58,829 bases of DNA, taken from an uncultured Flavobacteriales bacterium (GTDB taxonomy: Bacteria > Bacteroidota > Bacteroidia > Flavobacteriales > BACL11). Below, piece after piece: positions 1-58,829 of this stretch. Positions within the stretch are counted from its first letter, which is position 1, and every line of letters begins with the position of its first letter. The stretch lies in NCBI GenBank assembly GCA_905478185.1, contig CAJQHO010000007.1, positions 1-58,829 of the forward strand, written 5' to 3'. Both the position numbers and the translations under genes were made by a program. The notes beneath the pieces were generated by a model that was given only the letters and a program-made list of their open reading frames with translations, ran no database searches and had not been told where the DNA came from.

Positions 1-262
1 TTCCATCTACTCCATTTGTTCCATCAACACCAGCAGCACCATCATTACCGTCTACTCCGTTAGTTCCATCTATTCCGTTTGTACCTGCAGGACCTGTTAA
101 TCCAATAGGACCTTGTGCACCTGTTGCACCATCATTTCCATCTACTCCATTTGTTCCATCAACACCAGCAGCACCATCATTACCGTCTACTCCGTTAGTT
201 CCATCTATTCCGTTTGTACCTGCAGGACCTGTTAATCCAATAGGACCTTGTGCACCTGTTGC
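1..262. repeat. 135-bp tandem repeat (45 codons, 15 G-X-Y triplets) in the collagen region
   Basis: Bases 1-127 are identical to 136-262; the repeat may continue past the left edge. Confidence 0.93.
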
Positions 263-724
263 TCCTGTATCTCCTGGTAATCCCTGAATACCTTGTAATC
301 CTTGCGGACCTGGTAACATTGAACCAGAAGTTTCTGCATATAATGCATAAGGAACACTTCGTAATTGTGTAGTACCCATTACAATATAACTTGTTCCTCC
401 TGTAACATCAACAGCTACTTCGATAAAGTAAGTATGGTTTCCCCAGTCTATATTACTCCAAGATCCTGACATTACTCCTCCATCTCCAATAGAAAGATTA
501 ACTAAACCTAACTCATTAGTGGTTGCAGTATGAGCTTCAGTATAGATTGCTGTACCATTAGCTACATCCTCAATAATTGAAATCTCTAAACTTATATTCT
601 GATTAGATAGAACTTGCCAACTAGCATCTCTAATTACCGTCTGGTAAGAAAATGATTGTGGGGCTTGAGCAAATAACATTACACTTAATGTTACAGTTGC
701 TAATAATGTAAATAGTTTTTTCAT
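1..724 (-). CDS. Secreted collagen-like (G-X-Y repeat) protein, truncated by the window edge
   Basis: Not in the ORF track; translated by hand from ATG at 724: MKKLFTLLATVTLSVMLFAQAPQSFSYQTVIRD...WSNIDWG...QLRSVPYALYAETSG, then uninterrupted GPQGLQGIQGLPGDTGATGAQGPIGLTGPAGTNGIDG... to position 1. Confidence 0.9.
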   Translation of the reverse strand, partial: MKKLFTLLATVTLSVMLFAQAPQSFSYQTVIRDASWQVLSNQNISLEISIIEDVANGTAIYTEAHTATTNELGLVNLSIGDGGVMSGSWSNIDWGNHTYFIEVAVDVTGGTSYIVMGTTQLRSVPYALYAETSGSMLPGPQGLQGIQGLPGDTGATGAQGPIGLTGPAGTNGIDGTNGVDGNDGAAGVDGTNGVDGNDGATGAQGPIGLTGPAGTNGIDGTNGVDGNDGAAGVDGTNGVDG

Positions 725-725
725 C

Positions 726-1193
726 TTATTTTGATTTGTTTATTTGATAAACAGATTGCTTATCTGCTATATTTATATGTAAAAAGTAATTTCCTTGTTT
801 TAAAAAGCTAAAGTCAAATTGCTTTTGGTTCTCATCATTTAATTTATCCTTAAGAACTAGCTTTCCATTAATGTCATAAACCAATATATCGGCTTTAACA
901 TTCATTTCAAGCTCTAAAATTAAAAAATTTGTAGTAGGATTAGGATAAACTTTTGTTTTAATATCGATATTCTCAACACTTGTGTTTACTTTTAAAACGC
1001 CTTGATGAAATCCTTGAGTTAAAATAGTAGTGCTATTAGTCTGTGTCTCAACTACAATCTCTCCTAAAGTATAATCCATATTTACTCCTCCATTATTGTA
1101 GGAATTACCAGAACTAGAAATAACTGAAGGTGAGGTGATTTGCCCAAAACCAATCAAAGGCAAGCAAAGTAATATAAGTAGTAGTTTTTTCAT
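726..1193 (-). CDS. Small T9SS type A sorting domain protein
   Basis: Signal peptide MKKLLLILLCLPLIGFG; VISSSG...YTLGE...LTQGFHQ domain; C-terminal VYPNPT...YDINGK...GNYFL sorting domain; stop 1 nt before the collagen gene start. Confidence 0.88.
   Translation of the reverse strand: MKKLLLILLCLPLIGFGQITSPSVISSSGNSYNNGGVNMDYTLGEIVVETQTNSTTILTQGFHQGVLKVNTSVENIDIKTKVYPNPTTNFLILELEMNVKADILVYDINGKLVLKDKLNDENQKQFDFSFLKQGNYFLHINIADKQSVYQINKSK
1170..1193 (-). repeat. Shared 5' block ATGAAAAAACTACTACTTATATTA, exact copy
   Basis: Exact 24-mer also at 1672-1695 and 2242-2265; 1 mismatch at 2906-2929; 2 mismatches at 35497-35520 (+). Confidence 0.92.
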
Positions 1194-1194
1194 T

Positions 1195-1234
1195 GTTAAT
1201 CTATTGTTTATTCTATAACTATTCTTTTCTCTAC
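1195..1234 (-). repeat. Gene-junction motifs: 27-nt 3' tail GTAGAGAAAAGAATAGTTATAGAATAA (1208-1234) and 12-nt spacer CAATAGATTAAC (1195-1206)
   Basis: Both recur exactly on the + strand, at 35785-35811 and 35773-35784. Confidence 0.9.
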
Positions 1235-1695
1235 TGTTCCATCATCATAGATGTAAAAGAGAGGTTGATTAGTGCCTTTTGTTTCTCTACCTAATAGGTC
1301 TGTTACTTTAAGGAGTTCTTTGTTTGTAGTGTGTTCTTTAATTGCAGCAGTTCCATCAATAACAGTAAACTCTCCAATCATTCCATTTGGAATATGAGGA
1401 GTGCAAACATATTCATATAGCCCTGCAACTTGAGGAATATATTGGAAAAAGGTATCTGCAGGTAATTGCCATATTTGATTAAAAGGAATTGCTCCATTAG
1501 GAATATTGTCAGATGTTATGGTATGAGTCATAGTTGGAGGGTCAAGCTGAACCCATTGTACAGTATCTCCTAATTGCACTGTAATATTGTTGAAGGTAGA
1601 AACTGATAGTAACCGTTCCACACCTGTATTTGATGTATATCTCCTTTTACATAAAAAGAAGAAAGAATAAGTAATATAAGTAGTAGTTTTTTCAT
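1208..1695 (-). pseudogene. Plastocyanin/azurin-like blue copper protein with a short sorting-like C-terminal tail; frameshifted near 1590 (pseudogene or sequencing error)
   Basis: ATG at 1695 reads MKKLLLILLILSSFYVKGDIHQIQVWNGYYQFLPS. Adding one A at about 1590 joins it to NNITVQLGDTVQW...HTIT...YEYVCTPHIPNGM (H...C-x2-H-x4-M type 1 Cu ligands) and the tail TDLLGRET...PLFYIYDDGTVEKRIVIE. Confidence 0.75.
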
Positions 1696-1702
1696 CTTAG
1701 TT
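1672..1702 (-). repeat. Shared 5' block plus upstream AACTAAG
   Basis: 31 nt identical to 2242-2272, including 7 non-coding bases. Confidence 0.92.
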
Positions 1703-1713
1703 TATTGTTTAAT

Positions 1714-2265
1714 TTATTCAATAATTATACTGTCAATTATAAGCTTGAAATTTTCATTTTTTTTATTACCAATAAGAAAAGTAATTTGTTCAATATAATC
1801 ATTATTAAAATTTTTAATATCTAATCTTCTGCCACGAAAAGATGCATACATTTCTTTTAATGGAATTATAATTTCTTCCCATTTACCTGATGTTTTGAAT
1901 GGAAGTATATATGAGTAATAATCATTTGTATTAGCTTTAATTCTCAATTGATATTCCTTTTCATCTCCTTTTATCTTTAATTTGATGCTCTTTTTGTCCT
2001 TAATATAGATTCTTTTGCAATTATACCTTACAGAAGCAAAACCACCATTATAAGCTGTAGATATTTTTCCGCCAAAAACTCCATTACTATTTTTGTTTAT
2101 GGTTAAATTACTTTTAGAGACTCCGCCCATCACATCATCATTAACAATCACCCATTCTTGTAAATTATCTTCATTATTAAAATGATAGATAACATTTTGA
2201 GAGAAAAGAAACTTTAAATTAAAAAACATTAAAAAGAAAGTTAATATAAGTAGTAGTTTTTTCAT
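1714..2265 (-). CDS. CIA30 family protein
   Basis: WVIVNDDVMGGVS, NGGFASVR, KGDEKEYQLR and FRGR motifs. Confidence 0.88.
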   Translation of the reverse strand: MKKLLLILTFFLMFFNLKFLFSQNVIYHFNNEDNLQEWVIVNDDVMGGVSKSNLTINKNSNGVFGGKISTAYNGGFASVRYNCKRIYIKDKKSIKLKIKGDEKEYQLRIKANTNDYYSYILPFKTSGKWEEIIIPLKEMYASFRGRRLDIKNFNNDYIEQITFLIGNKKNENFKLIIDSIIIE

Positions 2266-2272
2266 CTTAGTT
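2242..2272 (-). repeat. Shared 5' block plus upstream AACTAAG
   Basis: 31 nt identical to 1672-1702; ATAGATTAACA lies a few bases further upstream. Confidence 0.92.
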
Positions 2273-2425
2273 GTTTGTTAATCTATTTTTTTAATTGTTC
2301 CTTTCTTAAATGGCATAATCTATCGTTTAGTATATAATAGAAAATAGGCTCTTTTGTTTTAAAATTTGCAAGTAGTTCCAAATGATATTTCTTTAATCCA
2401 ATCGTTGAATGTGAAGTTGATGGCT

Positions 2426-2929
2426 CTAATAATAGTAATATGATTCATATATTATGGCAAGTATAAAAGCTAATAATCCAAATGCTAATCCAATAATTGA
2501 TAAAGTTTTTCTGCTATTTTTCTTAAACAATCCAATAACTCCAAGAACAAGCGCTACAGAACTAAAAATCCAAGTATATACTATTGTTGTCAATAATGCT
2601 GTTACACCAAAAACTAATGCTAAAAGTCCATAAATATCAAATCTACCACTTTCTAATTTAGAGTTATTATTACCTTTTATAATATCTTTTGTTCCATCAG
2701 AGTATCTTATCATTATTACGTCTGATTTATTAATAGAAAATAAAGGACCTTCTAAATTGTCACATTTCTTATATTTAATTAAATCTGGCGTGACTTCAAT
2801 AACTTTTGCAGAAATCTCTTTTCCGTCTTTTAAAATAATATTATCACATTCTTCAAAAAATGTATTTATTGGAAAAGATGCAAGCCCAATCATAGGCAAG
2901 CAAAGTAATATAAGTAATAGTTTTTTCAT
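2426..2929 (-). CDS. Hypothetical membrane protein (small soluble domain plus about 3 C-terminal TM helices, DUF4190-like)
   Basis: Signal MKKLLLILLCLPMIGLA; CDNIILKDGKEISAKVIEV...IKYKKC domain; hydrophobic C-terminus. Confidence 0.75.
   Translation of the reverse strand: MKKLLLILLCLPMIGLASFPINTFFEECDNIILKDGKEISAKVIEVTPDLIKYKKCDNLEGPLFSINKSDVIMIRYSDGTKDIIKGNNNSKLESGRFDIYGLLALVFGVTALLTTIVYTWIFSSVALVLGVIGLFKKNSRKTLSIIGLAFGLLAFILAIIYESYYYY
2866..2929 (-). repeat. Extended shared 5' block (64 nt)
   Basis: 59/64 nt identical to 35497-35560 (+); first 44 nt match the start of 726..1193 at 42 positions. Confidence 0.92.
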
Positions 2930-3285
2930 TGTTTATCGCCTTCCCAAGTTCCTGTAAAACCAACTGATGAATTAGTCCAAGTTCCGCTTCCAGAATTACC
3001 GCTAAGTTGTCCAACAAAATTACTCCCAAGTGTGCCAGACCCAGCTGTTGCTGAAAAAGATCCGTTAGATGTTACTGAACCACTTAAATTTTGATTATCT
3101 CCAATAGAATTAGTTGAACTTCCGTTAATATCCCCAGTTGAAGAAATTGTAGCAGCCCAAACTCCAGAATCATCACCTGAATAAGTTCCAGTCCAATTTC
3201 CAGTAAAAATATTATCTTCCTCTTCTTTCTTACAAGCTGAAAATATAATTGATACTGCTAATAATGTGTAAAGTAGTTTTTTCAT
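2926..3285 (-). CDS. Hypothetical lipoprotein, Gly/Ser/Thr-rich beta domain
   Basis: Lipobox IFSAC followed by KKEEED; repeated G-x-W-x-G motifs; ATGA overlap with the next gene. Confidence 0.8.
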   Translation of the reverse strand: MKKLLYTLLAVSIIFSACKKEEEDNIFTGNWTGTYSGDDSGVWAATISSTGDINGSSTNSIGDNQNLSGSVTSNGSFSATAGSGTLGSNFVGQLSGNSGSGTWTNSSVGFTGTWEGDKQ

Positions 3286-3313
3286 AATTATATGTTTTAA
3301 AGTTTTTAAAGTC

Positions 3314-3321
3314 CAAAGATA
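3314..3321 (-). promoter_or_regulatory. Bacteroidota -7 promoter box TATCTTTG heading the gene array
   Basis: Matches TAnnTTTG, 28 nt upstream of ATG 3285. Confidence 0.7.
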
Positions 3322-3472
3322 ATGATTAAAAAGTTAAATCTTCTACGAAAAACACGTAGAGGATAATTTCTTAACTATTCCCCAATTTGTCTTAGTATCA
3401 CAGATGTATTTAGCTACATACATACTAGCACTCTTTTCATAAGGCTCGTGCTTTAGGTATTTACCTATAAGG

Positions 3473-4471
3473 TTACTCATCAAGCAATTCAAACAAATCA
3501 TCTAAGTTAGGTGATAGTATCATTTCAATTCTTCTGTTAGCACTTCTTCCTTCTTTAGTTTTATTAGTTGCAATAGGAACAAATTCTGCTCTACCAGCAG
3601 CTGTTAATTGTAAAGGATCTAAACTTGGGGTTTTCAAAAGTACTTTTACAACATTGGTTGCTCGCATCACACTCAAATCCCAATTGTCTTTTACCAAACC
3701 TCTACCGCTTAATGGTATGCTATCGGTATGTCCTTCAACTAAAATTTCCAAATCCTTTTGGCTAGCAAGTGCAGTAGCTAATTTACTTAATGCGGAAACG
3801 CCTCCACTGTTTACTTCATATTTTCCACTCGCAAAAAGCAAATCTTCTTCTAAGGAAATGTACACTTTTCCGTTTTTCTGAACTACTGTAAGTCCCTCAC
3901 CCTCTAAACCAATTAATGCTTTGGAAATAGAAGATTTAAGTGCAGTAACTATCGAATCTTTTTTATTGATAATTGTTTCTAATTCTGTTACTCTAGCAGA
4001 ACGAGCATCTAATTCTTCTTGGGCTAATTTTAGCTCATCTTCCTTTGCTTCCAATGATGCTGAGAGTTTATTAAGCTCATCTTCTTTTGCAAAAAGTTCA
4101 GTTTGTGCTTGTTCCAATTGCTCCAACAATTTCTTAGTTTCTTTGGCCTTATCAGCCATATACCTACTATTCTTGGAAGTCAATAAATCATATGCATCAC
4201 TTAGCTCGCTATACTTGCTTTGTAAAGTAGTAAGTGCAATTCCGTTCTGAACAGAGTCGTTTCTCATTTCAGAAATTTGAGATTTTAAGGAAATAATAGT
4301 TCCTTCTTGCTCCTCAATAGTTCCGTTAAGTTGCAACACTTTTTTCTCCTGTGTAGTTAAAGCTGATTTAGTAGCGTCATGTTCCATAACTAAAGCATTA
4401 TATATTTTTGGAGTTACACACGAGCTTAATACCAATAATAGTGTACTAATATAAAGAATTGACTTTTGCAT
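3473..4471 (-). CDS. OmpA/MotB-family peptidoglycan-binding lipoprotein with a long coiled coil
   Basis: Lipobox LSSC; heptad-rich middle; LLFASG, VEGHTD, NWDLSVMRA and NRRIEM motifs. Confidence 0.92.
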   Translation of the reverse strand: MQKSILYISTLLLVLSSCVTPKIYNALVMEHDATKSALTTQEKKVLQLNGTIEEQEGTIISLKSQISEMRNDSVQNGIALTTLQSKYSELSDAYDLLTSKNSRYMADKAKETKKLLEQLEQAQTELFAKEDELNKLSASLEAKEDELKLAQEELDARSARVTELETIINKKDSIVTALKSSISKALIGLEGEGLTVVQKNGKVYISLEEDLLFASGKYEVNSGGVSALSKLATALASQKDLEILVEGHTDSIPLSGRGLVKDNWDLSVMRATNVVKVLLKTPSLDPLQLTAAGRAEFVPIATNKTKEGRSANRRIEMILSPNLDDLFELLDE

Positions 4472-4496
4472 AATTTAATGATTTTTAATCTGATAT

Positions 4497-4504
4497 CAAA
4501 ACTA
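4497..4504 (-). promoter_or_regulatory. -7 promoter box TAGTTTTG for the OmpA-family gene
   Basis: TAnnTTTG 25 nt upstream of ATG 4471. Confidence 0.6.
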
Positions 4505-4571
4505 CAAAAAAGGAAGCTTAGTATTTTGTTCTTATTTTTACTTTTCAACAGCAATACTTTAACTACTAAAC

Positions 4572-4597
4572 AAAAAAGCACACTAAAAAGTGTGCTT
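4572..4597 (-). terminator. Rho-independent terminator
   Basis: Stem AAGCACACT-AAAA-AGTGTGCTT with a T run on the minus strand, just after the stop at 4606. Confidence 0.8.
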
Positions 4598-4605
4598 AAT
4601 TTATC

Positions 4606-5037
4606 TTAGTATTCTAATGCCCAATACCCTTCCACCCAAAAGAACCCTCTAGGGCTTATTTCCCAAAATCCAGGTACCCACATATGATTTCGTTTAACTC
4701 TTTTCCATCTTGCTTTTTGCCAAGTATAGCTTCCGTAATAAACATTCCATTTCCAGTAACCCTCTACCCAAATATATCCAGTTCTATTATAAGTTGGTCT
4801 GTTTACAATTACTCTTGGTCTATTTGGCTTGCTAACAACTACTCTATTTCTGTTGGTTTTTACCCTAACATTTTGCCTGTTATTATGATGATTAGAGTGA
4901 TTTCCTCTATTGGTTTTTACAACAACCTTCTTATTTGTCCTTCCTTTATTTGTTTTGACTCTTACTTGTGCGCTAGCTGATACTCCTACTAAAAAGAGGG
5001 CTATAAGTAGTAGTTTGCTAAAAATTGTCTTTTTCAT
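4606..5037 (-). CDS. Secreted YXWGXW-repeat protein
   Basis: Start reassigned to ATG 5037 (MKKTIFSKLLLIALF...ASA signal); GYIWVEGYW, MWVPGFW and FWVEGYW repeats. Confidence 0.82.
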   Translation of the reverse strand: MKKTIFSKLLLIALFLVGVSASAQVRVKTNKGRTNKKVVVKTNRGNHSNHHNNRQNVRVKTNRNRVVVSKPNRPRVIVNRPTYNRTGYIWVEGYWKWNVYYGSYTWQKARWKRVKRNHMWVPGFWEISPRGFFWVEGYWALEY

Positions 5038-5097
5038 GGCTATTGTTTTTAAGATTAGTATTTTTATGACTTTAAAATTGAATGAGAATTTAAAGAT

Positions 5098-5649
5098 ATG
5101 AAAAAAATTATAAATTACTTTTTGCAAGGATTATTATACATTGTACCTATAACGGTAACTTTGTATGTTGTAGTATGGACTTTCCAAAAAATTGATGGAA
5201 TTCTACCATTTCAATTCCCTGGACTTGGTTTAATTATCATTATTTCATTAATCACAATTATTGGGTTTCTAGGATCGGCAGTTATTACTAGTCCTATCAA
5301 TGCTTTTTTTCAAAATTTATTAAAAAGAGCTCCTTTACTTAAAACTATTTATTCATCAGTAAAGGATTTGATGAACACATTTGTTGGTAATAAAAAAGGG
5401 TTTTCTGAGCCCGTATTAGTTAAAATCTATGAGAACTCAACTATTGAAAGAATAGGATTTATTACTAATGAAGATGTAGAAACGCTTAATATTGCAAAAG
5501 GAAAAGTACTCGTTTATATGCCACACTCTTATGCAATTTCAGGACAATTATTTGTGGTAGAGAAAAAGAATGTATCCCCTATTGATAAATCCTCAGCAGA
5601 GATTATGAAACTTATAGTTTCTGGGGGGGTAACCGAAATTGACAATTAA
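5098..5649 (+). CDS. DUF502 membrane protein
   Basis: FLQGLL..VPI.VT, P.LKTIYSSVKDL, VYMPHSY.ISG and MKLIVSGG motifs. Confidence 0.88.
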   Translation: MKKIINYFLQGLLYIVPITVTLYVVVWTFQKIDGILPFQFPGLGLIIIISLITIIGFLGSAVITSPINAFFQNLLKRAPLLKTIYSSVKDLMNTFVGNKKGFSEPVLVKIYENSTIERIGFITNEDVETLNIAKGKVLVYMPHSYAISGQLFVVEKKNVSPIDKSSAEIMKLIVSGGVTEIDN

Positions 5650-5658
5650 AAACATAAC

Positions 5659-8600
5659 ATGAAAAAAATATTTTACTTACTAATAGCAATATTCATCATT
5701 ATCCAAAGTTCAGCTCAAAACCCAGGGGACACCATAGTTGTGCAAACTTTTGATTATAATATGACATATGGAAGCGGGCCTTGGTCAGGAGGTGATAGGG
5801 ATACTATTGCTCATTTCCCAAATGACCCTAATCTAACCTTTGAAAAAATTATATTATCCTATAATATGAGATGTAAGGATAATGTGGTAAATACAAACGG
5901 ACAATCAAATAGCATAGGTTGTGGAGCTTGGGACTATTCTTGTCATACTTATATTCATGATTCAACAAGAATTGATTCTATTTTATCTTATCAATCAAGT
6001 CATACTGTTTCATCTTTTTCTGGAAGCGTTTATAATTATTCTTTAAATCCGGTTTATAATTTTTATCAATACCAACAGCAAACTGCTATAATAAATTCAA
6101 TAGTTTCGGAAGACACTATTCAGATAGGAAATGGTGCAGATTCCCTTGATTTTGTAATTGCAACAGAGCAAAATTCTCATAAGTCTCAGTTTTTGTACAA
6201 AGCAAATGAATTGATTGCTTTAGGATTAATAAATGACACAATCAATGCGCTTTCATTTAATGTGCTTAGCAATACTCAGGCAGCAAATTTCTTAACAATA
6301 AAATTAAAGCATACTGCCGACAGCATATTAAGTAATGTAAATCCTCATCTAAATGGATTTACGGAAGTTTATAATGCAAATACAATTCTTAATAATGGTG
6401 TTAACCGATTCCAATTTATTCATGACTTTGTTTGGGATTCAGTGTCTAATATAATAGTTGAATTCTCAATAACAAATTCAACTGCTGTAGGTACAAGCTT
6501 AATTGAAGGAGAACAAACAAATGATAACTTAGGATTGTTTTCAAATGACGCAAATTATATTACTGTAAATTCTGCTGAAAGTATTGATTTACCGGTTGCT
6601 GCAATGAGCAATATATCTGATGAGGTTACAGTTTCATTTTGGATTAATGGGAACGAGAATGTAATGCCTCAGAATACTACAATATTGGAAGCTTATGATG
6701 CAAATAATTACAGAACGTTAAATATCCACTTTCCTTGGAGTAATGGCAGGATGTATTGGGACTGTGGGAATAGCGGGACTACATCTTATGATAGAATTGA
6801 CAAAGCAGCATCATTAAGTGAATATACAGATGGATGGAGTCATTGGGCATTTACAAAAAATGCAAATACCGGAGATTTAAAAATATACAGAAATGGTGTA
6901 TTATGGCATTCAGGAACTGGTTTTACAAGAACAATAGATATAGCAACATTAAAATTAGCAAGTCAGGGTAATTCTAACGGATATTTTTGGGATGGACACA
7001 TAAAAGAGTTAAGAATATTTGACAAAGAACTATCTATGTCAACTATAAGCGAATGGTTAAATAAACGAATTGATAGTTCACATCCTGATTATACAAATTT
7101 AGTTGCTCATTATCCTTTAAATGAGGGTCAAGGGACAACATCTTTAGACAATACAACAAGTCAACAAATTGCAACTTTTAGTGGAAATGTTAATTGGGGC
7201 TATACTAGAGGAGATGAAATAGGTCAATTTTTTACAGAAGTAAATTCTCGACCAAATATTAACTTTTACCAGGGCCAGTATTCTTTAACTATTAATACTG
7301 ATGCAATATTAGATTCATTAATTGCTAGCGCAAATACTGTTACGCAATATGCAATAGAGCCCAATTATGGAACTTTACAAAATGATAGTATTGCTACTGT
7401 TTCTACTAACACTTATTGGGAGGCATTGTCTTATTTATTTGATGGAAATGGAAATGTGTTAAGTGTAGATACAACAAACATTGATGGGTCAATTTCTATT
7501 ACTGATTTAATCTATTATAAACGTTACCCAATGGCTTTTCAAATCATGTCATTTGTCACTCCATATGGTGCATATCTGGATTTAGGGATTGAAGGTAAAA
7601 CATGGTATTTTGATGTTACCGATTACGCTCCAGTTTTAAAAGGAAATAAGCAAATCACAATGGGTGGTGGTGGACAATGGCAAGAAGATATGGATATTAA
7701 ATTTTTATTTATTGTTGGGACACCTACTAGAGATGTATTAGAAATGCAACAAATATGGAGGCCGCAATCAAAAGGGTATGGATCAATTATTGATGATAAT
7801 GCTTTCGAGCCAAGAGATGTATTAATGCATCCCAATGCAACTGCCTATAAGATAAGAACTACAATAACAGGACATGGTCAAGAAGGTGAATTTATACCTC
7901 AGAATCATACAATCAATATTGATGGGGGTTCGGTTGATTATACTTGGCAAGTTTGGACTGAGTGTGCTGAAAACCCAATTTTTCCACAAGGTGGAACTTG
8001 GATTTATGATAGAGCTGGCTGGTGCCCTGGACAAGCATCTGATCTAAGAGAAGATGATATTACTTCATTAGTCACACCAGGTCAAATACATAATATAGAT
8101 TATGGGATTGTTAGCGCCACTGGGGCTTCTAATTATTGGGTAAGTTCCCAGCTAGTTAGTTATGATGAAACAAATTTTACTTTAGATGCTGCTATAGTTG
8201 ACATTTTATCCCCTACTAATAAAGTAAATTATCAGAAAGCAAACCCTATTTGCTCAAAACCAGAAATTACTATCCAGAATACAGGGAGTACTCCTATAAC
8301 ATCATTAACAATTGAGTATTGGATTAATAATGCTCCTTCTAAAGAATCATTTACATGGACGGGAATCCTTTCTTTCCTCCAAAAGGAGACTATAAAGCTC
8401 CCGGATCCAAGCTCTTTATGGGATAACATGACTATTAATAATAACTCATTTCATGTTGAAATAATAAATAGTAATGGAGGGGCAGATCAGTATATTCATA
8501 ATAACAAAATGAGTTCAACTTTTGACCCTACACCTATTTATCCTAATACTTTTGCGTTATGGTTTCAAACTAATAGTGGAGTAATTAATACCTTTACTCA

Positions 8601-9135
8601 AATCTCAGAGTCATCATGGGAATTCTTTGATAATGATGGAAGTTCAATATATGCTAGTGGTGATTTAATCTCAAACACACAATATAGAGATACACTAACT
8701 TTTCCTGATGGATGTTATACTTTTAAAGTAGCAGATACTGATGATGATGGTTTAGACTTTTGGGCTAATAATGACGGAGGAGGGATGGCACGCTTTCGTG
8801 AGCTTGGAGCAGGTTGGTTAAAAGCCTTTGAAGGCGATTTTGGAAGGTTTATTCATCATGAGTTCAGAACAGAAGATGTATTGTCAAGTTCTGAAATAAA
8901 AACTAAAAATATTAAGGTCTATCCAAATCCTGCAATTAATGAGATTGCAGTTATTGGAAATTTAACAAATTCATCAGAACTCATTTTAACTGATAATATT
9001 GGAAGAATTGTAAGTATTACCGAAATTGAGAGGAATAAAACTACACATAAGATTAATATTAGTAATTTATCAAAAGGAATTTATTTCATCTCAGTTGACA
9101 ATAATAAAATAATAAAAAAAATAGTAAAACAATAG
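5659..9135 (+). CDS. Secreted peptide-N-glycosidase F-related protein with a LamG-like domain and T9SS sorting domain
   Basis: CGAWDY, FVTPYG, WYFDVTDY, TGHG and DRAGWCPG motifs; LamG-like TVSFWI...WSHWAFT...IYRNG...IKELRIFDKEL; C-terminal VYPNPA. Confidence 0.8.
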   Translation: MKKIFYLLIAIFIIIQSSAQNPGDTIVVQTFDYNMTYGSGPWSGGDRDTIAHFPNDPNLTFEKIILSYNMRCKDNVVNTNGQSNSIGCGAWDYSCHTYIHDSTRIDSILSYQSSHTVSSFSGSVYNYSLNPVYNFYQYQQQTAIINSIVSEDTIQIGNGADSLDFVIATEQNSHKSQFLYKANELIALGLINDTINALSFNVLSNTQAANFLTIKLKHTADSILSNVNPHLNGFTEVYNANTILNNGVNRFQFIHDFVWDSVSNIIVEFSITNSTAVGTSLIEGEQTNDNLGLFSNDANYITVNSAESIDLPVAAMSNISDEVTVSFWINGNENVMPQNTTILEAYDANNYRTLNIHFPWSNGRMYWDCGNSGTTSYDRIDKAASLSEYTDGWSHWAFTKNANTGDLKIYRNGVLWHSGTGFTRTIDIATLKLASQGNSNGYFWDGHIKELRIFDKELSMSTISEWLNKRIDSSHPDYTNLVAHYPLNEGQGTTSLDNTTSQQIATFSGNVNWGYTRGDEIGQFFTEVNSRPNINFYQGQYSLTINTDAILDSLIASANTVTQYAIEPNYGTLQNDSIATVSTNTYWEALSYLFDGNGNVLSVDTTNIDGSISITDLIYYKRYPMAFQIMSFVTPYGAYLDLGIEGKTWYFDVTDYAPVLKGNKQITMGGGGQWQEDMDIKFLFIVGTPTRDVLEMQQIWRPQSKGYGSIIDDNAFEPRDVLMHPNATAYKIRTTITGHGQEGEFIPQNHTINIDGGSVDYTWQVWTECAENPIFPQGGTWIYDRAGWCPGQASDLREDDITSLVTPGQIHNIDYGIVSATGASNYWVSSQLVSYDETNFTLDAAIVDILSPTNKVNYQKANPICSKPEITIQNTGSTPITSLTIEYWINNAPSKESFTWTGILSFLQKETIKLPDPSSLWDNMTINNNSFHVEIINSNGGADQYIHNNKMSSTFDPTPIYPNTFALWFQTNSGVINTFTQISESSWEFFDNDGSSIYASGDLISNTQYRDTLTFPDGCYTFKVADTDDDGLDFWANNDGGGMARFRELGAGWLKAFEGDFGRFIHHEFRTEDVLSSSEIKTKNIKVYPNPAINEIAVIGNLTNSSELILTDNIGRIVSITEIERNKTTHKINISNLSKGIYFISVDNNKIIKKIVKQ

Positions 9136-11049
9136 ATGAAATATTGCAATTCGTTAACCAATTATAGCAGGTTTAAATCAAGAGAAGTAAAAGTAGGAAA
9201 TATCGGAATTGGCGGGAGTAATCCTATTCGAATTCAATCTATGACTACTACAGATACTATGGATACCATTGCAACTGTGGAGGAGTCTATAAGAATGATA
9301 GATGCGGGATGTGAGTTAGTTCGTATTACTGCTCCCTCAAAAAAAGATGCTCTCAACCTAAAAAACATAAAAGAGGAACTTGTAAAAAGAGGGTATAACA
9401 CTCCAATAATTGCAGACATACACTACACGCCTAATGCAGCAGAAATTGCAGCTACAATTATTGAAAAGGTAAGAGTAAATCCTGGTAACTATGCTGATAA
9501 AAAGAAGTTTGAAAACATAGAATATACTGAAGTTACTTATAATGCTGAAATTGAAAGAATAAGAGAAAAGTTCACTCCACTTGTCCGTATTTGTAAAGAG
9601 AACGGAACCGCTATGCGAATTGGAACAAATCATGGCTCACTTTCTGATAGAATCCTTTCCAGATATGGAGACACTCCAAAAGGAATGGTGGAATCGGCAA
9701 TGGAGTTTTTGCGTATTTGCCGTGATGAAGGTTATCATGAAATTATCCTTTCAATGAAAGCATCAAATACTAGAATAATGGTACAGGCCTACCGTTTATT
9801 AGTTGCTGAAATGATAAAAGACGGAATGGACTACCCTCTACATTTGGGAGTAACTGAGGCAGGAGAAGGAGAAGATGGAAGGATAAAATCGGCAGTGGGA
9901 ATAGGTGCACTTTTAGCAGATGGAATTGGAGATACAATTAGAGTTTCATTAACAGAAGCACCAGAATTTGAAATCCCTGTTGCACAAAATTTGTTAAAGA
10001 ATTTTAAAGGAATTGAGCAGCATGATTCTATTGAGAAAATAACAAAAAACCCGCTCCATTCTTTTGATTATAAAAGAAGAAAAACAAATGAAGTACTAAA
10101 TATTGGTGGAGGGAATGTCCCTATTGTAATGGCAGATTTTTGCTTGAAAGAAAAAATTACTGCTGCATCCTTTTTTGCTTTGGGGTCTAACTATTCCGTC
10201 CCTCTGGATAAATGGAACCTTACCGATATGGCAGCCGATTATGTTTTTGTAGGCAACCATGATTTAGATTTTGAAGTACCAGGAACTTTGGGGGTTATTT
10301 ACAACTATAAAAAATGGGTCGAGCATAAAAAAGGATATCCATTTTTAACAATAAATGACTATTTGGATGAGGAAGAAATCTCTGAAAAACTGAATATTGT
10401 TTATGTTTGTCTTTCGGATTTATGTGAAGAGCTCTTTGCTAAATTAAAAACAGATTCAACAGCTGTTTTAATGATAGATACTTATAATGAAAATGGGCTT
10501 GCCGAGCAAAGGAAACTCTTTACTGAACTAATGAATAACGGAATTAAAACTCCAGTGATTATCGGTAGAGCTTATGGTGATTTATCAGAAGAACAATTGC
10601 AACTTTCAGCAAGTTCTGATTTAGGGGCTTTACTTTTAGATGGATTGGGAGATGGAATATTTATTGCTGCAGAAAATTGCGGCTCCTATCAGTCGATAAA
10701 TTCACTAGCATTCGGAATATTGCAAGCCAGTAGAACAAGAATTTCCAAAACAGAATATATTTCTTGTCCTAGTTGTGGGAGAACTCTTTTTGATTTACAA
10801 GAAACAACTGCAAAAATCAGAAAAGAAACTGACCATCTGAAAGGAGTTAAAATTGGAATAATGGGTTGTATAGTAAACGGACCTGGAGAAATGGCAGATG
10901 CCGACTATGGGTATGTAGGTACTGGAAAGGGTAAGATTACGCTTTACAAAGAACAAACAGTAGTCGAGAAAAACATAGCTGAAGAAAAAGCTGTAACAGC
11001 CTTAATTGACCTTATAAAAGAACATGGAGATTGGGTAGAAAGAAAATAA
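9136..11049 (+). CDS. ispG: 4-hydroxy-3-methylbut-2-enyl diphosphate synthase (long form)
   Basis: IRIQSMTTT, ADIHY, RVNPGN, RIGTNHGSLS, LHLGVTEAG, SCPSCGRT and MGCIVNGPGE. Confidence 0.97.
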   Translation: MKYCNSLTNYSRFKSREVKVGNIGIGGSNPIRIQSMTTTDTMDTIATVEESIRMIDAGCELVRITAPSKKDALNLKNIKEELVKRGYNTPIIADIHYTPNAAEIAATIIEKVRVNPGNYADKKKFENIEYTEVTYNAEIERIREKFTPLVRICKENGTAMRIGTNHGSLSDRILSRYGDTPKGMVESAMEFLRICRDEGYHEIILSMKASNTRIMVQAYRLLVAEMIKDGMDYPLHLGVTEAGEGEDGRIKSAVGIGALLADGIGDTIRVSLTEAPEFEIPVAQNLLKNFKGIEQHDSIEKITKNPLHSFDYKRRKTNEVLNIGGGNVPIVMADFCLKEKITAASFFALGSNYSVPLDKWNLTDMAADYVFVGNHDLDFEVPGTLGVIYNYKKWVEHKKGYPFLTINDYLDEEEISEKLNIVYVCLSDLCEELFAKLKTDSTAVLMIDTYNENGLAEQRKLFTELMNNGIKTPVIIGRAYGDLSEEQLQLSASSDLGALLLDGLGDGIFIAAENCGSYQSINSLAFGILQASRTRISKTEYISCPSCGRTLFDLQETTAKIRKETDHLKGVKIGIMGCIVNGPGEMADADYGYVGTGKGKITLYKEQTVVEKNIAEEKAVTALIDLIKEHGDWVERK

Positions 11050-11201
11050 GAACCTAAGACAATATACCTTTTGCATTTTCGTATTTAGAGTTGTTATTTT
11101 AATAAAATTTAATCAATTAAGCTAGTAAATATATTTTTAGGTACTTTGCTTTGCATAGTACTATATTTTATTACTTTTACACCCCAACAAAGCAATTATA
11201 T

Positions 11202-11894
11202 ATGATCAACATTACTAACCTTCACAAATCCTACAAAATAGGTAAGAATTCCCTACATGTATTAAAGGGAATTGATTTTATAGTAGCTGAAGGAGAATTG
11301 GTAGCCATTATGGGTTCTTCAGGTTCAGGAAAATCAACCCTACTAAATATTATTGGCATGTTGGATGTTGCCAATGAAGGAAGCTACACACTTGATGGCG
11401 TTCCTATTAAAAACTTAGATGAGACAAAAGCAGCAAAATATCGTAGTAAATTTTTAGGTTTTATCTTTCAGTCCTTTAACTTAATCAATTATAAAACTGC
11501 TTTGGAAAATGTTGCTTTACCCTTATATTACCAAGGCAAAAAAAGAGAAGAAAGGCAAGAAAAAGCACTCAACTACTTGGATAATGTCGGCTTAAAAGAA
11601 TGGGCAACTCATTTGCCTAGCGAACTTTCAGGAGGTCAAAAACAAAGAGTAGCAATCGCCCGTGCTTTAGTAAGTGAACCTAAAGTACTATTGGCTGATG
11701 AGCCAACTGGAGCCTTGGATTCTACCACTTCTAGTGAAGTAATGGCTTTAATTCAAGAAATCAATAATCAAGGAAAAACAATTTTGGTAGTTACCCATGA
11801 AGAGGATATTGCAAAGATGTGCAAACGCATTGTTCGCTTAAAGGATGGCGTAATTGTAGAGGATACATTAGTCAGCCAAATAGCTGCCATATAA
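11202..11894 (+). CDS. ABC transporter ATP-binding protein (MacB/LolD type)
   Basis: Walker A GSSGSGKS, LSGGQKQRVAIARAL, LLADEPTGALD; ATG 11202 preferred. Confidence 0.95.
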   Translation: MINITNLHKSYKIGKNSLHVLKGIDFIVAEGELVAIMGSSGSGKSTLLNIIGMLDVANEGSYTLDGVPIKNLDETKAAKYRSKFLGFIFQSFNLINYKTALENVALPLYYQGKKREERQEKALNYLDNVGLKEWATHLPSELSGGQKQRVAIARALVSEPKVLLADEPTGALDSTTSSEVMALIQEINNQGKTILVVTHEEDIAKMCKRIVRLKDGVIVEDTLVSQIAAI

Positions 11895-11897
11895 ACT

Positions 11898-13130
11898 ATG
11901 TTTAACAGAGATAATTGGATAGAAATTTTCGATACCATTCGTAAAAACAAGTTAAGAACTTTCTTGTCTGGATTTACGGTTGCGCTAGGAATCTTTATTT
12001 TTATTATTCTTTTTGGTTTTGGGAATGGCTTAAGCAATACTTTTCAAAAATTCTTTAATGATGACAATGTAAACAGCATGTTTATTTTTCCTGGGTCAAC
12101 AACTGAACCTTTCAAGGGATATGAATCTGGGAGAAGAATTAAGTTTGACAATGCCGACTTAAAAGCCATTACCGATAATTTTGATAATTATTTGGAAAGC
12201 ATAAGCCCCCGAATTTATGATAATGCAACTGTAAAATACAAAGACAAAAGCAATAACTATTCCATAAGAGCCGTAAGTCCTTCTCATCAATATAATGAAA
12301 TGACGATAATGATGCAAGGGCGTTTTTTGCATGAAGATGATATCAGCCATAAAAAGCGACATGCCGTTATTGGTCGCTTAGTTGCACAAGATTTGTTTAA
12401 AAATGAAGACCCTATTGGCAAGTATATTGATGGAAGTGGACATACTTGGAAGGTAATTGGTGTTTTTCAAGATGATGGAGGGGACGGAGAAGAACGACTG
12501 ATTTATATTCCCTATACAAGCTTACAAAAAATAAAGAAAAACACAGATGAAATTGATCAGATTATCCTAAGCTATAAACCTGAAATTGGCTATGAAGGGG
12601 CTGTAGAATTTGAGCAGAAATTGGAGAAATTCCTAAAAAGCAGAAAGGATATCGACCCTAAAGATAGAGGAGGAGTTTACATCAGAAATGTAGCCGACAA
12701 CCTCAAAGAAAATCAGCAATTTGCTAGCGTTTTACAACTCATTATCACCTTTATTGGTATCGGGACTTTAATCGCAGGGATTATCGGGATAAGTAATATC
12801 ATGGTATTTGTAGTGAAAGAACGAACCAAAGAATTAGGAATACGGAAAGCAATTGGAGCAAGCCCAAGAAGCATTATCGCTATGATATTACAAGAAGCTA
12901 TTTTCATCACTACTTTATCAGGTTATTTTGGGCTTATTGCAGGCATTGCAACCTTGAGCTTAATTGGCGATACACTTGAAAAAGATTATTTTATCACCAA
13001 TCCTTATATTGATATTTCAACTGCTATTGGTGCTACTATCATCCTCATTCTGTTTGGGGCATTAGCAGGCTATATTCCTGCCAGAAGAGCTGCCAAAATA
13101 AAACCAATTGTTGCCTTAAGAGACGAATAA
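11898..13130 (+). CDS. ABC transporter permease (MacB periplasmic plus FtsX domain)
   Basis: NKLRTFLS, VKERTKELGIRKAIGA and PARRAAKIKPIVALR. Confidence 0.93.
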   Translation: MFNRDNWIEIFDTIRKNKLRTFLSGFTVALGIFIFIILFGFGNGLSNTFQKFFNDDNVNSMFIFPGSTTEPFKGYESGRRIKFDNADLKAITDNFDNYLESISPRIYDNATVKYKDKSNNYSIRAVSPSHQYNEMTIMMQGRFLHEDDISHKKRHAVIGRLVAQDLFKNEDPIGKYIDGSGHTWKVIGVFQDDGGDGEERLIYIPYTSLQKIKKNTDEIDQIILSYKPEIGYEGAVEFEQKLEKFLKSRKDIDPKDRGGVYIRNVADNLKENQQFASVLQLIITFIGIGTLIAGIIGISNIMVFVVKERTKELGIRKAIGASPRSIIAMILQEAIFITTLSGYFGLIAGIATLSLIGDTLEKDYFITNPYIDISTAIGATIILILFGALAGYIPARRAAKIKPIVALRDE

Positions 13131-14396
13131 ATGAAAACACTATTTGATAAAGATACTTGGCAAGAAATATTCAGCTCTATTGGGCAGAATAAAGTCCGCA
13201 CCATCATTACCGTTATTGGGGTGTTATGGGGGATCTTTTTATACATTGTTTTATCAGGTGCAGCCAAAGGAATTGATAATGGTTTTGAGCGTCAATTTGA
13301 ACGCATATCTTCCAATAGTTTATTTGTATGGGGGGAGGTAACTTCTGTCCCTTATAATGGATTTAAAACAGGAAGGCAAATTAGATTAAAATTAAGTGAT
13401 GTTGAGACTTTAAAAAACAAAATCCAAGAGATACAATATATTGCCCCTAGAAATGTAAGCGGGTTATGGGGAACTTCTGGAGGAAAGATTGTTCATGGTC
13501 AAAAAACAGGAACATATAATGTCTATGGAGATTACCCAGTATTTACAACAATTACAACTAAAAACATATATGATGGAGGTAGATTCATAAATGAATCAGA
13601 TATAACATTTAACAGAAAAGTATGTGTAATTGGAGAAAGAACAAGGCAAGAATTATTTGAAGAGGATGAAAATCCAATAGGTGAATTCATCCGCATAAAT
13701 AATATTTATTTTAAAGTTGTGGGTATACATAAATATGTTGTTGAAGGGGGTATGGCAGATGATGGTGATATTCATATTCCTTTCTCAACTTATAAGAAAC
13801 TCTATAATAGTGGAGAACATGTTCATTTTTTAATAGTTGCCGCTTTTGATGATGCTGATATTGTAAAGGTAGAACAAGATATTAGAACTGTTCTGAAAGA
13901 TAGGCATAATATAAGCCCTGCTGATATGCGTGCAATTGGTGGATTTAATTTAGGGGAAATGTTTAAGCAAATTACTAAATTTGCTTCAGGGATGACCTTC
14001 CTATCCTTAATTATTGGACTTGCTACTATATTAGGAGGAATAATCGGTATTGGAAACATCTTACTTATATCAGTAAAAGAACGCACCAAAGAGATAGGAA
14101 TTAGGCGTGCTATCGGAGCCACACCAAAAGAAATCAGAATACAAATTATTTTAGAATCTGTATTTTTAACCATTATTGCAGGAATAATTGGCATTATCCT
14201 AGGAGCTTTAGTCCTATCAGGCATTAATGCCGCCACTAAAGATATGACAGACTATCCCTTTACCAACCCAACCGTACCTATTCCTTATATATTAGGGGCT
14301 TTGTTTTTAATGGTTGTACTGGGGACATTAATAGGGCTCATTCCTGCACATAGAGCGATAAGCATAAAACCTATTGACGCATTAAGAGAAGAATAA
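13131..14396 (+). CDS. ABC transporter permease (MacB/FtsX)
   Basis: NKVRTIIT, VKERTKEIGIRRAIGA and PAHRAISIKPIDALR. Confidence 0.93.
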   Translation: MKTLFDKDTWQEIFSSIGQNKVRTIITVIGVLWGIFLYIVLSGAAKGIDNGFERQFERISSNSLFVWGEVTSVPYNGFKTGRQIRLKLSDVETLKNKIQEIQYIAPRNVSGLWGTSGGKIVHGQKTGTYNVYGDYPVFTTITTKNIYDGGRFINESDITFNRKVCVIGERTRQELFEEDENPIGEFIRINNIYFKVVGIHKYVVEGGMADDGDIHIPFSTYKKLYNSGEHVHFLIVAAFDDADIVKVEQDIRTVLKDRHNISPADMRAIGGFNLGEMFKQITKFASGMTFLSLIIGLATILGGIIGIGNILLISVKERTKEIGIRRAIGATPKEIRIQIILESVFLTIIAGIIGIILGALVLSGINAATKDMTDYPFTNPTVPIPYILGALFLMVVLGTLIGLIPAHRAISIKPIDALREE

Positions 14397-14432
14397 TAAA
14401 CAACTAGAAAACAACAAAAAAATAATATAAAT

Positions 14433-15551
14433 ATGAAAAAGAAAATCGGAATAACACTTTTATTTTTTGGCATTGTATACGCAAGCGCCTTCTTTATAAA
14501 ATCCAATAGTAAATCATTAATTGATTATGAAACCACTACCCTTATAGTAGCTACTATTGAAAATAAAATAGTGGCTACAGGAAAAGTAGTTCCTGAAGAT
14601 GAGGTAGAGATAAAACCTCAAATTGCTGGTATTATCGAAAAAATAATAGTGCAAGAGGGGGAGCAAGTTAAGGCAGGGGATTTACTAGCCATCATTAAAG
14701 TTGTGCCTAACGAACAAAGCCTGAACAATGCCCAAGGTCGAGTAAAAAATTCGGAATATATTTTAACAAATATGCAGTCAGAATTTGATAGAAACAAAAC
14801 TTTGTATTCAAAAGGAATTATCTCAGAAAAAGAATATAATAGCATTGAACTGAAATACAATCAATCGGTACAGGATTTGGAAAATGCAAAAATTGATTTG
14901 CAAATTATCAAACTAGGCTCGGCAGGAGGCTCCAGTATAGCCAATACGAATATTCGTGCAACAGTAACAGGTACCGTGCTTGAAATTCCAGTAAAAAAAG
15001 GAGACCAAGTTATCCAGGCCAATACCTTTAATGCTGGAACAACTATTGCTACTATTGCTAATTTAAACATCATGATTTTTGAAGGGAAAGTAGATGAAGC
15101 TGAAGTTGGAAAACTAAAACAAGACATGCCACTTGTAGTTACACTTGCCGCTATTGAGGATAAAGAATATGCTGCAAAACTAAAGTTTATTGCTCCAAAA
15201 GGAATAGAAGAAGGAGGTGCTGTTCAGTTCAAAATTGAAGGGGAAGTTTACTTGGATGATGAATATTTTGTACGAGCAGGATACAGTGCTAATGCATCAA
15301 TAGTAACGGAAAGAAGAGACAGTGTAATTGCAATAAGTGAGGCGCTTTTGCAATACGACCTAAAAACCAAAGAGCCTTATGTTGAGGTTGAAATTGGAGA
15401 GCAAGAATTTGAAAAACGAGACATTGAATTAGGCTTATCTGATGGCGTAAATGCTGAGGTATTTTCAGGCGTTACAAAAGAAGATAAAATAAAAATTTGG
15501 AACAAAACAGAAGCTGAAAAAAGAGGTGTCGAACAGGTTAAACTACCATAA
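14433..15551 (+). CDS. Periplasmic adaptor (membrane fusion protein, MacA-like)
   Basis: N-terminal anchor; ATGKVVP..EVEIKPQIAGII; V..GDLL; VDEAEVGKL. Confidence 0.92.
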   Translation: MKKKIGITLLFFGIVYASAFFIKSNSKSLIDYETTTLIVATIENKIVATGKVVPEDEVEIKPQIAGIIEKIIVQEGEQVKAGDLLAIIKVVPNEQSLNNAQGRVKNSEYILTNMQSEFDRNKTLYSKGIISEKEYNSIELKYNQSVQDLENAKIDLQIIKLGSAGGSSIANTNIRATVTGTVLEIPVKKGDQVIQANTFNAGTTIATIANLNIMIFEGKVDEAEVGKLKQDMPLVVTLAAIEDKEYAAKLKFIAPKGIEEGGAVQFKIEGEVYLDDEYFVRAGYSANASIVTERRDSVIAISEALLQYDLKTKEPYVEVEIGEQEFEKRDIELGLSDGVNAEVFSGVTKEDKIKIWNKTEAEKRGVEQVKLP

Positions 15552-15561
15552 TAAGAATAAT

Positions 15562-16872
15562 ATGAAAATAGTTAATTTAATAATTCTCTTTACATCACTT
15601 TCTATATCTATGCAAGGACAAGAAGTGTGGACATTGGAACAATGTATAAAACGAGCAATTGAAAAAAATATATCCATTAAGCAATCACAGGCTGATTTAA
15701 AAAGTACAGCTCTAGGGAAAACAACTGCTATTGCTAACTTTTTACCAAGCCTTAATTTAGGAAGTTCCCACTCTTGGAATGTTGGGCTTAACCAAAATAT
15801 TACAACAGGTATTTTGGAAAATATGACAACACGTTCAGCTTCAATGAACGCAAATGTAGGGATTGATTTATTCAATGGTTTGCAAAACATACAGCAATTA
15901 TACCGAGCAAACCTCAGCATTTTAGCGAGCCAATATCAATTGGCGGATATGAAGGAAAACATCTCCTTATTGGTAGCTAACTCTTATTTGCAAATCCTGT
16001 TTAACCGAGAAAGTTTGGGAGTACAACAATCACAGTTAAATGTAGCGAATGAGGAGTTAATTATTGCAGAGGAACGCCTAAAAACAGGAATCATCCCACA
16101 AGGAGATGTGCTGGAAATTGAAGCAAATGTTGCTACTATTGAACAAAATGTAGTGGTAGCCGAAAACAATTATCAGCTTTCAAAAATTGCTTTGGCGCAA
16201 TTATTACTAATCCCTGATTTTAGCAATTTTGAAATTGCACAGGAAACAGCAATTACTCCTGTACCAGCAATACTAAGCACTAATGTAAATACCATTTACA
16301 GCAAGGCTGTTGCTAAACGAAATGATGTAAAATTGGCAGAAACTAATCTTAAAATTGCCAAGAAAGATTTAGCGATTTCTAGAGGTAGTATTCTACCCAA
16401 ATTAAGTGGTTTTTATTCTTATAATTCAAGGATTCTTTTTGATGATCCAAGTGATATTTCACATCAATTAGACAGGAATGCAGGACAAAATTTTGGCTTG
16501 CAATTGTCTATTCCTATTTTTAATGGAATGGCAAACAATTCAAATATCAGAAGAAGTAAAATCAATATTCAAAAATCAACCTATGCTTTGGAGCAAGTAA
16601 AGTTGGATTTGGAAAATACAATTAACCAAGCCTATAATGATGCAAAAGGTTCTTTAAAAGCACATCAGGCGGCTGAAAAAACTTTGAAAGCGCGTAAATT
16701 AGCTTATCAGTATGCTAAGGAGCGCTTTGATAATGGAGGAATGAATACCTTTAATTTTTTACAAGCAGGGCAAAGGTATGAAGCTGCACAATCAGAATTG
16801 ATAAAAACGAAATACAATTATATTTTCAAATTGAAAGTATTGGAATTTTACTTTGGAGAAGCTAGTTTGTAA
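15562..16872 (+). CDS. TolC family outer membrane efflux protein
   Basis: WTLEQCI.RA..KN, FLPSLN and GLQLSIPIFNG; ATG 15562 preferred; last gene of the exporter set. Confidence 0.93.
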   Translation: MKIVNLIILFTSLSISMQGQEVWTLEQCIKRAIEKNISIKQSQADLKSTALGKTTAIANFLPSLNLGSSHSWNVGLNQNITTGILENMTTRSASMNANVGIDLFNGLQNIQQLYRANLSILASQYQLADMKENISLLVANSYLQILFNRESLGVQQSQLNVANEELIIAEERLKTGIIPQGDVLEIEANVATIEQNVVVAENNYQLSKIALAQLLLIPDFSNFEIAQETAITPVPAILSTNVNTIYSKAVAKRNDVKLAETNLKIAKKDLAISRGSILPKLSGFYSYNSRILFDDPSDISHQLDRNAGQNFGLQLSIPIFNGMANNSNIRRSKINIQKSTYALEQVKLDLENTINQAYNDAKGSLKAHQAAEKTLKARKLAYQYAKERFDNGGMNTFNFLQAGQRYEAAQSELIKTKYNYIFKLKVLEFYFGEASL

Positions 16873-16897
16873 CTAAGTTAAGAAGAAAATAATTAAA

Positions 16898-18192
16898 GTG
16901 AAAAAATATATTTTCAATATAATTTTAGTTTTACTCAGTTTTTCAACTCACACTGCCCACTCATGCAGTATGTATAAAATAACTATTGGCGATAAAACAA
17001 TGGTTGGTTGTAATGAAGATGCTTGGAGAAAAACTTCTAGAATTTGGTTTGAGAATGTAAGCGAAAAGGGAAATTATGGAGCTGCTTTTACTGGCTCTAG
17101 AGCAATAGGAAATAATCAGTTTGCTCCTCAGTCCGGCATGAATAATGTTGGACTTTCTTTTTCAAGACTAGTTGCTTACCACCCTAAAGAGGTTAAAATC
17201 CAATAGAAAAAAGAAAGGGTATTTCTAATCCTAGTTCTTACCTGAAAGATATTTTGCATAGTTGCAAAACAGTTCAAGAGGTACAACAATATATTGAGGA
17301 GTATGACCATAGCTTTTTCATAAATGATGTGTTTATTTATATTGACAAATCTGGAGGCTACCTTATTGTGGAGCCCTATAGCCTAAAAACAGGCAATAAT
17401 TCTTATTATGTATTATCTAATTTCTGTCCATCAATTACTAATAATGAGGAAAGCAGGAGATTAGCGAAATATAGAAATGGGGAAGATTTTCTGAGAGAAC
17501 ATAAACTTGATACCACATTAGCATTTTGCACTTCACTTTCTAACACCATGCATGTTTGTAGAGCAAGAAATGGTGATGGGACATTACTTAGCTCAATTTG
17601 GGATTTAAAAGAAGGTGTAATTACTTTATATTTTTATCATGATTATAATTATTCTATTCAATATAGTTTAAATGAAGAGCTTATGAAGGGAGACCATATA
17701 ATAAAAATTCCAAAATTATTTCCTGCTAATTCAGAATTTGAAAGATTGACTAATTACATAACGCCATTCAACACCCCTTTTATACGAATTTCATTATTTT
17801 TTATTGGTTGTTTTTTCTTCATGACATCATTATTCTTTTTCATAAATTTCTTATTTAAAAAACCATTAGAAAGCTATCGATATGTAAAACTGTACTATCC
17901 CTTATTAGGAATAATTATGACCTATTATATGTTTGTTTTAGCTACAAATATTGGTATCTATTACTTTAATGCTCCTTACAATCATTATAGTGATAAAATA
18001 ATTAGTTTATCTTCATACATACCTTTTTTACTTTTAATAGTAATTATCCCTTTATTCAGTTATAATTTTAAAATTATAACTGAGAACTCTTGGAGTCTTA
18101 TTTCAATCTTACTATTTACAGTAAATAATATTATCTATTCAATATTATTAGTAGCGTTTATTTATTGGGGACTTTTTAGTGTCTTTAATTAG
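16898..18192 (+). pseudogene. Ntn-hydrolase-like (choloylglycine hydrolase/C45-like) protein with C-terminal TM helices, split by a frameshift at about 17197
   Basis: Signal peptide then CSMYKIT...VGCNED...GMNNVGL. Adding one A to the AAAA at 17195-17198 fuses ORFs 16898..17206 and 17254..18192 (...EVKNPIEKRKGISNPSSYLKDILHSCKTV). Confidence 0.68.
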
Positions 18193-18218
18193 CCTTAGCT
18201 AATTTAAAGGCAGGAAAA

Positions 18219-19379
18219 TTAACTCACCTTTATTTTAGCAGCAACTTCTTTCGCTTTTTCCACTAGTTCAGTAGTGTTTTCTGTTCCATATGCCAAGGCA
18301 ACTGCCATTCTTCTGTAAGGGCGTGTAGTTGGTTTCCCGAAAATGCTAAAGGTTGTATTTGGGAATGTGGCCGCTTCATTTAATCCTGTTAAAATAGGGA
18401 AATCATTATTTTCTTTATTGGCCAATACTACAGCTGAAGCTCCATTCCTAACGAGTGGAATATCCAAAACAGGTATTCCTAATATCGCACGAGCGTGCAA
18501 TTCAAATTCTGTAAAATCTTGTGTTCCAGCTAGGGTTACCATTCCAGTATCGTGTGGTCTTGGCGAAAGTTCAGAAAAATAAACTCCATCCTTTCCTATA
18601 AAGAATTCTACACCCCAAATACCACTACCACCAAGTGCTTTAGTTACTTTTTTGGCTATTTCTTCTGCTTCTTTTAAATGCACAGCATCCATAGCCATGG
18701 GCTGCCAACTTTCTTGATAATCCCCTCTCTCCTGCCTATGCCCAATTGGTGGGCAAAAAAGTGTATTACCATTATTCTGTGTAAGCGTTAAGAGTGTAAT
18801 TTCATAATCAAAATCAATAAATGCCTCTACAATTACTTCCATCAAATCCCCTCTTGAACCTTTCAAAGCATAGTTCCATGCCTTTTCAATATCGGCTTCA
18901 GTTTTTATAACCGATTGTCCTTTTCCAGAAGAAGACATTAAGGGTTTTACCACACAAGGAATTCCTGTAAAATCGACTCCTTCTTTCAACTCTTGGTAAG
19001 AAGTAGCGTATTTGTATTTAGCCGTTTTTACTCCTAAATCAATAGCTGCCAAATCACGGATTGCTTTACGGTTCATGGTAAAGTTTGCCGCCTTTGCAGA
19101 AGGAATTACTGTAAATCCTTGCTTTTCATACTCATAAAATCGTTCAGTACGGATACTCTCAACTTCAGGAACAATAAAGTCAGGATGATGCTTGGCAACT
19201 ATTCTGTCCAGCTCTGCCCCATCCAACATATTTATGACTTCAAATTCATGTGCCACTTGCATAGCAGGAGCGTTTTCATAATTGTCCACAGCAATAACAT
19301 ATTGCCCTAGCCTTTGCATAGCAATTACCACTTCCTTTCCTAACTCCCCAGAACCTAATAATAGTATCTTATTTCTCAT
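18219..19379 (-). CDS. purT: Formate-dependent phosphoribosylglycinamide formyltransferase
   Basis: [38 protein letters not shown] and [11 protein letters not shown]. Confidence 0.97.
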
Positions 19380-20279
19380 TTAACTCCAAAGATTTGTTGG
19401 GTAAACACCATCAGCAATGCACTTAGTAATTGCAGCAACTGCCATTGGTTTATCTTCTTTGTAAGTTACCCCAAACCAATTATCATCAGTAGGAATTACA
19501 CGCACAGCCATTTGCTTACTTACAATCATATCCGTAACAATATTCGGTATGTAGTATTCAGCAGTTGGGTTAGTGGGATTTGCCCTCATAAAATCATGCA
19601 ATCCTTTTTCTATCTCATCAAAAATAGAAGGATGGAAACCCCAATAGTTCATTGATACTGGCACATTTTTATCTACTGTACCAAGTGGTAAATCATCATC
19701 AATATTATAATTAACGACTCCATTCTGTGCAGCAATCTTTGTTCTTTCTATCACCTCAACAAGATTATTATCAGCATCTACTTGGCACACTCCTCTGTTT
19801 ACTGTACCGTGCTCGGATAAAGTATTATGTAAAGTATAACCCACCATTGCCATTAATGATGGCGAACAATCCTTAGTTAAGAAATCAGCAATTAATTGGA
19901 ACGATCCTGCACCATAATAATCATCAGCATTAATTACGGCAAAGGGTTCGTTTATCACATCCTTAGCTACTAGTACTGCATGTGATGTCCCCCAAGGTTT
20001 TGTGCGCTCAATAGTAGTAATTCCTTCCACTTTTACATTTACAGGCTGATACACATATTCAATAGCGATTTTATCAGCAAACTTATCAAAGCGAGTACGA
20101 AATGCCTCATCAAACTCTCTTCTGATAACAAATACTATCTTTCCAAATTCTGAATTGATGGCATCATAAATTGAATACTCGATAATTGGCTCTTCATTTG
20201 GGCCTATTCCATCTATTTGTTTCAATCCACCATATCGGCTTCCCATTCCTGCTGCTAAAATTAATAATGTTGGCTTCAT
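19380..20279 (-). CDS. Sugar-phosphate nucleotidyltransferase family protein
   Basis: LAAGMGSRYGGLKQ, RTKPWGT.HA, INADDYYG and WFGVTY. Confidence 0.9.
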   Translation of the reverse strand: MKPTLLILAAGMGSRYGGLKQIDGIGPNEEPIIEYSIYDAINSEFGKIVFVIRREFDEAFRTRFDKFADKIAIEYVYQPVNVKVEGITTIERTKPWGTSHAVLVAKDVINEPFAVINADDYYGAGSFQLIADFLTKDCSPSLMAMVGYTLHNTLSEHGTVNRGVCQVDADNNLVEVIERTKIAAQNGVVNYNIDDDLPLGTVDKNVPVSMNYWGFHPSIFDEIEKGLHDFMRANPTNPTAEYYIPNIVTDMIVSKQMAVRVIPTDDNWFGVTYKEDKPMAVAAITKCIADGVYPTNLWS

Positions 20280-20287
20280 TTTTATCT

Positions 20288-20875
20288 TTATATATTATTT
20301 AAAAACATTTTTGAAATATACTTTCCTAGTATATCATATTCTATATTTACTACTGTGCCTTCTTTAAACTCATGAAAGTTTGTATGCTCATGCGTATAAG
20401 GAATAATGGCTACCGAAAAAGAAGTGCCCTTTGAGTTGACAACCGTAAGACTCACTCCATTCACACAAACTGATCCTTTTTCTACTGTCATACCCTGCGT
20501 TTGCTTGTGTTTAAAAGTATACACAAACGAACCTTTTTCTTCTTTAACTTCTACACACTTTGCCGTTTGGTCAACATGACCTTGTACCATGTGTCCGTCA
20601 AGCCTAGCCCCAACTTTTAGGCATCTTTCCATGTTTACTTTACTGCCAACTGCTAGTAAGCCAATATTGGATTTGTCTAAGGTTTCCTTAATTGCAGTAA
20701 CCGTATATTCATCACCATTAATAGCAACTACAGTAAGGCAAACACCATTATGCGCTACACTTTGGTCAATCTTCAGTTCATTAGTAATAGTTGACGTTAA
20801 AGTAATATGGACATTACTCCCTTCATTTTCCACTTTTACTACCTCAGCTATTAGTTCTATTATTCCTGTAAACAT
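20288..20875 (-). CDS. ribE: Riboflavin synthase (alpha chain)
   Basis: N-terminal MFTGI; SVAHNGVCLTV, GHMVQGHVD and KGSVCVNGVSLTV. Confidence 0.96.
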   Translation of the reverse strand: MFTGIIELIAEVVKVENEGSNVHITLTSTITNELKIDQSVAHNGVCLTVVAINGDEYTVTAIKETLDKSNIGLLAVGSKVNMERCLKVGARLDGHMVQGHVDQTAKCVEVKEEKGSFVYTFKHKQTQGMTVEKGSVCVNGVSLTVVNSKGTSFSVAIIPYTHEHTNFHEFKEGTVVNIEYDILGKYISKMFLNNI

Positions 20876-20876
20876 A

Positions 20877-21998
20877 TTAATAGTCAATTAATTGTTCTTC
20901 CATTTCTGGCATTTCTCTTTCCACATAATGCTGAGTTCTTAGTTGTGGCTCAAAGCCTGCTTCCTTTATACATTCCTGTATGCTATTAGCCGTAAACCTA
21001 TGGGGTGCTCCTGCAGCCGAAACTACATTTTCCTCAATCATGATTGATCCCATATCGTTTGCCCCTCCGTGCAAAGTAAGTTGTGCAGTATCTGCCCCAA
21101 CAGTAAGCCATGAAGTTTGAATATTTTTAATATTCGGCAACATAATTCTACAAATAGCAATCATGCGCATATATTCATCTGCTGAAGTTTCATTATTAAT
21201 TCCCTTAACTCTTTGCAAAAGCGTTCCATCATCCATAAATGGCCAAGGGATAAAGACTAAAAATCCATTTTCTCCTTCAGGTTTTTGAGCTTGCACCTCT
21301 CTTATTCTCACCAAATGATCAAAGCGTTCTTCTATCGTTTCAATATGGCCAAACATCATAGTTGCTGATGTGGTTAGCCCTACTTTATGTGCCACTTTCA
21401 TTACATCCAGCCACTCTTGCCCAGTACATTTTCCTTTGGAAATTAAACGCCTTACTCTATCGCTTAAAATTTCTGCCCCTGCTCCTGGCATACTGTCCAT
21501 TCCTGCTGCTTTTAACTCAGTTAACGCATGCAAATGTGTGTGTCCGCCAATTTTACAAATGTGCGCTACTTCAGGTGGCCCAAGTGCGTGTAGTTTTATA
21601 CTTGGATAAAGGACTTTTAAATCACGGAATAGTTTTGTATAATAATCCAATCCTAACCCTGGGTGATGCCCTCCTTGTAACAACAACTGATCTCCACCAA
21701 ATTTTATAGTTTCTTCAATTTTTGTTTTATAGGTTTCTAAGTCCGTTACATATACCTCCTCATGTTTAGGATGACGGAAAAAATTACAAAACTTACAGTT
21801 TGCAGTACAGGCATTAGTCGTGTTTACATTACGGTCAATCTGCCATGTAACCACATTACCAGGCACTTGCATTTGCCTTAGTTCATTTGCTGTCCACATC
21901 AAGTCGGCAGTAGGTACATTTTTATATAAAAACTGTCCCTCTTCTGCCGTTAAAAATTCTTTTTTCAATGCCCTTTCAAGCAATAGCTTACTATCCAT
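20877..21998 (-). CDS. mqnC: CofH/MqnC-family radical SAM enzyme, probable cyclic dehypoxanthinyl futalosine synthase
   Basis: DRNVNTTNACTANCKFCNF, LLQGGHHP, PGAGAEIL, ATMMFGH and MIEENVVSAAG; ATG 21998 preferred. Confidence 0.85.
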   Translation of the reverse strand: MDSKLLLERALKKEFLTAEEGQFLYKNVPTADLMWTANELRQMQVPGNVVTWQIDRNVNTTNACTANCKFCNFFRHPKHEEVYVTDLETYKTKIEETIKFGGDQLLLQGGHHPGLGLDYYTKLFRDLKVLYPSIKLHALGPPEVAHICKIGGHTHLHALTELKAAGMDSMPGAGAEILSDRVRRLISKGKCTGQEWLDVMKVAHKVGLTTSATMMFGHIETIEERFDHLVRIREVQAQKPEGENGFLVFIPWPFMDDGTLLQRVKGINNETSADEYMRMIAICRIMLPNIKNIQTSWLTVGADTAQLTLHGGANDMGSIMIEENVVSAAGAPHRFTANSIQECIKEAGFEPQLRTQHYVEREMPEMEEQLIDY

Positions 21999-22007
21999 AA
22001 AATTACT

Positions 22008-22029
22008 TAGTTTTGTGAGTTCAAAATTA
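22008..22029. promoter_or_regulatory. Divergent -7 boxes for pepA (TAGTTTTG, +, 22008-22015) and mqnC (TAATTTTG, -, 22022-22029)
   Basis: Two TAnnTTTG matches in a 40-bp intergenic gap, each 23 nt from its ATG. Confidence 0.65.
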
Positions 22030-22038
22030 CACAATATT

Positions 22039-23475
22039 ATGAAGACTACAATTAAAATCAATCCAACAAAAAATGAAGAAGGTATTTTCACTGAAAATAT
22101 AATTATTTTTCATGCTTCTAAATCTTCTTCTAGTGACTTATTTCTTAATGATGATGAAAAAGAATATGTCCAAAAACAAATTAAAGATGACAAAACAATT
22201 GTAAGTATTAATCAATTAGTGCGTTTTGTTCATATAGTTAATATTAAGGATGAAAAAGACACAAACAAAGCTGCTGAAGATATCAGATTGCTTGGGGATA
22301 AATTACAAGCATTAGTAAAGGACGAAACTACTGTTCATGTTCTTTTTACTATTGAAGATAAAGAAAAAGCATTATTGCTTACTGAAGGATTAGCATTAGC
22401 TAATTATACTTTTACAAAACACAAAACAGATCCTAAGCCTAATAAATTAGAAAACATCTACCTATCAAATCATGATGAGATTAAGGAGGATGTTGCAGAA
22501 ATAGAAAACACTATTGATTCAGTTTACCTTACAAGAGATTTAATTAATGAACCATTCTCTCACCTTACCGCTAAGGAGCTTGCTGAGTCTGCTTTTGAAT
22601 CAGGAAAAGAACACGGAATGAAGGTTACTGTTTTCAATAAAAAGAAGATAGAATCTTTAAAAATGGGAGGGCTTTTGGCAGTAAACAAAGGAAGTATTGA
22701 TGAGCCAACCTTTACTATTATGGAATGGAATCCAAAGAATGCAACTAACAAACAACCTATTGTTTTAGTAGGTAAAGGAATTGTATATGATACTGGAGGG
22801 CTTAGCTTAAAACCAACAGCCAACTCTATGGATTTAATGAAAACGGATATGGGAGGTGCAGGTACCGTAATTGGAGCCATGAATGCAATTGCTGCCAATA
22901 AATTAGATAAATATGTTGTTGCTTTAGTTCCTGCAACTGACAACCGACCTTCAGGAAATGCTTATGCACCTGGTGATGTAATTACTATGCATGACGGAAC
23001 AACTGTAGAGGTATTAAATACAGATGCTGAAGGGAGATTAGTGCTTGCTGATGCACTGAGTTTTGCAAAAAAATACAAACCTGAATTAGTTATTGATTTA
23101 GCAACCTTAACAGGAGCAGCAGCAGCTGCAATTGGGCATTACGGAATTGTAAGCATGCAACAAGGAGCTGAAAAGGAACACAAAAATTTAAAAAAGATTG
23201 GAGGCGAAACTCACGAGCGATTAGCAGAAATGCCATTTTGGTCGGATTATGATGAGCTTATAAAATCGGATGTTGCAGATATTAAGAACTTAGGAGGGCC
23301 AGCTGGTGGCGCTATTACAGCAGGAAAATTCCTAGCTCATTTTATTGATTATCCTTGGATTCATTTGGATATTGCAGGGCCTACTTTTGTAAAAGCTAAA
23401 TATGGCTACAGAGGAAAAGGAGCGACAGGAATGGGAGTGAGATTATTGTACCAATTCATTAAAAACAGAGCATAA
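22039..23475 (+). CDS. pepA: Leucyl aminopeptidase (M17)
   Basis: VGKGIVYDTGG, MKTDMGGA, NTDAEGRL, DLATLTGA and WIHLDIAG; ATG 22039 avoids overlap with mqnC. Confidence 0.93.
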   Translation: MKTTIKINPTKNEEGIFTENIIIFHASKSSSSDLFLNDDEKEYVQKQIKDDKTIVSINQLVRFVHIVNIKDEKDTNKAAEDIRLLGDKLQALVKDETTVHVLFTIEDKEKALLLTEGLALANYTFTKHKTDPKPNKLENIYLSNHDEIKEDVAEIENTIDSVYLTRDLINEPFSHLTAKELAESAFESGKEHGMKVTVFNKKKIESLKMGGLLAVNKGSIDEPTFTIMEWNPKNATNKQPIVLVGKGIVYDTGGLSLKPTANSMDLMKTDMGGAGTVIGAMNAIAANKLDKYVVALVPATDNRPSGNAYAPGDVITMHDGTTVEVLNTDAEGRLVLADALSFAKKYKPELVIDLATLTGAAAAAIGHYGIVSMQQGAEKEHKNLKKIGGETHERLAEMPFWSDYDELIKSDVADIKNLGGPAGGAITAGKFLAHFIDYPWIHLDIAGPTFVKAKYGYRGKGATGMGVRLLYQFIKNRA

Positions 23476-24512
23476 TGTCAAAAATTAAGGTTGGAATTTC
23501 AATAGGTGATTTAAACGGAATTGGTTTAGAAACTATCATCAAAACCTTTAAAGATAAAAGGATGTTAGATTTTTGCACTCCAATTGTATTTGGCTCATCA
23601 AAAGTTGTAGCAAAACATAAAAAGGCAATTGAAATAAACGATTTTAATTTTAATATCATTAATAAAATTGAAGATGCAAAACCACATAAAGCAAATCTTG
23701 TAAATATTTGGAATGATGATGTGGAAGTAAAGTTTGGAGAAGCAACTACTGTTAGTGGTGAAAAGTCCTTTGAATCAATCAAAAAAGCAGCAGAAGAATT
23801 AAAAGAAGGAAAGATTGATGTGCTAGTAACTGCTCCCATAAATAAAGCTTCTATACAAGAGGAAGTAAGAAGTTTTATTGGGCATACTGAGTTTTTACAA
23901 GGCAACTTTGAAGGCGAATCATTAATGCTAATGGTTAGCGAACTTATGCGCATTGCATTTGTAACAGGACATGTGCCATTAACTGATGTAAAAAAACACA
24001 TTACTGCTGATAATATCATTAAAAAAACGCAATTATTAAATACTTCCTTAATTCAAGATTTTGGAATTAGAAAACCCAAAATTGCAATACTAGGCTTAAA
24101 CCCTCATGCTGGAGAAGAAGGGTTGTTGGGGGCTGAAGAAAACGAGACTATCACTCCAACAGTAAAAAAATTAAAAAAGGAGGGTATAATGGCTTTTGGA
24201 CCTTATCCTGCTGATAGTTTTTTTAATAATAATAACTTAAAAAACTTTGATGGAATTTTATCCATGTATCATGACCAAGGATTAACAGCATTTAAAACAC
24301 TCTCATTTGATGAGGGAATTAACTTTACTGCCGGATTAAATGTTGTGCGAACATCACCAGTTCATGGAACAGCTTATGATGTTGCTGGAAAAGGAAATGC
24401 TAACGAAAGATCATTCCGTGAAGCTGTATTTTTAGCGTGTGAAATTTATAAAAAAAGAGCAGAGTTTAAACAGTTAAATGAGAATACATTAGGTTTTAAA
24501 AGCAAAAAGTAA
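23475..24512 (+). CDS. pdxA: 4-hydroxythreonine-4-phosphate dehydrogenase
   Basis: GDLNGIG.E, TAPINK, GHTEFL, LNPHAGE, MYHDQGL and RTSP.HGTA. Confidence 0.95.
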   Translation: MSKIKVGISIGDLNGIGLETIIKTFKDKRMLDFCTPIVFGSSKVVAKHKKAIEINDFNFNIINKIEDAKPHKANLVNIWNDDVEVKFGEATTVSGEKSFESIKKAAEELKEGKIDVLVTAPINKASIQEEVRSFIGHTEFLQGNFEGESLMLMVSELMRIAFVTGHVPLTDVKKHITADNIIKKTQLLNTSLIQDFGIRKPKIAILGLNPHAGEEGLLGAEENETITPTVKKLKKEGIMAFGPYPADSFFNNNNLKNFDGILSMYHDQGLTAFKTLSFDEGINFTAGLNVVRTSPVHGTAYDVAGKGNANERSFREAVFLACEIYKKRAEFKQLNENTLGFKSKK

Positions 24513-24541
24513 ACTTAATACGCTAAGTGCGAATAAATTTG

Positions 24542-24549
24542 TATCTTTG
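24542..24549 (+). promoter_or_regulatory. -7 promoter box TATCTTTG for yceD-rpmF
   Basis: TAnnTTTG 22 nt upstream of ATG 24572. Confidence 0.7.
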
Positions 24550-24571
24550 CAGCCCTTTAAAATTCAGGAGA

Positions 24572-25090
24572 ATGAATGATTTTATAATAAAATTAGGAGC
24601 TCTTACCAATGGTATAAACTCTTTTTCTTTTGACATTAAAGACCAGTTCTTTGAAGCATTTACATTGTCAGATGTTGAACATGCAGATATTATTGCTACA
24701 GCTTTACTAGATAAAGATGGTGATAAACTTGGATTAAAACTTAGAATTGATGGAAAAATAAACAATCAGCTTTGCGATATTTGCACTGAAGAACTTTCCA
24801 TAGATATTACTGCTGAAGCTGATGTTGTTTTAAAAATTACAGATGAAGATTTACACTCAACTGATGAAATTTTTTACATCAAAAAGAGTGAAAACTCTCT
24901 TAATTTAAAGCAATTAATTTTTGAAATTATCATTTTAAATTTACCCAACAAACGACAACATCCTTTTGATGAAGAGGGAAACAGTACATGCAATGAGGAA
25001 ATGGTAGATTTAGTAAATAAATATACAGAAGTAGAAGAAAAGTCGTCAGATCCTAGATGGGACGCATTAAAAGATTTAAAAATAAAATAG
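24572..25090 (+). CDS. yceD: YceD/DUF177 family protein
   Basis: CDIC motif and C-terminal DPRWDALK; directly upstream of rpmF. Confidence 0.88.
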   Translation: MNDFIIKLGALTNGINSFSFDIKDQFFEAFTLSDVEHADIIATALLDKDGDKLGLKLRIDGKINNQLCDICTEELSIDITAEADVVLKITDEDLHSTDEIFYIKKSENSLNLKQLIFEIIILNLPNKRQHPFDEEGNSTCNEEMVDLVNKYTEVEEKSSDPRWDALKDLKIK

Positions 25091-25103
25091 TAAAAGAAAG
25101 AAA

Positions 25104-25289
25104 ATGGCACATCCAAAAAGAAAAATTTCTAAGACTAGAAGAGATAAAAGAAGAACACATTATAAAGCATCTGCTACAACAATGTATTCATGCCCTAACT
25201 GTAGTACTCCAGTACAATATCACAGAGTTTGTGAAGAGTGCGGTACATATAGAGGGAAACAAGCAATAGAAAAACAAGTATCTTTATAA
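25104..25289 (+). CDS. rpmF: 50S ribosomal protein L32
   Basis: MAHPKRKISKTRRDKRRTHYK; CPNC...HRVCEECG.YRG. Confidence 0.97.
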   Translation: MAHPKRKISKTRRDKRRTHYKASATTMYSCPNCSTPVQYHRVCEECGTYRGKQAIEKQVSL

Positions 25290-25340
25290 TTCTTTAATAG
25301 AATTTTGTAGTTTTATCGTTTTAAAAACTACAATCTATTT

Positions 25341-26279
25341 ATGAGAATCGGTATAGATATTATGGGAGGAGATTATGCTCCTCAAAAAACTGTTCATGGA
25401 GCAATTCTTGCTCTAAATGAACTCCCAAAAGATACCACAGTAGTTTTATTTGGTAAAGAATCTCAGATTCTTGGTGAGTTAAAACAACATAGCGTTAGTG
25501 CAGATAAATTTGGAATAATTGACTGTTCTGAGGTAATTGATATGGGAGAACATCCTACAAAAGCATTCAAGTCAAAACCCAATTCTTCAATAGCAAAAGG
25601 GTTCCAATATTTAGCTTTAGGTAAAATTGATGGCTTTGCATCAGCAGGAAATACTGGAGCAATGTTTGTTGGAGGATTTTATTCTGTGAAAGCAATTGAG
25701 GGTATTTTACGCCCAGCAATATCTACTTTAATTCCAAGAAATGATGGAGGAGTAACAGTTTTGCTTGATGTTGGTGCTAATGCAGATTGTAAACCTGATG
25801 TTTTGTATCAATTTGGTATTTTAGGATCTTTATTTTCAGAACATGTTTGTGGAATTAAAAAACCAAATGTTAGTCTTTTAAATCTAGGTGAGGAAAAAAC
25901 AAAAGGGAACATGCTTACACAAGCTACTTACAGCATGATGGAAAATAATGCAGATTATCATTTTGCAGGCAACATTGAGGGTAGAGATATTTTTGATTCA
26001 GAATCGGATGTAATTGTTTGTGATGGTTTTACTGGAAATATAGTACTTAAAGAGGCTGAAGGAATCTTTTCAATCATGGAAAAGAGAGGATTACTAGACG
26101 ATTACTTTAAGCGTTTCAATTATGAAAACTATGGGGGAACTCCTATCCTAGGATTAAATAAAACTGTTATTATTGGGCATGGAATTTCTAATGAAATTGC
26201 AATTAAAAATATGATTACACTTACTAAAGATGTTGTAGAAGCAGACTTAGCTAGTAAAATAAAAAACAACCTTAACTAA
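25341..26279 (+). CDS. plsX: Phosphate acyltransferase
   Basis: [27 protein letters not shown] and VCDGFTGN. Confidence 0.96.
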
Positions 26280-27280
26280 TGGGAAAAATTAATGCTGCAA
26301 TAACAGGTATTCAAGGCTATGTCCCTGAATATATACTGAACAATAAAGAGCTTGAAACAATGGTTGATACTAATGATGACTGGATTACATCAAGAACAGG
26401 CATTAAAGAGAGAAGAATATTAAAGGGGGAAGGAAAAGGAAGTTCTGACCTAGGGGCAAAAGCGGTAGAAGCACTTTTAGAAAAGACAAATACTTCAGCA
26501 GAAGATATTGATTTAATTATTTGTGCAACTGCAACTCCTGATATGGTTTTTCCTGCTACTGCTTGTATTATTGCTAATAAAGTAGGAGCTAAAAACGCAT
26601 TTGCTTATGATTTAATGGCGGCATGTTCTGGCTTCTTATTTTCCCTAAGTACTGCGTCAAAGTTTATTGAAACAGGTACTTACAAAAAAGTAATTGTAGT
26701 TGGAGCGGATAAAATGTCATCCATTGTTGATTATACTGATAGATCAACATGTATTATTTTTGGTGATGGTGCTGGAGCTGTACTTTTAGAACCTACTGAA
26801 GATGGATTAGGAATTCAAGATGCAATACTAAGAACTGATGGTTCAGGCGGAGAATTTTTACACATGAAAGCTGGAGGTTCGGCAAAACCAGCTTCACATG
26901 CTACTGTTGATGCGAGAGAGCATTTTGTTTTTCAAGATGGACAAACTGTATTTAAAGCAGCTGTAAAATCAATGGCTGATGTTTCTGAAGAAATCATGCA
27001 AAGAAATAATTTAGCAGCTGATGATGTTGCTTGGTTAGTCCCTCATCAGGCAAATAAAAGAATAATTGATGCTACTGCAAGACGAATGGGAGTAGGTAAC
27101 GAAAAAGTAATGTTGAATATTGAAAAATATGGAAACACCACTAATGGGACCATTCCATTATGCTTATGGGAATGGGAAAATCAATTAAATAAAGGAGATA
27201 ATATAATCCTTGCTGCCTTTGGCGGAGGATTTACTTGGGGCTCAATTTTTATAAAATGGGCTTACGACTCAAAGAAATAA
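26279..27280 (+). CDS. fabH: Beta-ketoacyl-ACP synthase III
   Basis: WI.SRTGI.ERR, AACSGF, FGDGAGA, PHQAN.RI, YGNT and FGGGFTWG. Confidence 0.97.
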
Positions 27281-27311
27281 TTACTTTTGTACTATAAATA
27301 AAATTAAAAAA

Positions 27312-27791
27312 ATGGATTTAAAAGACATTCAAGAATTAATAAAATTTGTTGCTAAATCAGGAGCAACTGAAGTAGATTTAGAAATTGATAATGTGAAAAT
27401 TTCAATTAAATCTCCAGCAAAAAAGAAAAGAGGTGAAGTTGATGAAGTTACTACTATTATCCAACAAGCACCTGCACAAGTTGTAGCAGCTTCACCTGTG
27501 GCAGCTCCAGTTGCAAAAACTGCAGCTCCTGCAGCTGATGATGAGTCAAACTACATTACAATAAAAGCTTCTATGATTGGGACTTTTTATCGTTCAGCTT
27601 CACCAGAGAATCCTCCATTTGCAGGAGTTGGTGACACTATTAAAGAAGGAGATACTATCTGCATTATTGAAGCAATGAAACTTTTCAATGAAATTGAATC
27701 TGAAGTATCAGGTAAGATTGTAAAAGTATTAGTTGATGATGCTTCTCCAATTGAATTTGATCAGCCATTATTCTTGGTTGATCCTTCATAA
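27312..27791 (+). CDS. accB: Acetyl-CoA carboxylase biotin carboxyl carrier protein
   Basis: EAMKLFNEI biotinylation motif; Ala/Pro linker. Confidence 0.97.
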   Translation: MDLKDIQELIKFVAKSGATEVDLEIDNVKISIKSPAKKKRGEVDEVTTIIQQAPAQVVAASPVAAPVAKTAAPAADDESNYITIKASMIGTFYRSASPENPPFAGVGDTIKEGDTICIIEAMKLFNEIESEVSGKIVKVLVDDASPIEFDQPLFLVDPS

Positions 27792-27811
27792 TTACCTTAA
27801 AATAATTTTTT

Positions 27812-29146
27812 ATGTTTAAGAAAATCCTAATAGCAAATAGAGGTGAAATTGCACTTAGAATTATCCGTACTTGTAAAGAGATGGGGATAAAAACAGTTGC
27901 CGTATACTCAACTGCTGATAAAGATAGTTTACATGTTCGTTTTGCTGATGAAGCCGTTTGTATTGGTCCTGCTGCAAGTTCAGAATCTTACCTAAAGATC
28001 CCAAATATTATTGCTGCTGCTGAAATAACAAATGCTGATGCTATCCATCCTGGCTATGGTTTTTTGGCTGAAAACTCTAATTTTTCAAAAATCTGTAGTG
28101 AGAATGAAATCAAATTTATTGGTGCTTCTCCTGAAATGATTGATGGAATGGGAGATAAAGCAAATGCAAAGGAAACCATGAAAAAAGCAGGTGTTTCTAC
28201 AATTCCTGGTTCAGTTGGGATTATCCCTGATTTTAAAGCTTGTAAAAAACTAGCTGTTGAAGTTGGATACCCTGTAATGCTAAAAGCAACTGCCGGTGGT
28301 GGTGGGAAAGGTATGCGATTAGTTTGGGAGGCAGAGAACTTAGAAGAGGCTTGGAATAGTGCAAGGCAAGAATCAAAAGCTGCCTTTGGTAATGATGGTA
28401 TGTACATGGAAAAATTCATTGAAGACCCTAGGCATATTGAAATCCAAATTATTGGAGATCACACAGGGAAAGCTGCTCACTTATCAGAAAGAGATTGTTC
28501 TATTCAAAGAAGACATCAAAAACTAGCTGAAGAAACACCTTCCCCTTTTATGACTAAAAAGTTAAGAAAAGAAATGGGAGAGGCTGCTATTAAAGCTGCT
28601 GAAGCTGTAAAATATGAAGGTGTAGGTACGGTTGAATTTCTTGTGGATAAACACAGAAAATTCTTCTTTATGGAAATGAATACTCGAATTCAAGTAGAGC
28701 ATCCTATCACAGAGGAAGTTGTTGACTATGATTTAATTCGTGAGCAAATTAAAGTAGCTGCAGGCGTTAAAATTTCAGGCGAGAATTACGACCCACAATT
28801 ACACGCAATTGAATGTAGAATTAATGCTGAGGACCCAGAAAATGACTTCAGACCTTGCCCCGGATTGATTACTAATTTTCATGCTCCAGGTGGACATGGA
28901 ATTAGAATTGACACTCATGTATATGCAAATTATATGATTCCTCCATTTTATGATTCTATGATTGCTAAGGTAATTACTGTTGCCCAAACAAGAGAAGAAG
29001 CAATTGCAAAAATGGTTAGAGCTTTAGATGAATTCATTATTGAAGGAATTAAAACTACCATTCCTTTCCATCAAAAATTAATGAAAGATAAAGATTTTAT
29101 TGCTGGAAACTATACCACAAAATTTATGGAAACATTTGAAATGTAA
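27812..29146 (+). CDS. accC: Acetyl-CoA carboxylase biotin carboxylase
   Basis: [37 protein letters not shown] and [10 protein letters not shown]. Confidence 0.97.
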
Positions 29147-29160
29147 TCTTACAAAATAAT

Positions 29161-29194
29161 ATAAAAAGCCCACTTAATTAAGTGGGCTTTTTAT
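29161..29194 (+). terminator. Rho-independent terminator after accC
   Basis: Perfect palindrome ATAAAAAGCCCACTTAATTAAGTGGGCTTTTTAT. Confidence 0.88.
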
Positions 29195-29220
29195 TGCTTC
29201 AATTTTTATACATTTATCGC

Positions 29221-29910
29221 ATGAATGATTATTTGGTAGAATGTTGTGCAAACTCTATTCAATCTGCAATACAAGGAAAATTAGGTGGAGCAAATAGAAT
29301 TGAACTCTGCACTAATTTAGAGGTTGGAGGAATGACTCCATCAAGAGAAGATATTGCAACATTAATGGAAAGGATTAATATTCCTATTCGAATACTAATT
29401 CGGCCTCACGCTAATAATTTTATGTATTCCAAGTCTGAATTATCACAGATAATTTCTGACATTCATTTTTGTAAAAAAATTGGAGTTGAAGGGGTTGTTA
29501 TTGGCGCATTAAATATGAATGGTTCTGTCAATAAAGAACAAACTAAAGCAATGGTAAGAGCTGCAAAACCTATGAATGTTACTTTTCACAGGGCTTTTGA
29601 TGATTGCCATAATTTACAACAAGATTTAGAAGATGTAATAGATTGCGGATGTGATACACTTTTAACTTGTGGACAACACAAGAATGTCACGGATGGAATT
29701 TCTAATTTGGAACAATTAATAAAGCTGGGAAATAAACGCATCACGATTTTAGCAGGAAGTGGTGTAAACCATACCAATACAGAGGCACTTTATAAAATTG
29801 GTATTCGTAATTTTCACCTTTCAGGCAGCAGAAAAAATCAGCAAGGAAAACTAGAAACTGATGTTCTACTTATTAAAGCTGTAATTGATAAACTGGCACA
29901 AATTGCATAA
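29221..29910 (+). CDS. cutC: CutC family protein
   Basis: GANRIELC.NL.VGG.TPS, LIRP, VTFHRAFD; ATG 29221 lies downstream of the terminator. Confidence 0.92.
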   Translation: MNDYLVECCANSIQSAIQGKLGGANRIELCTNLEVGGMTPSREDIATLMERINIPIRILIRPHANNFMYSKSELSQIISDIHFCKKIGVEGVVIGALNMNGSVNKEQTKAMVRAAKPMNVTFHRAFDDCHNLQQDLEDVIDCGCDTLLTCGQHKNVTDGISNLEQLIKLGNKRITILAGSGVNHTNTEALYKIGIRNFHLSGSRKNQQGKLETDVLLIKAVIDKLAQIA

Positions 29911-32335
29911 ATATCTAATCATAGTATTGGTGATTTTTTCTGCTTGCAAAAAACAAGAAGAAACTATTTTATCACAAGAAATATCAGATTGGAAGTTTGA
30001 ATATCAGGGAGATTGGCATCAAGCAGAAGTTCCTGGAAATAACTTTTTTGATTTATTAAAACACAACTTTATACCTGACCCATTTTATGGCACTAATGAA
30101 GACAGTATTCAATGGGTGTCCGAAAGAAATTGGCAGTACAAATCTCAATTTTCAGTACCTAAAAGTACTTTAGAAAATGAAAAACAATTGTTGGGTTTTA
30201 GTGGATTAGATACTTATGCAAAAGTCTATTTGAATGATTCGCTTATTCTTCAAGCCAATAATATGTTTCGAACTTGGGAGGTAGATGTAAGTGATATCCT
30301 GAAAAAAGACAATACGCTACTCATAAAATTTGATGCAGTATCAAAAATTGAAACTGAAAAGCAAACAACTTTAGGGTACAGTCTTGCTGGTGGTAAGAGA
30401 GTTTTTACACGAAAAGCAGGCTTTCATTACGGTTGGGATTGGGGAGCAAAAATATCCCCAACAGGAATTTGGCGAAAAGTAGAACTGCAAAGTTGGAGCG
30501 ATTGCAAGATAAAAAATATTTATATTTCCCAAGATAATTTAACAGACACACTGGTCAGCTTAACAGCTAATATTGAAATAGAATCTTCAGTTGAAAAAGG
30601 AATTACGATTAAGGCTTATGATAAAGTTTGGGGAAATTTTAAACTGCAAAAAGGGAGTAATCAACTTTCTGTTATCATCCGTATTCCAAACCCTGAATTA
30701 TGGTGGCCAAATGGCTATGGAGAGCAAAAATTATATGACATCAATATTTCTATATCAGATGAAAATAGGCTGCTTGATAGCCAAACAAAAAAAATTGGTT
30801 TACGAAAAATAGAATTAATTACTGAGCAAGATTCAGTAGGAGAAAGTTTTTATTTCAAAGTAAATGATAAACCTATTTTTATGAAAGGAGCCAATTATAT
30901 TCCTCAGGATAATTTACAAAATAGAGTAACAAAAAAACATTATCGCAACTTGCTAAATGATGCAGTTAAAGCCAACATGAATATGATCAGGGTTTGGGGA
31001 GGAGGGATTTATGAAGAAGATATTTTCTATGATTTATGTGATTCGCTTGGGATTCTAGTTTGGCAAGATTTTATGTTTGCATGCGCTATGTACCCTTCTG
31101 ACTATTTGTTTTTAGAAAATGTAAAAGAAGAAGCCATCCAAAGTGTAAAGCGTTTACGCCACCACCCTTCCATTGCACTTTGGTGTGGTAATAATGAAAA
31201 TTCAGAAGGCTGGCACAGATGGGGTTGGCAAAATGCATTTACCCAAAAACAACAAGATAAAATTTGGGATGGATATCAGAAAGTATTTCAAGAGATGCTT
31301 CCAACTATAGTAGCTGAAAATTCTCAATCAGCCTACTGGGAAAGTTCTCCAAAATTTGGAAGAGGCAATCCAAAACATCAGTTTGAAGGGGATGCGCATT
31401 ATTGGGGGGTTTGGCATGATGCAGAGCCCTTTGAAAATTTAGAAACGAAAGTACCTAGATTCATGAGTGAATTTGGCTTTCAATCTTTTCCTCAGCTTTC
31501 CACCATTGTCACTTTTGCTGATAGTTTGAATTGGGATTTAAATTCGGCTGTGATGCAAAAACATCAAAAACATCCAAGAGGAAATTCCCTTATTACTGAA
31601 TATATGACAAGAGAATTTAATGTCCCAAAAGACTTTAGGAAGTTCGTTTATGCAAGTCAAATCCTACAAGCAAACGGCATGCGAATTGGCTTAGAATCTC
31701 ACAGGAGAAATCAACCTTATTGTATGGGAACTTTGTATTGGCAACTGAACGATTGCTGGCCAGTAGCCTCATGGAGTAGTCGTGATTATTTTGGCAATTG
31801 GAAAGCCTTACAATATACCGCTCAAGATGCTTTTACTCAAATCTCTCTCTCTTTAGAAAAAACTGAAAAAAACAGTTTTAATATATGGGTCATATCAGAT
31901 ACTACAAATTGTACTGACACTTTGCTTATCAACACTTACTCCTTAAAAGGGGAAATATTGTCTAGCAGTAAACAATTTGTTAAAATTCAAGCCAAATCAC
32001 AACTCATTGCTTCTGTTCCTTTTTGTAAAGATGACGAATTTATCATTTGTAAGCTAAAACAGCAAAAAGTACAATCAAAAGTTGGCTTTACAAAAGCAAT
32101 TAAAAATTATGATTTTCCAAAACCAACTATTCAGTATCAATATAATGATAATAATCTAAAGCTCAGTACAGACGTGCCCACTTTTCAGCTTTATTTACAT
32201 GGAGTAAAAGGAAATTTCTCTGATAATTTCTTTACCCTTTTGCCCGGAGAAGAAAAAATAATAGAGATTGAGACTTCAGGATTTAACCCAAATAATTTAT
32301 TAATTTGGTCGCTATACGAATTGAACAAAAATTAA
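29903..32335 (+). CDS. GH2 beta-mannosidase, lipoprotein
   Basis: GWDWG, KGANYIP, NMIRVWGGG, WQDFMFAC, WCGNNE, RFMSEFGFQS and YWQLNDCWP; lipobox FSAC. Start uncertain (TTG 29903 or 29885). Confidence 0.9.
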   Translation: MHKYLIIVLVIFSACKKQEETILSQEISDWKFEYQGDWHQAEVPGNNFFDLLKHNFIPDPFYGTNEDSIQWVSERNWQYKSQFSVPKSTLENEKQLLGFSGLDTYAKVYLNDSLILQANNMFRTWEVDVSDILKKDNTLLIKFDAVSKIETEKQTTLGYSLAGGKRVFTRKAGFHYGWDWGAKISPTGIWRKVELQSWSDCKIKNIYISQDNLTDTLVSLTANIEIESSVEKGITIKAYDKVWGNFKLQKGSNQLSVIIRIPNPELWWPNGYGEQKLYDINISISDENRLLDSQTKKIGLRKIELITEQDSVGESFYFKVNDKPIFMKGANYIPQDNLQNRVTKKHYRNLLNDAVKANMNMIRVWGGGIYEEDIFYDLCDSLGILVWQDFMFACAMYPSDYLFLENVKEEAIQSVKRLRHHPSIALWCGNNENSEGWHRWGWQNAFTQKQQDKIWDGYQKVFQEMLPTIVAENSQSAYWESSPKFGRGNPKHQFEGDAHYWGVWHDAEPFENLETKVPRFMSEFGFQSFPQLSTIVTFADSLNWDLNSAVMQKHQKHPRGNSLITEYMTREFNVPKDFRKFVYASQILQANGMRIGLESHRRNQPYCMGTLYWQLNDCWPVASWSSRDYFGNWKALQYTAQDAFTQISLSLEKTEKNSFNIWVISDTTNCTDTLLINTYSLKGEILSSSKQFVKIQAKSQLIASVPFCKDDEFIICKLKQQKVQSKVGFTKAIKNYDFPKPTIQYQYNDNNLKLSTDVPTFQLYLHGVKGNFSDNFFTLLPGEEKIIEIETSGFNPNNLLIWSLYELNKN

Positions 32336-32339
32336 ACTT

Positions 32340-33320
32340 ATGTCAAACAGAAGAAATTTTATTAAAGGAGGGGTTTTAGGAGCGGTTGGAACAGCTATTT
32401 TTCCTAAATTAATTTCTGCCATAGCACAGAACTCAAATCCTAATTCTGAAGAAGGTCACCCAATGGTTATTTCTACTTGGAAACATGGAATGCCCGCCAA
32501 TGTAGCTGCTATGGAAGTGCTGCAAAGCGGAGGCAAGGCAATTGATGCTGTTGAGGCTGGTGTAAAAATACCAGAAGCTGATCCGGAATCTATGTCGGTT
32601 GGATTAGGAGGATTGCCAGATAGAGATGGAAAAGTAACTCTTGACGCTTGCATTATGGATGAAACAGGAAATTGTGGTTCAGTTAGTTTTTTACAACATA
32701 TAAAACACCCAATTTCTGTTGCCAGAAAAGTAATGGATGAGACACCTCATGTTATGTTATCAGGGGAAGGCGCATTACAATTTGCATTAGAACAAGGTTT
32801 TCCTAAAGAAGATTTATTAACTGAAAAAGCTGAAAAAAGATGGAGAGAATGGTTGAAAGAATCTGAATATAAACCAATAATAAATGTGGAAAACCATGAT
32901 ACTATTGGACTTTTAGCATTGGATAAAAAAGGTGATATTTCTGGGGCTTGCACTACATCAGGTCTTTCTTGGAAAATGCACGGTAGAGTTGGAGATTCGC
33001 CAGTAATTGGTGCAGGGATGTATGTTGATAATGAAGTTGGTGGTTGTTGCGCTACAGGAGTTGGGGAGGCCGTGCTTAAAACTTTAGGTTCTTTTTTAAT
33101 TGTTGAGTTAATGCGACAAGGCGCTAGTCCTCAAGAAGCTTGTGAGGAAGGAATTGCTCGAATTGTAAAAAATCAAAATTATAAGGATATGCAAATTGGC
33201 TATTTGGCCATCAATAAAAAAGGAGAGCATGGTGCTTATGCTGTACATCCTTGGTTTAATTATGCTTTGCATCAAGGAGGTGAAAATCGAATGATAGATT
33301 CCTTGTCTTATTTGAAATAA
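32340..33320 (+). CDS. N4-(beta-N-acetylglucosaminyl)-L-asparaginase (glycosylasparaginase), Tat-exported
   Basis: Tat motif SNRRNFIK; SVG.GGLPDRDG.VTLDACIMD; autoproteolysis site HD/TIG; GRVGDSP. Confidence 0.93.
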   Translation: MSNRRNFIKGGVLGAVGTAIFPKLISAIAQNSNPNSEEGHPMVISTWKHGMPANVAAMEVLQSGGKAIDAVEAGVKIPEADPESMSVGLGGLPDRDGKVTLDACIMDETGNCGSVSFLQHIKHPISVARKVMDETPHVMLSGEGALQFALEQGFPKEDLLTEKAEKRWREWLKESEYKPIINVENHDTIGLLALDKKGDISGACTTSGLSWKMHGRVGDSPVIGAGMYVDNEVGGCCATGVGEAVLKTLGSFLIVELMRQGASPQEACEEGIARIVKNQNYKDMQIGYLAINKKGEHGAYAVHPWFNYALHQGGENRMIDSLSYLK

Positions 33321-35485
33321 TGAAATATTGGCTATATATATTCTGTTTGTTGTTTTCTTGTACTGATCAAAAAGTACAAGAGGTAAATCTTATCCCCAAA
33401 CCTCAAAAATTAGAGATAACTGATGGTGTATTCTCACTAAGTTATAACACAAATTTGATAGTTGACAGTCTATTTTATACTGAGTCAGACTACTTAAAAG
33501 AGATTCTCAATCTTGAATTAAAAGGGAACGGAAATACAATTGAATTATTAAAAAAAGAAGTATTACAAGAAGAAGAATTTTTTCTAAATATTTCAGAAGA
33601 AAAATTAAAAATAGAGGCGTCTACCCCTAAAGGAATAATGAGAGGGATACAAACTTTAAGACAGTTAATCACGACTAAAAAAGGAGTAGTAAAAACAACA
33701 ATTCCTTGCTTAAAAATTCATGATTTTCCAAGATTTTCTTGGAGGGGATTGCTCCTAGATTGTTGCCGTCATTTTATGGACAAAGAATTTGTAATGCGCT
33801 ATATTGATTTGTTGGCTTATCATAAAATGAATGTTTTGCATTGGCACCTTACAGAAGATCAAGGATGGAGAGTTGAAATTGAGAAATACCCAAAACTAAC
33901 TGAAATTGGAGCTTGGCGCACGGAAAAAGATGGTAGTAAATATGGTGGATTTTACACCAAAGAAGACATCAAAGAAATTTTGGCTTATGCAAAAACAAGA
34001 CATGTTACAGTTGTTCCAGAAATAGAATTCCCAGGACATTCGGTTGCTGCTATTGCCTCCTACCCTCATCTTTCTTGTTCAGGTGATAGCATAAATGTAG
34101 GTACTGATTGGGGTGTTTATAAAGATATTTACTGTGCGGGAAACGATACCGTTTTTGTTTTTATGGAAGATGTATTAACGGAGGTTATGGAATTATTCCC
34201 ATCAAAATACATTCATATTGGAGGAGATGAAGCTCCAAAATACAGATGGGAACATTGCAGAAAATGCCAGCAAAGAATTACAGAAGAAGGACTGCATGAT
34301 GCACATGAATTGCAATCCTATTTTATTACAAGAATTGAAAAATTCTTGAACGAAAACGGAAGACAACTTATTGGTTGGGATGAGATATTAGAGGGTGGTT
34401 TAGCTCCCTCAGCAACTGTGCAATCTTGGAGAGGAGAAGAAGGTGGAATTGCTGCAGCCAAAAGTGGACATGACGCTATTATGTCGCCAACTTCCCATTG
34501 TTATTTTGATTATGGACTAGATGCTACTGACCTAAAAGATGTCTATCATTATGAGCCTATTCCTGCAGAGTTAACAGAAGATGAAGCCAAACATATTTTG
34601 GGTGGAGAGTGTAATATGTGGAGCGAAAGAGCCCCGCAAGAATTAATTGATAGCAAAGTATTTCCAAGGATTTTAGCTATGAGTGAAGTGCTATGGAGTT
34701 CCTCCGAAAAAGATTATGATAATTTTTATTCTCGAGTACAAAAGCACTATCCTAAACTGGATGCACTAGGCGTAACTTATGGATTTGAAAGTGTGCCTAT
34801 TACCTCAACAGTTGTTTTTAATGCCGATAGTTTTGCCGTTTCTCTTTTTAAAGGCAGCCCTGATATCCGTTTGGAATACAGCCTTAATAATGGTACTTGG
34901 CAAGACTATACTACTCCTTTTGGCGTAAATTCAACTAGCACTTTAAAGGCCAGAGGATTTAAAAACAAAAAGCCCTACGGAGAGTTTGAGCAGGAATTAA
35001 TTAAACATATTGCTACTGGAAAGAAAGTCAATTATACTATACCTTACAACAAACATTACAAAGGAACAGGTGATAATAATTTGACAGATGGACTTTTGGG
35101 GAGTACAGAGAATTTCAGAGATGGTTATTACCAAGGATTCTCAGGAACTGATATGGAAGTGATTATTGATTTGGGTGAAATAAACACATTCTCAAAAATT
35201 AACACTGCCTTTTTTCAATACTATTTATCTTGGATAGTATTGCCAACTTCTGTGAGTTATGCAATTTCTGATGATGGAAAAAACTTTACCGAAATTGCAA
35301 ACATTACCAATGAAATTCCTCTTATGAAAGAAGGAAAGTTTAAGCATACTTTTAATTTTGAAAAAGAAAATACAAAAGCAAAATACCTAAAAGTAAGTGC
35401 TAAAACAGTTGGAAAATTACCAAAAGAGCACCCTGCTGCTGGCTCAGATGCTTGGATTTTTGTGGATGAAATAATTATAAATTAA
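33320..35485 (+). CDS. GH20 beta-N-acetylhexosaminidase with a C-terminal F5/8-type module, lipoprotein
   Basis: DFPRFSWRG..LD..RHF, HWHLTEDQGWR, HIGGDEA and GWDEI; lipobox LFSC. Confidence 0.95.
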   Translation: MKYWLYIFCLLFSCTDQKVQEVNLIPKPQKLEITDGVFSLSYNTNLIVDSLFYTESDYLKEILNLELKGNGNTIELLKKEVLQEEEFFLNISEEKLKIEASTPKGIMRGIQTLRQLITTKKGVVKTTIPCLKIHDFPRFSWRGLLLDCCRHFMDKEFVMRYIDLLAYHKMNVLHWHLTEDQGWRVEIEKYPKLTEIGAWRTEKDGSKYGGFYTKEDIKEILAYAKTRHVTVVPEIEFPGHSVAAIASYPHLSCSGDSINVGTDWGVYKDIYCAGNDTVFVFMEDVLTEVMELFPSKYIHIGGDEAPKYRWEHCRKCQQRITEEGLHDAHELQSYFITRIEKFLNENGRQLIGWDEILEGGLAPSATVQSWRGEEGGIAAAKSGHDAIMSPTSHCYFDYGLDATDLKDVYHYEPIPAELTEDEAKHILGGECNMWSERAPQELIDSKVFPRILAMSEVLWSSSEKDYDNFYSRVQKHYPKLDALGVTYGFESVPITSTVVFNADSFAVSLFKGSPDIRLEYSLNNGTWQDYTTPFGVNSTSTLKARGFKNKKPYGEFEQELIKHIATGKKVNYTIPYNKHYKGTGDNNLTDGLLGSTENFRDGYYQGFSGTDMEVIIDLGEINTFSKINTAFFQYYLSWIVLPTSVSYAISDDGKNFTEIANITNEIPLMKEGKFKHTFNFEKENTKAKYLKVSAKTVGKLPKEHPAAGSDAWIFVDEIIIN

Positions 35486-35496
35486 AAAAAATAACA

Positions 35497-35769
35497 ATGA
35501 AAAAGTTACTACTTATATTACTTTGCTTGCCTATGATTGGGGTTGCCTCTTTTCCAATAATTACAGATACTAAAAAATGTGAAAGAACAACAGTTCCTTT
35601 AGATTATGATGTTAATCAAAAGACAGATAATGAAAATAGTAAAATAGAAATAATAAAGTCACCTTTAGAAAAAGATGGTTTTTGGAAGGTTATGCGCTGG
35701 TTACGTATAATCTTTATAATCTTGTTGTCCATTATTGTTATAGCATTAGTATTGGCTGATTTAAATTAA
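35497..35769 (+). CDS. Small hypothetical membrane protein carrying the shared 5' block
   Basis: MKKLLLILLCLPMIGVASFPI is nearly identical to the start of 2426..2929; one C-terminal TM helix. Confidence 0.75.
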   Translation: MKKLLLILLCLPMIGVASFPIITDTKKCERTTVPLDYDVNQKTDNENSKIEIIKSPLEKDGFWKVMRWLRIIFIILLSIIVIALVLADLN

Positions 35770-35772
35770 TTT

Positions 35773-35811
35773 CAATAGATTAACGTAGAGAAAAGAATAG
35801 TTATAGAATAA
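35773..35811 (+). repeat. Fused junction motifs CAATAGATTAAC + GTAGAGAAAAGAATAGTTATAGAATAA (possible empty-cassette scar)
   Basis: Exact reverse-complement matches to 1195-1206 and 1208-1234; the 27-mer encodes VEKRIVIE* with no start codon of its own. Confidence 0.88.
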
Positions 35812-38673
35812 ATGAAAAAAATACTCCCTTTTATATTACTGCTTTTTATGGCTTGCCAGAAAGAGCCTAACTCTTTAACAACATATGTAAATCCTTTTAT
35901 TGGTACAGGTGGTCATGGTCATACTTATCCAGGAGCAAGTGCTCCTTTTGGTATGGTACAGCTCAGCCCAGATAGTCGTTTGGAAGGTTGGGATGGTTGT
36001 GGCGGCTATCATTATTCAGATTCTATTATTTATGGTTTTTCGCATACGCACCTTAGTGGAACTGGTGTTTCGGACTATGGCGATATTTTACTAATACCAA
36101 CTACGGGCGAACTGCTTTTAAATAATGGTGCTGCTGGTAATCCTGGATATAGTTCTACATTTTCCCATGAAAATGAAACTGCCACAGCAGGTTTTTATCA
36201 AGTCTTTTTAGAAAATTATAATGTGGATGTTGAACTAACTGCAAGTCAAAGAGCAGGCTTTCATAAATACACTTTCCCTGAAAATGAAGAAGCTCAGGTG
36301 GTACTAGATTTAGAACACAGAGACAGATTGTTGGATTATAAAATTGAATTGGTAGATAGCAATACACTACAAGGTATCCGCTATTCAGACAATTGGGCAA
36401 GAGTGCAAAAAGTGCATTTTTACATGCAATTTTCTAAAAACTTACAAAGTATCACCTTTAATGAAAAGCAATCAGTTGCAGGTATTTCTTTTGGTAAGTT
36501 ACAAAAACCTCTACTGATAAAAGTGGGAATATCAGCAGTAAGTACAGATGGTGCCAAAGCCAATTTACAAGCTGAAATACCACATTGGGATTTTGATAAA
36601 ACAAAAGCAGAAACTACTGATCTTTGGGAAAAGGAACTTAGTAAAATTATAGTGGAAGGAAAATCAGAAGAGCAAAAAGAGATTTTCTATACTGCTTTGT
36701 ATCACTCCTTGCTTAACCCTAATTTATATATAGATGTAGATGGCAATTACAATGGTACTGATTTACAAAAACATCATACTGATGATAAACATTATACTAT
36801 ATTTTCACTTTGGGACACATTTAGAGCGACACATCCACTATTTACCTTGATTCAACAAGATCGAACTAATGAATTTATCCGTACCTTTTTAAGACAATAC
36901 AAAGAAGGAGGTCAATTACCTATTTGGGAATTGGCTGCTAATTATACTGGCTGTATGATTGGTTATCATGCTATACCAGTAATTGCAGATGCCTATATAA
37001 AAGGAATTAGAGATTATGATGCAGATTTAGCTTTAGAAGCTATGGTCCATTCTGCCATGCAAGATGATTTAGGATTAAGTTGGTATAAAGACAATGGATT
37101 TATTGCAGCTTCTGATGAACCAGAATCAGTTTCAAAACATCTAGAATATTCTTATGATGATTGGTGTATTGCACTACTTGCTGACTCTTTAGGAAAAGAA
37201 GAAATTGCAACTACTTTTTATCAGAGAGGTCAGTATTATAAAAATTTATTTGATCCTTCCACTGGATTTTTCAGAGCTAAAAAAAGCCATACTTGGTTTG
37301 CTCCATTTAGGCCTGAGGAAGTAAATTTTAATTATACAGAAGCCAATGCTTGGCAATACTCATTTTTTGTTCCTCAGGATATCAGTGGGCATATAAAAAT
37401 CATGGGTGGAGCAAAAAAATATGAGCAACATTTAGATAATATGTTTAATGCTTCAACTGAAACTTCTGGTAGAGAACAGCCTGATGTTACTGGTCTAATT
37501 GGACAATATGCACACGGAAATGAGCCAAGCCATCATATGGCTTATTTATATAATTATGTAGGGAAGCCACATAAAACACAAAAGATTGTAAGGCAAATTT
37601 TGGATGAACAATATACTCACCTTCCAGATGGATTATCAGGGAATGAGGATTGTGGGCAGATGTCTGCCTGGTATGTCCTGAGTGCAATGGGGTTCTATTC
37701 TGTTACTCCTGGGCTTGATTATTACACCATAGGAACGCCACTATTTGAAAAAGCAACTCTCAATTTAGAAAATGGAAGTGCTTTTACTATTGTAGCCAAT
37801 AATGTTTCTGATGATAACATTTACATCCAATCCGCTACTTTAAATGATAAAATATTTGAGCATAGTTTTATTAAACATTCAGATATTATCAAAGGAGGGA
37901 CCCTATTTTTTGAGATGGGGAGTAGCCCTAGCAGTTGGGCAAGCAAAAGTTTTCCACTATCTTCAATTACAAAAAATGAAATAGTAGCCGTTCCTTACTT
38001 TGAAGCAGAAAGCCAAACATATACCGACAAACTAAGCGTTAAATTAGGATCAGCTGTAGGTGGAGATATTTATTACAGCATTAATGATCAAAATGAAAAA
38101 AAATATGAAAAGCCAATTATTATTACTGCTGATGCTAATATAAGTTGCCGCATTAAAAAAGGAGCAAAATGGAGCAAACAAGTTTCTGCTAATTATTACA
38201 AGACTGACAATACAAAATCTATAAAAATAGAAAGCTTATATGCAAATCAATATGCAGCAGCAGGAGATAAAACACTAATTGACCATTTAAGAGGAGGTGG
38301 GAATTATCGAACTGGGAATTGGCAAGGCTACAGAGAAGATTTAAATGTTACTGTTGATTTAGGAAAAGAAAAAGAAATTTCTACTATTAGCTTAGGCTGT
38401 ATGCAGGATATTAAATCTTGGATTTTCTTTCCTAAAAAAGTAGAGTATTATTCATCTGTTAATGCAGAAGACTTTACCTTTTTAGGAATAATAAACACTA
38501 ATTTTTCGGACAGGTTAGAAGGTAGTTTTATTGATGATTACACTCTAAAACTTCAAAATACTAAAGCACAATATATCAAAGTAAAAGCTACTAATTATGG
38601 TATTTGTCCAGATTGGCATTTAGGGGCAAGAGGTAAAACTTGGCTTTTTGTAGACGAACTAATAATAAAATAA
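35812..38673 (+). CDS. GH92 alpha-mannosidase with a C-terminal F5/8-type module, lipoprotein
   Basis: YVNPFIGTGGHGHTYPGA..PFGMVQLSPD, SLWDTFRA.HP, HGNEPSHH and GNEDCGQMSAWY. Confidence 0.95.
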   Translation: MKKILPFILLLFMACQKEPNSLTTYVNPFIGTGGHGHTYPGASAPFGMVQLSPDSRLEGWDGCGGYHYSDSIIYGFSHTHLSGTGVSDYGDILLIPTTGELLLNNGAAGNPGYSSTFSHENETATAGFYQVFLENYNVDVELTASQRAGFHKYTFPENEEAQVVLDLEHRDRLLDYKIELVDSNTLQGIRYSDNWARVQKVHFYMQFSKNLQSITFNEKQSVAGISFGKLQKPLLIKVGISAVSTDGAKANLQAEIPHWDFDKTKAETTDLWEKELSKIIVEGKSEEQKEIFYTALYHSLLNPNLYIDVDGNYNGTDLQKHHTDDKHYTIFSLWDTFRATHPLFTLIQQDRTNEFIRTFLRQYKEGGQLPIWELAANYTGCMIGYHAIPVIADAYIKGIRDYDADLALEAMVHSAMQDDLGLSWYKDNGFIAASDEPESVSKHLEYSYDDWCIALLADSLGKEEIATTFYQRGQYYKNLFDPSTGFFRAKKSHTWFAPFRPEEVNFNYTEANAWQYSFFVPQDISGHIKIMGGAKKYEQHLDNMFNASTETSGREQPDVTGLIGQYAHGNEPSHHMAYLYNYVGKPHKTQKIVRQILDEQYTHLPDGLSGNEDCGQMSAWYVLSAMGFYSVTPGLDYYTIGTPLFEKATLNLENGSAFTIVANNVSDDNIYIQSATLNDKIFEHSFIKHSDIIKGGTLFFEMGSSPSSWASKSFPLSSITKNEIVAVPYFEAESQTYTDKLSVKLGSAVGGDIYYSINDQNEKKYEKPIIITADANISCRIKKGAKWSKQVSANYYKTDNTKSIKIESLYANQYAAAGDKTLIDHLRGGGNYRTGNWQGYREDLNVTVDLGKEKEISTISLGCMQDIKSWIFFPKKVEYYSSVNAEDFTFLGIINTNFSDRLEGSFIDDYTLKLQNTKAQYIKVKATNYGICPDWHLGARGKTWLFVDELIIK

Positions 38674-38674
38674 C

Positions 38675-39976
38675 ATGACTAAAAATAAATACCTATTTCC
38701 TTTTATTGCTCTTACTTCTCTTTTCTTTTTGTGGGGGTTTCTTACAGTATTAGTAGATTTTTTAATTCCCAGATTAAAGGAGATTTTTACCCTTACTTAT
38801 TTTCAAGCTGGGCTCGTGCAATTTGCTTTTTTTATGGCTTATTTTTTACTCTCTATTCCTGCAGGCTTTATCCTTTCCAAAATTGGTTATAAAAAAGGAA
38901 TTATTTTAGGATTACTCACCATGGCTTTGGGATGTTTCTTATTCTATCCTGCAGCTGAGTTTCGAACGTTTAGCATTTTTTTGATGGCTTATTTTATTTT
39001 AGCTGGAGGTATGACTATTTTACAAGTGGCTGCCAATCCTTTTGTAGCGGTATTAGGTGATAAGAAAGGAGCATCAAGCCGACTTAATTTAGCGCAAGCA
39101 TTTAACTCCTTAGGGACAGCTATTGCCCCAGCAATTGGAGCTACCTTTTTATTAAGTGATACTATAAAAACTACTGCTGAAATAGATATTTTAAGTGAAA
39201 TTGAAAAGTCCGCTTATTATATTGCAGAGGCAGTTGCTGTGCAAACACCATTTGTTTTATTATCTGCCTGTATTGTCGTTTTGGCTGTAATTTTTGCATT
39301 TGTAAAATTGCCTTCTATTATTAAAACGGTAAGTAATAGTGGTTATAGGGAGGTGCTCAAAAACAAAGTGTTGATGATGGGTGCATTTGCAATTTTGGTT
39401 TATGTGGGAGCGGAAGTGGCAATTGGTAGTTATTTGGTAAATTACTTTATCGACATGGATATGCACTTAATTATACAAAGCACTCCATGGATGAATAATA
39501 TTGCCATAAATATTCTAAATACTGATTTGGTAAGTTTAGATAAAAGAGCAATAGTTGGAGCTTTTGTTACTTTTTATTGGAGCGGTGCCATGATAGGAAG
39601 ATTTGTTGGTGCTTATTTAACCAGTAAAAATAATCCATCAAAAGTTTTAAGGTTTTTTGCAATAGGAGCACTTTTATTCATTGTTATTTCCATGAATACT
39701 GTTGGGGTCATATCTATGTGGAGCATATTGGCTGTTGGACTTTTTAACTCAATAATGTTTCCAACTATCTTCACTTTATCTATTCAGGATATAGACGAGT
39801 TAAAACCACAAGCTTCAGGGATACTATGCACTATGATTGTAGGTGGGGCAATTATTCCACCTCTTTACGGGTTTATAACAGATTTATCTGGATTTAAAAC
39901 AGCTATGATATTACTTTTAGCTTGTTATGGATATATCTATTATTTTGCCAAATCTACTTCAAAGAATTTAGCATAA
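38675..39976 (+). CDS. Sugar MFS transporter (FucP/GluP family)
   Basis: LFFLWGF, LQVAANP, RLNLAQAFNSLG, YVGAEV and SIMFPTIF. Confidence 0.93.
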   Translation: MTKNKYLFPFIALTSLFFLWGFLTVLVDFLIPRLKEIFTLTYFQAGLVQFAFFMAYFLLSIPAGFILSKIGYKKGIILGLLTMALGCFLFYPAAEFRTFSIFLMAYFILAGGMTILQVAANPFVAVLGDKKGASSRLNLAQAFNSLGTAIAPAIGATFLLSDTIKTTAEIDILSEIEKSAYYIAEAVAVQTPFVLLSACIVVLAVIFAFVKLPSIIKTVSNSGYREVLKNKVLMMGAFAILVYVGAEVAIGSYLVNYFIDMDMHLIIQSTPWMNNIAINILNTDLVSLDKRAIVGAFVTFYWSGAMIGRFVGAYLTSKNNPSKVLRFFAIGALLFIVISMNTVGVISMWSILAVGLFNSIMFPTIFTLSIQDIDELKPQASGILCTMIVGGAIIPPLYGFITDLSGFKTAMILLLACYGYIYYFAKSTSKNLA

Positions 39977-42240
39977 TGAGAAATTATTTTTATAGTTTAC
40001 TAATAGTTCTTATTGCTTGTAGTCCTGAGCAAAAAGATACGGCAAAAAATTATTTACAATATGTAAATCCAATGGTTGGGACTAAGAATATGGGGCATAC
40101 TTTCCCTGGAGCTACCACTCCTTTCGGCATGGTTCAACTCTCTCCTACTACTAATATTCAACCCCTTTTTAAAGACGGAAAATATAATAAAGAAACTTAC
40201 AAATATTGTAGTGGATATCAATTTGAAGATACTTTAATTTATGGTTTTGCTCACACTCATTTTTCTGGGACAGGACATTCGGATTTAGGAGATTTTTTGT
40301 TGATGCCAACTGTTGGCACATTACAATCAAACAATATTCAATCTACATTTTCACATGAAAAAGAAAAGGAAGAAGCAGGATATTATTCAGTATATTTAGA
40401 AAGGTACAATATTCAAGCAGAACTTACTTCTTCTGATAGAGTTGGGTTTCATAAATACACTTTCCCCAAAACAGACTCTGCTCATTTCATTCTGAATTTA
40501 GATTACAATATCTATAATTTTGAGGGTAAAAATGTATGGACCTCCATAAGAGTGGAAAATGATTCTACAATTACAGGCTTTAGGCAAACAACAGGTTGGG
40601 CCAGAAATAAAACCATCTATTTCGCCATGAAATTCTCAAAAGCATTTACGTCTTACGGACATGAAAAAAGAGATAATACTACTTACAATGGTTTTTACAG
40701 AAGATTTAACGAAAAGGAAAATTTCCCGGAAATGGCAGGTAAAAATATAACTGCTTATTTCAATTTTGAAACAGATAATAAGGAAGATGTAAAAGTAAAA
40801 TTTGCTCTTTCTTCTGTAAGTACAAATGGAGCACTACTAAACATGGAAACTGAAGTGCCGCATTGGAATTTTGAAAAAACAAAAGAAGAAACACAAGGGA
40901 AATGGAACAAAGAACTATCCAAAATTGAAATAGAAAACATAACGGAAGAAGATGCAGAAACTTTTTATACAGCACTTTATCATACCATGTTAGGACCTAT
41001 TGTTTATGAAGATGTAGATGGGAAATATAAAGGATTAGATAAAAATATTTACACTTCTGATGGATTTACCAACTACACTATTTTCTCACTTTGGGATACT
41101 TACAGAGCGCTTCATCCTTTATTCAATATTATCCAGACAGAAAGAAATAATGACATGATAAAATCTATGTTAGCACACCAGAAACAATCTGTGCATGGGA
41201 TGTTACCTATTTGGAGTCATTATGCTAATGAAAATTGGTGTATGATTGGTTATCATGCAACTTCTGTAATAGCAGATGCAATTGCTAAAAATGTAGGAGA
41301 TTTCAGTAAAACAGATGCTTTGAATGCTTGTATTTCTACTTCCAATGTGTCTTATTTTGATGGGATTGAAAGTTACATAGAAAAAGGATTTGTTCCTGAA
41401 GATGTGAGTGGTTCTTCTGTTTCTAAAACTTTGGAATTTGCATATAACGATTGGTGTATTGCTCAAGTTTCTGACGAATTGAATGATGTAAATACTACTA
41501 AGGAATACCTAAAAAGATCAGAAAGTTACAGAAATGTATACGATAGTAAAATTGGGTTTATGCGACCAAAACTCAATGATGGAAATTGGAAAACACCTTT
41601 TGATCCTATGGATACGCACGGACAAGGATTTATTGAGGGAAATGCATGGAATTACGGTTTGTATGTCCCTCATCAAATTGATACTATGATTGAGATGATG
41701 GGAGGAAAAGATAGATTCTCTTTAAAACTAGATTCTCTTTTCGAGATAGAAATTGAAGAAAAATATATTGCAAATACAGAAGATATTACTAGAGATGGAA
41801 TTATAGGAAATTATGTGCACGGAAACGAACCTGGGCATCACATTCCTTACCTTTACAATTGGACAAATGATAGTTGGAAAACTCAAGAAAGAGTAAGAAT
41901 AATACTGAAAACTATGTACGGAAATAAGGAAAACGGACTCTGTGGAAATGATGATGCTGGGCAAATGTCAGCATGGTATATATTTAGTTCTTTAGGGTTT
42001 TATCCTGTTTGCCCAGGAAGTGATGAATATGCAATTGGAAGCCCAATGATTAAACATGGTAAAATAAATTTAGAAAATGGGAATGTCTTTGAAATTGAAA
42101 CTATTAATCAGAAGGAAGAAAATGTGTTTGTGGAAAAGATAGAACTAAACGGAGAAGTATTAAATAGAAACACCCTCTTTCATCATGAAATAAGTAATGG
42201 AGGTAAAATCACTTTTTACATGAGTAATACTCCCAAATAA
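39976..42240 (+). CDS. GH92 alpha-mannosidase, lipoprotein
   Basis: GHTFPGA..PFGMVQLSP, SLWDTYRALHP, HGNEPGHH and GNDDAGQMSAWY; ATG 39976 overlaps the upstream TAA. Confidence 0.95.
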   Translation: MRNYFYSLLIVLIACSPEQKDTAKNYLQYVNPMVGTKNMGHTFPGATTPFGMVQLSPTTNIQPLFKDGKYNKETYKYCSGYQFEDTLIYGFAHTHFSGTGHSDLGDFLLMPTVGTLQSNNIQSTFSHEKEKEEAGYYSVYLERYNIQAELTSSDRVGFHKYTFPKTDSAHFILNLDYNIYNFEGKNVWTSIRVENDSTITGFRQTTGWARNKTIYFAMKFSKAFTSYGHEKRDNTTYNGFYRRFNEKENFPEMAGKNITAYFNFETDNKEDVKVKFALSSVSTNGALLNMETEVPHWNFEKTKEETQGKWNKELSKIEIENITEEDAETFYTALYHTMLGPIVYEDVDGKYKGLDKNIYTSDGFTNYTIFSLWDTYRALHPLFNIIQTERNNDMIKSMLAHQKQSVHGMLPIWSHYANENWCMIGYHATSVIADAIAKNVGDFSKTDALNACISTSNVSYFDGIESYIEKGFVPEDVSGSSVSKTLEFAYNDWCIAQVSDELNDVNTTKEYLKRSESYRNVYDSKIGFMRPKLNDGNWKTPFDPMDTHGQGFIEGNAWNYGLYVPHQIDTMIEMMGGKDRFSLKLDSLFEIEIEEKYIANTEDITRDGIIGNYVHGNEPGHHIPYLYNWTNDSWKTQERVRIILKTMYGNKENGLCGNDDAGQMSAWYIFSSLGFYPVCPGSDEYAIGSPMIKHGKINLENGNVFEIETINQKEENVFVEKIELNGEVLNRNTLFHHEISNGGKITFYMSNTPK

Positions 42241-42241
42241 T

Positions 42242-42907
42242 ATGAAAAAAGAAGAGTTCATCCCATTAGAAAGCCAAAAACTTTCGGAAAAAGAAGTGAT
42301 AGCTAAAAGTGAAAACTACTACAAAAAAATAAGCAAGAGAAGATCTGTTCGTGATTTTTCGGACAAAGAAATTCCAAGAGAAGTAATAGAAAGTATACTG
42401 AAAGCAGCAGGAAGTGCTCCTTCTGGGGCCAACAAACAACCCTGGACTTTTTGTGTAATTAGTAATACAGAACTAAAATCGGAAATTAGAAAACTAGCTG
42501 AAATAGAAGAATATGAAAACTACCATGGTAGAATGTCCGATAGTTGGAAAGAAGATTTAGAACATTTAGGAACTGACCACATAAAAGAGTTTTTGGAAAT
42601 TGCTCCCTACCTAATAGTAGTGTTCAAAAAAGTGTACGATTTGGATGAAGAAGGAGGGAAATTACAAAACTATTATGTAAACGAATCGGTAGGGATAGCT
42701 TGTGGGTTTTTAATTACTGCTATACATCAGTCCGGATTAGTTACTCTAACCCATACGCCAAGTCCTATGAAGTTTTTGCAAACTGCTTTGGGAAGACCCA
42801 AAAACGAAAAGGCCTTTTTATTACTTCCAGTTGGTTATCCTGCTACCGATTGTAAAGTGCCTGATATAGAAAAAAAGAGTTTAGAAGAAATTAGTTTTTG
42901 GTTTTAA
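42242..42907 (+). CDS. Nitroreductase-superfamily flavoprotein, iodotyrosine deiodinase-like
   Basis: RRSVRDFS, APSGANKQPW, lid EEYENY..RM...W..DL..LGT...KEFL..AP, YYVNESVGIA.G, THTP and LLLPVGYP. Confidence 0.85.
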   Translation: MKKEEFIPLESQKLSEKEVIAKSENYYKKISKRRSVRDFSDKEIPREVIESILKAAGSAPSGANKQPWTFCVISNTELKSEIRKLAEIEEYENYHGRMSDSWKEDLEHLGTDHIKEFLEIAPYLIVVFKKVYDLDEEGGKLQNYYVNESVGIACGFLITAIHQSGLVTLTHTPSPMKFLQTALGRPKNEKAFLLLPVGYPATDCKVPDIEKKSLEEISFWF

Positions 42908-42912
42908 GCAAT

Positions 42913-45036
42913 TTACTCAACAACTATCTTTCTTACAGTATTTCCTTTTTCTGTAACTATCTTTAAAAAGTATATTCCTTTTGTTTTTATATCAATTTCT
43001 GATGTTTTATTTACAGAGATTAATTTCCCGTCAATAGCATACAAGTTAATTTGAGAAATCTCCAAATCACTTTTTACAGTAACTTTCCCTGCAGTTGGAT
43101 TTGGGAAAACTGAAAGCTGAACATCAATAAACTCATCAATAGCATTTGGAATTCCTAATTCACCCCATCTTTCTTCAAATTCTTGCAGATAGATATTAGC
43201 AATTGTTGCATCATGAATTATCAATGTATTTTCATCAGAATTATTTTCAGCATTTGAACTCCAATTATGAGACCCTGTTAAAACTGTAGGATTAGATCCT
43301 GATACATTTGCATCAGCAATAGCATATTTATGATGGAATGAATTAGAAACCCCCATATGGGTTCTTACATTTACTCCATTTGTTTGTAAGTTTGAGAACT
43401 CACTTCCAGTAATATTTTCTTGCTCAATAATACCTCTAATATTCACTCCAAAAGATGCATTTTTATCAATCACAGATTGAGCTAAATCATCTCTTGTAAA
43501 ACTCAACAATCCAAATTCAAGTGAATAATCTACACTTTCAATTACTTCATTTATTTTTGAAGTTGTTTGATCTGAGGGAGAAAAATACACTTCAACATCA
43601 GAACCCCCAACAATAAATTTATGTGGTGTGTTGTCTAATTTATTAGCACCAAAAGTACCAGCCCACATTTCTTCAAACTCTAATGTATAGGCTTTTGCTA
43701 TTGCCTCATCCTGAATAAAAATTAGATTATTATAATCATTAAAAAGATTAGAAGGATTAGTCCAATTTGTTGAGCCGCCCATCACCCAAGAATTATTTGT
43801 AGTATTAGCATCTACAATTATAAATTTATTATGCATGATGCCTGCCAATGAAGGATCACGATACACAATAGGAATATTTGGGTCCAAACTACTTAACATT
43901 ATATTTGTAACATCATCATCCGCAATATATCTCACTACAACTCCTCTATTATAAGCGTCATTGATGCCAGTAGCAATAGTGGCATCTGAGGCATTATATA
44001 CACAAACATCCAATGTGTTTTGTGCCAAATCCATATATGCTTTAATGGTATCATTAAAATAAGTTGTAATGTTTTGGGCATCAACTCCTGTTGAAAAACT
44101 TACATCCACAGAATGATTAAAATAAGGCCGTATAATTCCACTAGAATTAGAAGCGGTTGAATATAATCCAACTGTTGAGAAGGCTGTATCACTACCACTT
44201 ACCGAATAGCACTCTACATGATAAAAAGTTGCAGGCGTTAGTCCTGTAATACTTATATTATGTGTAGATGTATTACCTCCATTGTTAATAACATTCGTAA
44301 AAGCTGGAGTTATCCCAAAATTACAATTTGTTGAAGCAGAATCAGAAACTGTCCAATTTAAATCAAAGCTTGTAGTAGTAATATTTGATTGAGTAACAGA
44401 AGAAGTAAATAATAATGCTCCAGTTGGAATAATATCAGCACTGTCTCTTGGTAAAATCTGATACCCATCATTTGCCGGAACCATAAATGTATATTGAGAG
44501 CATATGCCAATCAGCGTAACTGCTCCCATAGGAATCATTGAATTCTCCAATGGACTACCAGCTTTAATGTAAATTTTACCTGTTTCTCCATTTGATTCAA
44601 AATCATGAGTTCCAACAATAAATAAAGATCCTCCACTATTAAAAATAACATTATCTATCTGTATTAATTCTGACTCTGTATCTTCTCCTATTTGCAAAGG
44701 TGTTATCAATTGAGGTAAAACAGGGTTTGATGATGAATTAATTGAATTTGAATTAACAGGCTGCATTTCCATCAAACCATTATAATCAACTAAAACACCA
44801 GTTACTGTGACCTCATCGCCTCTTAAAACAGATCCCATTACACCAGGGTCATAAATTGCCATACCAGCAGTAGCATCTTCAATATATCTAATTGGGCCTA
44901 ATTCATCTCCATTAGTTGCTGTTCCTGTAATAGTTACAGTTGCACCAACTCCTTGAGCTCTTGCAGTTGCAATATCTTGTGCAAATCCTATTATACTTAG
45001 TAAAGTTGCAAAAATAAATGTTGTTGTCTTTTTCAT
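42913..45036 (-). CDS. Secreted phospholipase D-superfamily protein with N-terminal OB-fold-like domains and a T9SS sorting domain
   Basis: Two HKD motifs (HNKFIIVD...GSTNW; HHKYAIAD...GSHNW); VFPNPT C-terminal domain. Confidence 0.87.
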   Translation of the reverse strand: MKKTTTFIFATLLSIIGFAQDIATARAQGVGATVTITGTATNGDELGPIRYIEDATAGMAIYDPGVMGSVLRGDEVTVTGVLVDYNGLMEMQPVNSNSINSSSNPVLPQLITPLQIGEDTESELIQIDNVIFNSGGSLFIVGTHDFESNGETGKIYIKAGSPLENSMIPMGAVTLIGICSQYTFMVPANDGYQILPRDSADIIPTGALLFTSSVTQSNITTTSFDLNWTVSDSASTNCNFGITPAFTNVINNGGNTSTHNISITGLTPATFYHVECYSVSGSDTAFSTVGLYSTASNSSGIIRPYFNHSVDVSFSTGVDAQNITTYFNDTIKAYMDLAQNTLDVCVYNASDATIATGINDAYNRGVVVRYIADDDVTNIMLSSLDPNIPIVYRDPSLAGIMHNKFIIVDANTTNNSWVMGGSTNWTNPSNLFNDYNNLIFIQDEAIAKAYTLEFEEMWAGTFGANKLDNTPHKFIVGGSDVEVYFSPSDQTTSKINEVIESVDYSLEFGLLSFTRDDLAQSVIDKNASFGVNIRGIIEQENITGSEFSNLQTNGVNVRTHMGVSNSFHHKYAIADANVSGSNPTVLTGSHNWSSNAENNSDENTLIIHDATIANIYLQEFEERWGELGIPNAIDEFIDVQLSVFPNPTAGKVTVKSDLEISQINLYAIDGKLISVNKTSEIDIKTKGIYFLKIVTEKGNTVRKIVVE

Positions 45037-45056
45037 TTTATTGATATTTTAATTAG

Positions 45057-47879
45057 TTAAAAATTGAATCTTGCGGATAAACTAAACCTTCTTCCTAAGC
45101 CAAAAAAAACTCCGGCTGATTTGGCATCAAAATCTTGATAGCTAGCATTATATGGGTCATTATTTTGTGCATCTGATATATAAATCTCATCAAACAGATT
45201 TAGAATACTTAATTTAATATCCATTTTGGTTTTTTCTGAAATCTTGAATTTGTATCCGGCATGTAAATCAATTAAATTATATGATGGGATTTTCCAGCTT
45301 TCTCTTCCTGCATTTTCACCATTTAATGATAAAGGATCAAAGTCTGCATAATAATTATCAAAATAAGTTGATCTAAATTTTATATACGAATTATATGAGG
45401 GTTCGTATCTAACACTAAAACCAAACTGTGTTTGAGCAGCATCACCAACGTGGACACCTTCAGCATCAAAACTTGCAATGATTTCATTACCAAAATCATC
45501 AGTAATTGGGTTATTATTATCATCTAAAAATCGTACAGTATCAGATGACATCCACTTCCAATCTCCTAGTGAAACAAGTCCTTCAAATCCCAGATTAGAT
45601 AAAATCTTATATGAAAAATCCATCTCGATTCCCTTGTGCAAAGCATCCATTCCATTTATATTTGCTCGGTATGATACATCATCTACTAAAACTGTAACTC
45701 CGCCATTTGAGGGTTTATTTTGCCATAATGTATAATATCCATTTAAGTTAGCTGAAAATTTAGTCGATCTATATGAGTACCCTCCTTCTAAAGCTTGAAC
45801 AATCTCATTTTTAATATCTCTAAATAAGCTATTGTCATAATAATAAACATTATTAAATCTTGGAGCTTTTGAGATATAGCCTAAGTTAATAAAGACATTA
45901 TTATATTCATCTAAATTAAAATTTGCTCCAGATTTTATAGTGAATCCTCTTATCCATTTCCAATTAGTCTCTGCTAATTTAGCTTCTGGAGAATTCATTG
46001 TATATGCCACTCCATTATGATAAACAGTATCAAGTACCATAGTTTTATTTGCTCCAATTAAGTTGCCATTTTCATCGAATTCTAAATCAGTAGCAACTGA
46101 TGTTCCTAATGCCTCAAAATAAGTAGTATCACCTAAAACTAAATCCTTTTTGCGGAAATAATCAATTCTTTTATAAGCTGAATTTGAGGCAGATATATTA
46201 AAAAAAGCACTTATCATTCCGTTACTGTATTCCATCTGTGAGAAAACACCGCTCCACTTAACAATTCCATCATTGTTATATCCTACCTTATCTCCAACTC
46301 TTTTTAACTCAGAGCTTTGTAATTTATTTGAAGCGTCGATAGCATAATCTGCCCCTAGCAAATCATATACCTCTCTATAGTGTTCGCCTTTATAATATCG
46401 CATATCTAATCCAGAAGATAAAGATATCTTGTCCGTAAGTTGATAATTTAAAGTAGAAAGACCTCCATACCAATAATGGTTATTAATTGAACTCCTTAAA
46501 TAAGTTCCTGCTTTATTTTCTGAAGCAGAATACAAGGCATCAATATTATTTAAATTAGAGTTGTATGCTTCTTGAAGATTATATTGTCCAATTGCATCGT
46601 AATTATTTGTATTTCCACTTAATCCTGTACCTCCACCATTACCAATAGAAGCATATAATATATTTGATATATAAAATTTATCATTAACAGTCCAAAAATC
46701 TCTTAACGAAAATTGTGGCTTATGATAATAATTCTGTTTAGTATTTAATGTCTCACTATTGTGCAAAGTATCACCATTCGAATCAATTGTCCATCTGTCT
46801 AAAAATCCCCAATGCTTATTATATTTAATCGCCTCGTTGTAATAATAATCCATGCCTTTAAAAACACCATTTGTAGAATCAGCTTGATAAGCTTGTTGAG
46901 CTCGATTCCAATAAGTAGAAATATCACTTTTATATGATCTTTGGCCATGTTTTTGTGGAGCTCCCATTGCAGAAAAACTAATTATATGATTTCCTATTTC
47001 TTTCTGAACTTTTGCATAATAGAAAAATCCTTCACTCCAAGTCTCATCAACAAAACCATTTCCTGTTTTATATGAACCTGCTAAGGTATCTCTCCAGCCA
47101 TTTTCCATTCTGCCTGAGTTAGAACCCACTGATGTTCTAAGTATTCCAAAACTACCGATAGACTGTTTAACAACGCCTCCATCTTTATTGCCAGTACCTT
47201 TTGTTAAGATATTCATAGTCCCTCCAACCGATGGAATTGCAATTTTTGAAGAACCTAATCCCCTTTGCACTTGAATATTTGATGTTACAGCATCTAAACC
47301 AAACCAATTAGACCAATATACCCAACCATTTTCCATATCATTTACAGGAATTCCATCAATCATTACTGCCACATTTCTCTGGTTAAAACCACGAATAGTT
47401 ATTCTTGCATCTCCATCTCCACCTCCGCTTTGTGTTGCATATACACCAGGAGTTGAATTTAGTACCATTGGAATATCTTGTGAAGCTAATTCCTCATTAA
47501 TCTGCTTCATTGGTATAGTAGAAAACGCTACAGGGGTCTCTCGATCTCTAGCAACATCGGCAACAACTTGAACTTCATTTAATAATACAGTCTTAAGCTT
47601 GAAATTTAGAATCTGTGATTTATTACCGACTGTAATAATTTTATTAATCTCTTTATAACCAACATATGATACCTTAATACTTCTTTCTCCAGCAGGTATT
47701 GAGAAGGTATAGTTTCCATCAAAATCTGTTGCTGTTCCTTGCCCCTTGCCGAACATGATAGTTGCGCCAATAAGCGCCTCTCCTGTGTTTGCATCAATAA
47801 CTTTTCCACTTATATTGGTTTGTGCTATAACACTAAAAGTAAGACTTATTAAAACACTTAATAAATATATCTTTTTCAT
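45057..47879 (-). CDS. TonB-dependent receptor with a carboxypeptidase-regulatory-like N-domain
   Basis: ISGKVID..TGE.LIGATI, GT.TDFDGNY; plug TPGVY...IRGF...VMIDGIPVND; terminal Phe. Confidence 0.93.
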   Translation of the reverse strand: MKKIYLLSVLISLTFSVIAQTNISGKVIDANTGEALIGATIMFGKGQGTATDFDGNYTFSIPAGERSIKVSYVGYKEINKIITVGNKSQILNFKLKTVLLNEVQVVADVARDRETPVAFSTIPMKQINEELASQDIPMVLNSTPGVYATQSGGGDGDARITIRGFNQRNVAVMIDGIPVNDMENGWVYWSNWFGLDAVTSNIQVQRGLGSSKIAIPSVGGTMNILTKGTGNKDGGVVKQSIGSFGILRTSVGSNSGRMENGWRDTLAGSYKTGNGFVDETWSEGFFYYAKVQKEIGNHIISFSAMGAPQKHGQRSYKSDISTYWNRAQQAYQADSTNGVFKGMDYYYNEAIKYNKHWGFLDRWTIDSNGDTLHNSETLNTKQNYYHKPQFSLRDFWTVNDKFYISNILYASIGNGGGTGLSGNTNNYDAIGQYNLQEAYNSNLNNIDALYSASENKAGTYLRSSINNHYWYGGLSTLNYQLTDKISLSSGLDMRYYKGEHYREVYDLLGADYAIDASNKLQSSELKRVGDKVGYNNDGIVKWSGVFSQMEYSNGMISAFFNISASNSAYKRIDYFRKKDLVLGDTTYFEALGTSVATDLEFDENGNLIGANKTMVLDTVYHNGVAYTMNSPEAKLAETNWKWIRGFTIKSGANFNLDEYNNVFINLGYISKAPRFNNVYYYDNSLFRDIKNEIVQALEGGYSYRSTKFSANLNGYYTLWQNKPSNGGVTVLVDDVSYRANINGMDALHKGIEMDFSYKILSNLGFEGLVSLGDWKWMSSDTVRFLDDNNNPITDDFGNEIIASFDAEGVHVGDAAQTQFGFSVRYEPSYNSYIKFRSTYFDNYYADFDPLSLNGENAGRESWKIPSYNLIDLHAGYKFKISEKTKMDIKLSILNLFDEIYISDAQNNDPYNASYQDFDAKSAGVFFGLGRRFSLSARFNF

Positions 47880-47891
47880 ATTAACGAGTAA

Positions 47892-47921
47892 AAAAATGCT
47901 GATGTTTCCATCAGCATTTTT
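47892..47921 (-). terminator. Hairpin/terminator between the lamin-tail gene and the TonB receptor gene
   Basis: AAAAATGCTGATG-TTTC-CATCAGCATTTTT. Confidence 0.8.
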
Positions 47922-47950
47922 AATTTAATGTTAAAATTATTAATTTATTA

Positions 47951-48859
47951 TTAATTTATTATTAATTTATTTTCTTTTAAAATTCCATTAACAAAACTTA
48001 TATTAACTATATAAGTTCCCTTGGATAAATTAGTTGTATTTATTAATCTGTCAAATACCACAGTTTCCCCTAACATATTAGTAACTTTTATTAATTTAAC
48101 CGGATTCTTTGAGTTAATTGCTACAGAATTTCCTTTTAAAGTAGGATTAGGATACATAACATATGACACATCATTTATATCATTCATTGAGGTAGCTCCC
48201 GAGCAATCACAAACATGTGATCCTAAATTAGAATAAGTTGCATCAGGAAGAGAATCATACTCAAGAGTTGGATTGAAAAGAATAGGGTTTTGTGTTACTC
48301 CCTGCTTTACAGTAGGTTTTCTTATTAATGTTTGTCTTTTAGTCCACCATGTTCCTCCATTTGCATCTGTGTAACCAGCAGTTACATCATCAGTCCATGC
48401 ACCGCCAGGATCTTCACCAACCTTACCAAAAATATCAACTGTATTTCCTTGATACTCTAATGTCATTGCGTCATCTCCATTAAAATAAAATGTACTATTA
48501 TCATCATAATCACCAGAACAATGAGCATCTAATACTGCATAAAAATTTGGATCTACAGGAACAGACCAGTATGTCCCTAAATCGATAGAATCAAGTTGCC
48601 CATTTCCAACCACAATTACATCTCCAGCTGCAATTGAGCCAGTCAAAGACCATACTTCAGGTCCAGAGCTGTTTCCATTTGAATATCTATTAATACTATA
48701 TCCAGCTAAATCAATTGTTGCATTGGTGGGATTGTATACCTCAATTCCGTTATTTTGAGCTGGACCTTCAACATATTCAGATATAAATAAATCTGAACAT
48801 ACTTGAGCGTTTAATGTTGCTGATATTATGACAGCAATTGGTAGTAATATTTGTTTCAT
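47951..48859 (-). CDS. Lamin-tail-domain protein with a T9SS sorting domain
   Basis: DLFISEYVEG...IEVYNPT...IDL.GY; FNGDDA..L; MYPNP C-terminal domain. Confidence 0.85.
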   Translation of the reverse strand: MKQILLPIAVIISATLNAQVCSDLFISEYVEGPAQNNGIEVYNPTNATIDLAGYSINRYSNGNSSGPEVWSLTGSIAAGDVIVVGNGQLDSIDLGTYWSVPVDPNFYAVLDAHCSGDYDDNSTFYFNGDDAMTLEYQGNTVDIFGKVGEDPGGAWTDDVTAGYTDANGGTWWTKRQTLIRKPTVKQGVTQNPILFNPTLEYDSLPDATYSNLGSHVCDCSGATSMNDINDVSYVMYPNPTLKGNSVAINSKNPVKLIKVTNMLGETVVFDRLINTTNLSKGTYIVNISFVNGILKENKLIIN

Positions 48860-48934
48860 GTTTTTTAGTTTAATTAAGCTGCTAATTTACACATTCAATT
48901 TAAAAAATTGATTTTTAAATGTAATTTATTTTGG

Positions 48935-48942
48935 TATCTTTG
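48935..48942 (+). promoter_or_regulatory. -7 promoter box TATCTTTG for acs
   Basis: TAnnTTTG 18 nt upstream of ATG 48961. Confidence 0.7.
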
Positions 48943-48960
48943 GTCAATTAAAACCATCTT

Positions 48961-50856
48961 ATGAGTAAAAAAATAACTTCCTTAGATCAGTATCGAATTG
49001 AATATGCAAAAAGCATTGAAAATCCAGAAGCATTTTGGGAAGAAAAAGCAATAAAATTTTCTTGGTATAAAAAATGGGATAAGGTGCTTTCATGGGATTT
49101 TACTAAACCTGAAGTAATCTGGTTTGAAGAAGGGAAATTAAATATTACTGAAAATTGTATAGATAGGCACTTAGAAAAAAGAGGCAATCAAACTGCAATA
49201 AAATGGGTTGCGAACAACCCAAAAGAAGCAATTAGAAATATTTCATACAAAGAGTTGCATGCTGAAGTGTGCAAATTCGCTAATGTTTTAAAAAATAATG
49301 GCGTAAAAAAAGGAGATAGAATTTGCCTATACATGCCTATGGTCCCTGAATTGGCTATTGCTGTTTTGGCTTGTGCCAGAATTGGCGCAATACACTCAGT
49401 TGTATTTGCTGGATTTTCTGCAAAATCACTTTCAGATAGAATCAATGATGCAGATTGCAATATCCTTATTACTGCAGATGGCGGATTTAGAGGTGCAAAA
49501 ATTACTCCCTTAAAAGATATTTCAGATGAGGCAATGCAAACCACTCCTTCAATAGAAAAATGCATAGTTTTAGAACGTACAAAAAATACAATTTCTATGA
49601 AAAATGGCAGAGATGTTTGGTGGCATGAAGAAATGCTAAAAGTTACTTCTAACTGTCCAATCGAAATAATGGATGCAGAAGCCCCACTCTTTATTTTATA
49701 TACTTCTGGCTCAACAGGAAAGCCCAAAGGGATTCAGCATTCAACTGCTGGCTATATGATTTATACTGAATACAGTTTCAGAAATGTTTTTCAATATAAT
49801 GAAGGTGATATTTATTGGTGTACTGCCGATATTGGTTGGATTACTGGGCACTCATATATAGTTTACGGTCCGCTTTTAGCAGGGGCAACAACAATGATGT
49901 TTGAAGGAGTTCCTTCTTATCCTGATGCAGGGAGATTTTGGCAAATTGTTGAAGAAAATAAAGTCAATATTTTTTATACTGCACCTACTGCTATTCGAGC
50001 TTTGGAAGCAAAAGGATTGGATTTTGTAAAGCCTTATGATTTATCTTCATTAAAAGTTTTAGGTACAGTTGGAGAACCCATAAATGAAGATGCTTGGCAT
50101 TGGTATGACAAAGAAATTGGAAAAGGGAACGCTCCTATTGTAGATACTTGGTGGCAAACAGAAACAGGAGGAATTATGATTTCGAATTTAGCAGGCGTTA
50201 CTTCAGCCAAACCTACTTTTGCTACACTTCCACTTCCTGGAATTCAACCTTGTTTATTAGATGAAAAAGGGCAAGAAATTGAAGGTAATTCTGTTGAAGG
50301 TAGATTATGTATGAAATTTCCTTGGCCTTCAATAGCTCGCACAATTTATGGTGATCATAAGAGATTTAAAGAAACTTATTTCTCTACTTTTCCTAAAAAA
50401 TATTTTACTGGAGATGGAGCGTTAAGAGATGAAAATGGAATGTACAGAATTACGGGAAGAGTAGATGATGTACTAATTGTTTCAGGGCATAATTTAGGCA
50501 CTGCTGAAATTGAAAGTGCAATGGATGAACATGAAAATGTTTGTGAAACAGCCATTGTTGGGTTCCCTCATCCTATAAAAGGAAATGGCGTTTATGCCTA
50601 TGTTATTTGCCACAATAAACCACACAATGAAGTTGCTCTTAAAAATGAAATAAATGATTTAGTAACTAAAAATGTAGGGCCTATTGCTAAAGCAGATAAA
50701 ATTCAGTTTGTAAGTGGATTGCCAAAAACTCGTTCAGGAAAAATTATGAGAAGAATTTTAAGAAAAATTGCTGAAGGAGATACTCAAAATTTGGGAGATA
50801 CGAGCACGCTATTAGACCCTTCGGTTGTTGAGGAAATCAAAAGTTCAGCACAATAA
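48961..50856 (+). CDS. acs: Acetate--CoA ligase
   Basis: YTSGSTGKPKG, DTWWQTETGG and LPKTRSGKIMRR. Confidence 0.97.
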   Translation: MSKKITSLDQYRIEYAKSIENPEAFWEEKAIKFSWYKKWDKVLSWDFTKPEVIWFEEGKLNITENCIDRHLEKRGNQTAIKWVANNPKEAIRNISYKELHAEVCKFANVLKNNGVKKGDRICLYMPMVPELAIAVLACARIGAIHSVVFAGFSAKSLSDRINDADCNILITADGGFRGAKITPLKDISDEAMQTTPSIEKCIVLERTKNTISMKNGRDVWWHEEMLKVTSNCPIEIMDAEAPLFILYTSGSTGKPKGIQHSTAGYMIYTEYSFRNVFQYNEGDIYWCTADIGWITGHSYIVYGPLLAGATTMMFEGVPSYPDAGRFWQIVEENKVNIFYTAPTAIRALEAKGLDFVKPYDLSSLKVLGTVGEPINEDAWHWYDKEIGKGNAPIVDTWWQTETGGIMISNLAGVTSAKPTFATLPLPGIQPCLLDEKGQEIEGNSVEGRLCMKFPWPSIARTIYGDHKRFKETYFSTFPKKYFTGDGALRDENGMYRITGRVDDVLIVSGHNLGTAEIESAMDEHENVCETAIVGFPHPIKGNGVYAYVICHNKPHNEVALKNEINDLVTKNVGPIAKADKIQFVSGLPKTRSGKIMRRILRKIAEGDTQNLGDTSTLLDPSVVEEIKSSAQ

Positions 50857-50891
50857 TCATTTTCTAACTCAGTTTATCTATTTTTGCACTT

Positions 50892-51623
50892 ATGTCAGAT
50901 AGTTTAATAATCATACCAACATATAAGGAGAAGGAGAATATCGAAAAGATAATTCGTAAGGTTTTTTCTTTAGAAAAATCTTTCCATATTTTAATTGTTG
51001 ATGATGGGTCCCCTGATGGAACTGCTGCAATTGTAAAAAATTTACAAACAGAATTCCAAGAGCAATTACATATTGAAGAAAGAACTGGAAAACTTGGTTT
51101 AGGAACTGCTTATATTCATGGATTCAAATGGGCTTTAGCAAAAGACTACCAATTTATTTTTGAGATGGATGCTGATTTTTCACACAATCCTGATGATTTA
51201 ATTCGCCTATACAATGCTAATGCTAATGAGGGTGGAGATTTATCCATTGGCTCACGATATGTAAAAGGGGTAAATATTGTAAATTGGCCAATGGCTCGTT
51301 TACTCATGTCATTTTTTGCATCAAAATATGTGAAATTTATTACGGGAATGCCAATACATGATTCAACTGCAGGATTTAAATGCTACAAAAGAAAAGTTTT
51401 AGAAACCATCAATTTTGACAAAATCCTATTTGTAGGTTATGCTTTTCAAATTGAGATGAAATTCAAAGCCTGGAAATATGGATTTAATGTTGTTGAAGTT
51501 CCTGTAATATTTACTGACAGAACTGAAGGAACATCTAAAATGAGTGGAGGTATATTTATGGAAGCTGTAATTGGGGTAATCCAAATGAAACTCAAAAGTT
51601 TTTTTAGAAACTGGAAAAGATAA
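50892..51623 (+). CDS. Polyprenol monophosphomannose synthase (GT2)
   Basis: IIPTY.E.EN, VDDGSPDGT, KLGLGTAY and EMDADFSH.P. Confidence 0.92.
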   Translation: MSDSLIIIPTYKEKENIEKIIRKVFSLEKSFHILIVDDGSPDGTAAIVKNLQTEFQEQLHIEERTGKLGLGTAYIHGFKWALAKDYQFIFEMDADFSHNPDDLIRLYNANANEGGDLSIGSRYVKGVNIVNWPMARLLMSFFASKYVKFITGMPIHDSTAGFKCYKRKVLETINFDKILFVGYAFQIEMKFKAWKYGFNVVEVPVIFTDRTEGTSKMSGGIFMEAVIGVIQMKLKSFFRNWKR

Positions 51624-51626
51624 ACA

Positions 51627-52958
51627 ATGCTAATACTTATTAAAAACGCACAACTTGTAAATGAAGGAAGAATTTACAAAGCAGATGTTTTGATTGAAAA
51701 TAAGACCATCAAACAAATTGATACGAAAATTAATATTGAGGTCGACAAAATTATTGATGCGAAAGGTTTGCATTTAGTTCCTGGCGTAATTGATGATCAA
51801 GTACATTTCAGAGAACCAGGATTGACACACAAAGCAAATATTTATACTGAAAGCAAAGCTGCAATTGCTGGAGGGATTACTTCCTTTATGGAAATGCCAA
51901 ATACAAACCCTCAAGCCTTAACGCAAGAATTATTACAAGATAAATACAAAATTGCAGCAGAAACTTCAATTGCTAATTACAGCTTTTTTATGGGAGCAAG
52001 TAATGATAATTTAGAAGAAGTACTAAAAACTGATCCCAAAACAGTTGCGGCAATTAAAATATTTATGGGCTCTTCTACAGGCAATATGTTAGTGGACAAC
52101 AAAAGTGTTTTAGAAGAAATTTTTTCTAAATCCTCAATGTTAATTGCAGTGCATTGTGAAGATGAGGAGACAATACAAGAAAATACAATTGCCGCAAAAA
52201 AGGAGTTTGGAGACGCAGTGCCCATTAGCGAACATCCAAATATCAGAAGTGCTGTGGCCTGCTATAAATCCTCATCAATGGCTGTAGAGCTTGCAAAAAA
52301 GCACAACACAAGGCTTCATGTTTTTCATCTTTCTACCGAAAAAGAAATTGAACTTTTTGAGAATTCATTGCCTTTAGCAGAAAAACGAATTACAGCTGAG
52401 GTTTGTATACATCACCTTTGGTTTGATGAGAGTAAATATGCTGAAAAGGGAACTCTTATAAAATGGAATCCTGCTGTAAAAAAAGAAAGTGATAAAAATG
52501 CGCTATTCCAAGCATTACTAGATGACAAATTAGATGTAATTGCAACCGATCATGCCCCTCATACTTTGGGAGAAAAAAGCAATACTTATTTTAATGCCCC
52601 ATCAGGAGGCCCGCTTGTTCAACATGCTTTACCTGTAATGCTTGCTTTTGTTAATCAAGGGAAAATAAGCATTGAAAAAGTAGTAGAAAAGATGTGTCAT
52701 AATCCTGCTATTTGTTTTCAAGTTAAAAATAGAGGCTTTATTCGTGAGGGTTATTTTGCCGATTTAGTTTTGGTAGATTTGGACAACCCTTGGGAAGTTG
52801 CTAAAGATAATATTTTATACAAATGCGGATGGTCGCCTTTTGAAGGAGAAACATTTAATGCAAAAATCACACATACTTTTGTTAACGGACATATTGCTTA
52901 TGAATATGGAAGTTTTGATGAGACCAATAGAGGAATGCGACTTGCTTTTGATAGATAA
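51627..52958 (+). CDS. pyrC: Dihydroorotase
   Basis: DDQVHFREPG, EMPNT.P, KWNP and IATDHAPH. Confidence 0.9.
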   Translation: MLILIKNAQLVNEGRIYKADVLIENKTIKQIDTKINIEVDKIIDAKGLHLVPGVIDDQVHFREPGLTHKANIYTESKAAIAGGITSFMEMPNTNPQALTQELLQDKYKIAAETSIANYSFFMGASNDNLEEVLKTDPKTVAAIKIFMGSSTGNMLVDNKSVLEEIFSKSSMLIAVHCEDEETIQENTIAAKKEFGDAVPISEHPNIRSAVACYKSSSMAVELAKKHNTRLHVFHLSTEKEIELFENSLPLAEKRITAEVCIHHLWFDESKYAEKGTLIKWNPAVKKESDKNALFQALLDDKLDVIATDHAPHTLGEKSNTYFNAPSGGPLVQHALPVMLAFVNQGKISIEKVVEKMCHNPAICFQVKNRGFIREGYFADLVLVDLDNPWEVAKDNILYKCGWSPFEGETFNAKITHTFVNGHIAYEYGSFDETNRGMRLAFDR

Positions 52959-52962
52959 AAAC

Positions 52963-52992
52963 AAAAAAGGCACCTAAATGGATGCCTTTTTT
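52963..52992. terminator. Bidirectional terminator between convergent genes
   Basis: AAAAAAGGCA-N10-TGCCTTTTTT. Confidence 0.8.
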
Positions 52993-53015
52993 TTAATTTA
53001 TCTGAATAAGAATTC

Positions 53016-53336
53016 TTATTCGTGACTGTGGCCATCATCATCATGATTGTGAGCTTCATCTGCTGCAGCAGCATCACCATGACAAGAACCATCACAAGTA
53101 GCATCACCACAACAACAAGCAGCAGCAGGAGCAGCAGGAGCACAACAAGAATGGTCTTCTAAACAAGTACCACCTTCAACTTGGCAACCAACAGCTTCAG
53201 CTACTTCTTCAGTTGTAGTTTCAACTACTTCTTCAGTTGTAGTTTCAACAGTTTCTTCAGTTGCAGTTTCTCCTCCTCCACAAGCTGTGAATGCGAACAT
53301 TGTTCCTGCAACAAATAAATACATTAATTTTTTCAT
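53016..53336 (-). CDS. Small acidic lipoprotein with a Cys/His-rich C-terminus
   Basis: ATG 53336: MKKLMYLFVAGTMFAFTAC lipobox; ETTTEEVV repeats; 9 Cys and 6 His in the last 57 aa; TATATTTG box at 53366-53373. Confidence 0.82.
   Translation of the reverse strand: MKKLMYLFVAGTMFAFTACGGGETATEETVETTTEEVVETTTEEVAEAVGCQVEGGTCLEDHSCCAPAAPAAACCCGDATCDGSCHGDAAAADEAHNHDDDGHSHE
53201..53248. repeat. 24-bp tandem repeat, two perfect copies plus a degenerate third
   Basis: CTACTTCTTCAGTTGTAGTTTCAA x2, encoding the ETTTEEVV linker. Confidence 0.88.
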
Positions 53337-53409
53337 CTTAAATTTTGTTTGATTAATAATTAGGGCAAATATACACAAATCAGTGCAGTAAATACAATAT
53401 CTTTGTATT

Positions 53410-53751
53410 GTGAAAAATTATTTGTTTATACTTATTTGTTTATTGTTTTCTTGTAGCAATTCTGATGAAAAAATACCTGAGAATATCTTATCAGAGAATA
53501 CCTTTGAAAGTAACTTAAAAGAAATTCATTTGGCAGAAGCAACTTTTGAATTACATAAAACAAAAGGACTGGGGAAAGCAAAAAATGAATTAGCAAATTC
53601 TTATCAAAATATCTACTCAGAATATACTATTTCAGAAGAAGAATTTAAATTAACTTTAGAGTATTATTCAAATCACCCTGAAAAGTTAGAAAAAATTTAT
53701 GACAAAGTATTAGAAGAGTTGACAAAGGAAAGAACTACTTTAAATCCTTAA
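53410..53751 (+). CDS. DUF4296-like lipoprotein
   Basis: Lipobox LFSC; IP.NILS...L.EIHLAEA; F...LEYY..HP..L..IY..V; TATCTTTG at 53398-53405. Confidence 0.8.
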   Translation: MKNYLFILICLLFSCSNSDEKIPENILSENTFESNLKEIHLAEATFELHKTKGLGKAKNELANSYQNIYSEYTISEEEFKLTLEYYSNHPEKLEKIYDKVLEELTKERTTLNP

Positions 53752-54739
53752 TAAACCAATCAGCATACTTTTTTATTGTAGCATCAATGTCCGTGAAATT
53801 AAAGTTGATAACCTCTTTAATTTTAGCAGCTGAAAAAGAACTATTTGTCATTGCGCTATTAGCTGTTTCTCTAGTTAATAATGCTTTAGTTCCCAAAATA
53901 TATGAACGCACAGATTCCATTCTCCAAGCAATTTCTTTTAATAATTGAGTGACTTTTATAGTCGCTTTTGGTTTACTAAAAGCAACTGCAATCCTATCAA
54001 AACAATCACGATATTTTAGGTTTGCACCATTCACAATAAAGCGTTCATTCTTTACATCAGAAAATAAAAGAGCAACTAAAGAAGTAGCAACATCTACAAC
54101 ATCTACATAACCCGTACTTCCTGGGGTGTAAAATTTCAAGCCTGAATGTATCTTTTGAAAAATTTGAGAGCTTCCTTTATTCCAATCTCCAGGACCAAGT
54201 ATTACTGATGGATTTACAATTACAACATTCAATCCCTCCTGAGATGCACGCCAAACTTCTTGCTCGGCATAATATTTACTAAGCGCATAATTGCTATCCA
54301 ATTTTGTTGCTTTAAAATGACATTCTTCATCAACAATACCTTCAGTTGAATTACGCCCCAAAGCTGCAATTGAGCTTACAAATCCTATTTTTTTTACTCC
54401 TGAAGTCAAAGCCACATTCATCACATTTGCAGTTCCTTCAATATTTACTTTTTTCAAAAGTTCAGCATCAGAAGGTTGAAAAGAAACGACAGCAGCACAG
54501 TGTAAAACTTGCACACAATTTTGCATTCCACTTTCCAAAGAAGGAATATCATTTACATCACCTACAACCCAATTTATCTTCTCAAATAAATCCTCAGCAT
54601 TGTAATGTTTAAAAATATTTTCGCAAATAGATAAAGAAGAAGAATCTCTTTTAAGCGCTTTGAATTGTTCTCCCTTTTTAGATAATACAAGTAAAATATG
54701 CGAACCAACAAGTCCAGTCCCTCCAGTAACAAATATCAT
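53735..54739 (-). CDS. NAD-dependent epimerase/dehydratase family protein
   Basis: VTGGTGLVG, HCAA.VSF, N..GT.NV and YALSK. Confidence 0.92.
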   Translation of the reverse strand: MIFVTGGTGLVGSHILLVLSKKGEQFKALKRDSSSLSICENIFKHYNAEDLFEKINWVVGDVNDIPSLESGMQNCVQVLHCAAVVSFQPSDAELLKKVNIEGTANVMNVALTSGVKKIGFVSSIAALGRNSTEGIVDEECHFKATKLDSNYALSKYYAEQEVWRASQEGLNVVIVNPSVILGPGDWNKGSSQIFQKIHSGLKFYTPGSTGYVDVVDVATSLVALLFSDVKNERFIVNGANLKYRDCFDRIAVAFSKPKATIKVTQLLKEIAWRMESVRSYILGTKALLTRETANSAMTNSSFSAAKIKEVINFNFTDIDATIKKYADWFIKDLK

Positions 54740-54757
54740 AAGGCAAAGATAGGGGAA

Positions 54758-54792
54758 TAGATTTTAGATATTAGATATTAGACATCAGATTT
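54758..54792. repeat. Heptamer tandem repeat (TAGATAT-like, 5 units)
   Basis: TAGATTT TAGATAT TAGATAT TAGACAT CAGATTT between divergent -7 boxes at 54744-54751 (-) and 54805-54812 (+). Confidence 0.75.
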
Positions 54793-54828
54793 AGAATAAT
54801 TGTCTATTTTTGACAAAAATTATAAGAA

Positions 54829-56097
54829 ATGAATTTTGTAGAAGAATTAAAATGGAGAGGAATGATACACGATATCATGCCAGGAACACAGAAGCAATTT
54901 GAAAAAGAAATGACTTCTGCCTATATTGGTTTTGATCCTACTGCTGATTCCCTACACATTGGGAGTTTAGTTCAGATTATGATTTTGGTGCATTTGCAAA
55001 GATGTGGACATAAACCTTTTGCTTTAGTTGGGGGTGCTACCGGTATGGTTGGAGATCCTTCAGGGAAAAGTAAGGAGCGTAATTTCTTGGACGAAAAAGC
55101 TCTAAATCATAATTTAGCATCTGTACAAAAACAATTGGAACAATTTTTGGATTTTGATTGCGGAGCAAACTCTGCTGAAGTAGTAAATAATTACGATTGG
55201 TTTAAGGAGTTTAATTTCTTGGATTTTATCCGCGATGTTGGGAAACATATGTCGGTTAATTATATGATGGCAAAGGATTCTGTAAAAAGCAGGTTGGAAA
55301 CAGGAATGAGTTTTACCGAATTTTCATACCAATTAGTGCAAGGTTATGATTTTTACTGGCTTTGGAAAAACAAAAATTGCAAAGTACAATTAGGGGGTTC
55401 TGACCAATGGGGAAACATAGTAACCGGAACAGAATTAGTAAGAAGAAAAGGAGAAGGGAAAGCATTTGCAATAACCACTCCACTGATAAAAAAAGCAGAT
55501 GGCGGTAAGTTTGGAAAAACTGAAACGGGGAATGTTTGGTTAGATAAAACAAAAACATCTCCTTATAAATTCTACCAGTTTTGGCTAAACTCATCAGATA
55601 AAGATGCTAAAAACTACATCAAAATTTTTACTCTTTTATCTCAAACAGAAATAGAAAAGTTAATTGCAGAACATGATGAAAGTCCTCATTTAAGGGTTTT
55701 ACAAAAAGCAATTGCGGAGGAAGTAACTACAAGAGTACATAGTAAAGAAGATTTGGAAATGGCTATAAAAGCATCCAATATTTTATTCGGAAAATCAACT
55801 GCTGAAGACTTAAAAAGTTTGGATGAAGAAACTTTTCTTTCTGTATTTGAAGGGGTGCCGCAATTTGAAATGAGCAAAGCCGATTTGAACTTAGGTATTT
55901 TGGATATAGTAGCTGATAAAACTAAAATTTTTGCAAGTAAAGGAGAGGTAAGAAGAATGATAAAATCAAATGCAGTAAGTATTAACAAAGAGAAAATTAC
56001 TGAAGATGTTCAACTTACAGAAAATGACTTGTTAAACGGGAAATACATACTAGCACAAAAGGGAAAGAAGAATTACTTTTTGATTATTGTCTCCTAA
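54829..56097 (+). CDS. tyrS: Tyrosine--tRNA ligase
   Basis: [30 protein letters not shown] and a C-terminal S4-like domain. Confidence 0.98.
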
Positions 56098-56536
56098 CAC
56101 TTTTCAAAGCCTTTGCTAACTCATTGTGTTTTTGGCTGCCGAACATAATATTCAGTCCATTTTTCAGGAAAATTTTTACTCCTTTATTTCCGCTCACATT
56201 ATAGGCCTTTCCTTTAAATCCGTATTTAATTCCCCAACCACCATATTCTTTTAGGGGAGAGTATTCCATAGCCTTTATGCTTTCAATATCTTCTATATCA
56301 ATAGTGTGAGATTTAAAATGAAATGGAAAAAATTGGTAGTGCAATCCTTTATTACTGACTTTAATTCTTAACTCAAATAAATAAAAAATCAAGGGCAGCA
56401 TAAATCCAATTAACACATAGTTTATATTAATTTCATTTTCATCAAAAGGACCAAAAGACATAATTGGGAAAGACAATAAAATAACCCACAACCACCATTG
56501 AGTAAATTTTTGGTTTTCTTCAAATAGGTATTTCAT
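56084..56536 (-). CDS. Hypothetical membrane protein (DUF6141-like)
   Basis: [13 protein letters not shown], two short TM segments, [12 protein letters not shown] and [10 protein letters not shown]. Confidence 0.75.
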
Positions 56537-58643
56537 TATTTCATTAATTTCTGAGCCTTCATAATATTAGTAGTTGGCAATTGACAAGCCTTATTTTCGC
56601 AAACATAAATCATAGTTGTTCCTTGTACAAATTTTTCTTGCAATAATTCCATTTCACTTGCCTTAACGCTACCCAAAAATAACTTATTGGGCACATATTT
56701 TTTATTCAACTCTAATGCCTTAGCATGCGCATCTTTCCCTACAATTGCCACTTCATAAAAAGGAACAATTTCTTTTAACATCAATGCAGCATAATTAGCA
56801 TATCCACTAGCATATTTTTCCATATCAGGCTTTACATTATTGGCCATAATGATTGCCTTTTGTTTGTAAATCCTGTTATCCAAAAGCGTACCTAAATCGT
56901 ACAAAACATTTGCCATTACCGAATTAGAAGCAGGAATTACATTATCGTTAATTTCCATTTTTCTGGCAACTAATTCAGGATCCAACTTGGAAGTAAAATA
57001 GAACATCCCAGAATTTTTATCGTAAAAATTTTCCAAAGCATAAGCTACTAATTGATTAGCTCTGCTTAACCAAACTTCATCAAAAGTTGCTTCATAAAGG
57101 CGAATAAATGCCGAGCTTACAATAGCATAATCTTCCAAATAAGCATTAATAGTTGAGCGTCCATCTTTGTAAGAATGCCATAATTTTCCATCTTCTTGCA
57201 TTTGAGTTTTGGCTAAGAAATTTGCATTCTTTAAAGCCACTTCCAAATGTTGTTTTTCGCCAAAGGTCATGTAGGCATCCACATATCCTTTTAGCATTAA
57301 TCCATTCCAAGAAGTTAAGGACTTATCATCCAGCCCTGGGCGAATGCGTTTAGCTCTTTCTGCCATCAAAACAGTTTTCCAATTTACTATTTTAGCCTCT
57401 AGTTCTGAAACAGAAATTTTATGCTTTTTAGCAATCTGTTTTTTGGTTTTCTTCCTTAGCAATATATAATTTCTATGTTCCCAAAGTCCTTTACTGTTCA
57501 CATTGTAATAGTCCTTAAAAATTTCAAAATCCTCACAGATAAATAATTTTAATTCGGTTTCATTCCACACATAAAACTTCCCCTCCTCTCCTTCACTATC
57601 GGCATCAAGGGCAGAATAAAAAGCTCCATTTTCTGCCATTAACTCACGCTCAATAAAATCAAGTGTTTCAAAAACTACCTCTTTATATAATGGCTTTTTA
57701 AATTTCAGATACCCATCCGCATACAAGCTTACAAGCTGCCCATTATCATAAAGCATCTTTTCAAAATGGGGAGCTTTCCATAATTTGTCAACCGAATAGC
57801 GTGCGAAACCTCCTCCAATCTGGTCATAAATTCCACCAAAAGCCATCTTGTCCATAGTAAGTTCAATATGATCTAATACCTCTTTGTTATTGGAAAGATG
57901 AGCATATTTTAGTAAAAAATGATAAGCGTTTGGCATAGGGAATTTTGGGGCGCCATTGCTCCCTCCATCCCTATTATCAAAGCGTTCAGACCAAGGGCTA
58001 ACCATATTATTCAAATGCTTCCAAGTAAAATTAACCTCTTCAGTATTCAAGCCAATCTTTTCAACTTCTTGTATTCCTCTTGTAAGCCTATCTGCAAATT
58101 CAATAACTCTATTGGGTTCCGTTTTATAGGTCTTTGCTAATCCTAGAATTTGCTTTTTCCAATCTTCTTTTCTGAAATAAGTGCCTCCCCAAAATGGTTT
58201 TCCATTTGGTAAGGCTACACAATTAAGTGGCCAACCCCCTCTTTGGTTCATGAGCTGTACTGCTGTCATATATATCTGATCAATATCAGGTCTCTCCTCC
58301 CTGTCTACTTTAATGCAAATAAAATTATCATTCATAATTTTTGCTACCTCAGCATCCTCAAAACTTTCATGTTCCATTACATGACACCAATGGCAAGCAG
58401 AATATCCAATACTAATCAATAGTAACTTTCCCTCTGATTTTGCTTTATCCAAAGTTTGCTCATTCCAAGGATGCCAATCCACAGGATTATGAGCATGTTG
58501 TAACAAATAAGGGCTTGTTTCATTTACTAAGGCATTTGTATATTCGTGTGTTTTTTCCACAGTTTTAGTTTCTTGATGTTGGCTATTGCAACTTAATGTA
58601 AGAAATAAACATATTCCTACAAATAAATAAATGAACCTCTCAT
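56536..58643 (-). CDS. YyaL/SSP411-family thioredoxin-domain protein, probable lipoprotein; 5' end apparently frameshifted
   Basis: [37 protein letters not shown] and [13 protein letters not shown] 58643 is one base out of frame with [16 protein letters not shown]. Confidence 0.88.
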
Positions 58644-58726
58644 AAATCTGTTGTATGGTATAAAAGTAGAGAAAAATAACTACTTCTACAAATAACAGAT
58701 TATAGAGTAACTTATTGCTAAAAAGT

Positions 58727-58829
58727 TTAATATGACTTTGCGTAATTTGCAAAGAAATGAGGGATTGTTTCTATTCCTTTCAGGTAATTGAAAATACCAT
58801 AATGCTCATTAGGAGAATGAATTGCATCC
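58727..58829 (-). CDS. C-terminal fragment of an M20-family dipeptidase (rest beyond the window)
   Basis: Hand translation [33 protein letters not shown]; the HSPNE motif is typical of M20 peptidases. Confidence 0.8.

What the first reader, a model, noticed from the sequence alone, without database searches (positions are those of the whole stretch)
1..3285. Cassette-like array: unrelated exported-protein genes share one nucleotide 5' block
Seen: six tandem minus-strand genes start at 724, 1193, 1695, 2265, 2929 and 3285. ATGAAAAAACTACTACTTATATTA is exact at three starts and has 1 mismatch at a fourth; the other two share only the first 12-14 nt. Identity covers synonymous Leu codons (CTA CTA CTT ATA TTA) and runs into non-coding DNA (31 nt identical at 1672-1702 and 2242-2272; ATAGATTAACA upstream of both 1193 and 2265). 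After the block the genes are unrelated: collagen, T9SS partner, cupredoxin, CIA30, membrane protein, lipoprotein. Established: signal peptides normally diverge quickly and are not conserved at codon level between unrelated genes. Inference: the stop-spacer-start-signal junction acts as a portable recombination handle. It would let 350-650 bp genes be added, swapped or lost with translation start and export signal already in place. This resembles an integron array but has no attC hairpins and no integrase in view. I know of no described system that fits.
Basis: partly seen in the sequence, partly recalled or inferred. Interest (0 to 1): 0.88.

Follow-up and report, generated by a model that had tools for sequence, protein, structure and literature searches.

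The report
Swappable exported-protein genes with shared ends
In an uncultured family of small marine Flavobacteriales, many unrelated exported-protein genes begin, and often end, with the same stretch of DNA, and these shared ends mark where such genes are swapped, gained and lost between genomes.

Summary
The 24-mer is exact at 1193, 1695 and 2265 and has 1 mismatch at 2929. It is part of a module running from about -30 to +54 ("L1": A-rich spacer plus MKKLLLILLCLPMIGFGQ). The genome holds 9 exact copies and 18 with up to 3 mismatches. Codon usage predicts under 0.01 exact copies. L1 occurs in 23 of 24 other genomes of the family and in 1 of 16 genomes of other families of the order. A second repeated module ends many of these genes: a roughly 45-aa C-terminal tail plus stop. 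The window array is cargo of a decayed island of a tRNA-Ser-linked type; Rep and DUF5681 remnants lie at 3361-3477 and 2295-2363. In 5 of 5 further loci compared with five congeners, genes are present, absent or replaced, and homology ends at L1 or at the tail or stop. The cupredoxin cassette is 99.4% identical in its body to a copy at another locus of a relative whose flanking core genes are 92.5% identical, and mismatches cluster inside the tail. It is not an integron. The best reading is that short homology arms let exported-protein genes be exchanged by homologous recombination. The mechanism is inferred, not observed.

The parts
2..724 (-). Collagen-repeat exported protein gene, running off the contig start. 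Its start shares only 12 nt with L1. It forms a two-gene unit with the 155-aa gene upstream.
   Evidence: PF01391, 2.2e-17. The pair recurs three times in G001 and at least twice in G010.
726..1193 (-). 155-aa protein with an L1 leader (exact over 54 nt) and a T9SS type A sorting domain.
   Evidence: PF18962 1.3e-13; TIGR04183 1.5e-12.
1194..1207 (-). Spacer ACAATAGATTAACA between the tail stop and the next ATG. It is part of the repeated junction.
   Evidence: The whole junction (tail, stop, spacer, L1) is 95% identical over 140 nt to G000:C28:7150-7289.
1208..1346 (-). Tail module: the last ~45 codons plus stop of the cupredoxin gene (...LLKVTDLLGRETKGTNQPLFYIYDDGTVEKRIVIE*). This is the 3' homology arm.
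   Evidence: 18 blastn-short matches to the tail query in G000, the window's own copy included. It is the commonest hit in 61 family genomes. Minor codons are conserved. The mismatch cluster against the G002 copy lies here.
1208..1695 (-). Cupredoxin cassette (L1, plastocyanin-like domain, tail), frameshifted near 1591-1600.
   Evidence: The intact twin in G002:C58 (162 aa) lies at a different locus. A +G allele that restores the frame is in one X18 contig; the frameshift allele is in X1 and X4 contigs.
1714..2265 (-). CIA30-domain cassette with an exact L1 24-mer.
   Evidence: PF08547 1.4e-37. A 94% nt copy in G042 (another genus) and a 90% copy in G001:C1 both stand alone in core-like contexts.
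2266..2294 (-). Array-type spacer (TTAAAAAAATAGATTAACAAACAACTAAG), fused directly to the DUF5681 remnant.
2295..2363 (-). Remnant of the upstream region and first ~7 codons (MPFKKGT) of the island's DUF5681 gene.
   Evidence: 80-91% identity to copies in G002, G001 and G010; PF18932 on the intact G002 gene; 4 intact copies elsewhere in G000.
2426..2929 (-). 167-aa membrane-anchored protein with L1 (1 mismatch) and an ...ASFP motif after the leader. No known family.
2926..3285 (-). 119-aa lipoprotein with the second repeated leader type (L2: MKKLLYTLLAVSIIFSAC).
   Evidence: 5 blastn-short matches to the L2 query in G000, the window's own copy included; L2 genes in arrays of other genera.
3361..3477 (-). 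3' remnant of the island's small Rep gene (REP_ORF2-G2P type), lying directly after the stop of the OmpA-family gene.
   Evidence: 74% aa identity over residues 93-131, E 6e-15; for the family.
3473..4471 (-). OmpA-family gene: the conserved flank. Homology to G001 and G002 (91.5-92.5% nt) ends at its stop codon, window 3474.
35497..35811 (+). A single L1 cassette (90 aa, ASFP type) lies between the GH20-like and GH92-like core genes. It is followed by a scar made of a spacer fragment plus the last 27 nt of a tail, which abuts the ATG of the next gene.
   Evidence: G014 carries an LRR-plus-tail gene in this slot.

Best explanation
The window's first 3.3 kb is the cargo end of a decayed genomic island of a type that, in its intact copy on contig C23 of this genome, lies next to a tRNA-Ser gene. 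The cargo consists of small genes for exported proteins. These genes belong to a family-wide pool of cassettes that share two copied DNA modules. The first is a 5' module, L1: about 25-30 nt of A-rich spacer plus the first 30-54 nt of the signal-peptide coding region. In many genes there is also a 3' module: the last 60-140 nt, which encode a roughly 45-aa C-terminal tail plus the stop codon. Shown: the modules are homologous DNA and not convergent codon choice. They are found in all 16 genera sampled. Genes carrying them are gained, lost and replaced at fixed slots, and homology ends at the modules. At least one cassette moved recently and has a mosaic tail. Inferred: the modules act as short homology arms for ordinary RecA-type homologous recombination or gene conversion. 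This would operate between loci and, after DNA transfer, between species. Any cargo placed between the arms would arrive with a translation start, a Sec or lipoprotein leader and, where the tail is present, a C-terminal tag. Integrase-bearing islands are one vehicle but are not required. Also inferred: the A-rich, unstructured junction doubles as the translation-initiation region in these bacteria. That second role would help explain why its nucleotides are held constant.
For: 1. DNA homology, not codon bias. 8 of 10 MKKLLLIL genes use the identical 24 nt, against an expectation under 0.01. Outside the 24 nt used to find copies, 94 unique copies keep CTT at codon 9 (61 of 67 Leu; bulk use 0.18), TGC at codon 10 (53 of 60 Cys; bulk 0.27) and TTG at codon 11 (39 of 70 Leu; bulk 0.17).
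2. Range. With up to 1 mismatch, the 24-mer is in 23 of 24 other family genomes and in 1 of 16 genomes of other families; the reversed control gave 0 everywhere. 57 of 61 family genomes and 16 of 16 genera match the region. The 30-mer is in 68 stretches of the species-level genome collection, 64 of them labelled Flavobacteriales, Bacteroidota or Cryomorphaceae.
3. Clustering. Tandem arrays occur in other genera. In G000 there are 2 adjacent pairs against 0.096 expected, P = 0.004, which is an undercount.
4. Variable content. Downstream of the OmpA-family gene, 11 congeners carry different genes. Homology to G001 and G002 stops at the OmpA stop codon.
5. Slot tests. 5 of 5 further L1 or tail loci are polymorphic among five congeners, with homology ending 12-54 nt into L1 and at the tail or stop. 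At C51:21777, G000 has L1-LRR-tail, G002 has L1-cupredoxin-tail, and G001 and G014 are empty.
6. Recent movement and mosaicism. The window cupredoxin matches the G002:C58 copy at 345 of 347 body positions, while the flanks are unrelated from -1 and from +1 after the stop. In the variable half of the tail 50 of 60 positions match (Fisher P = 1.3e-7). Nearby core DNA is 92.5% identical.
7. Cassettes closer than their flanks: 91% against 82-83%, 93% against 78%, and CIA30 at 94% between genera.
8. Orphan leaders. 9 of 94 copies head ORFs under 35 aa, and some lie at otherwise empty slots.
9. Island context.
Against: No recombination event was seen directly. Contigs of four metagenomes break at every block, so order and rearrangement could not be read. 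L1 is only 24-54 nt long, near the lower limit for RecA-type exchange (this limit is recalled, not tested). Replacement at core slots can also arise from crossovers in the core flanks, because every cassette carries L1 and a tail anyway; only the cupredoxin case needs crossovers at the cassette ends. Stand-alone orthologues of the cupredoxin and CIA30 genes have leaders that differ from L1 by 1-5 nt and diverge only slightly more slowly than the gene body (81-96% against 67-96%). Copies therefore form a graded cloud and are not always homogenised. Tail copies are as alike between genera as within one genome (0.734 against 0.742; third codon positions 0.64 throughout). That pattern fits a shared pool but fits nucleotide-level selection equally well. 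All genomes are MAGs or SAGs, so misjoins at repeats cannot be excluded for the order of the window array. No RNA or protein evidence exists for expression or export. The copies counted are related to one another, so the binomial and Fisher P values overstate independence.
Confidence: 0.62

Rival explanations
1. Selection on the nucleotides themselves explains the conservation. On this view the junction (tail end, spacer and the first codons) is an optimal translation-initiation and export cassette for bacteria that do not use Shine-Dalgarno pairing. Recombination at the junction is then incidental and has no role in keeping the copies alike.
For: The junction RNAs are A-rich and no more structured than shuffles. 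Tail identity does not fall with phylogenetic distance, and minor codons are held at 0.9 or more. In several loci the tail stop abuts the ATG of the next gene, and at 35785-35811 a 27-nt tail end is retained in front of the GH92-like gene after the rest of that gene was lost.
Against: Selection cannot create identical 60-140-nt stretches in unrelated genes; copying is still needed. Conservation reaches +54 and -140, beyond a ribosome footprint. It does not explain cassettes that are more similar than their flanks or the mosaic tail. Most signal-like genes in the genome (116 of 130) do without L1.
Confidence: 0.2
2. A dedicated site-specific system acts on the junction: an integron-like or rAID-like tyrosine recombinase, or the island's small Rep acting as a nicking enzyme.
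For: Arrays lie directly downstream of the Rep gene in intact islands and next to Rep remnants. Integrases are present in these islands. A repeated 24-nt spacer flanks one two-gene unit in G001 (D10).
Against: The integrases score 52-53 bits against a cut-off of 265 for the integron-integrase model. The att repeat that was seen is a tRNA 3' end. No hairpins or consistent inverted repeats occur at the junctions. The Rep was found in 8 of 24 family genomes against 23 of 24 for L1. L1 mini-arrays lie between core genes with no island genes nearby. No resolvase was found in G000.
Confidence: 0.07
3. An ordinary paralogous family: one ancestral exported-protein gene duplicated, and the mature parts then diverged beyond recognition.
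For: Some cargo types recur, for example LRR proteins, ASFP membrane proteins and small Cys-rich lipoproteins.
Against: The cargo carries unrelated Pfam domains: CIA30, Copper-bind, LRR_4, PKD_6, Peptidase_M14 and Por_Secre_tail. Leaders are identical at synonymous sites while the cargo cannot be aligned.
Confidence: 0.04
4. Chance, codon bias or metagenome misassembly at low-complexity AT-rich starts.
For: MKK followed by Leu/Ile is a common start in this genome (130 signal-like starts). All genomes compared are MAGs or SAGs.
Against: Expected exact copies are under 0.01 against 8-9 observed. The reversed-pattern control gave 0 in 41 genomes. The same modules appear in a one-contig genome (G008), in genomes of 2-4 contigs (G015, G010) and in runs of 11 studies. 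Exact metagenome contigs carry the cassette bodies with their leaders and tails.
Confidence: 0.02

Closest known systems
Surface-protein gene families with conserved 5' and 3' ends (Helicobacter pylori bab/Hop, Mycoplasma vsp/vlp, Trypanosoma cruzi MASP)
   Same: The start (with signal peptide) and the end (with a sorting or anchor signal) are conserved, the middle varies, members are clustered, and the shared ends are linked to recombination. [quoted passage not shown] The nucleotide-level conservation and the bacterial examples are recalled, not read.
   Different: There the variable middle is a variant of one protein family. Here the cargo is unrelated folds (CIA30, cupredoxin, LRR, peptidase, PKD), and the shared modules span at least 16 genera.
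Orphan toxin/immunity modules of polymorphic toxin systems (CdiA-CT and Rhs-CT arrays)
   Same: Arrays of promoterless modules lie behind a conserved junction that serves as a homology arm for swapping the variable part (recalled, not read).
   Different: No toxin or immunity families were detected here. The arm is a signal-peptide coding region at the 5' end, not a pre-toxin motif inside a large gene.
Integrons
   Same: Co-oriented, tightly packed small genes with a repeated junction; content varies between relatives.
   Different: No IntI-type integrase and no attC-like hairpins. The spacers are 1-18 nt, apart from one 160-nt gap that holds the DUF5681 remnant. The repeat lies at the 5' end and inside the coding region.
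rAID-1 arrays of Bacteroidales (Ross et al., bioRxiv 10.1101/471110; passages read)
   Same: Same phylum. Arrays of up to 31 small genes with repetitive intergenic sequences, described by the authors as reminiscent of integrons and suggestive of active gene acquisition.
   Different: rAID-1 has a conserved XerD-family recombinase at its head and cargo related to immunity genes. Here no Xer-like gene is seen next to an array, and the repeat extends into the signal peptide. I could not see the rAID-1 motif figure, so the repeats were not compared.
Flexible genomic islands for cell-surface proteins in aquatic prokaryotes (e.g. Haloquadratum walsbyi GI1, PMC4535781; passages read) and tRNA-linked integrative islands
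   Same: Hypervariable islands rich in exported or surface proteins, diversified by homologous recombination and mobile elements. Integrase, excisionase-like HTH and an adjacent tRNA are present.
   Different: Those islands are not reported, in the passages I read, to have a standard junction shared by unrelated cargo genes, nor single-gene slots scattered between core genes.

Membership tests
Integron | IntI-type tyrosine recombinase next to the array | tested here: not met
   No integrase lies in the window near the array. G000 has 4 Phage_integrase hits, on C62, C49, C10 and C23. Island integrases score 52-53 bits against a cut-off of 265 for TIGR02249. The window array runs off the contig start, so the far end is unseen.
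Integron | attC: an imperfect inverted repeat at the 3' end of each cassette | tested here: not met
   Spacers are 1, 14 and 18 nt, one pair of genes overlaps by 4 nt, and one 160-nt gap holds the DUF5681 remnant. Junction folds are not stronger than shuffles. No consistent inverted repeats occur at the junctions.
Integron | Co-oriented, closely packed cassettes whose content varies between relatives | tested here: met
rAID-1 (Bacteroidales) | Conserved XerD-family recombinase at the head of the array | tested here: not met
   The two Xer-like genes (about 298 aa) on C62 and C49 are not next to an array. The head of the window array is a Rep remnant.
rAID-1 (Bacteroidales) | Repetitive intergenic sequences between array genes | tested here: met
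   The spacer AAAACAATAGATTAACA[ATAAACTAAGATT] recurs before array genes in several genera. It was not compared with the rAID-1 motif, which I could not see.
rAID-1 (Bacteroidales) | Cargo related to immunity genes | tested here: inconclusive
   Pfam and NCBIfam named no immunity family. No search against T6SS immunity sets was made.
tRNA-linked integrative island | Tyrosine integrase plus excisionase-like HTH | tested here: met
   Met in G000:C23, G001:C6 and G002:C97. In the window only Rep and DUF5681 remnants remain.
tRNA-linked integrative island | Insertion at a tRNA gene, with a direct repeat of its 3' end | tested here: met
   tRNA-Ser lies next to the C23 island. A 22-nt direct repeat resembling a tRNA 3' end flanks the G001:C6 island. 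No tRNA is in the window itself. The link between C23 and C7 is inferred from the gene order in G002.
Conserved-ends surface-protein gene families | Nucleotide-conserved 5' end (with signal peptide) and 3' end | tested here: met
Conserved-ends surface-protein gene families | The variable middle belongs to one protein family | tested here: not met
   The cargo carries unrelated Pfam domains.
Conserved-ends surface-protein gene families | Mosaic genes or gene conversion between members | tested here: met
   Cupredoxin pair: body 345 of 347, variable half of the tail 50 of 60, P = 1.3e-7. This is one case only.
T9SS type A C-terminal sorting domain (for the tail) | Match to Por_Secre_tail / TIGR04183 | tested here: not met
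   0 of 10 tail proteins match at E <= 1. An HMM built from 29 of this genome's own sorting domains finds 41 ORFs at E < 1e-3 but 0 of 11 tail ORFs at E <= 10. hhalign gives probability 22.5% over 14 columns.

The most novel reading that the evidence does not exclude
The junction DNA (spacer plus L1, and the tail end) is the cis-acting site of a dedicated, lineage-specific platform for capturing exported-protein cassettes. An unidentified enzyme, possibly the small Rep of the islands, would act on it. That would amount to an integron-like system whose recombination site lies inside the signal-peptide coding sequence, so that every captured gene is expressed and exported on arrival.
Probability: 0.08. 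Interest if true: 0.9.

Novelty: new variant of a known kind. Interest (0 to 1): 0.64.

Why it matters
Signal peptides are normally among the fastest-diverging parts of a gene. Here a signal-peptide coding block and a C-terminal tail are held almost constant at the nucleotide level. They are shared by unrelated genes in at least 16 genera of an uncultured marine Flavobacteriales family, and they coincide with the points where genes are exchanged. The stretch was found in marine metagenome runs of 11 studies. If the reading is right, these streamlined bacteria (1-2 Mb) keep a plug-and-play exported proteome: any domain placed between the two arms arrives with a translation start, an export signal and a tag, and can move between loci and species. 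That would give a concrete, testable mechanism for how cell-surface "flexible islands" turn over in ocean bacteria. It would also define a new C-terminal tag whose pathway is unknown. In addition, the modules are a practical hazard for metagenome assembly and binning, because contigs break at them.

Tried and rejected
Read mapping. The stretch is held by 20 listed runs of 11 studies. Logan contigs of X1, X4, X9 and X18 break at every block, with pieces ending near 1184-1208, 1680-1698, 2243-2271, 2887-2914 and 3259-3279. Summed depth rises at the tail and junction: in bin 1001-1200 it is 245, 66, 46 and 1468, against mostly about 5-50 in flanking bins. All listed joints have short sides (20-49 nt) and are best read as other copies in other organisms. 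There is therefore no evidence for or against rearrangement, circles or a fixed order.

Rfam at E <= 1 on 1-6000 gave only a chance snoRNA hit. The sigma-70 and terminator scan gave nothing specific to the junctions; one hairpin lies at 3338-3364. The 30-mer had 0 hits in IMG/VR contigs. The ESM Atlas search on the tail gave nothing at 0.9 or above. PHROGs named only the integrase and an excisionase-like HTH.

I considered and rejected a type A T9SS domain for the tail, integron membership, the island integrase acting on the junction, and genome-specific concerted evolution of tails.

Literature. Searches (terms listed in those calls) returned nothing that describes this leader or this clade's islands. 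That is two word searches only, not proof of absence. Supplements were closed and none was requested; the rAID-1 motif figure was not seen.

Not used: structure prediction, fold search, complex prediction, the search for homologous proteins, the search of protein representatives.

Full report
OBSERVATION. Reading the minus strand of window 1-4200 and listing ORFs confirms six co-oriented genes starting at 724, 1193, 1695, 2265, 2929 and 3285. They lie downstream of an OmpA-family gene (3473-4471). The 24-mer ATGAAAAAACTACTACTTATATTA is exact at 1193, 1695 and 2265. It has 1 mismatch at 2929 and 2 mismatches at 35497 on the plus strand. None was found in 100 shuffles. The 31-nt identity and the ATAGATTAACA motif are present as described. 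The gene at 1695 is frameshifted.

MORE THAN CHANCE. The genome that holds the window has 1.66 Mb, 66 contigs and 32% G+C. It carries 9 exact copies of the 24-mer and 18 with up to 3 mismatches, all at ATG positions. Among 130 signal-like starts, MKKLLLIL is the commonest 8-residue prefix, occurring 10 times, and 8 of those 10 use the same 24 nt. Given the peptide, the probability of that string is 1.4e-4 with bulk codon use and 5.7e-4 with the codon use of other N-termini. I then looked at 94 unique copies from this genome and from relatives, at positions not used to find them. Codon 9 is CTT in 61 of 67 Leu, codon 10 is TGC in 53 of 60 Cys, and codon 11 is TTG in 39 of 70 Leu. Bulk frequencies are 0.18, 0.27 and 0.17. 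The copies are related to one another, so the P values are overstated, but the direction is clear: this is copied DNA. Conservation runs from about -30 to +54 and then falls to background. The shared part is the n- and h-region of the signal peptide. It continues either to ...IGFGQ or to a lipobox such as ...FSSC.

A SECOND MODULE. Short-word BLAST with the junction found a repeated 3' module. It is the last 60-140 nt of many genes and encodes ...LLGRETKxTNQPLFYIYDDGTVEKRIVIE plus the stop codon. The tail query gave 18 matches in this genome, and 11-14 ORFs end with the motif. On contig C28 the whole junction (tail, stop, spacer, L1) is 95% identical over 140 nt to the one at window 1165-1303. 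The tail is not a recognised T9SS domain. 0 of 10 tail proteins match Pfam at E <= 1. 0 of 11 match an HMM of this genome's own type A domains, which finds 41 other ORFs. hhalign gives a probability of 22.5%. A second leader type, MKKLLYTLLAVSIIFSAC, heads the lipoprotein at 3285 and also recurs.

RANGE. With up to 1 mismatch, the 24-mer is in 23 of 24 other genomes of the family (10 genera), at 1-19 copies each. It is in 1 of 16 genomes from 16 other families of the order. The reversed control gave 0 everywhere. A DNA search with window 1-3300 matched 57 of 61 family genomes and 16 of 16 genera, and the tail and junction were the commonest hits. An exact 30-mer occurs in 68 stretches of a collection of 185,579 species genomes. 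64 of these are labelled Flavobacteriales, Bacteroidota/Bacteroidetes, Cryomorphaceae (one of them "BACL11") or Weeksellaceae. The other 4 are in two MAGs labelled as Proteobacteria. It occurs in 0 viral contigs. Tandem arrays of L1-led small genes, often preceded by the spacer AAAACAATAGATTAACA[ATAAACTAAGATT], occur in other genera.

CONTEXT. The array is island cargo. In relatives and on contig C23 of the same genome the gene order is: integrase; HTH_17 (excisionase-like); a 130-aa Rep (REP_ORF2-G2P); cassettes; DUF5681. The C23 copy lies next to a tRNA-Ser gene. The G001 copy is flanked by a 22-nt direct repeat resembling a tRNA 3' end. In the window, the last ~39 codons of the Rep gene lie directly after the OmpA stop, at 3361-3477. 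The upstream region and first 7 codons of the DUF5681 gene lie at 2295-2363, fused to an array spacer. Gene order in G002 (OmpA, 3 cassettes, DUF5681, asparaginase-like gene) and on C23 (asparaginase-like gene, tRNA-Ser, DUF5681 ...) suggests that C23 and the start of C7 belong to one island; this is an inference. The integrases are generic tyrosine recombinases. The Rep was found in only 8 of 24 family genomes. L1 mini-arrays also lie between core genes with no island genes nearby. The islands are therefore a vehicle for the cassettes and not the cause of the repeats.

CASSETTE BEHAVIOUR. Downstream of the OmpA-family gene, 11 congeners carry different genes on a common backbone. Homology between this genome and its closest relatives (91.5-92.5% nt) ends at the OmpA stop codon. 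I then compared five further L1 or tail loci with five congeners; all five are polymorphic.
- aroC slot on C51. It is empty in G002 and G008. G001 holds a different gene of about 0.65 kb that begins with L1 and ends with a tail. G015 holds 434 nt of other sequence, and G014 has a 181-nt gap. This genome holds two cassettes. Homology ends 12-30 nt into L1 and at the tail stop.
- C25:68,000. The L1-esterase and L2 genes are absent in G001 and G002. The alignments overlap by 40-60 nt in tail sequence.
- C28. The tail gene is absent in G001, where an orphan spacer plus L1 remains. It is present in G014 at 93% identity, against 78% for the flanks.
- C51:21777. This genome has L1-LRR-tail and G002 has L1-cupredoxin-tail. 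Homology runs 27 nt into L1 and resumes about 100-130 nt before the stop. The slot is empty in G001 and G014.
- C25:49225. The cargo is absent in G001, G002 and G008, with 20-43 nt of L1 kept in G001 and G002. G015 has a different cargo of about 1.1 kb behind the same L1.
A sixth case lies in the window itself. At 35497-35811 a single L1 cassette sits between two glycosidase genes. It is followed by a scar of spacer plus the last 27 nt of a tail. G014 has an LRR-tail gene in that slot. In all, 9 of 94 leader copies are orphans.

THE STRONGEST CASE. The G002 cupredoxin cassette in the C51 slot is the twin of the window's cupredoxin cassette. The flanks are unrelated from position -1 and from the base after the stop codon. 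The body matches at 345 of 347 positions, and one of the two differences is the frameshift. L1 matches at 26 of 27 and the last 55 nt at 54 of 55. The variable half of the tail matches at only 50 of 60 (Fisher P = 1.3e-7). Neighbouring core DNA of the two genomes is 92.5% identical. The cargo therefore moved recently between lineages or loci, and a recombination boundary lies inside the tail. A metagenome contig with no differences from the window spans 1244-1698, so the mosaic is not an artefact of this assembly.

MECHANISM. The simplest account is homologous recombination using L1 and the tail (or, in arrays, the next L1) as short arms, fed by DNA exchange within the family. No hairpins, no integron integrase and no resolvase were found. 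Two facts keep the rival of nucleotide-level function alive. First, tail copies are as alike between genera as within a genome, with minor codons fixed. Second, tail ends are kept directly in front of the next gene's ATG. The two readings are compatible: a junction selected as a translation start would also stay recombination-proficient. Stand-alone orthologues of the cupredoxin and CIA30 genes have similar but not identical leaders, so the copies form a cloud around a consensus. What is shown is the pattern. The enzyme, the rate and the direction of exchange are inferred.

COMPARISON AND NOVELTY. The system works like gene families with conserved ends and like orphan toxin modules, but its cargo is unrelated domains. 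It looks like an integron or an rAID-1 array but fails their defining tests. It sits inside the known class of flexible surface-protein islands. Two literature searches found no description of it. I rate it a new variant of a known kind.

LIMITS. All genomes are MAGs or SAGs. The order of the window array could not be checked independently. There are no expression data.

Noticed in passing
window 1591-1600 (cupredoxin gene, minus strand): A one-base frameshift splits the gene. One contig of run X18 carries an extra G after 1591 that restores the frame. Contigs of X1 and X4 carry the frameshift allele without gaps, so both alleles appear to exist in nature. The G002 twin is intact (162 aa).
   Followed up: partly
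window 1208-1346, and 11-14 other ORF ends in G000: A ~45-aa C-terminal tail (...D[LV]LGR...PLFYIYDDGTVEKRIVIE) ends proteins with unrelated domains (LRR, PKD, peptidase M14, cupredoxin). It matches no Pfam or NCBIfam model, and it does not match this genome's own T9SS type A domains. It may be an undescribed sorting tag.
   Followed up: partly
window 35785-35811; G002:C58 (L037:3883); G000:C51 (L048:4819): In several loci the gene after a tail starts directly at, or 1 nt after, the tail's stop codon. At 35785 a 27-nt tail end is kept in front of the GH92-like gene although the rest of the tail gene is gone. The tail end may serve as the translation-start region of the next gene.
   Followed up: no
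window 2-1193; L039 (G001:C6), L040 (G001:C2), L026 (G010:C1): The 155-aa T9SS-domain gene and the collagen-repeat gene travel as a two-gene unit: three copies in G001 and at least two in G010. The N-terminal part of the collagen protein hits NCBIfam Bdello_MAT_N (mosaic adhesive trimer fibre) at 44.7 bits, below the cut-off of 60.
   Followed up: partly
window 3338-3364: A terminator-like hairpin (10 pairs) lies between the OmpA-family gene and the array, inside the Rep remnant region.
   Followed up: no
L046 (G000:C23:20000-33307): An intact island lies next to tRNA-Ser: DUF5681, L1 and L2 cassettes, a 129-aa Rep, two small genes of which the 85-aa one is HTH-like, and a 419-aa integrase. 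It is followed by a second DUF5681 gene, as if elements had accreted in tandem.
   Followed up: partly
L058, L067, L092, L073: Four of the 68 stretches that carry the exact 30-mer lie in two MAGs labelled Thalassomonas sp. and Methylophilaceae. These are probably contigs of this Flavobacteriales family binned into the wrong genomes. The leader could serve as a marker for such errors.
   Followed up: no
L018 (G005) and L019 (G014), directly after the OmpA-family gene: Orphan L1 blocks (27-35 nt, one with the ATG changed) remain at the island site in two congeners that carry no cassette there, as if left by deletions that ended in the block.
   Followed up: partly
window 2426-2929 and 35497-35769; L011:2625-2960; L012: Small proteins share the motif ...ASFP just after the L1 leader and have C-terminal membrane helices. 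This is a recurrent cargo type of unknown function with no family match.
   Followed up: no

Follow-up and report, generated by a model that had tools for sequence, protein, structure and literature searches.

A small, probably recently acquired gene unit at a stop/start junction within a glycan-degradation operon of a marine Flavobacteriales bacterium

Introduction

How does a gene without any visible part in glycan breakdown come to stand inside a tightly packed glycan-degradation operon, and how old is it compared with its neighbours? The question is raised by a stretch of 58 829 nt (the window) on contig C7 of a genome of 1.66 Mb, 32% G+C and 66 contigs, which we call G000. Between its genes for a GH20 beta-hexosaminidase and a GH92 alpha-mannosidase lies a 90-aa gene, P0001. 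The initial annotation took this gene to be a mobile 'solo' cassette that had entered through short homology at a stop/start junction without breaking the operon. The stretch around the insert is also present in marine metagenome runs from 9 studies.

The operon and the extent of the insert

The locus is made up as follows.

29885..32335, + strand: GH2 gene (Pfam)
32340..33320, + strand: Asparaginase_2 gene of the glycosylasparaginase type (Pfam)
33320..35485, + strand: GH20 beta-hexosaminidase gene, the upstream neighbour (Pfam PF00728, E = 2.9e-115)
35486..35496: 11-nt GH20–GH92 intergenic spacer, old flank outside the insert
35497..35769, + strand: P0001, the 90-aa gene (ORF)
35497..35550, + strand: 'head', the signal-peptide-coding block of P0001, shared at the nucleotide level with unrelated genes
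35770..35784, + strand: inter-unit leader of 15 nt, TTT plus CAATAGATTAAC (the 12-mer is 35773..35784)
35785..35811, + strand: orphan 'tail' relic, VEKRIVIE-stop, the last 27 nt of a tail-type gene, the rest of which is absent
35812..38673, + strand: GH92 alpha-mannosidase gene, the downstream neighbour, with a head-like start (Pfam PF07971, E = 2.7e-180)
38675..39976, + strand: MFS transporter gene (Pfam)
39922..42240, + strand: second GH92 gene (Pfam)
42242..42907, + strand: nitroreductase gene (Pfam)

P0001 is flanked by gaps of 11 and 42 nt; elsewhere in the operon neighbouring genes are separated by 4, 1 and 1 nt and in one case overlap by 1 nt. This ORF spacing, together with the Pfam assignment of the GH20 and GH92 neighbours, is in agreement with the initial description of a gene that interrupts a tightly packed operon. 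No tRNA is present in the window.

From sequence comparison, we delimit the insert to 35497..35811, a unit of 315 nt that consists of the gene, the 15-nt leader and the 27-nt 3' end of an orphan tail. The start at 35497 follows from the behaviour of the 11-nt spacer, which diverges like the flanks (6/11 positions match the metagenome lineages L060/L061, while the adjoining gene is ∼97% identical) and is equal in length to the 11 nt found behind the GH20 stop in G042 and G043. The full extent follows from the high-identity tract, whose 5' limit is at the head and whose 3' limit is in the relic, and not in the flanking genes. As read from these alignments, the point of entry is exactly the stop/start junction, at the GH92 ATG behind the 11-nt spacer. 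The term 'solo' cassette has to be qualified, since a 15-nt array leader and the 27-nt relic of a second gene are also aboard.

The GH20 gene ends in ...GATGAAATAATTATAAATTAA (EIIIN-stop), and the same C-terminal ending is found in orthologues with empty junctions. The junction strings quoted in the initial annotation do occur in the sequence: 12/15 positions agree between the GH20 end and the tail motif, and 13/14 between the GH92 start and the head. The resemblance between host junction and cassette junction holds, but the 'tail motif' before GH92 turns out to be a piece of the 27-nt orphan gene end. The tail at 35785..35811 closes an open frame of 10 codons only, and it is identical at 27/27 positions to 1208..1234 on the − strand, the 3' end of a cupredoxin-like gene (1208..1621), and to two tails on contig C51. 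These two properties, a short frame and a perfect match to other gene ends, identify it as an orphan gene end.

Two pairs of direct repeats bracket the insert, namely 35496–35510/35811–35825 (13/15; AATGAAAAAGTTACT/AATGAAAAAAATACT) and, with a 3-nt offset relative to the first pair, 35513–35522/35831–35840 (10/10; TTATATTACT twice). These repeats are the signal-peptide codons of P0001 and GH92 themselves. The insert lacks the defining traits of insertion sequences and MITEs: it has no terminal inverted repeats, its flanking repeats are direct and P0001 is its sole ORF of at least 60 aa.

Since all genes have the same orientation and a scan found no terminator-like site within the insert, the insertion would leave the operon unbroken and P0001 would be read in the operon transcript. 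Over the scan as a whole, which does not represent Bacteroidota promoters, promoter-like sites number 21 compared with 16.1 ± 4.1 in shuffled sequence and terminator-like sites number 3 compared with 2.6, counts that add no information to the lack of a terminator-like site in the insert.

The junction in related genomes

We searched 68 genomes of the family with the GH20 C-terminus, and 20 of these yield the 3' end of the GH20 gene. The junction is empty by sequence in 12 of them, with gaps of −4 to 11 nt, empty by distance only in three and occupied in five. A gap of −4 nt (an ATGA overlap) is seen in eight genomes (G058, G065, G064, G023, G068, G016, G045 and G063), while the other empty gaps are 0 nt in G052, 1 nt in G054, 3 nt in G022 and 11 nt in G042. 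In G044, G066 and G062 the junction counts as empty from the distance alone, with the junction motif unparsed and the GH92 C-terminal match at 2885–2921 nt, too close to accommodate an insert. The five occupied junctions contain the following; the names of occupants other than P0001, and of the neighbours of P0001 homologues below, were read from N-termini by eye.

G000: P0001 and the 27-nt relic
G014 (same genus): gene for a 377-aa LRR protein with an MKK head and a FYIYDDGTVQKRIIIE tail, the stop of which overlaps the GH92 ATG
G049: three genes, namely one for a lipoprotein, one for a 251-aa LRR protein (canonical head and tail) and one of 490 aa on the opposite strand
G048: only the 490-aa gene on the opposite strand
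G043: an ORF of 40 aa with the leader CAATAGATTAACA behind it, the whole flanked by the 13-nt direct repeat ATGAAAAAAATAT

As the occupants vary, the site has been used repeatedly. It is empty in some relatives and differently filled in others, as in flexible genomic sites. The 12 sequence-checked empty junctions are spread over both well-supported clades of the GH20 tree. The same protein tree was tried as a guide to the order of gains and losses and set aside, the clade with all of the occupied junctions being split only by forks under 80.

Homologues of the mature part of P0001 (residues 19–90) occur in 3/41 of the relatives searched and in four of the 68 genomes of the family, no two of them at the same locus. 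The four copies are placed as follows.

G000: at the GH20–GH92 junction
G004: alongside another conserved gene, with a further tail relic downstream
G022: within an array, with an MRKLLYTLLAVS lipoprotein gene ahead of it and a DUF4159 gene that shares its head behind it
G069: with a copy of TTAAAACAATAGATTAACA on either side

In G000 the slot behind the MKKLLYTLLAVS lipoprotein gene is taken by a 167-aa gene, and in G022 the P0001 homologue occupies that slot. Among 14 metagenome loci, four are at the GH20 junction (L059–L062) and the rest lie in at least ten other neighbourhoods. In one of these, L067, the homologue stands directly behind genes for an integrase, an HTH protein and a 129-aa protein and a further head gene.

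Age of the insert relative to its flanks

The metagenome lineage L061 has the same arrangement and allows the segments to be compared one by one with G000.

GH20: 84.7–88.7% identity
Head: 94.4% identity
P0001 gene body: 97.3% identity
Leader plus relic: 92.9% identity
GH92: 75.3–88.3% identity

The gene body differs at six of 219 nt, for which the binomial P is 8e-7 at a flank p of 0.12. Between the same two sequences dS is 0.024 for the P0001 body and 0.555 for GH20, the latter with a dN/dS of 0.10; for G000 and G022 the corresponding dS values are 0.39 and 0.79. At synonymous sites the unit is thus about 20-fold younger than its flanks, and the divergence of the cargo is decoupled from that of the flanks. 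Most likely, 35497..35811 is a recently acquired or exchanged unit.

The claim that the unit is mobile is borne out by the variable junction, by homologues at many loci and by this ∼20-fold difference in age. A comparison of the junction in relatives, which had been proposed as a check, finds it empty by sequence in 12 genomes and with other occupants in four others. The finding named as the one to overturn the claim was the same gene at this position in all relatives with the divergence of its neighbours; P0001 is at the junction in only some relatives and its divergence is unlike that of its neighbours.

A pool of genes with conserved coding ends

Three features on the − strand at the start of the window serve as a reference.

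1195..1234, − strand: array junction consisting of tail (27 nt), A, leader 12-mer, A and the head of 726..1193
2426..2929, − strand: gene for a 167-aa paralogue that shares only its first 30 residues (∼87 nt) with P0001
3367..3474, − strand: relic of a 129-aa gene, of which the last 36 residues remain (80.6% over these 36 aa in tblastn)

The first 64 nt of P0001 match the start of 2426..2929 (that is, 2866..2929) at 59 positions, exactly the count given in the initial annotation. The similarity was said to stop there; it extends over about 87 nt, where 74/87 positions are still identical, and then falls to 33% over the following 180 nt (ungapped). In agreement with this, BLASTP aligns only residues 1–30 of the two proteins (22/30 identical).

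The head is far from confined to these two genes. A 32-nt head pattern occurs three times in the window at up to three mismatches, with 0.00 occurrences expected from shuffles, and a 24-nt head at the same tolerance has 18 sites in the 1.66 Mb of G000. These sites open unrelated genes, for LRR proteins, lipoproteins, a CIA30-like protein and a Por_Secre_tail protein. Within their families the codons used are minor ones (CTA 10%, CTT 18%, ATA 26%, TGC 28%, TTG 16% and GGG 14%), and they spell the leucines, isoleucine, cysteine and glycine alike in unrelated genes. This sharing of minor codons means common DNA ancestry and not AT-bias. Head matches of 90–96% are also frequent in other genera, although the GH20/GH92 DNA there is just 65–80% identical.

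At up to six mismatches G000 contains 21 copies of the tail, of which 17 close frames of at least 162 codons and four are orphans. The leader 12-mer CAATAGATTAAC has 10 exact copies in the genome, most of them just 5' of genes starting ATGAAAAAA, and in arrays it stands between a stop codon and the ATG of the following head gene. P0001 homologues usually have a 3' flank of TAA and T(T/G)T(T/C)AATAGATTAACA, followed by the ATG with which the next head gene starts; the leader is found behind the homologues in L059–L065 and L067. The order in our insert is head, body, stop, leader, tail and then the GH92 ATG, and in the array at 1195..1234 it is tail, leader, head. As a rough guide to frequency among the long ORFs, 29/1455 end within three mismatches of a tail 15-mer and 35/1455 start within one mismatch of a head 14-mer.

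Taken together, these genes are, by comparison of their sequences, a pool of exported-protein genes across the family in which the first 45–50 nt and often the last 27–60 nt are near-identical while the bodies are unrelated. The tail ending ...FYIYDDGTVEKRIVIE-stop may, to judge by similar endings, be a sorting signal. Its candidacy as a T9SS domain was rejected, since it goes unrecognized in three tail proteins (Pfam E up to 0.01, NCBIfam up to 1). Neither Pfam nor NCBIfam detects a Por_Secre_tail or TIGR04183 C-terminal domain in P0001. The gene at 726..1193, a neighbour within the array, does match such a domain, with an E of 1.3e-13.

Other head/tail genes of the genome

Four other head/tail genes of G000 were compared with five genomes of the same genus. 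All four are polymorphic, being absent or replaced in same-genus genomes, including G001, the flanks of which are 86–96% identical. On contig C51 a 297-aa LRR gene that is absent from all five genomes has been inserted at a TAA/ATG junction without a leader: where G014 reads ...AAAAAATAA/ATGAGG..., G000 has TAA, ATT, a whole ORF from ATG to GAATAA and then ATGAGA. On contig C25 a lipoprotein gene and a 321-aa head gene are absent from G001. G000 has a tail copy on both sides of this pair, while G001 has a single tail at which the two alignments overlap by 41 nt; the leader plays no part. On the evidence of these alignments the C25 pattern is the footprint of tail–tail recombination. On contig C28 a 294-aa tail gene is absent from G001 although the flanks are 94–96% identical, and in G014 this gene is 93% identical compared with 79% in the flanks. 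Finally, the body of a head lipoprotein gene on contig C62 (941 nt) is replaced by 157 nt in G001, 56 nt in G015 and 467 nt in G014.

Genome comparison shows ORF-precise gain, loss and replacement at stop/start junctions, heads and tails, with cargo younger than its flanks.

A model for the insertion

The reading that we consider probable is that the unit was inserted at the GH92 start by recombination through the conserved heads, tails and stop/start junctions. Heads, tails and the TAA/ATGAAAAA stop/start junction would act as portable homology, on which host recombination, either RecA-type or driven by microhomology, could insert, swap and delete ORF-precise units at head- or tail-like junctions. 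The GH20 end (12/15 to the tail) and the GH92 start (13/14 plus 10/10 to the head) would have made this junction receptive. As a model, head–head recombination in an array would yield a circle, and its re-insertion at another head would give the structure observed. The inserted gene would then be transcribed within the operon.

We infer both the recombination mechanism and the absence of a dedicated enzyme. As to the claim of entry through short homology at a stop/start junction, the junction itself proved exact, while the short-homology route is an inferred one: it fits the head-like direct repeats around the insert and the parallel cases on C51 and C25. Against this reading, no intermediate of recombination, no circle and no product of excision came to light, and the homology available at the target, 13/15 plus 10/10 with a 3-nt offset, is below what RecA recombination usually requires.

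Alternative explanations

The alternative that survives best is that P0001 and its leader replaced an earlier head/tail LRR gene at the junction, with the exchange running from the start codon of that gene up to a point 27 nt ahead of its stop. We regard this as possible, with the balance tilted somewhat against it. G014 holds its 377-aa head/tail gene at this place, G000 and G014 are homologous again from the first relic base on, and the relic is identical to the G014 tail at 23/27 positions, comparable to the 85–86% identity of the flanks. L059 and G000 share 99% identity between 35394 and 35784, after which L059 retains a longer relic, of 66 nt, followed by unrelated genes; moreover, 4/21 tails in G000 are orphaned, so tail genes do decay. 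Against this, the relic matches three other tails of G000 at 27/27 positions, which makes orthology with G014 indistinguishable from family-wide conservation. L060–L062 and G000 have the relic joint TTAAC/GTAGAG in common despite a dS of 0.555 in GH20 and 0.024 in P0001, which fits a unit and relic that move jointly, and a tail relic likewise lies downstream of the homologues in G004 and L066, which adjoin a different gene. The 27-nt relic could thus be the remnant of a G014-type occupant or could have travelled with the unit. A microhomology deletion mediated by AACA was considered for the relic joint and discarded, TTAAC/GTAGAG being one base off the expectation.

It is unlikely, though worth weighing, that a dedicated site-specific system is at work, either integron-like or an island integrase, with the leader CAATAGATTAAC(A) or TAA/ATGAAAAA as its recognition site. 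The boundaries of the insert are ORF-precise and two relic joints both start right behind ...TTAAC, as such a system might leave them. Head arrays also adjoin a tyrosine integrase. On contig C23 (about 25.3–32.3 kb) the head-gene array stands next to the integrase, an HTH gene and the 129-aa gene, and likewise in L067. The full 129-aa gene on C23 is 84.5% identical and lies between the integrase and the head-gene array, as in L067. The relic of this gene at 3367..3474 borders the array of our window and marks 1..3500 as a decayed island array. PF00589 integrases are, however, absent from the window and from contig C7 as a whole; the matches in the genome are only on contigs C62, C49, C10 and C23, the last at 30612–31145. 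Nor does the insert contain an attC-like inverted repeat, the best pairs being 70–79% complementary or 10–14 nt long; over 35300..36000 the inverted repeats of 10–30 nt are 70–91% complementary, and none of them brackets the 3' end in the manner of an attC. The C51 insertion lacks any leader, the C25 indel ends within two tail copies, a pattern expected of homologous recombination, and the two relic joints are one base apart (TTAAC/G and TTAACA/A).

That P0001 has long resided in the operon and been lost in most lineages, and that its similarity to other genes reflects no more than a common signal peptide in an AT-rich genome, we consider very improbable. It is true that MKK... starts are common (111 of the 1455 ORFs of at least 100 aa start ATGAAAAAA) and that four metagenome loci have the same arrangement. 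Long residence is contradicted by the empty junctions in both GH20-tree clades, by a P0001 dS about 20-fold below that of the flanks, by homologues in at least 11 other neighbourhoods and by the identical minor codons in the heads of unrelated genes.

A metagenome assembly mis-join at the repeated heads and tails is hardly credible: heads and tails are multi-copy and the contigs of several relatives (G013 and G052) do break at the junction, but the arrangement recurs on the independent contigs L060–L062, with the order GH20–P0001–relic–GH92 on L061 and L062, and unitigs bridge both ends. In detail, Logan unitigs from four runs in four studies include a 303-nt piece that covers 35512..35814, from the gene body to the GH92 ATG, with 0–1 differences; others bridge GH20 into the head (35371..35536 and 35215..35536) or run from 35785–35791 into GH92. 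Unitigs break at the head and the tail, and over 35484..35527 their summed depth rises to about 25- to 170-fold the flank value, as is expected of multi-copy sequence.

At 88% likeness, mixed-community Logan data also contain, as a hint only, a joint 35474>35803 that resembles an empty site (X9, depth 2.39). Contigs of X7 and X10 follow GH20 to 35486 and continue with 965 nt unlike the window, again a hint only at this likeness.

The P0001 protein

The P0001 family comprises 84 homologue clusters at 58–94% identity. In an alignment of 35 members 11 residues are invariant (Gly15, Ala17, Ser18, Phe19, Pro20, Asp24, Tyr37, Lys42, Glu51, Ile53 and Glu58) and 20 more are nearly so, in the N-terminal part, while the hydrophobic C-terminal part is variable. 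The sequence starts with MKK followed by a 12-residue hydrophobic stretch. AlphaFold2, run with the 35 sequences, predicts helices at residues 2–18 and 57–89 with a mean pLDDT of 62 and values below 50 for residues 20–49. The predicted layout is therefore a signal-peptide-like N-terminal helix, a conserved unstructured middle and a hydrophobic C-terminal helix.

No Pfam family matches above threshold, DUF2606 remaining below it (E = 0.0088, 16.2 bits against a cut-off of 25.4); NCBIfam gives no meaningful match and the ESM Atlas returns unnamed clusters at 0.76–0.81. None of these three resources links P0001 to glycans, in line with the lack of glycan-related features in the initial annotation. 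The dN/dS of the body relative to G000 is about 0.5–1.3, which implies that constraint on the protein is weak or mixed; in combination with the strictly conserved residues this suggests mixed constraint. We take P0001 to be a small, putatively exported and membrane-anchored envelope protein that would hitch-hike on the transcription of the operon.

Comparison with known systems

The additive and replacement types of flexible genomic island in aquatic bacteria are reported to be conserved chromosomal sites with differing gene content among close relatives (PMC4033161, PMC4898812). The junction studied here resembles them in its variable content and in that homologous recombination is invoked. 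It differs from what is described there in that a single stop/start junction inside an operon receives units of one or two ORFs, and in that the homologous stretches are the cargo's own coding ends, for the signal peptide and the C-terminal tail, and not flanking core genes.

With integron gene cassettes, a looser parallel, our units share their small size, mostly promoterless single ORFs, unrelated functions, arrangement in arrays and presumed transcription from upstream. Unlike cassettes, they have no attC-like imperfect palindrome, integrase or attI at the site, and their boundaries are start and stop codons.

In the Helicobacter bab/hop, Anaplasma msp2, Neisseria pil and Mycoplasma lipoprotein families the gene ends are conserved and the middles are exchanged by gene conversion. 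The parallel is again a loose one, with conserved coding ends as homology arms for variable middles as the common element. The middles in all these families are homologous variants of one protein, whereas the bodies here are unrelated (a 90-aa anchor, LRR, cupredoxin-like and CIA30-like proteins and lipoproteins). Unlike in surface-antigen gene conversion, the units enter loci that never held a member of the family.

Tandem arrays of LRR-protein genes that differ in copy number between isolates, and that collapse in short-read assemblies, are reported for Flavobacterium psychrophilum (PMC8400371). Consecutive LRR surface-protein genes that vary between close strains are seen in both organisms. 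The variation reported there is in copy number within one array (PMC8400371), unlike the shared heads and tails on unrelated genes and the insertion at an operon junction found here. Full-text searches of the literature yielded no account of nucleotide-conserved signal-peptide or tail ends on unrelated genes that serve as cassette boundaries.

Biological implications

The locus offers a base-pair view of how a marine bacterium with a small genome alters its set of exported and surface proteins without classical mobile elements. Whole ORFs enter stop/start junctions even within a conserved glycan-degradation operon, where they are far younger than their surroundings. Odd small genes in the operons of such genomes need therefore have no functional tie to the operon. 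Head and tail repeats break short-read assemblies at exactly these junctions, and the GH20–GH92 junction could serve as a natural landing site for recombination assays.

If heads and tails are indeed homology arms, secretion signals would shape genome plasticity and the nucleotide conservation of these segments across genera and across unrelated genes would be explained. A more far-reaching idea, which we put forward tentatively and judge to be doubtful at present, is that of a selected 'plug-and-play' system of head, tail and short leader in which secretion signals double as recombination arms or as putative recombinase sites, giving an integron-like capture without attC or IntI. If this were true, unrelated genes for exported proteins would, as ORF-precise cassettes, insert at stop/start junctions, swap cargo and spread between the genera of a streamlined marine family.

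Variation at cassette junctions

At the GH20|GH92 junction of L024, a locus in the related genome G052, the two genes abut ('empty' junction) and GH20 is longer by one codon (…DEIIIIE*). The end of this GH20 gene, ...TATAGAATAA|ATG, resembles the joint between tail (the conserved C-terminal 3' end) and GH92 in the source genome G000, unlike the other close GH20 genes, which end in ...AATTAA. The L024 junction may be a scar left by an excised tail-type occupant. In L062, a metagenome locus with the order GH20–P0001 (the inserted 90-aa gene)–relic (an orphan tail)–GH92, GH20 is like that of another such locus, L060 (99.7%). Its relic and the initial 39 nt of GH92, by contrast, show 100% identity with G000. 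L062 is either a natural inter-lineage recombinant or a chimeric contig.

The LRR cassette of L073 (contig C51 of G000) is absent from L077 in the congeneric genome G001, where 88 nt across the junction, from the last part of the upstream gene into the signal-peptide codons of its downstream neighbour, are unrelated to both G000 and G014 (same genus). The flanks of this stretch are 94–95% identical between L077 and L073. The junction is a local replacement hot spot.

Gene pair behaving as a module

A lipoprotein-like gene starting with MKKLLYTLLAVS and followed by a head gene (conserved signal-peptide-coding 5' block) with a differing body forms a recurrent pair, found at the following sites.

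Lipoprotein and head-gene pairs
2426..3285, window
25679..27469, contig C23 of G000
around 67.5–68.9 kb, contig C25 of G000
L014, genome G022
L054, genome G049

The pair is missing as one block from G001 and is inserted as one block at the G049 junction, and it thus behaves as a two-gene module.

Gene array and integrase island

The majority of the genes in an array of exported-protein genes at window positions 1..3500 (minus strand) begin with ATGAAAAAACTACTACTTATATTA.

Members of the array
2..724, minus, collagen-like protein with Gly-X-Y repeat
726..1193, minus, Por_Secre_tail protein
1208..1695, minus, cupredoxin-like gene
1714..2265, minus, CIA30-like gene
near 2296..2316, minus, MPFKKGTSGNP gene type, truncated start ATGCCATTTAAGAAAGGAACA
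2426..2929, minus, 167-aa gene
2926..3285, minus, lipoprotein gene
3367..3474, minus, relic of a 129-aa gene at the array edge

The cupredoxin-like gene seems to be frameshifted: from the head ATG at 1695 a stop is reached 41 codons on, and the reading frame of the copper-binding domain is a different one, starting from a GTG at 1621. This could reflect a pseudogene or an assembly error.

A small island on contig C23 of G000 (about 25.3–32.3 kb) encodes a tyrosine integrase (PF00589 match) and exported proteins. It also carries a 129-aa gene, an HTH-like gene of 85 aa and two lipoprotein genes, one of the MKKLLYTLLAVS type and the other a head gene of 439 aa. One copy of an MPFKKGTSGNP... gene (92–94 aa) lies on either side, and these paired genes possibly mark the attachment site. 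The window array looks like a decayed copy of this integrase island.

What the first reader, a model, noticed from the sequence alone, without database searches (positions are those of the whole stretch)
35773..35811. Empty-cassette scar: pre-start spacer fused directly to an orphan gene end
Seen: CAATAGATTAAC precedes a start codon in the array (1195-1206). Here it is joined to GTAGAGAAAAGAATAGTTATAGAATAA, an exact copy of the last 27 nt of the cupredoxin gene (1208-1234, VEKRIVIE*). In the array the order is tail then spacer; here it is spacer then tail, as expected if the gene body between them was removed. In the intact copies the spacer ends ...TAACA and the tail is preceded by GGAACA, giving an AAC(A) microhomology at the join. 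An exact 27-nt non-coding match is very unlikely by chance in 59 kb and suggests a recent event or selection on the DNA motif itself.
Basis: partly seen in the sequence, partly recalled or inferred. Interest (0 to 1): 0.82.

Follow-up and report, generated by a model that had tools for sequence, protein, structure and literature searches.

The report
Scar of a displaced gene cassette
A 39-base leftover between two sugar-degrading enzyme genes marks where a secreted-protein gene was displaced, in a marine bacterium whose secreted-protein genes carry interchangeable, near-identical DNA "heads" and "tails".

Summary
Window 35773-35784 (CAATAGATTAAC) abuts 35785-35811, an exact 27-nt gene end. It is not a copy of the cupredoxin gene in particular. 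The 27-mer is the consensus 3' end of a ~40-aa C-terminal "tail" domain carried by 32 stretches in this genome, with 4 exact copies. The 12-mer belongs to a multi-copy leader placed before a DNA-level-conserved signal-peptide "head".

A same-genus relative (G014) has a full 377-aa LRR gene with this tail between the same GH20 and GH92 genes, and homology to the window begins exactly at the 27-mer. So the 27-mer is the relic of a tail-bearing gene that once sat just upstream of GH92.

In this genome that gene's body is replaced by a 90-aa signal-peptide/membrane gene plus the leader of whatever followed it. The join is blunt. The claimed AAC(A) microhomology does not hold.

The junction is found only in this genome (1 of 68 family genomes) and recurs unchanged in contigs from three other studies. 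There is no integrase, attC-like fold or evidence of circles.

The context is the more interesting part. Head-and-tail genes are gained, lost, swapped and scarred at many sites in close relatives.

Verdict: a genuine displacement or deletion scar, interpretation partly supported. The scar itself has modest interest; the cassette-like system behind it has moderate interest.

The parts
35773..35784 (+). Leader 12-mer CAATAGATTAAC. It is part of the multi-copy leader AAAACAATAGATTAACAAT(G or AAACTAAGATG) that normally sits just before a conserved signal-peptide start. Here it has no gene behind it.
   Evidence: 9 exact copies in the genome, 7 of them followed by an ATG within 1-16 nt.
35785..35811 (+). 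Relic of the last 27 nt (VEKRIVIE + stop) of a tail-bearing gene, now non-coding. Its stop codon abuts the GH92 ATG.
   Evidence: Orthologous to the end of the 377-aa LRR gene of G014, where homology with the window starts at 35785.
35497..35769 (+). 90-aa gene: conserved signal-peptide head (MKKLLLILLCLPMIGVASFPI...) and a C-terminal membrane helix. It is the occupant that replaced the body of the resident gene.
   Evidence: Homologues in G004 (73% aa) and G022 (56% aa) lie at other loci. A paralogue lies at 2426-2929.
33320..35485 (+). GH20 beta-hexosaminidase gene, the left syntenic anchor.
   Evidence: PF00728, E 2.9e-115. 81% nt identity to G014, ending at 35486.
35812..38673 (+). GH92 alpha-mannosidase gene, the right syntenic anchor. 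The relic is its immediate upstream region.
   Evidence: PF07971, E 2.7e-180. 86% nt identity to G014. No terminator lies between the 90-aa gene and GH92.
1140..1240 (-). Canonical composite junction: tail end, one A, leader, one A, then ATG and signal-peptide head of the next gene. This is the arrangement the scar inverts.
   Evidence: The same composite occurs at C28:7213-7289 (96% over 77 nt) and C25:68963-68914.
1208..1695 (-). Cupredoxin gene with head and tail. In this assembly a 1-nt deletion near 1592 puts the signal peptide out of frame with the cupredoxin domain.
   Evidence: The G002 orthologue has CTACCTTCCAAC where the window has CTACCTTCAAC.
2844..2933 (-). Head of the 167-aa paralogue. 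It forms a 90-nt, 87% inverted repeat with 35493-35582.
   Evidence: inverted repeats I1 and I2.

Best explanation
The 39 nt are a recent, lineage-specific scar of gene turnover.

The gene class (shown). In this family of uncultured marine Flavobacteriales, many secreted-protein genes share a DNA-level-conserved head (leader plus signal-peptide start). Many also share a conserved tail of about 120 nt encoding a ~40-aa C-terminal domain that looks like a compact relative of the T9SS type A sorting domain.

The site (shown). A tail-bearing gene once lay immediately upstream of GH92, as the LRR gene still does in G014. In the lineage of this genome its body, from its start to 27 nt before its stop, is gone. 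In its place are a 90-aa head-bearing gene and the leader of the gene that used to follow that 90-aa gene.

The mechanism (inferred). The left joint lies in or next to homologous sequence (GH20 end, leader, head). The right joint (leader|tail) is a blunt illegitimate join. It arose either in one step, with homology anchoring one end and an illegitimate join at the other, or in two steps. In the two-step route, a head-to-head homologous insertion placed the 90-aa gene in front of the resident gene, and the resident body was then deleted.

Why 27 nt remain (inferred). The last 27 nt survive because the event is young. Any deletion reaching further would also remove the A-rich, unstructured region directly before the GH92 start.

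The scar needs no function of its own.
For: Site history:
- G014 has GH20, then a 377-aa LRR gene ending ...LFYIYDDGTVQKRIIIE, then GH92. Window homology stops at 35486 on the left and restarts exactly at 35785 on the right.
- The G014 tail end differs from the relic at 4 of 27 positions, in line with the 86% identity of GH92.
- G022 and G033 (other genera) have GH20 and GH92 3-11 nt apart with nothing between.

Age and reality of the junction:
- The 28-nt junction is found in 1 of 68 family genomes, this one.
- The 30-mer joining the 90-aa gene end to the leader is also found in 1 of 68.
- A 303-nt contig covering 35512-35814 with 0 differences is present in runs of three other studies, X5, X7 and X13.
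- Both paths through the 31-nt repeat shared with C51 keep synteny: tail to GH92 in G014, and tail to the 613-aa gene in G002 and L032.

The tail is a gene-class feature:
- 32 matches in this genome and 18-47 in each of 16 of 16 genus genomes.

Turnover of head-and-tail genes:
- The GNAT|613-aa site holds an LRR gene in G000, the cupredoxin gene in G002 with the same junctions (TAAATT|ATG and GAATAA|ATGAG), another LRR gene in L032, and nothing in G014, G001, G015 and G013.
- A 20-kb stretch of C5 differs by whole genes between G000, G001 and G002. A 756-aa tail gene is relocated in G001, and the match limits equal the ORF limits.

Illegitimate deletions that leave heads or tails occur elsewhere:
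- An orphan leader plus 9-codon head at C28:7246-7292.
- A decayed tail at C19.
- An orphan head in G001 left by a 7.1-kb deletion.
- A tail relic of at least 57 nt right after the 90-aa homologue in G004.

No RNA family matches, and the region folds less well than shuffles (z +1.09).
Against: - No precursor was found, meaning a 90-aa gene followed by leader, ATG and a whole gene. It was sought in 67 other family genomes, 60 relatives and 3 metagenome loci. The order of events is therefore inferred.
- Only one genome of the genus (G014) is informative for the site. G013's contig starts inside GH92.
- It is not shown that the gene lost here was the LRR gene rather than another tail gene. The relic equals the within-genome consensus and the C51:22644 tail exactly.
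- A right breakpoint within the last 27 nt of a gene over 1 kb long is improbable for a single random event (about 2-3% if uniform). It needs the added assumption of trimming down to a constrained GH92 upstream region.
- A second tail relic after the same 90-aa gene in G004, at another locus, is an unexplained coincidence under purely random deletion.
- All genomes compared are metagenome-assembled. The Logan contigs (k = 31) break at the repeat and bridge the join by only 30 nt on the right.
Confidence: 0.75

Rival explanations
1. The 39 nt are kept by selection as a working DNA element. The leader would supply promoter or translation-initiation signals for GH92. Alternatively, the leader-plus-tail pair would be a landing pad whose two homology arms keep the site able to capture new head-and-tail genes.
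For: - Both pieces are exact copies of the consensus.
- In 18 of 70 tail genes of other species, the next gene's ATG lies 0-4 nt after, or overlaps, the tail's stop. Tail ends therefore often serve as the upstream region of the next gene.
- The region is unstructured.
- No terminator separates the 90-aa gene from GH92.
- Cassette exchange with a breakpoint at the start of the tail domain is seen for the cupredoxin gene.
Against: - The junction occurs in only 1 of 68 family genomes, so there is no conservation to show selection.
- 27 nt is at the lower edge of what homologous recombination needs (recalled, not tested).
- The normal spacing from leader to ATG is 1-16 nt, and here it is 27.
- Exactness is equally explained by youth.
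Confidence: 0.12
2. An integron-like or other site-specific cassette system excised the gene as a circle, leaving an empty cassette whose join is the recombination site.
For: - Cassette-like behaviour with base-precise limits is seen at the GNAT|613-aa site.
- Conserved sequence spans the tail end, the leader and the head.
- Mycoplasma vpma, vsp and vsa loci use recombination sites in a conserved 5' leader (PMC2268961, passages).
Against: - None of the genome's 4 PF00589 tyrosine recombinases is on this contig.
- There is no hairpin-forming site (one search lists no local inverted repeat at the join).
- The join at 35784|35785 is not reproduced at any other scar. C28, C19, G001 and G004 all have different breakpoints.
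- Empty sites carry no footprint (G014...AAAAAATAA|ATGAGG).
- Neither the tail nor the head sequence was found in viral contigs.
Confidence: 0.06
3. Assembly artefact: a chimeric join at the 31-nt repeat (27-mer plus ATGA) shared with C51:22644, or at the head repeat.
For: - The k = 31 contigs of public runs end or start at this repeat and cannot resolve it alone.
- All genomes compared are metagenome bins.
Against: - The leader|tail join itself lies inside a 303-nt contig with 0 differences in three independent studies.
- Swapping the two paths would break synteny on both contigs. GH20..GH92 is conserved in G014, G022 and G033. Tail followed by the 613-aa gene is conserved in G002 and L032.
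- A 31-nt repeat is shorter than ordinary reads (inference).
Confidence: 0.03
4. Ectopic gene conversion copied a tail end plus ATGA (for example from C51:22644) onto the region upstream of GH92. No tail-bearing gene ever lived there in this lineage.
For: 31 of 31 nt identity with C51:22644-22674.
Against: - G014 has a whole tail gene at the orthologous place.
- Conversion needs flanking homology, which is absent on the left (leader) side.
Confidence: 0.03

Closest known systems
Displacement of T6SS effector, Rhs and CDI gene ends with orphan remnants, proposed to arise by homology-facilitated illegitimate recombination. Source: Kirchberger et al. 2017, PMC5361080, passages read. Jackson 2009, de Vries & Wackernagel 2002 and Prudhomme 2002 were seen only in its reference list. 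PMC3240628 was seen only as a search listing.
   Same: - Incoming DNA is anchored by a conserved upstream stretch.
- The other end is joined without homology.
- The 3' end of the displaced resident gene is left downstream of the newcomer.
- Repeated events give arrays and strings of remnants.
   Different: - The genes here are not toxin-immunity modules. They are assorted secreted proteins (LRR, cupredoxin, CIA30-like, small membrane proteins).
- The conserved anchor is the genes' own leader and signal-peptide DNA.
- A second conserved arm (the tail) exists at the 3' end, so most exchanges can be fully homologous.
- The scar is only 27 nt.
Integron gene cassettes
   Same: - Promoterless single-gene units in arrays.
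- Presence, absence and exchange at fixed sites.
   Different: - No integron integrase is near the site.
- There is no attC fold.
- The repeated boundary sequence is coding (signal peptide and C-terminal domain).
- Breakpoints of scars differ from case to case.
Mycoplasma vpma, vsp and vsa variable lipoprotein loci (PMC2268961, passages read)
   Same: Families of surface-protein genes share a highly conserved 5' leader and signal-peptide region that serves as the recombination substrate.
   Different: - Those loci use an adjacent tyrosine recombinase (Xer1, Mbr, HvsR) and invert genes in front of one promoter, with high-frequency phase variation.
- Here no recombinase is linked, the genes are scattered over many loci, and no inversion variants were seen (contigs only).
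T9SS type A C-terminal sorting domain (TIGR04183 / PF18962; de Diego et al. 2016, PMC4804311, passages read)
   Same: - C-terminal position on signal-peptide-bearing proteins in a genome with SprA and GldM.
- Profile-profile alignment places LIKITDvLGRe on the IxIYNiLGxxV strand and YIYDDGTVEKKIIIE on the final YF...KKiI strand.
- The T9SS signal is reported to lie in the last 22 residues.
   Different: - About 40 aa instead of a seven-strand sandwich of about 70-90 aa. It lacks the YPNP strand and the middle strands.
- None of this genome's tail genes appears among the 51 PF18962 matches at E <= 10, while 37 other genes pass the cut-off.
- TIGR04183 touches only 4 of 45 tails, best E 0.044.
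Replacement-type flexible genomic islands of marine bacteria (recalled from memory; no call)
   Same: Alternative gene contents at one site are exchanged by homologous recombination in conserved flanks, including between lineages.
   Different: Here the homology arms are inside the exchanged genes' own ends, and the units are single genes.

Membership tests
Integron gene cassette / empty cassette | Integron-type tyrosine recombinase next to the array | tested here: not met
   PF00589 has 4 matches in the genome (C62, C49, C10, C23) and none on C7.
Integron gene cassette / empty cassette | attC-like imperfect inverted repeat able to fold at the cassette boundary | tested here: not met
   35750-35850 folds at -6.9 kcal/mol against a shuffle mean of -10.1, z +1.09. 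No local inverted repeat at the join appears.
Integron gene cassette / empty cassette | Circular excised intermediates | not testable with these tools
   Only assembled contigs could be laid. They show the canonical tail-CAATAGAT-head order from other loci, which is no evidence of circles.
Gene-displacement scar (homology-facilitated illegitimate recombination / C-terminal displacement) | Homologous anchor on one side of the replaced segment | tested here: met
   The GH20 end is conserved up to 35486. The leader and head DNA at 35485-35582 is 87% identical to the heads at 1145-1205 and 2844-2933 and recurs at about 17 genes.
Gene-displacement scar (homology-facilitated illegitimate recombination / C-terminal displacement) | Non-homologous joint on the other side | tested here: met
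   The join GATTAAC|GTAGAG has 0 nt of strict microhomology with the two intact contexts (direct reading).
Gene-displacement scar (homology-facilitated illegitimate recombination / C-terminal displacement) | 3' remnant of the resident gene orthologous to an intact gene in a relative | tested here: met
   G014 has a 377-aa LRR-tail gene at the site, and homology starts at 35785.
Gene-displacement scar (homology-facilitated illegitimate recombination / C-terminal displacement) | Identified donor or precursor arrangement | tested here: not met
   The 30-mer joining the 90-aa gene end to the leader is found in 1 of 68 family genomes. Homologues in G004, G022, L018 and L019 have other downstream sequence.
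T9SS type A sorting domain (for the tail the relic comes from) | Match to the family model above its cut-off | tested here: not met
   None of the tail genes is among the PF18962 matches at E <= 10. TIGR04183 matches 4 of 45 tails, best E 0.044. Pfam gives no recurrent family.
T9SS type A sorting domain (for the tail the relic comes from) | Remote homology by profile comparison | tested here: inconclusive
   hhalign of 28 tails against 29 type A domains of the same genome: probability 69-72%, P 4e-5, score 24.7. The reversed control scores 12.5 and the best of 20 column shuffles scores 13.7.
T9SS type A sorting domain (for the tail the relic comes from) | Seven-strand beta-sandwich fold | not tested
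A length of about 40 aa makes a full sandwich unlikely (inference).
T9SS type A sorting domain (for the tail the relic comes from) | C-terminal position on signal-peptide proteins in a genome encoding the T9SS | tested here: met
   The tails end the ORFs. SprA (2712 bits) and GldM are present.
Site-specific phase-variation locus (vpma/vsp/vsa-like) | Linked recombinase and inversion variants at conserved 5' sites | tested here: not met
   There is no recombinase on C7. No inversion joints appear among the laid contigs, which cannot show rare variants.

The most novel reading that the evidence does not exclude
Streamlined, uncultured marine Flavobacteriales run a cassette system that needs no recombinase. 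Secreted-protein genes are bounded by a DNA-level-conserved head (leader plus signal-peptide start) and a conserved tail encoding a compact, so far unmodelled T9SS-like sorting domain. These ends act as portable homology arms. They let gene bodies be gained, lost, swapped between loci and passed between lineages. The leader|tail scar is the footprint of one such event that lacked a second arm, and it may remain a usable landing pad.
Probability: 0.45. Interest if true: 0.65.

Novelty: new variant of a known kind. Interest (0 to 1): 0.45.

Why it matters
On its own the scar is ordinary genome decay. Its value is as a dated footprint of how very small marine genomes (1.66 Mb here) renew their surface and secreted proteins.

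The same head and tail DNA flanks unrelated genes. Close relatives carry different genes, or none, at base-identical sites. One gene body (cupredoxin) is 99.2% identical between two genomes whose flanking genes are 93% identical.

If the heads and tails really serve as recombination arms, this would be a simple homologous route to cassette-like plasticity without integrons. It would also explain why the codons of a signal peptide and a sorting domain are frozen at the DNA level.

The tail itself sits on 18-47 genes per genome in this genus and has no Pfam or NCBIfam model. It is a candidate minimal T9SS sorting signal, and that can be tested with a reporter in a tractable Flavobacterium.

Tried and rejected
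- Read-through of the 90-aa ORF into the relic. They are in the same frame, but two stops intervene and only 8 residues of tail would be added. Rejected.
- The 29 nt upstream of the relic as a decayed continuation of the tail. By eye on the alignment, about 10 of 29 positions agree, which is chance level for this composition. Rejected; the exact 12-mer leader match is the better reading.
- My first reading of G004 as a second leader(AACAATGA)|tail fusion. I withdrew it. That stretch may be the decayed ...ACTAATCAACC... part of the tail domain, so G004 shows a tail relic of at least 57 nt, not a leader|tail fusion.
- Short-frame tails in the genus as further fusions. Of 7 fetched, 5 are genes with a frameshift or stop (L110, L111, L113, L114, L116), 1 is cut by a contig end (L112) and 1 is an intact small gene (L115). 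None is a leader|tail fusion.
- tRNA genes beside tails. The conserved hairpin plus GGTGGACCTCTCGGTCC... element after 5 tail genes gave 0 tRNA genes with ARAGORN. It remains unexplained.
- Phage carriage. The tail 28-mer and head 30-mer had 0 exact hits in viral contigs.
- Rfam. The only hit was a chance-level lncRNA match (E 0.52).
- Promoter and terminator scan. 5 promoter-like sites against 3.5 expected, and no terminator before GH92. Not informative for Bacteroidota promoters.
- Metagenome scan with the 90-aa protein. It gave only 3 loci, none with the leader or a tail after the gene.
- Literature. The string FYIYDDGT is in 0 papers. Searches found no description of this tail or of head/tail cassette exchange.
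- RNA run X15. It has patchy contig cover and one joint, 35540 to 35788, with only 24 letters on one side. It most likely comes from another locus or organism and says nothing on transcription of the scar.
Full report
**1. The observation**

Window 35773-35811 reads CAATAGATTAAC followed directly by GTAGAGAAAAGAATAGTTATAGAATAA, and then the ATG of a 953-aa ORF. On the minus strand at 1234-1195 the same two pieces occur in the opposite order. The 27-mer is the end of an ORF (...VEKRIVIE, stop). Then come one A, the 12-mer, one A, and the ATG of the next ORF.

The 27-mer has 2 matches in the window, and 0 of 100 shuffles gave any match. The 12-mer with up to 1 mismatch has 3 matches against a shuffle mean of 0.62.

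Two details need correcting.
- The 27-mer is not private to the cupredoxin gene. In the 1.66-Mb genome (66 contigs; the window is contig C7) it is exact at four places, and the copy at C51:22644 shares 31 nt with the relic. The 12-mer is exact at nine places.
- The intact contexts are GATTAAC|AATG and GGAACA|GTAGAG. The join reads GATTAAC|GTAGAG. A crossover within AACA would have kept the A, so the join has no strict microhomology.

**2. What the two pieces are**

The tail:
- A tblastn with the last 50 residues of the cupredoxin ORF finds 32 stretches at E <= 2e-5, of the type ..LIKITDvLGREtKxxxNqPLFYIYDDGTVEKkIiIE, stop.
- These stretches end ORFs of very different kinds: LRR proteins, cupredoxins and large multidomain proteins.
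- The domain occurs in 16 of 16 genomes of the genus, with 18-47 matches each.
- A scan of one genome per species gave 262 confirmed stretches. The best 80 are nearly all labelled as uncultured marine Flavobacteriales or their families; single records carry other labels (one Thalassomonas, one bacterium TMED6).
- No Pfam or NCBIfam model covers it. TIGR04183 touches 4 of 45 tails, with best E 0.044.
- None of this genome's tail genes is among the 51 PF18962 matches at E <= 10, although 37 other genes pass that model's cut-off.
- A profile of 28 tails aligns with a profile of 29 type A sorting domains of the same genome at 69-72% probability, P about 4e-5, score 24.7. The reversed control scores 12.5 and the best of 20 column shuffles scores 13.7.
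- The genome encodes SprA and GldM.
- I read the tail as a compact relative of the T9SS type A sorting domain. This is an inference; secretion was not tested and the fold could not be predicted.

The leader and head:
- The 12-mer is part of a leader, AAAACAATAGATTAACAAT followed by G or by AAACTAAGATG. It precedes a signal-peptide start that is conserved as DNA (ATGAAAAAACTACTACTTATATTACTTTGC...).
- About 17 genes carry this head.
- Their leucines are written CTA CTA CTT .. TTA CTT, although long ORFs use TTA for 50% and CTA for 10% of leucines. The identity is therefore a DNA-level repeat and not codon bias.
- Heads of this kind gave most of the matches in 47 of 61 related genomes.

**3. The site in relatives**

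The scar lies between a GH20 hexosaminidase gene (33320-35485) and a GH92 mannosidase gene (35812-38673). A 90-aa ORF (35497-35769) with the conserved head and a C-terminal membrane helix lies just upstream.

- In G014 (same genus) the GH20 end matches the window up to 35486, and the next match starts exactly at 35785.
- Between these points G014 has a 377-aa LRR gene with its own head and the tail. Its stop overlaps the GH92 start.
- The last 27 nt of that gene differ from the relic at 4 positions, in line with the 86% identity of GH92.
- In two other genera (G022, G033) GH20 and GH92 are 3-11 nt apart.
- The leader|tail junction, and the joint between the 90-aa gene end and the leader, are each found in 1 of 68 family genomes, this one.

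So the 27-mer is the orthologous remnant of a tail-bearing gene that abutted GH92, and the event is specific to this lineage. The 12-mer cannot be that gene's own leader, because in G014 the gene starts 4 nt after the GH20 stop. It came with the 90-aa gene. The paralogue at 2426-2929 likewise has a leader copy (AAATAGATTAAC) downstream, before the next gene.

**4. Is the assembly right?**

- Fourteen marine metagenome runs hold at least half of the sampled words of 35200-36400.
- In three runs of three other studies, a 303-nt contig covers 35512-35814 with no difference.
- These k = 31 contigs stop at the 31-nt repeat shared with C51, so alone they cannot exclude a swap of the two exits.
- Both assembled exits are syntenic elsewhere, however. 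Tail to GH92 is seen in G014. Tail to the 613-aa gene is seen in G002 and in L032.
- I put a chimera at about 3%.

**5. The wider behaviour of head-and-tail genes**

Site B, between a GNAT gene and a 613-aa gene (C51:21777-22670):
- This genome holds a 297-aa LRR-tail gene there.
- G002 holds the cupredoxin-tail gene there, with the same junctions (TAAATT|ATG and GAATAA|ATGAG).
- L032 holds another LRR gene.
- G014, G001, G015 and G013 hold nothing. In G014 the GNAT stop is followed at once by the ATG.
- G004 shows a 163-nt gap there that I did not read.

The cupredoxin gene:
- Its body differs at 3 of 375 positions between this genome and G002.
- The first 66 nt of the tail domain differ at 11 positions, and the last 48 nt at none.
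- The flanks of the G002 site are 93.3% (1551 nt) and 93.1% (982 nt) identical to C51. The binomial P is 1.3e-8 for so few differences at 6.8% divergence.
- This is the pattern of a recently shared gene body with a breakpoint at the start of the tail. The caveat is that both genomes are metagenome bins.

A 20-kb stretch of C5:
- Whole genes differ between this genome, G001 and G002.
- A 756-aa tail gene sits on another contig in G001, and the match limits equal the ORF limits.

The window's array:
- In G001 its genes are scattered. The CIA30-like gene is on one contig, and the 155-aa gene plus the collagen-like gene are present three times.

Linked machinery:
- None of the genome's four tyrosine recombinase genes is on C7.
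- Head and tail sequences were not found in viral contigs.

**6. Other scars**

- C28:7246-7292 is a leader plus nine head codons ending in TGA, with no gene behind it.
- C19 holds a decayed tail in non-coding sequence, and C24 and C25 hold tails with a frameshift or an in-frame stop.
- G001 has an orphan head left by a 7.1-kb deletion relative to this genome.
- In G004 the homologue of the 90-aa gene lies at a different locus, next to aspS. It is followed at once by a tail relic of at least 57 nt.
- The breakpoints differ in every case, which speaks for illegitimate events and against a fixed recombination site.

**7. Mechanism**

Shown:
- A tail-bearing gene occupies the site in a relative.
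- The body is absent here.
- A different head-bearing gene plus a leader occupies the space.
- The right joint is blunt.
- Head and tail DNA is repeated and is a site of mosaicism.

Inferred: one of two routes.
- (a) One step. Incoming DNA carrying the 90-aa gene and the following leader was anchored by homology at the GH20, leader or head side and joined illegitimately inside the resident tail. This is as proposed for displaced T6SS effectors and Rhs ends (PMC5361080, passages).
- (b) Two steps. A head-to-head homologous insertion put the 90-aa gene in front of the resident gene, which was thereby given the leader. The resident body was then deleted.

I cannot separate the two routes, and no precursor was found. 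A further inference concerns why exactly the last 27 nt remain. They form the unstructured, A-rich region in front of the GH92 start. In 18 of 70 tail genes of other species, the next gene starts 0-4 nt after the stop or overlaps it.

**8. Comparison and novelty**

The scar works like the orphan 3' ends left by gene displacement in Rhs, CDI and T6SS loci. It is not an integron cassette and not a vpma-type inversion system, because defining features were tested and not met (PMC2268961, passages).

The tail resembles, but is not a recognised member of, the T9SS type A domain. That domain is described as a seven-strand sandwich with the signal in the last 22 residues (PMC4804311, passages).

I found no paper with the tail motif or describing such head/tail exchange. 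These searches cover only the held library.

**9. Verdict**

It is not an empty integron-like cassette, not a copy of the cupredoxin end in particular, and not a microhomology join.
- The scar is of modest interest.
- The system it exposes is of moderate interest and deserves a census on complete genomes. That system has conserved head and tail DNA as likely homology arms, and an unmodelled compact sorting-like domain on 18-47 genes per genome.

Noticed in passing
window 1208-1695 (-), near 1592: The cupredoxin gene has a 1-nt deletion (CTACCTTCAAC against CTACCTTCCAAC in the G002 orthologue). This puts its signal peptide out of frame with the copper-binding domain. It is either a fresh pseudogene or a sequencing error.
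   Followed up: partly
window 1211-1333 (-) and about 31 other places in the genome; L022-L101: A ~40-aa C-terminal domain (..LIKITDvLGRE..LFYIYDDGTVEKKIIIE) sits on 18-47 genes per genome in 16 of 16 genus genomes. It has no Pfam or NCBIfam model and only a remote profile likeness to the T9SS type A sorting domain.
   Followed up: partly
window 2844-2933 (-) versus 35493-35582 (+); 1145-1205 (-) versus 35485-35545 (+): The signal-peptide heads form 61-90-nt inverted repeats of 87% identity, 32-34 kb apart. They are possible substrates for a large inversion that would swap gene bodies. No variant was seen, but only contigs could be laid.
   Followed up: no
genome contig C28:7246-7292 (no locus id): Orphan head: a leader plus ATG and eight further signal-peptide codons ending in TGA, with no gene behind it. 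It lies after a 286-aa tail gene and is the mirror image of the scar.
   Followed up: partly
L119 / L121 (G002:C58) versus window 1207-1716 and genome contig C51:20253-23521: The cupredoxin gene body is 99.2% identical (3 of 375 positions differ) between two genomes whose flanking genes are 93% identical. It sits at different loci in the two genomes. This suggests recent transfer of a single gene with a breakpoint at the start of the tail.
   Followed up: yes
genome contigs C16:6127-6200, C24:420-345, C31:3085-3160, C57:25171-25245; L026, L055, L063, L070 and others: After many tail genes comes a conserved hairpin (AAAACCCACTCAATTGAGTGGGTTT) followed by a conserved element of about 40 nt (TGGTGGACCTCTCGGTCC..TTCGAAC). 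Its reverse complement ends in ..GGTCCACCA like a tRNA 3' end, yet ARAGORN finds no tRNA. At C34 the corresponding place looks like the 3' end of tmRNA.
   Followed up: partly
window 1-724 (-) and 726-1193 (-); G001:C2, G001:C6: The collagen-repeat gene has 135-nt repeat copies at 45-nt (15-codon) spacing (family D1). The 155-aa type A CTD gene in front of it forms a pair with it, and that pair is present three times in G001 at 90-91% identity.
   Followed up: no
L008 1787-1878 (G004): The homologue of the 90-aa gene in G004 is also followed at once by a tail relic, at a different locus (next to aspS). Random deletion does not explain this coincidence.
   Followed up: partly
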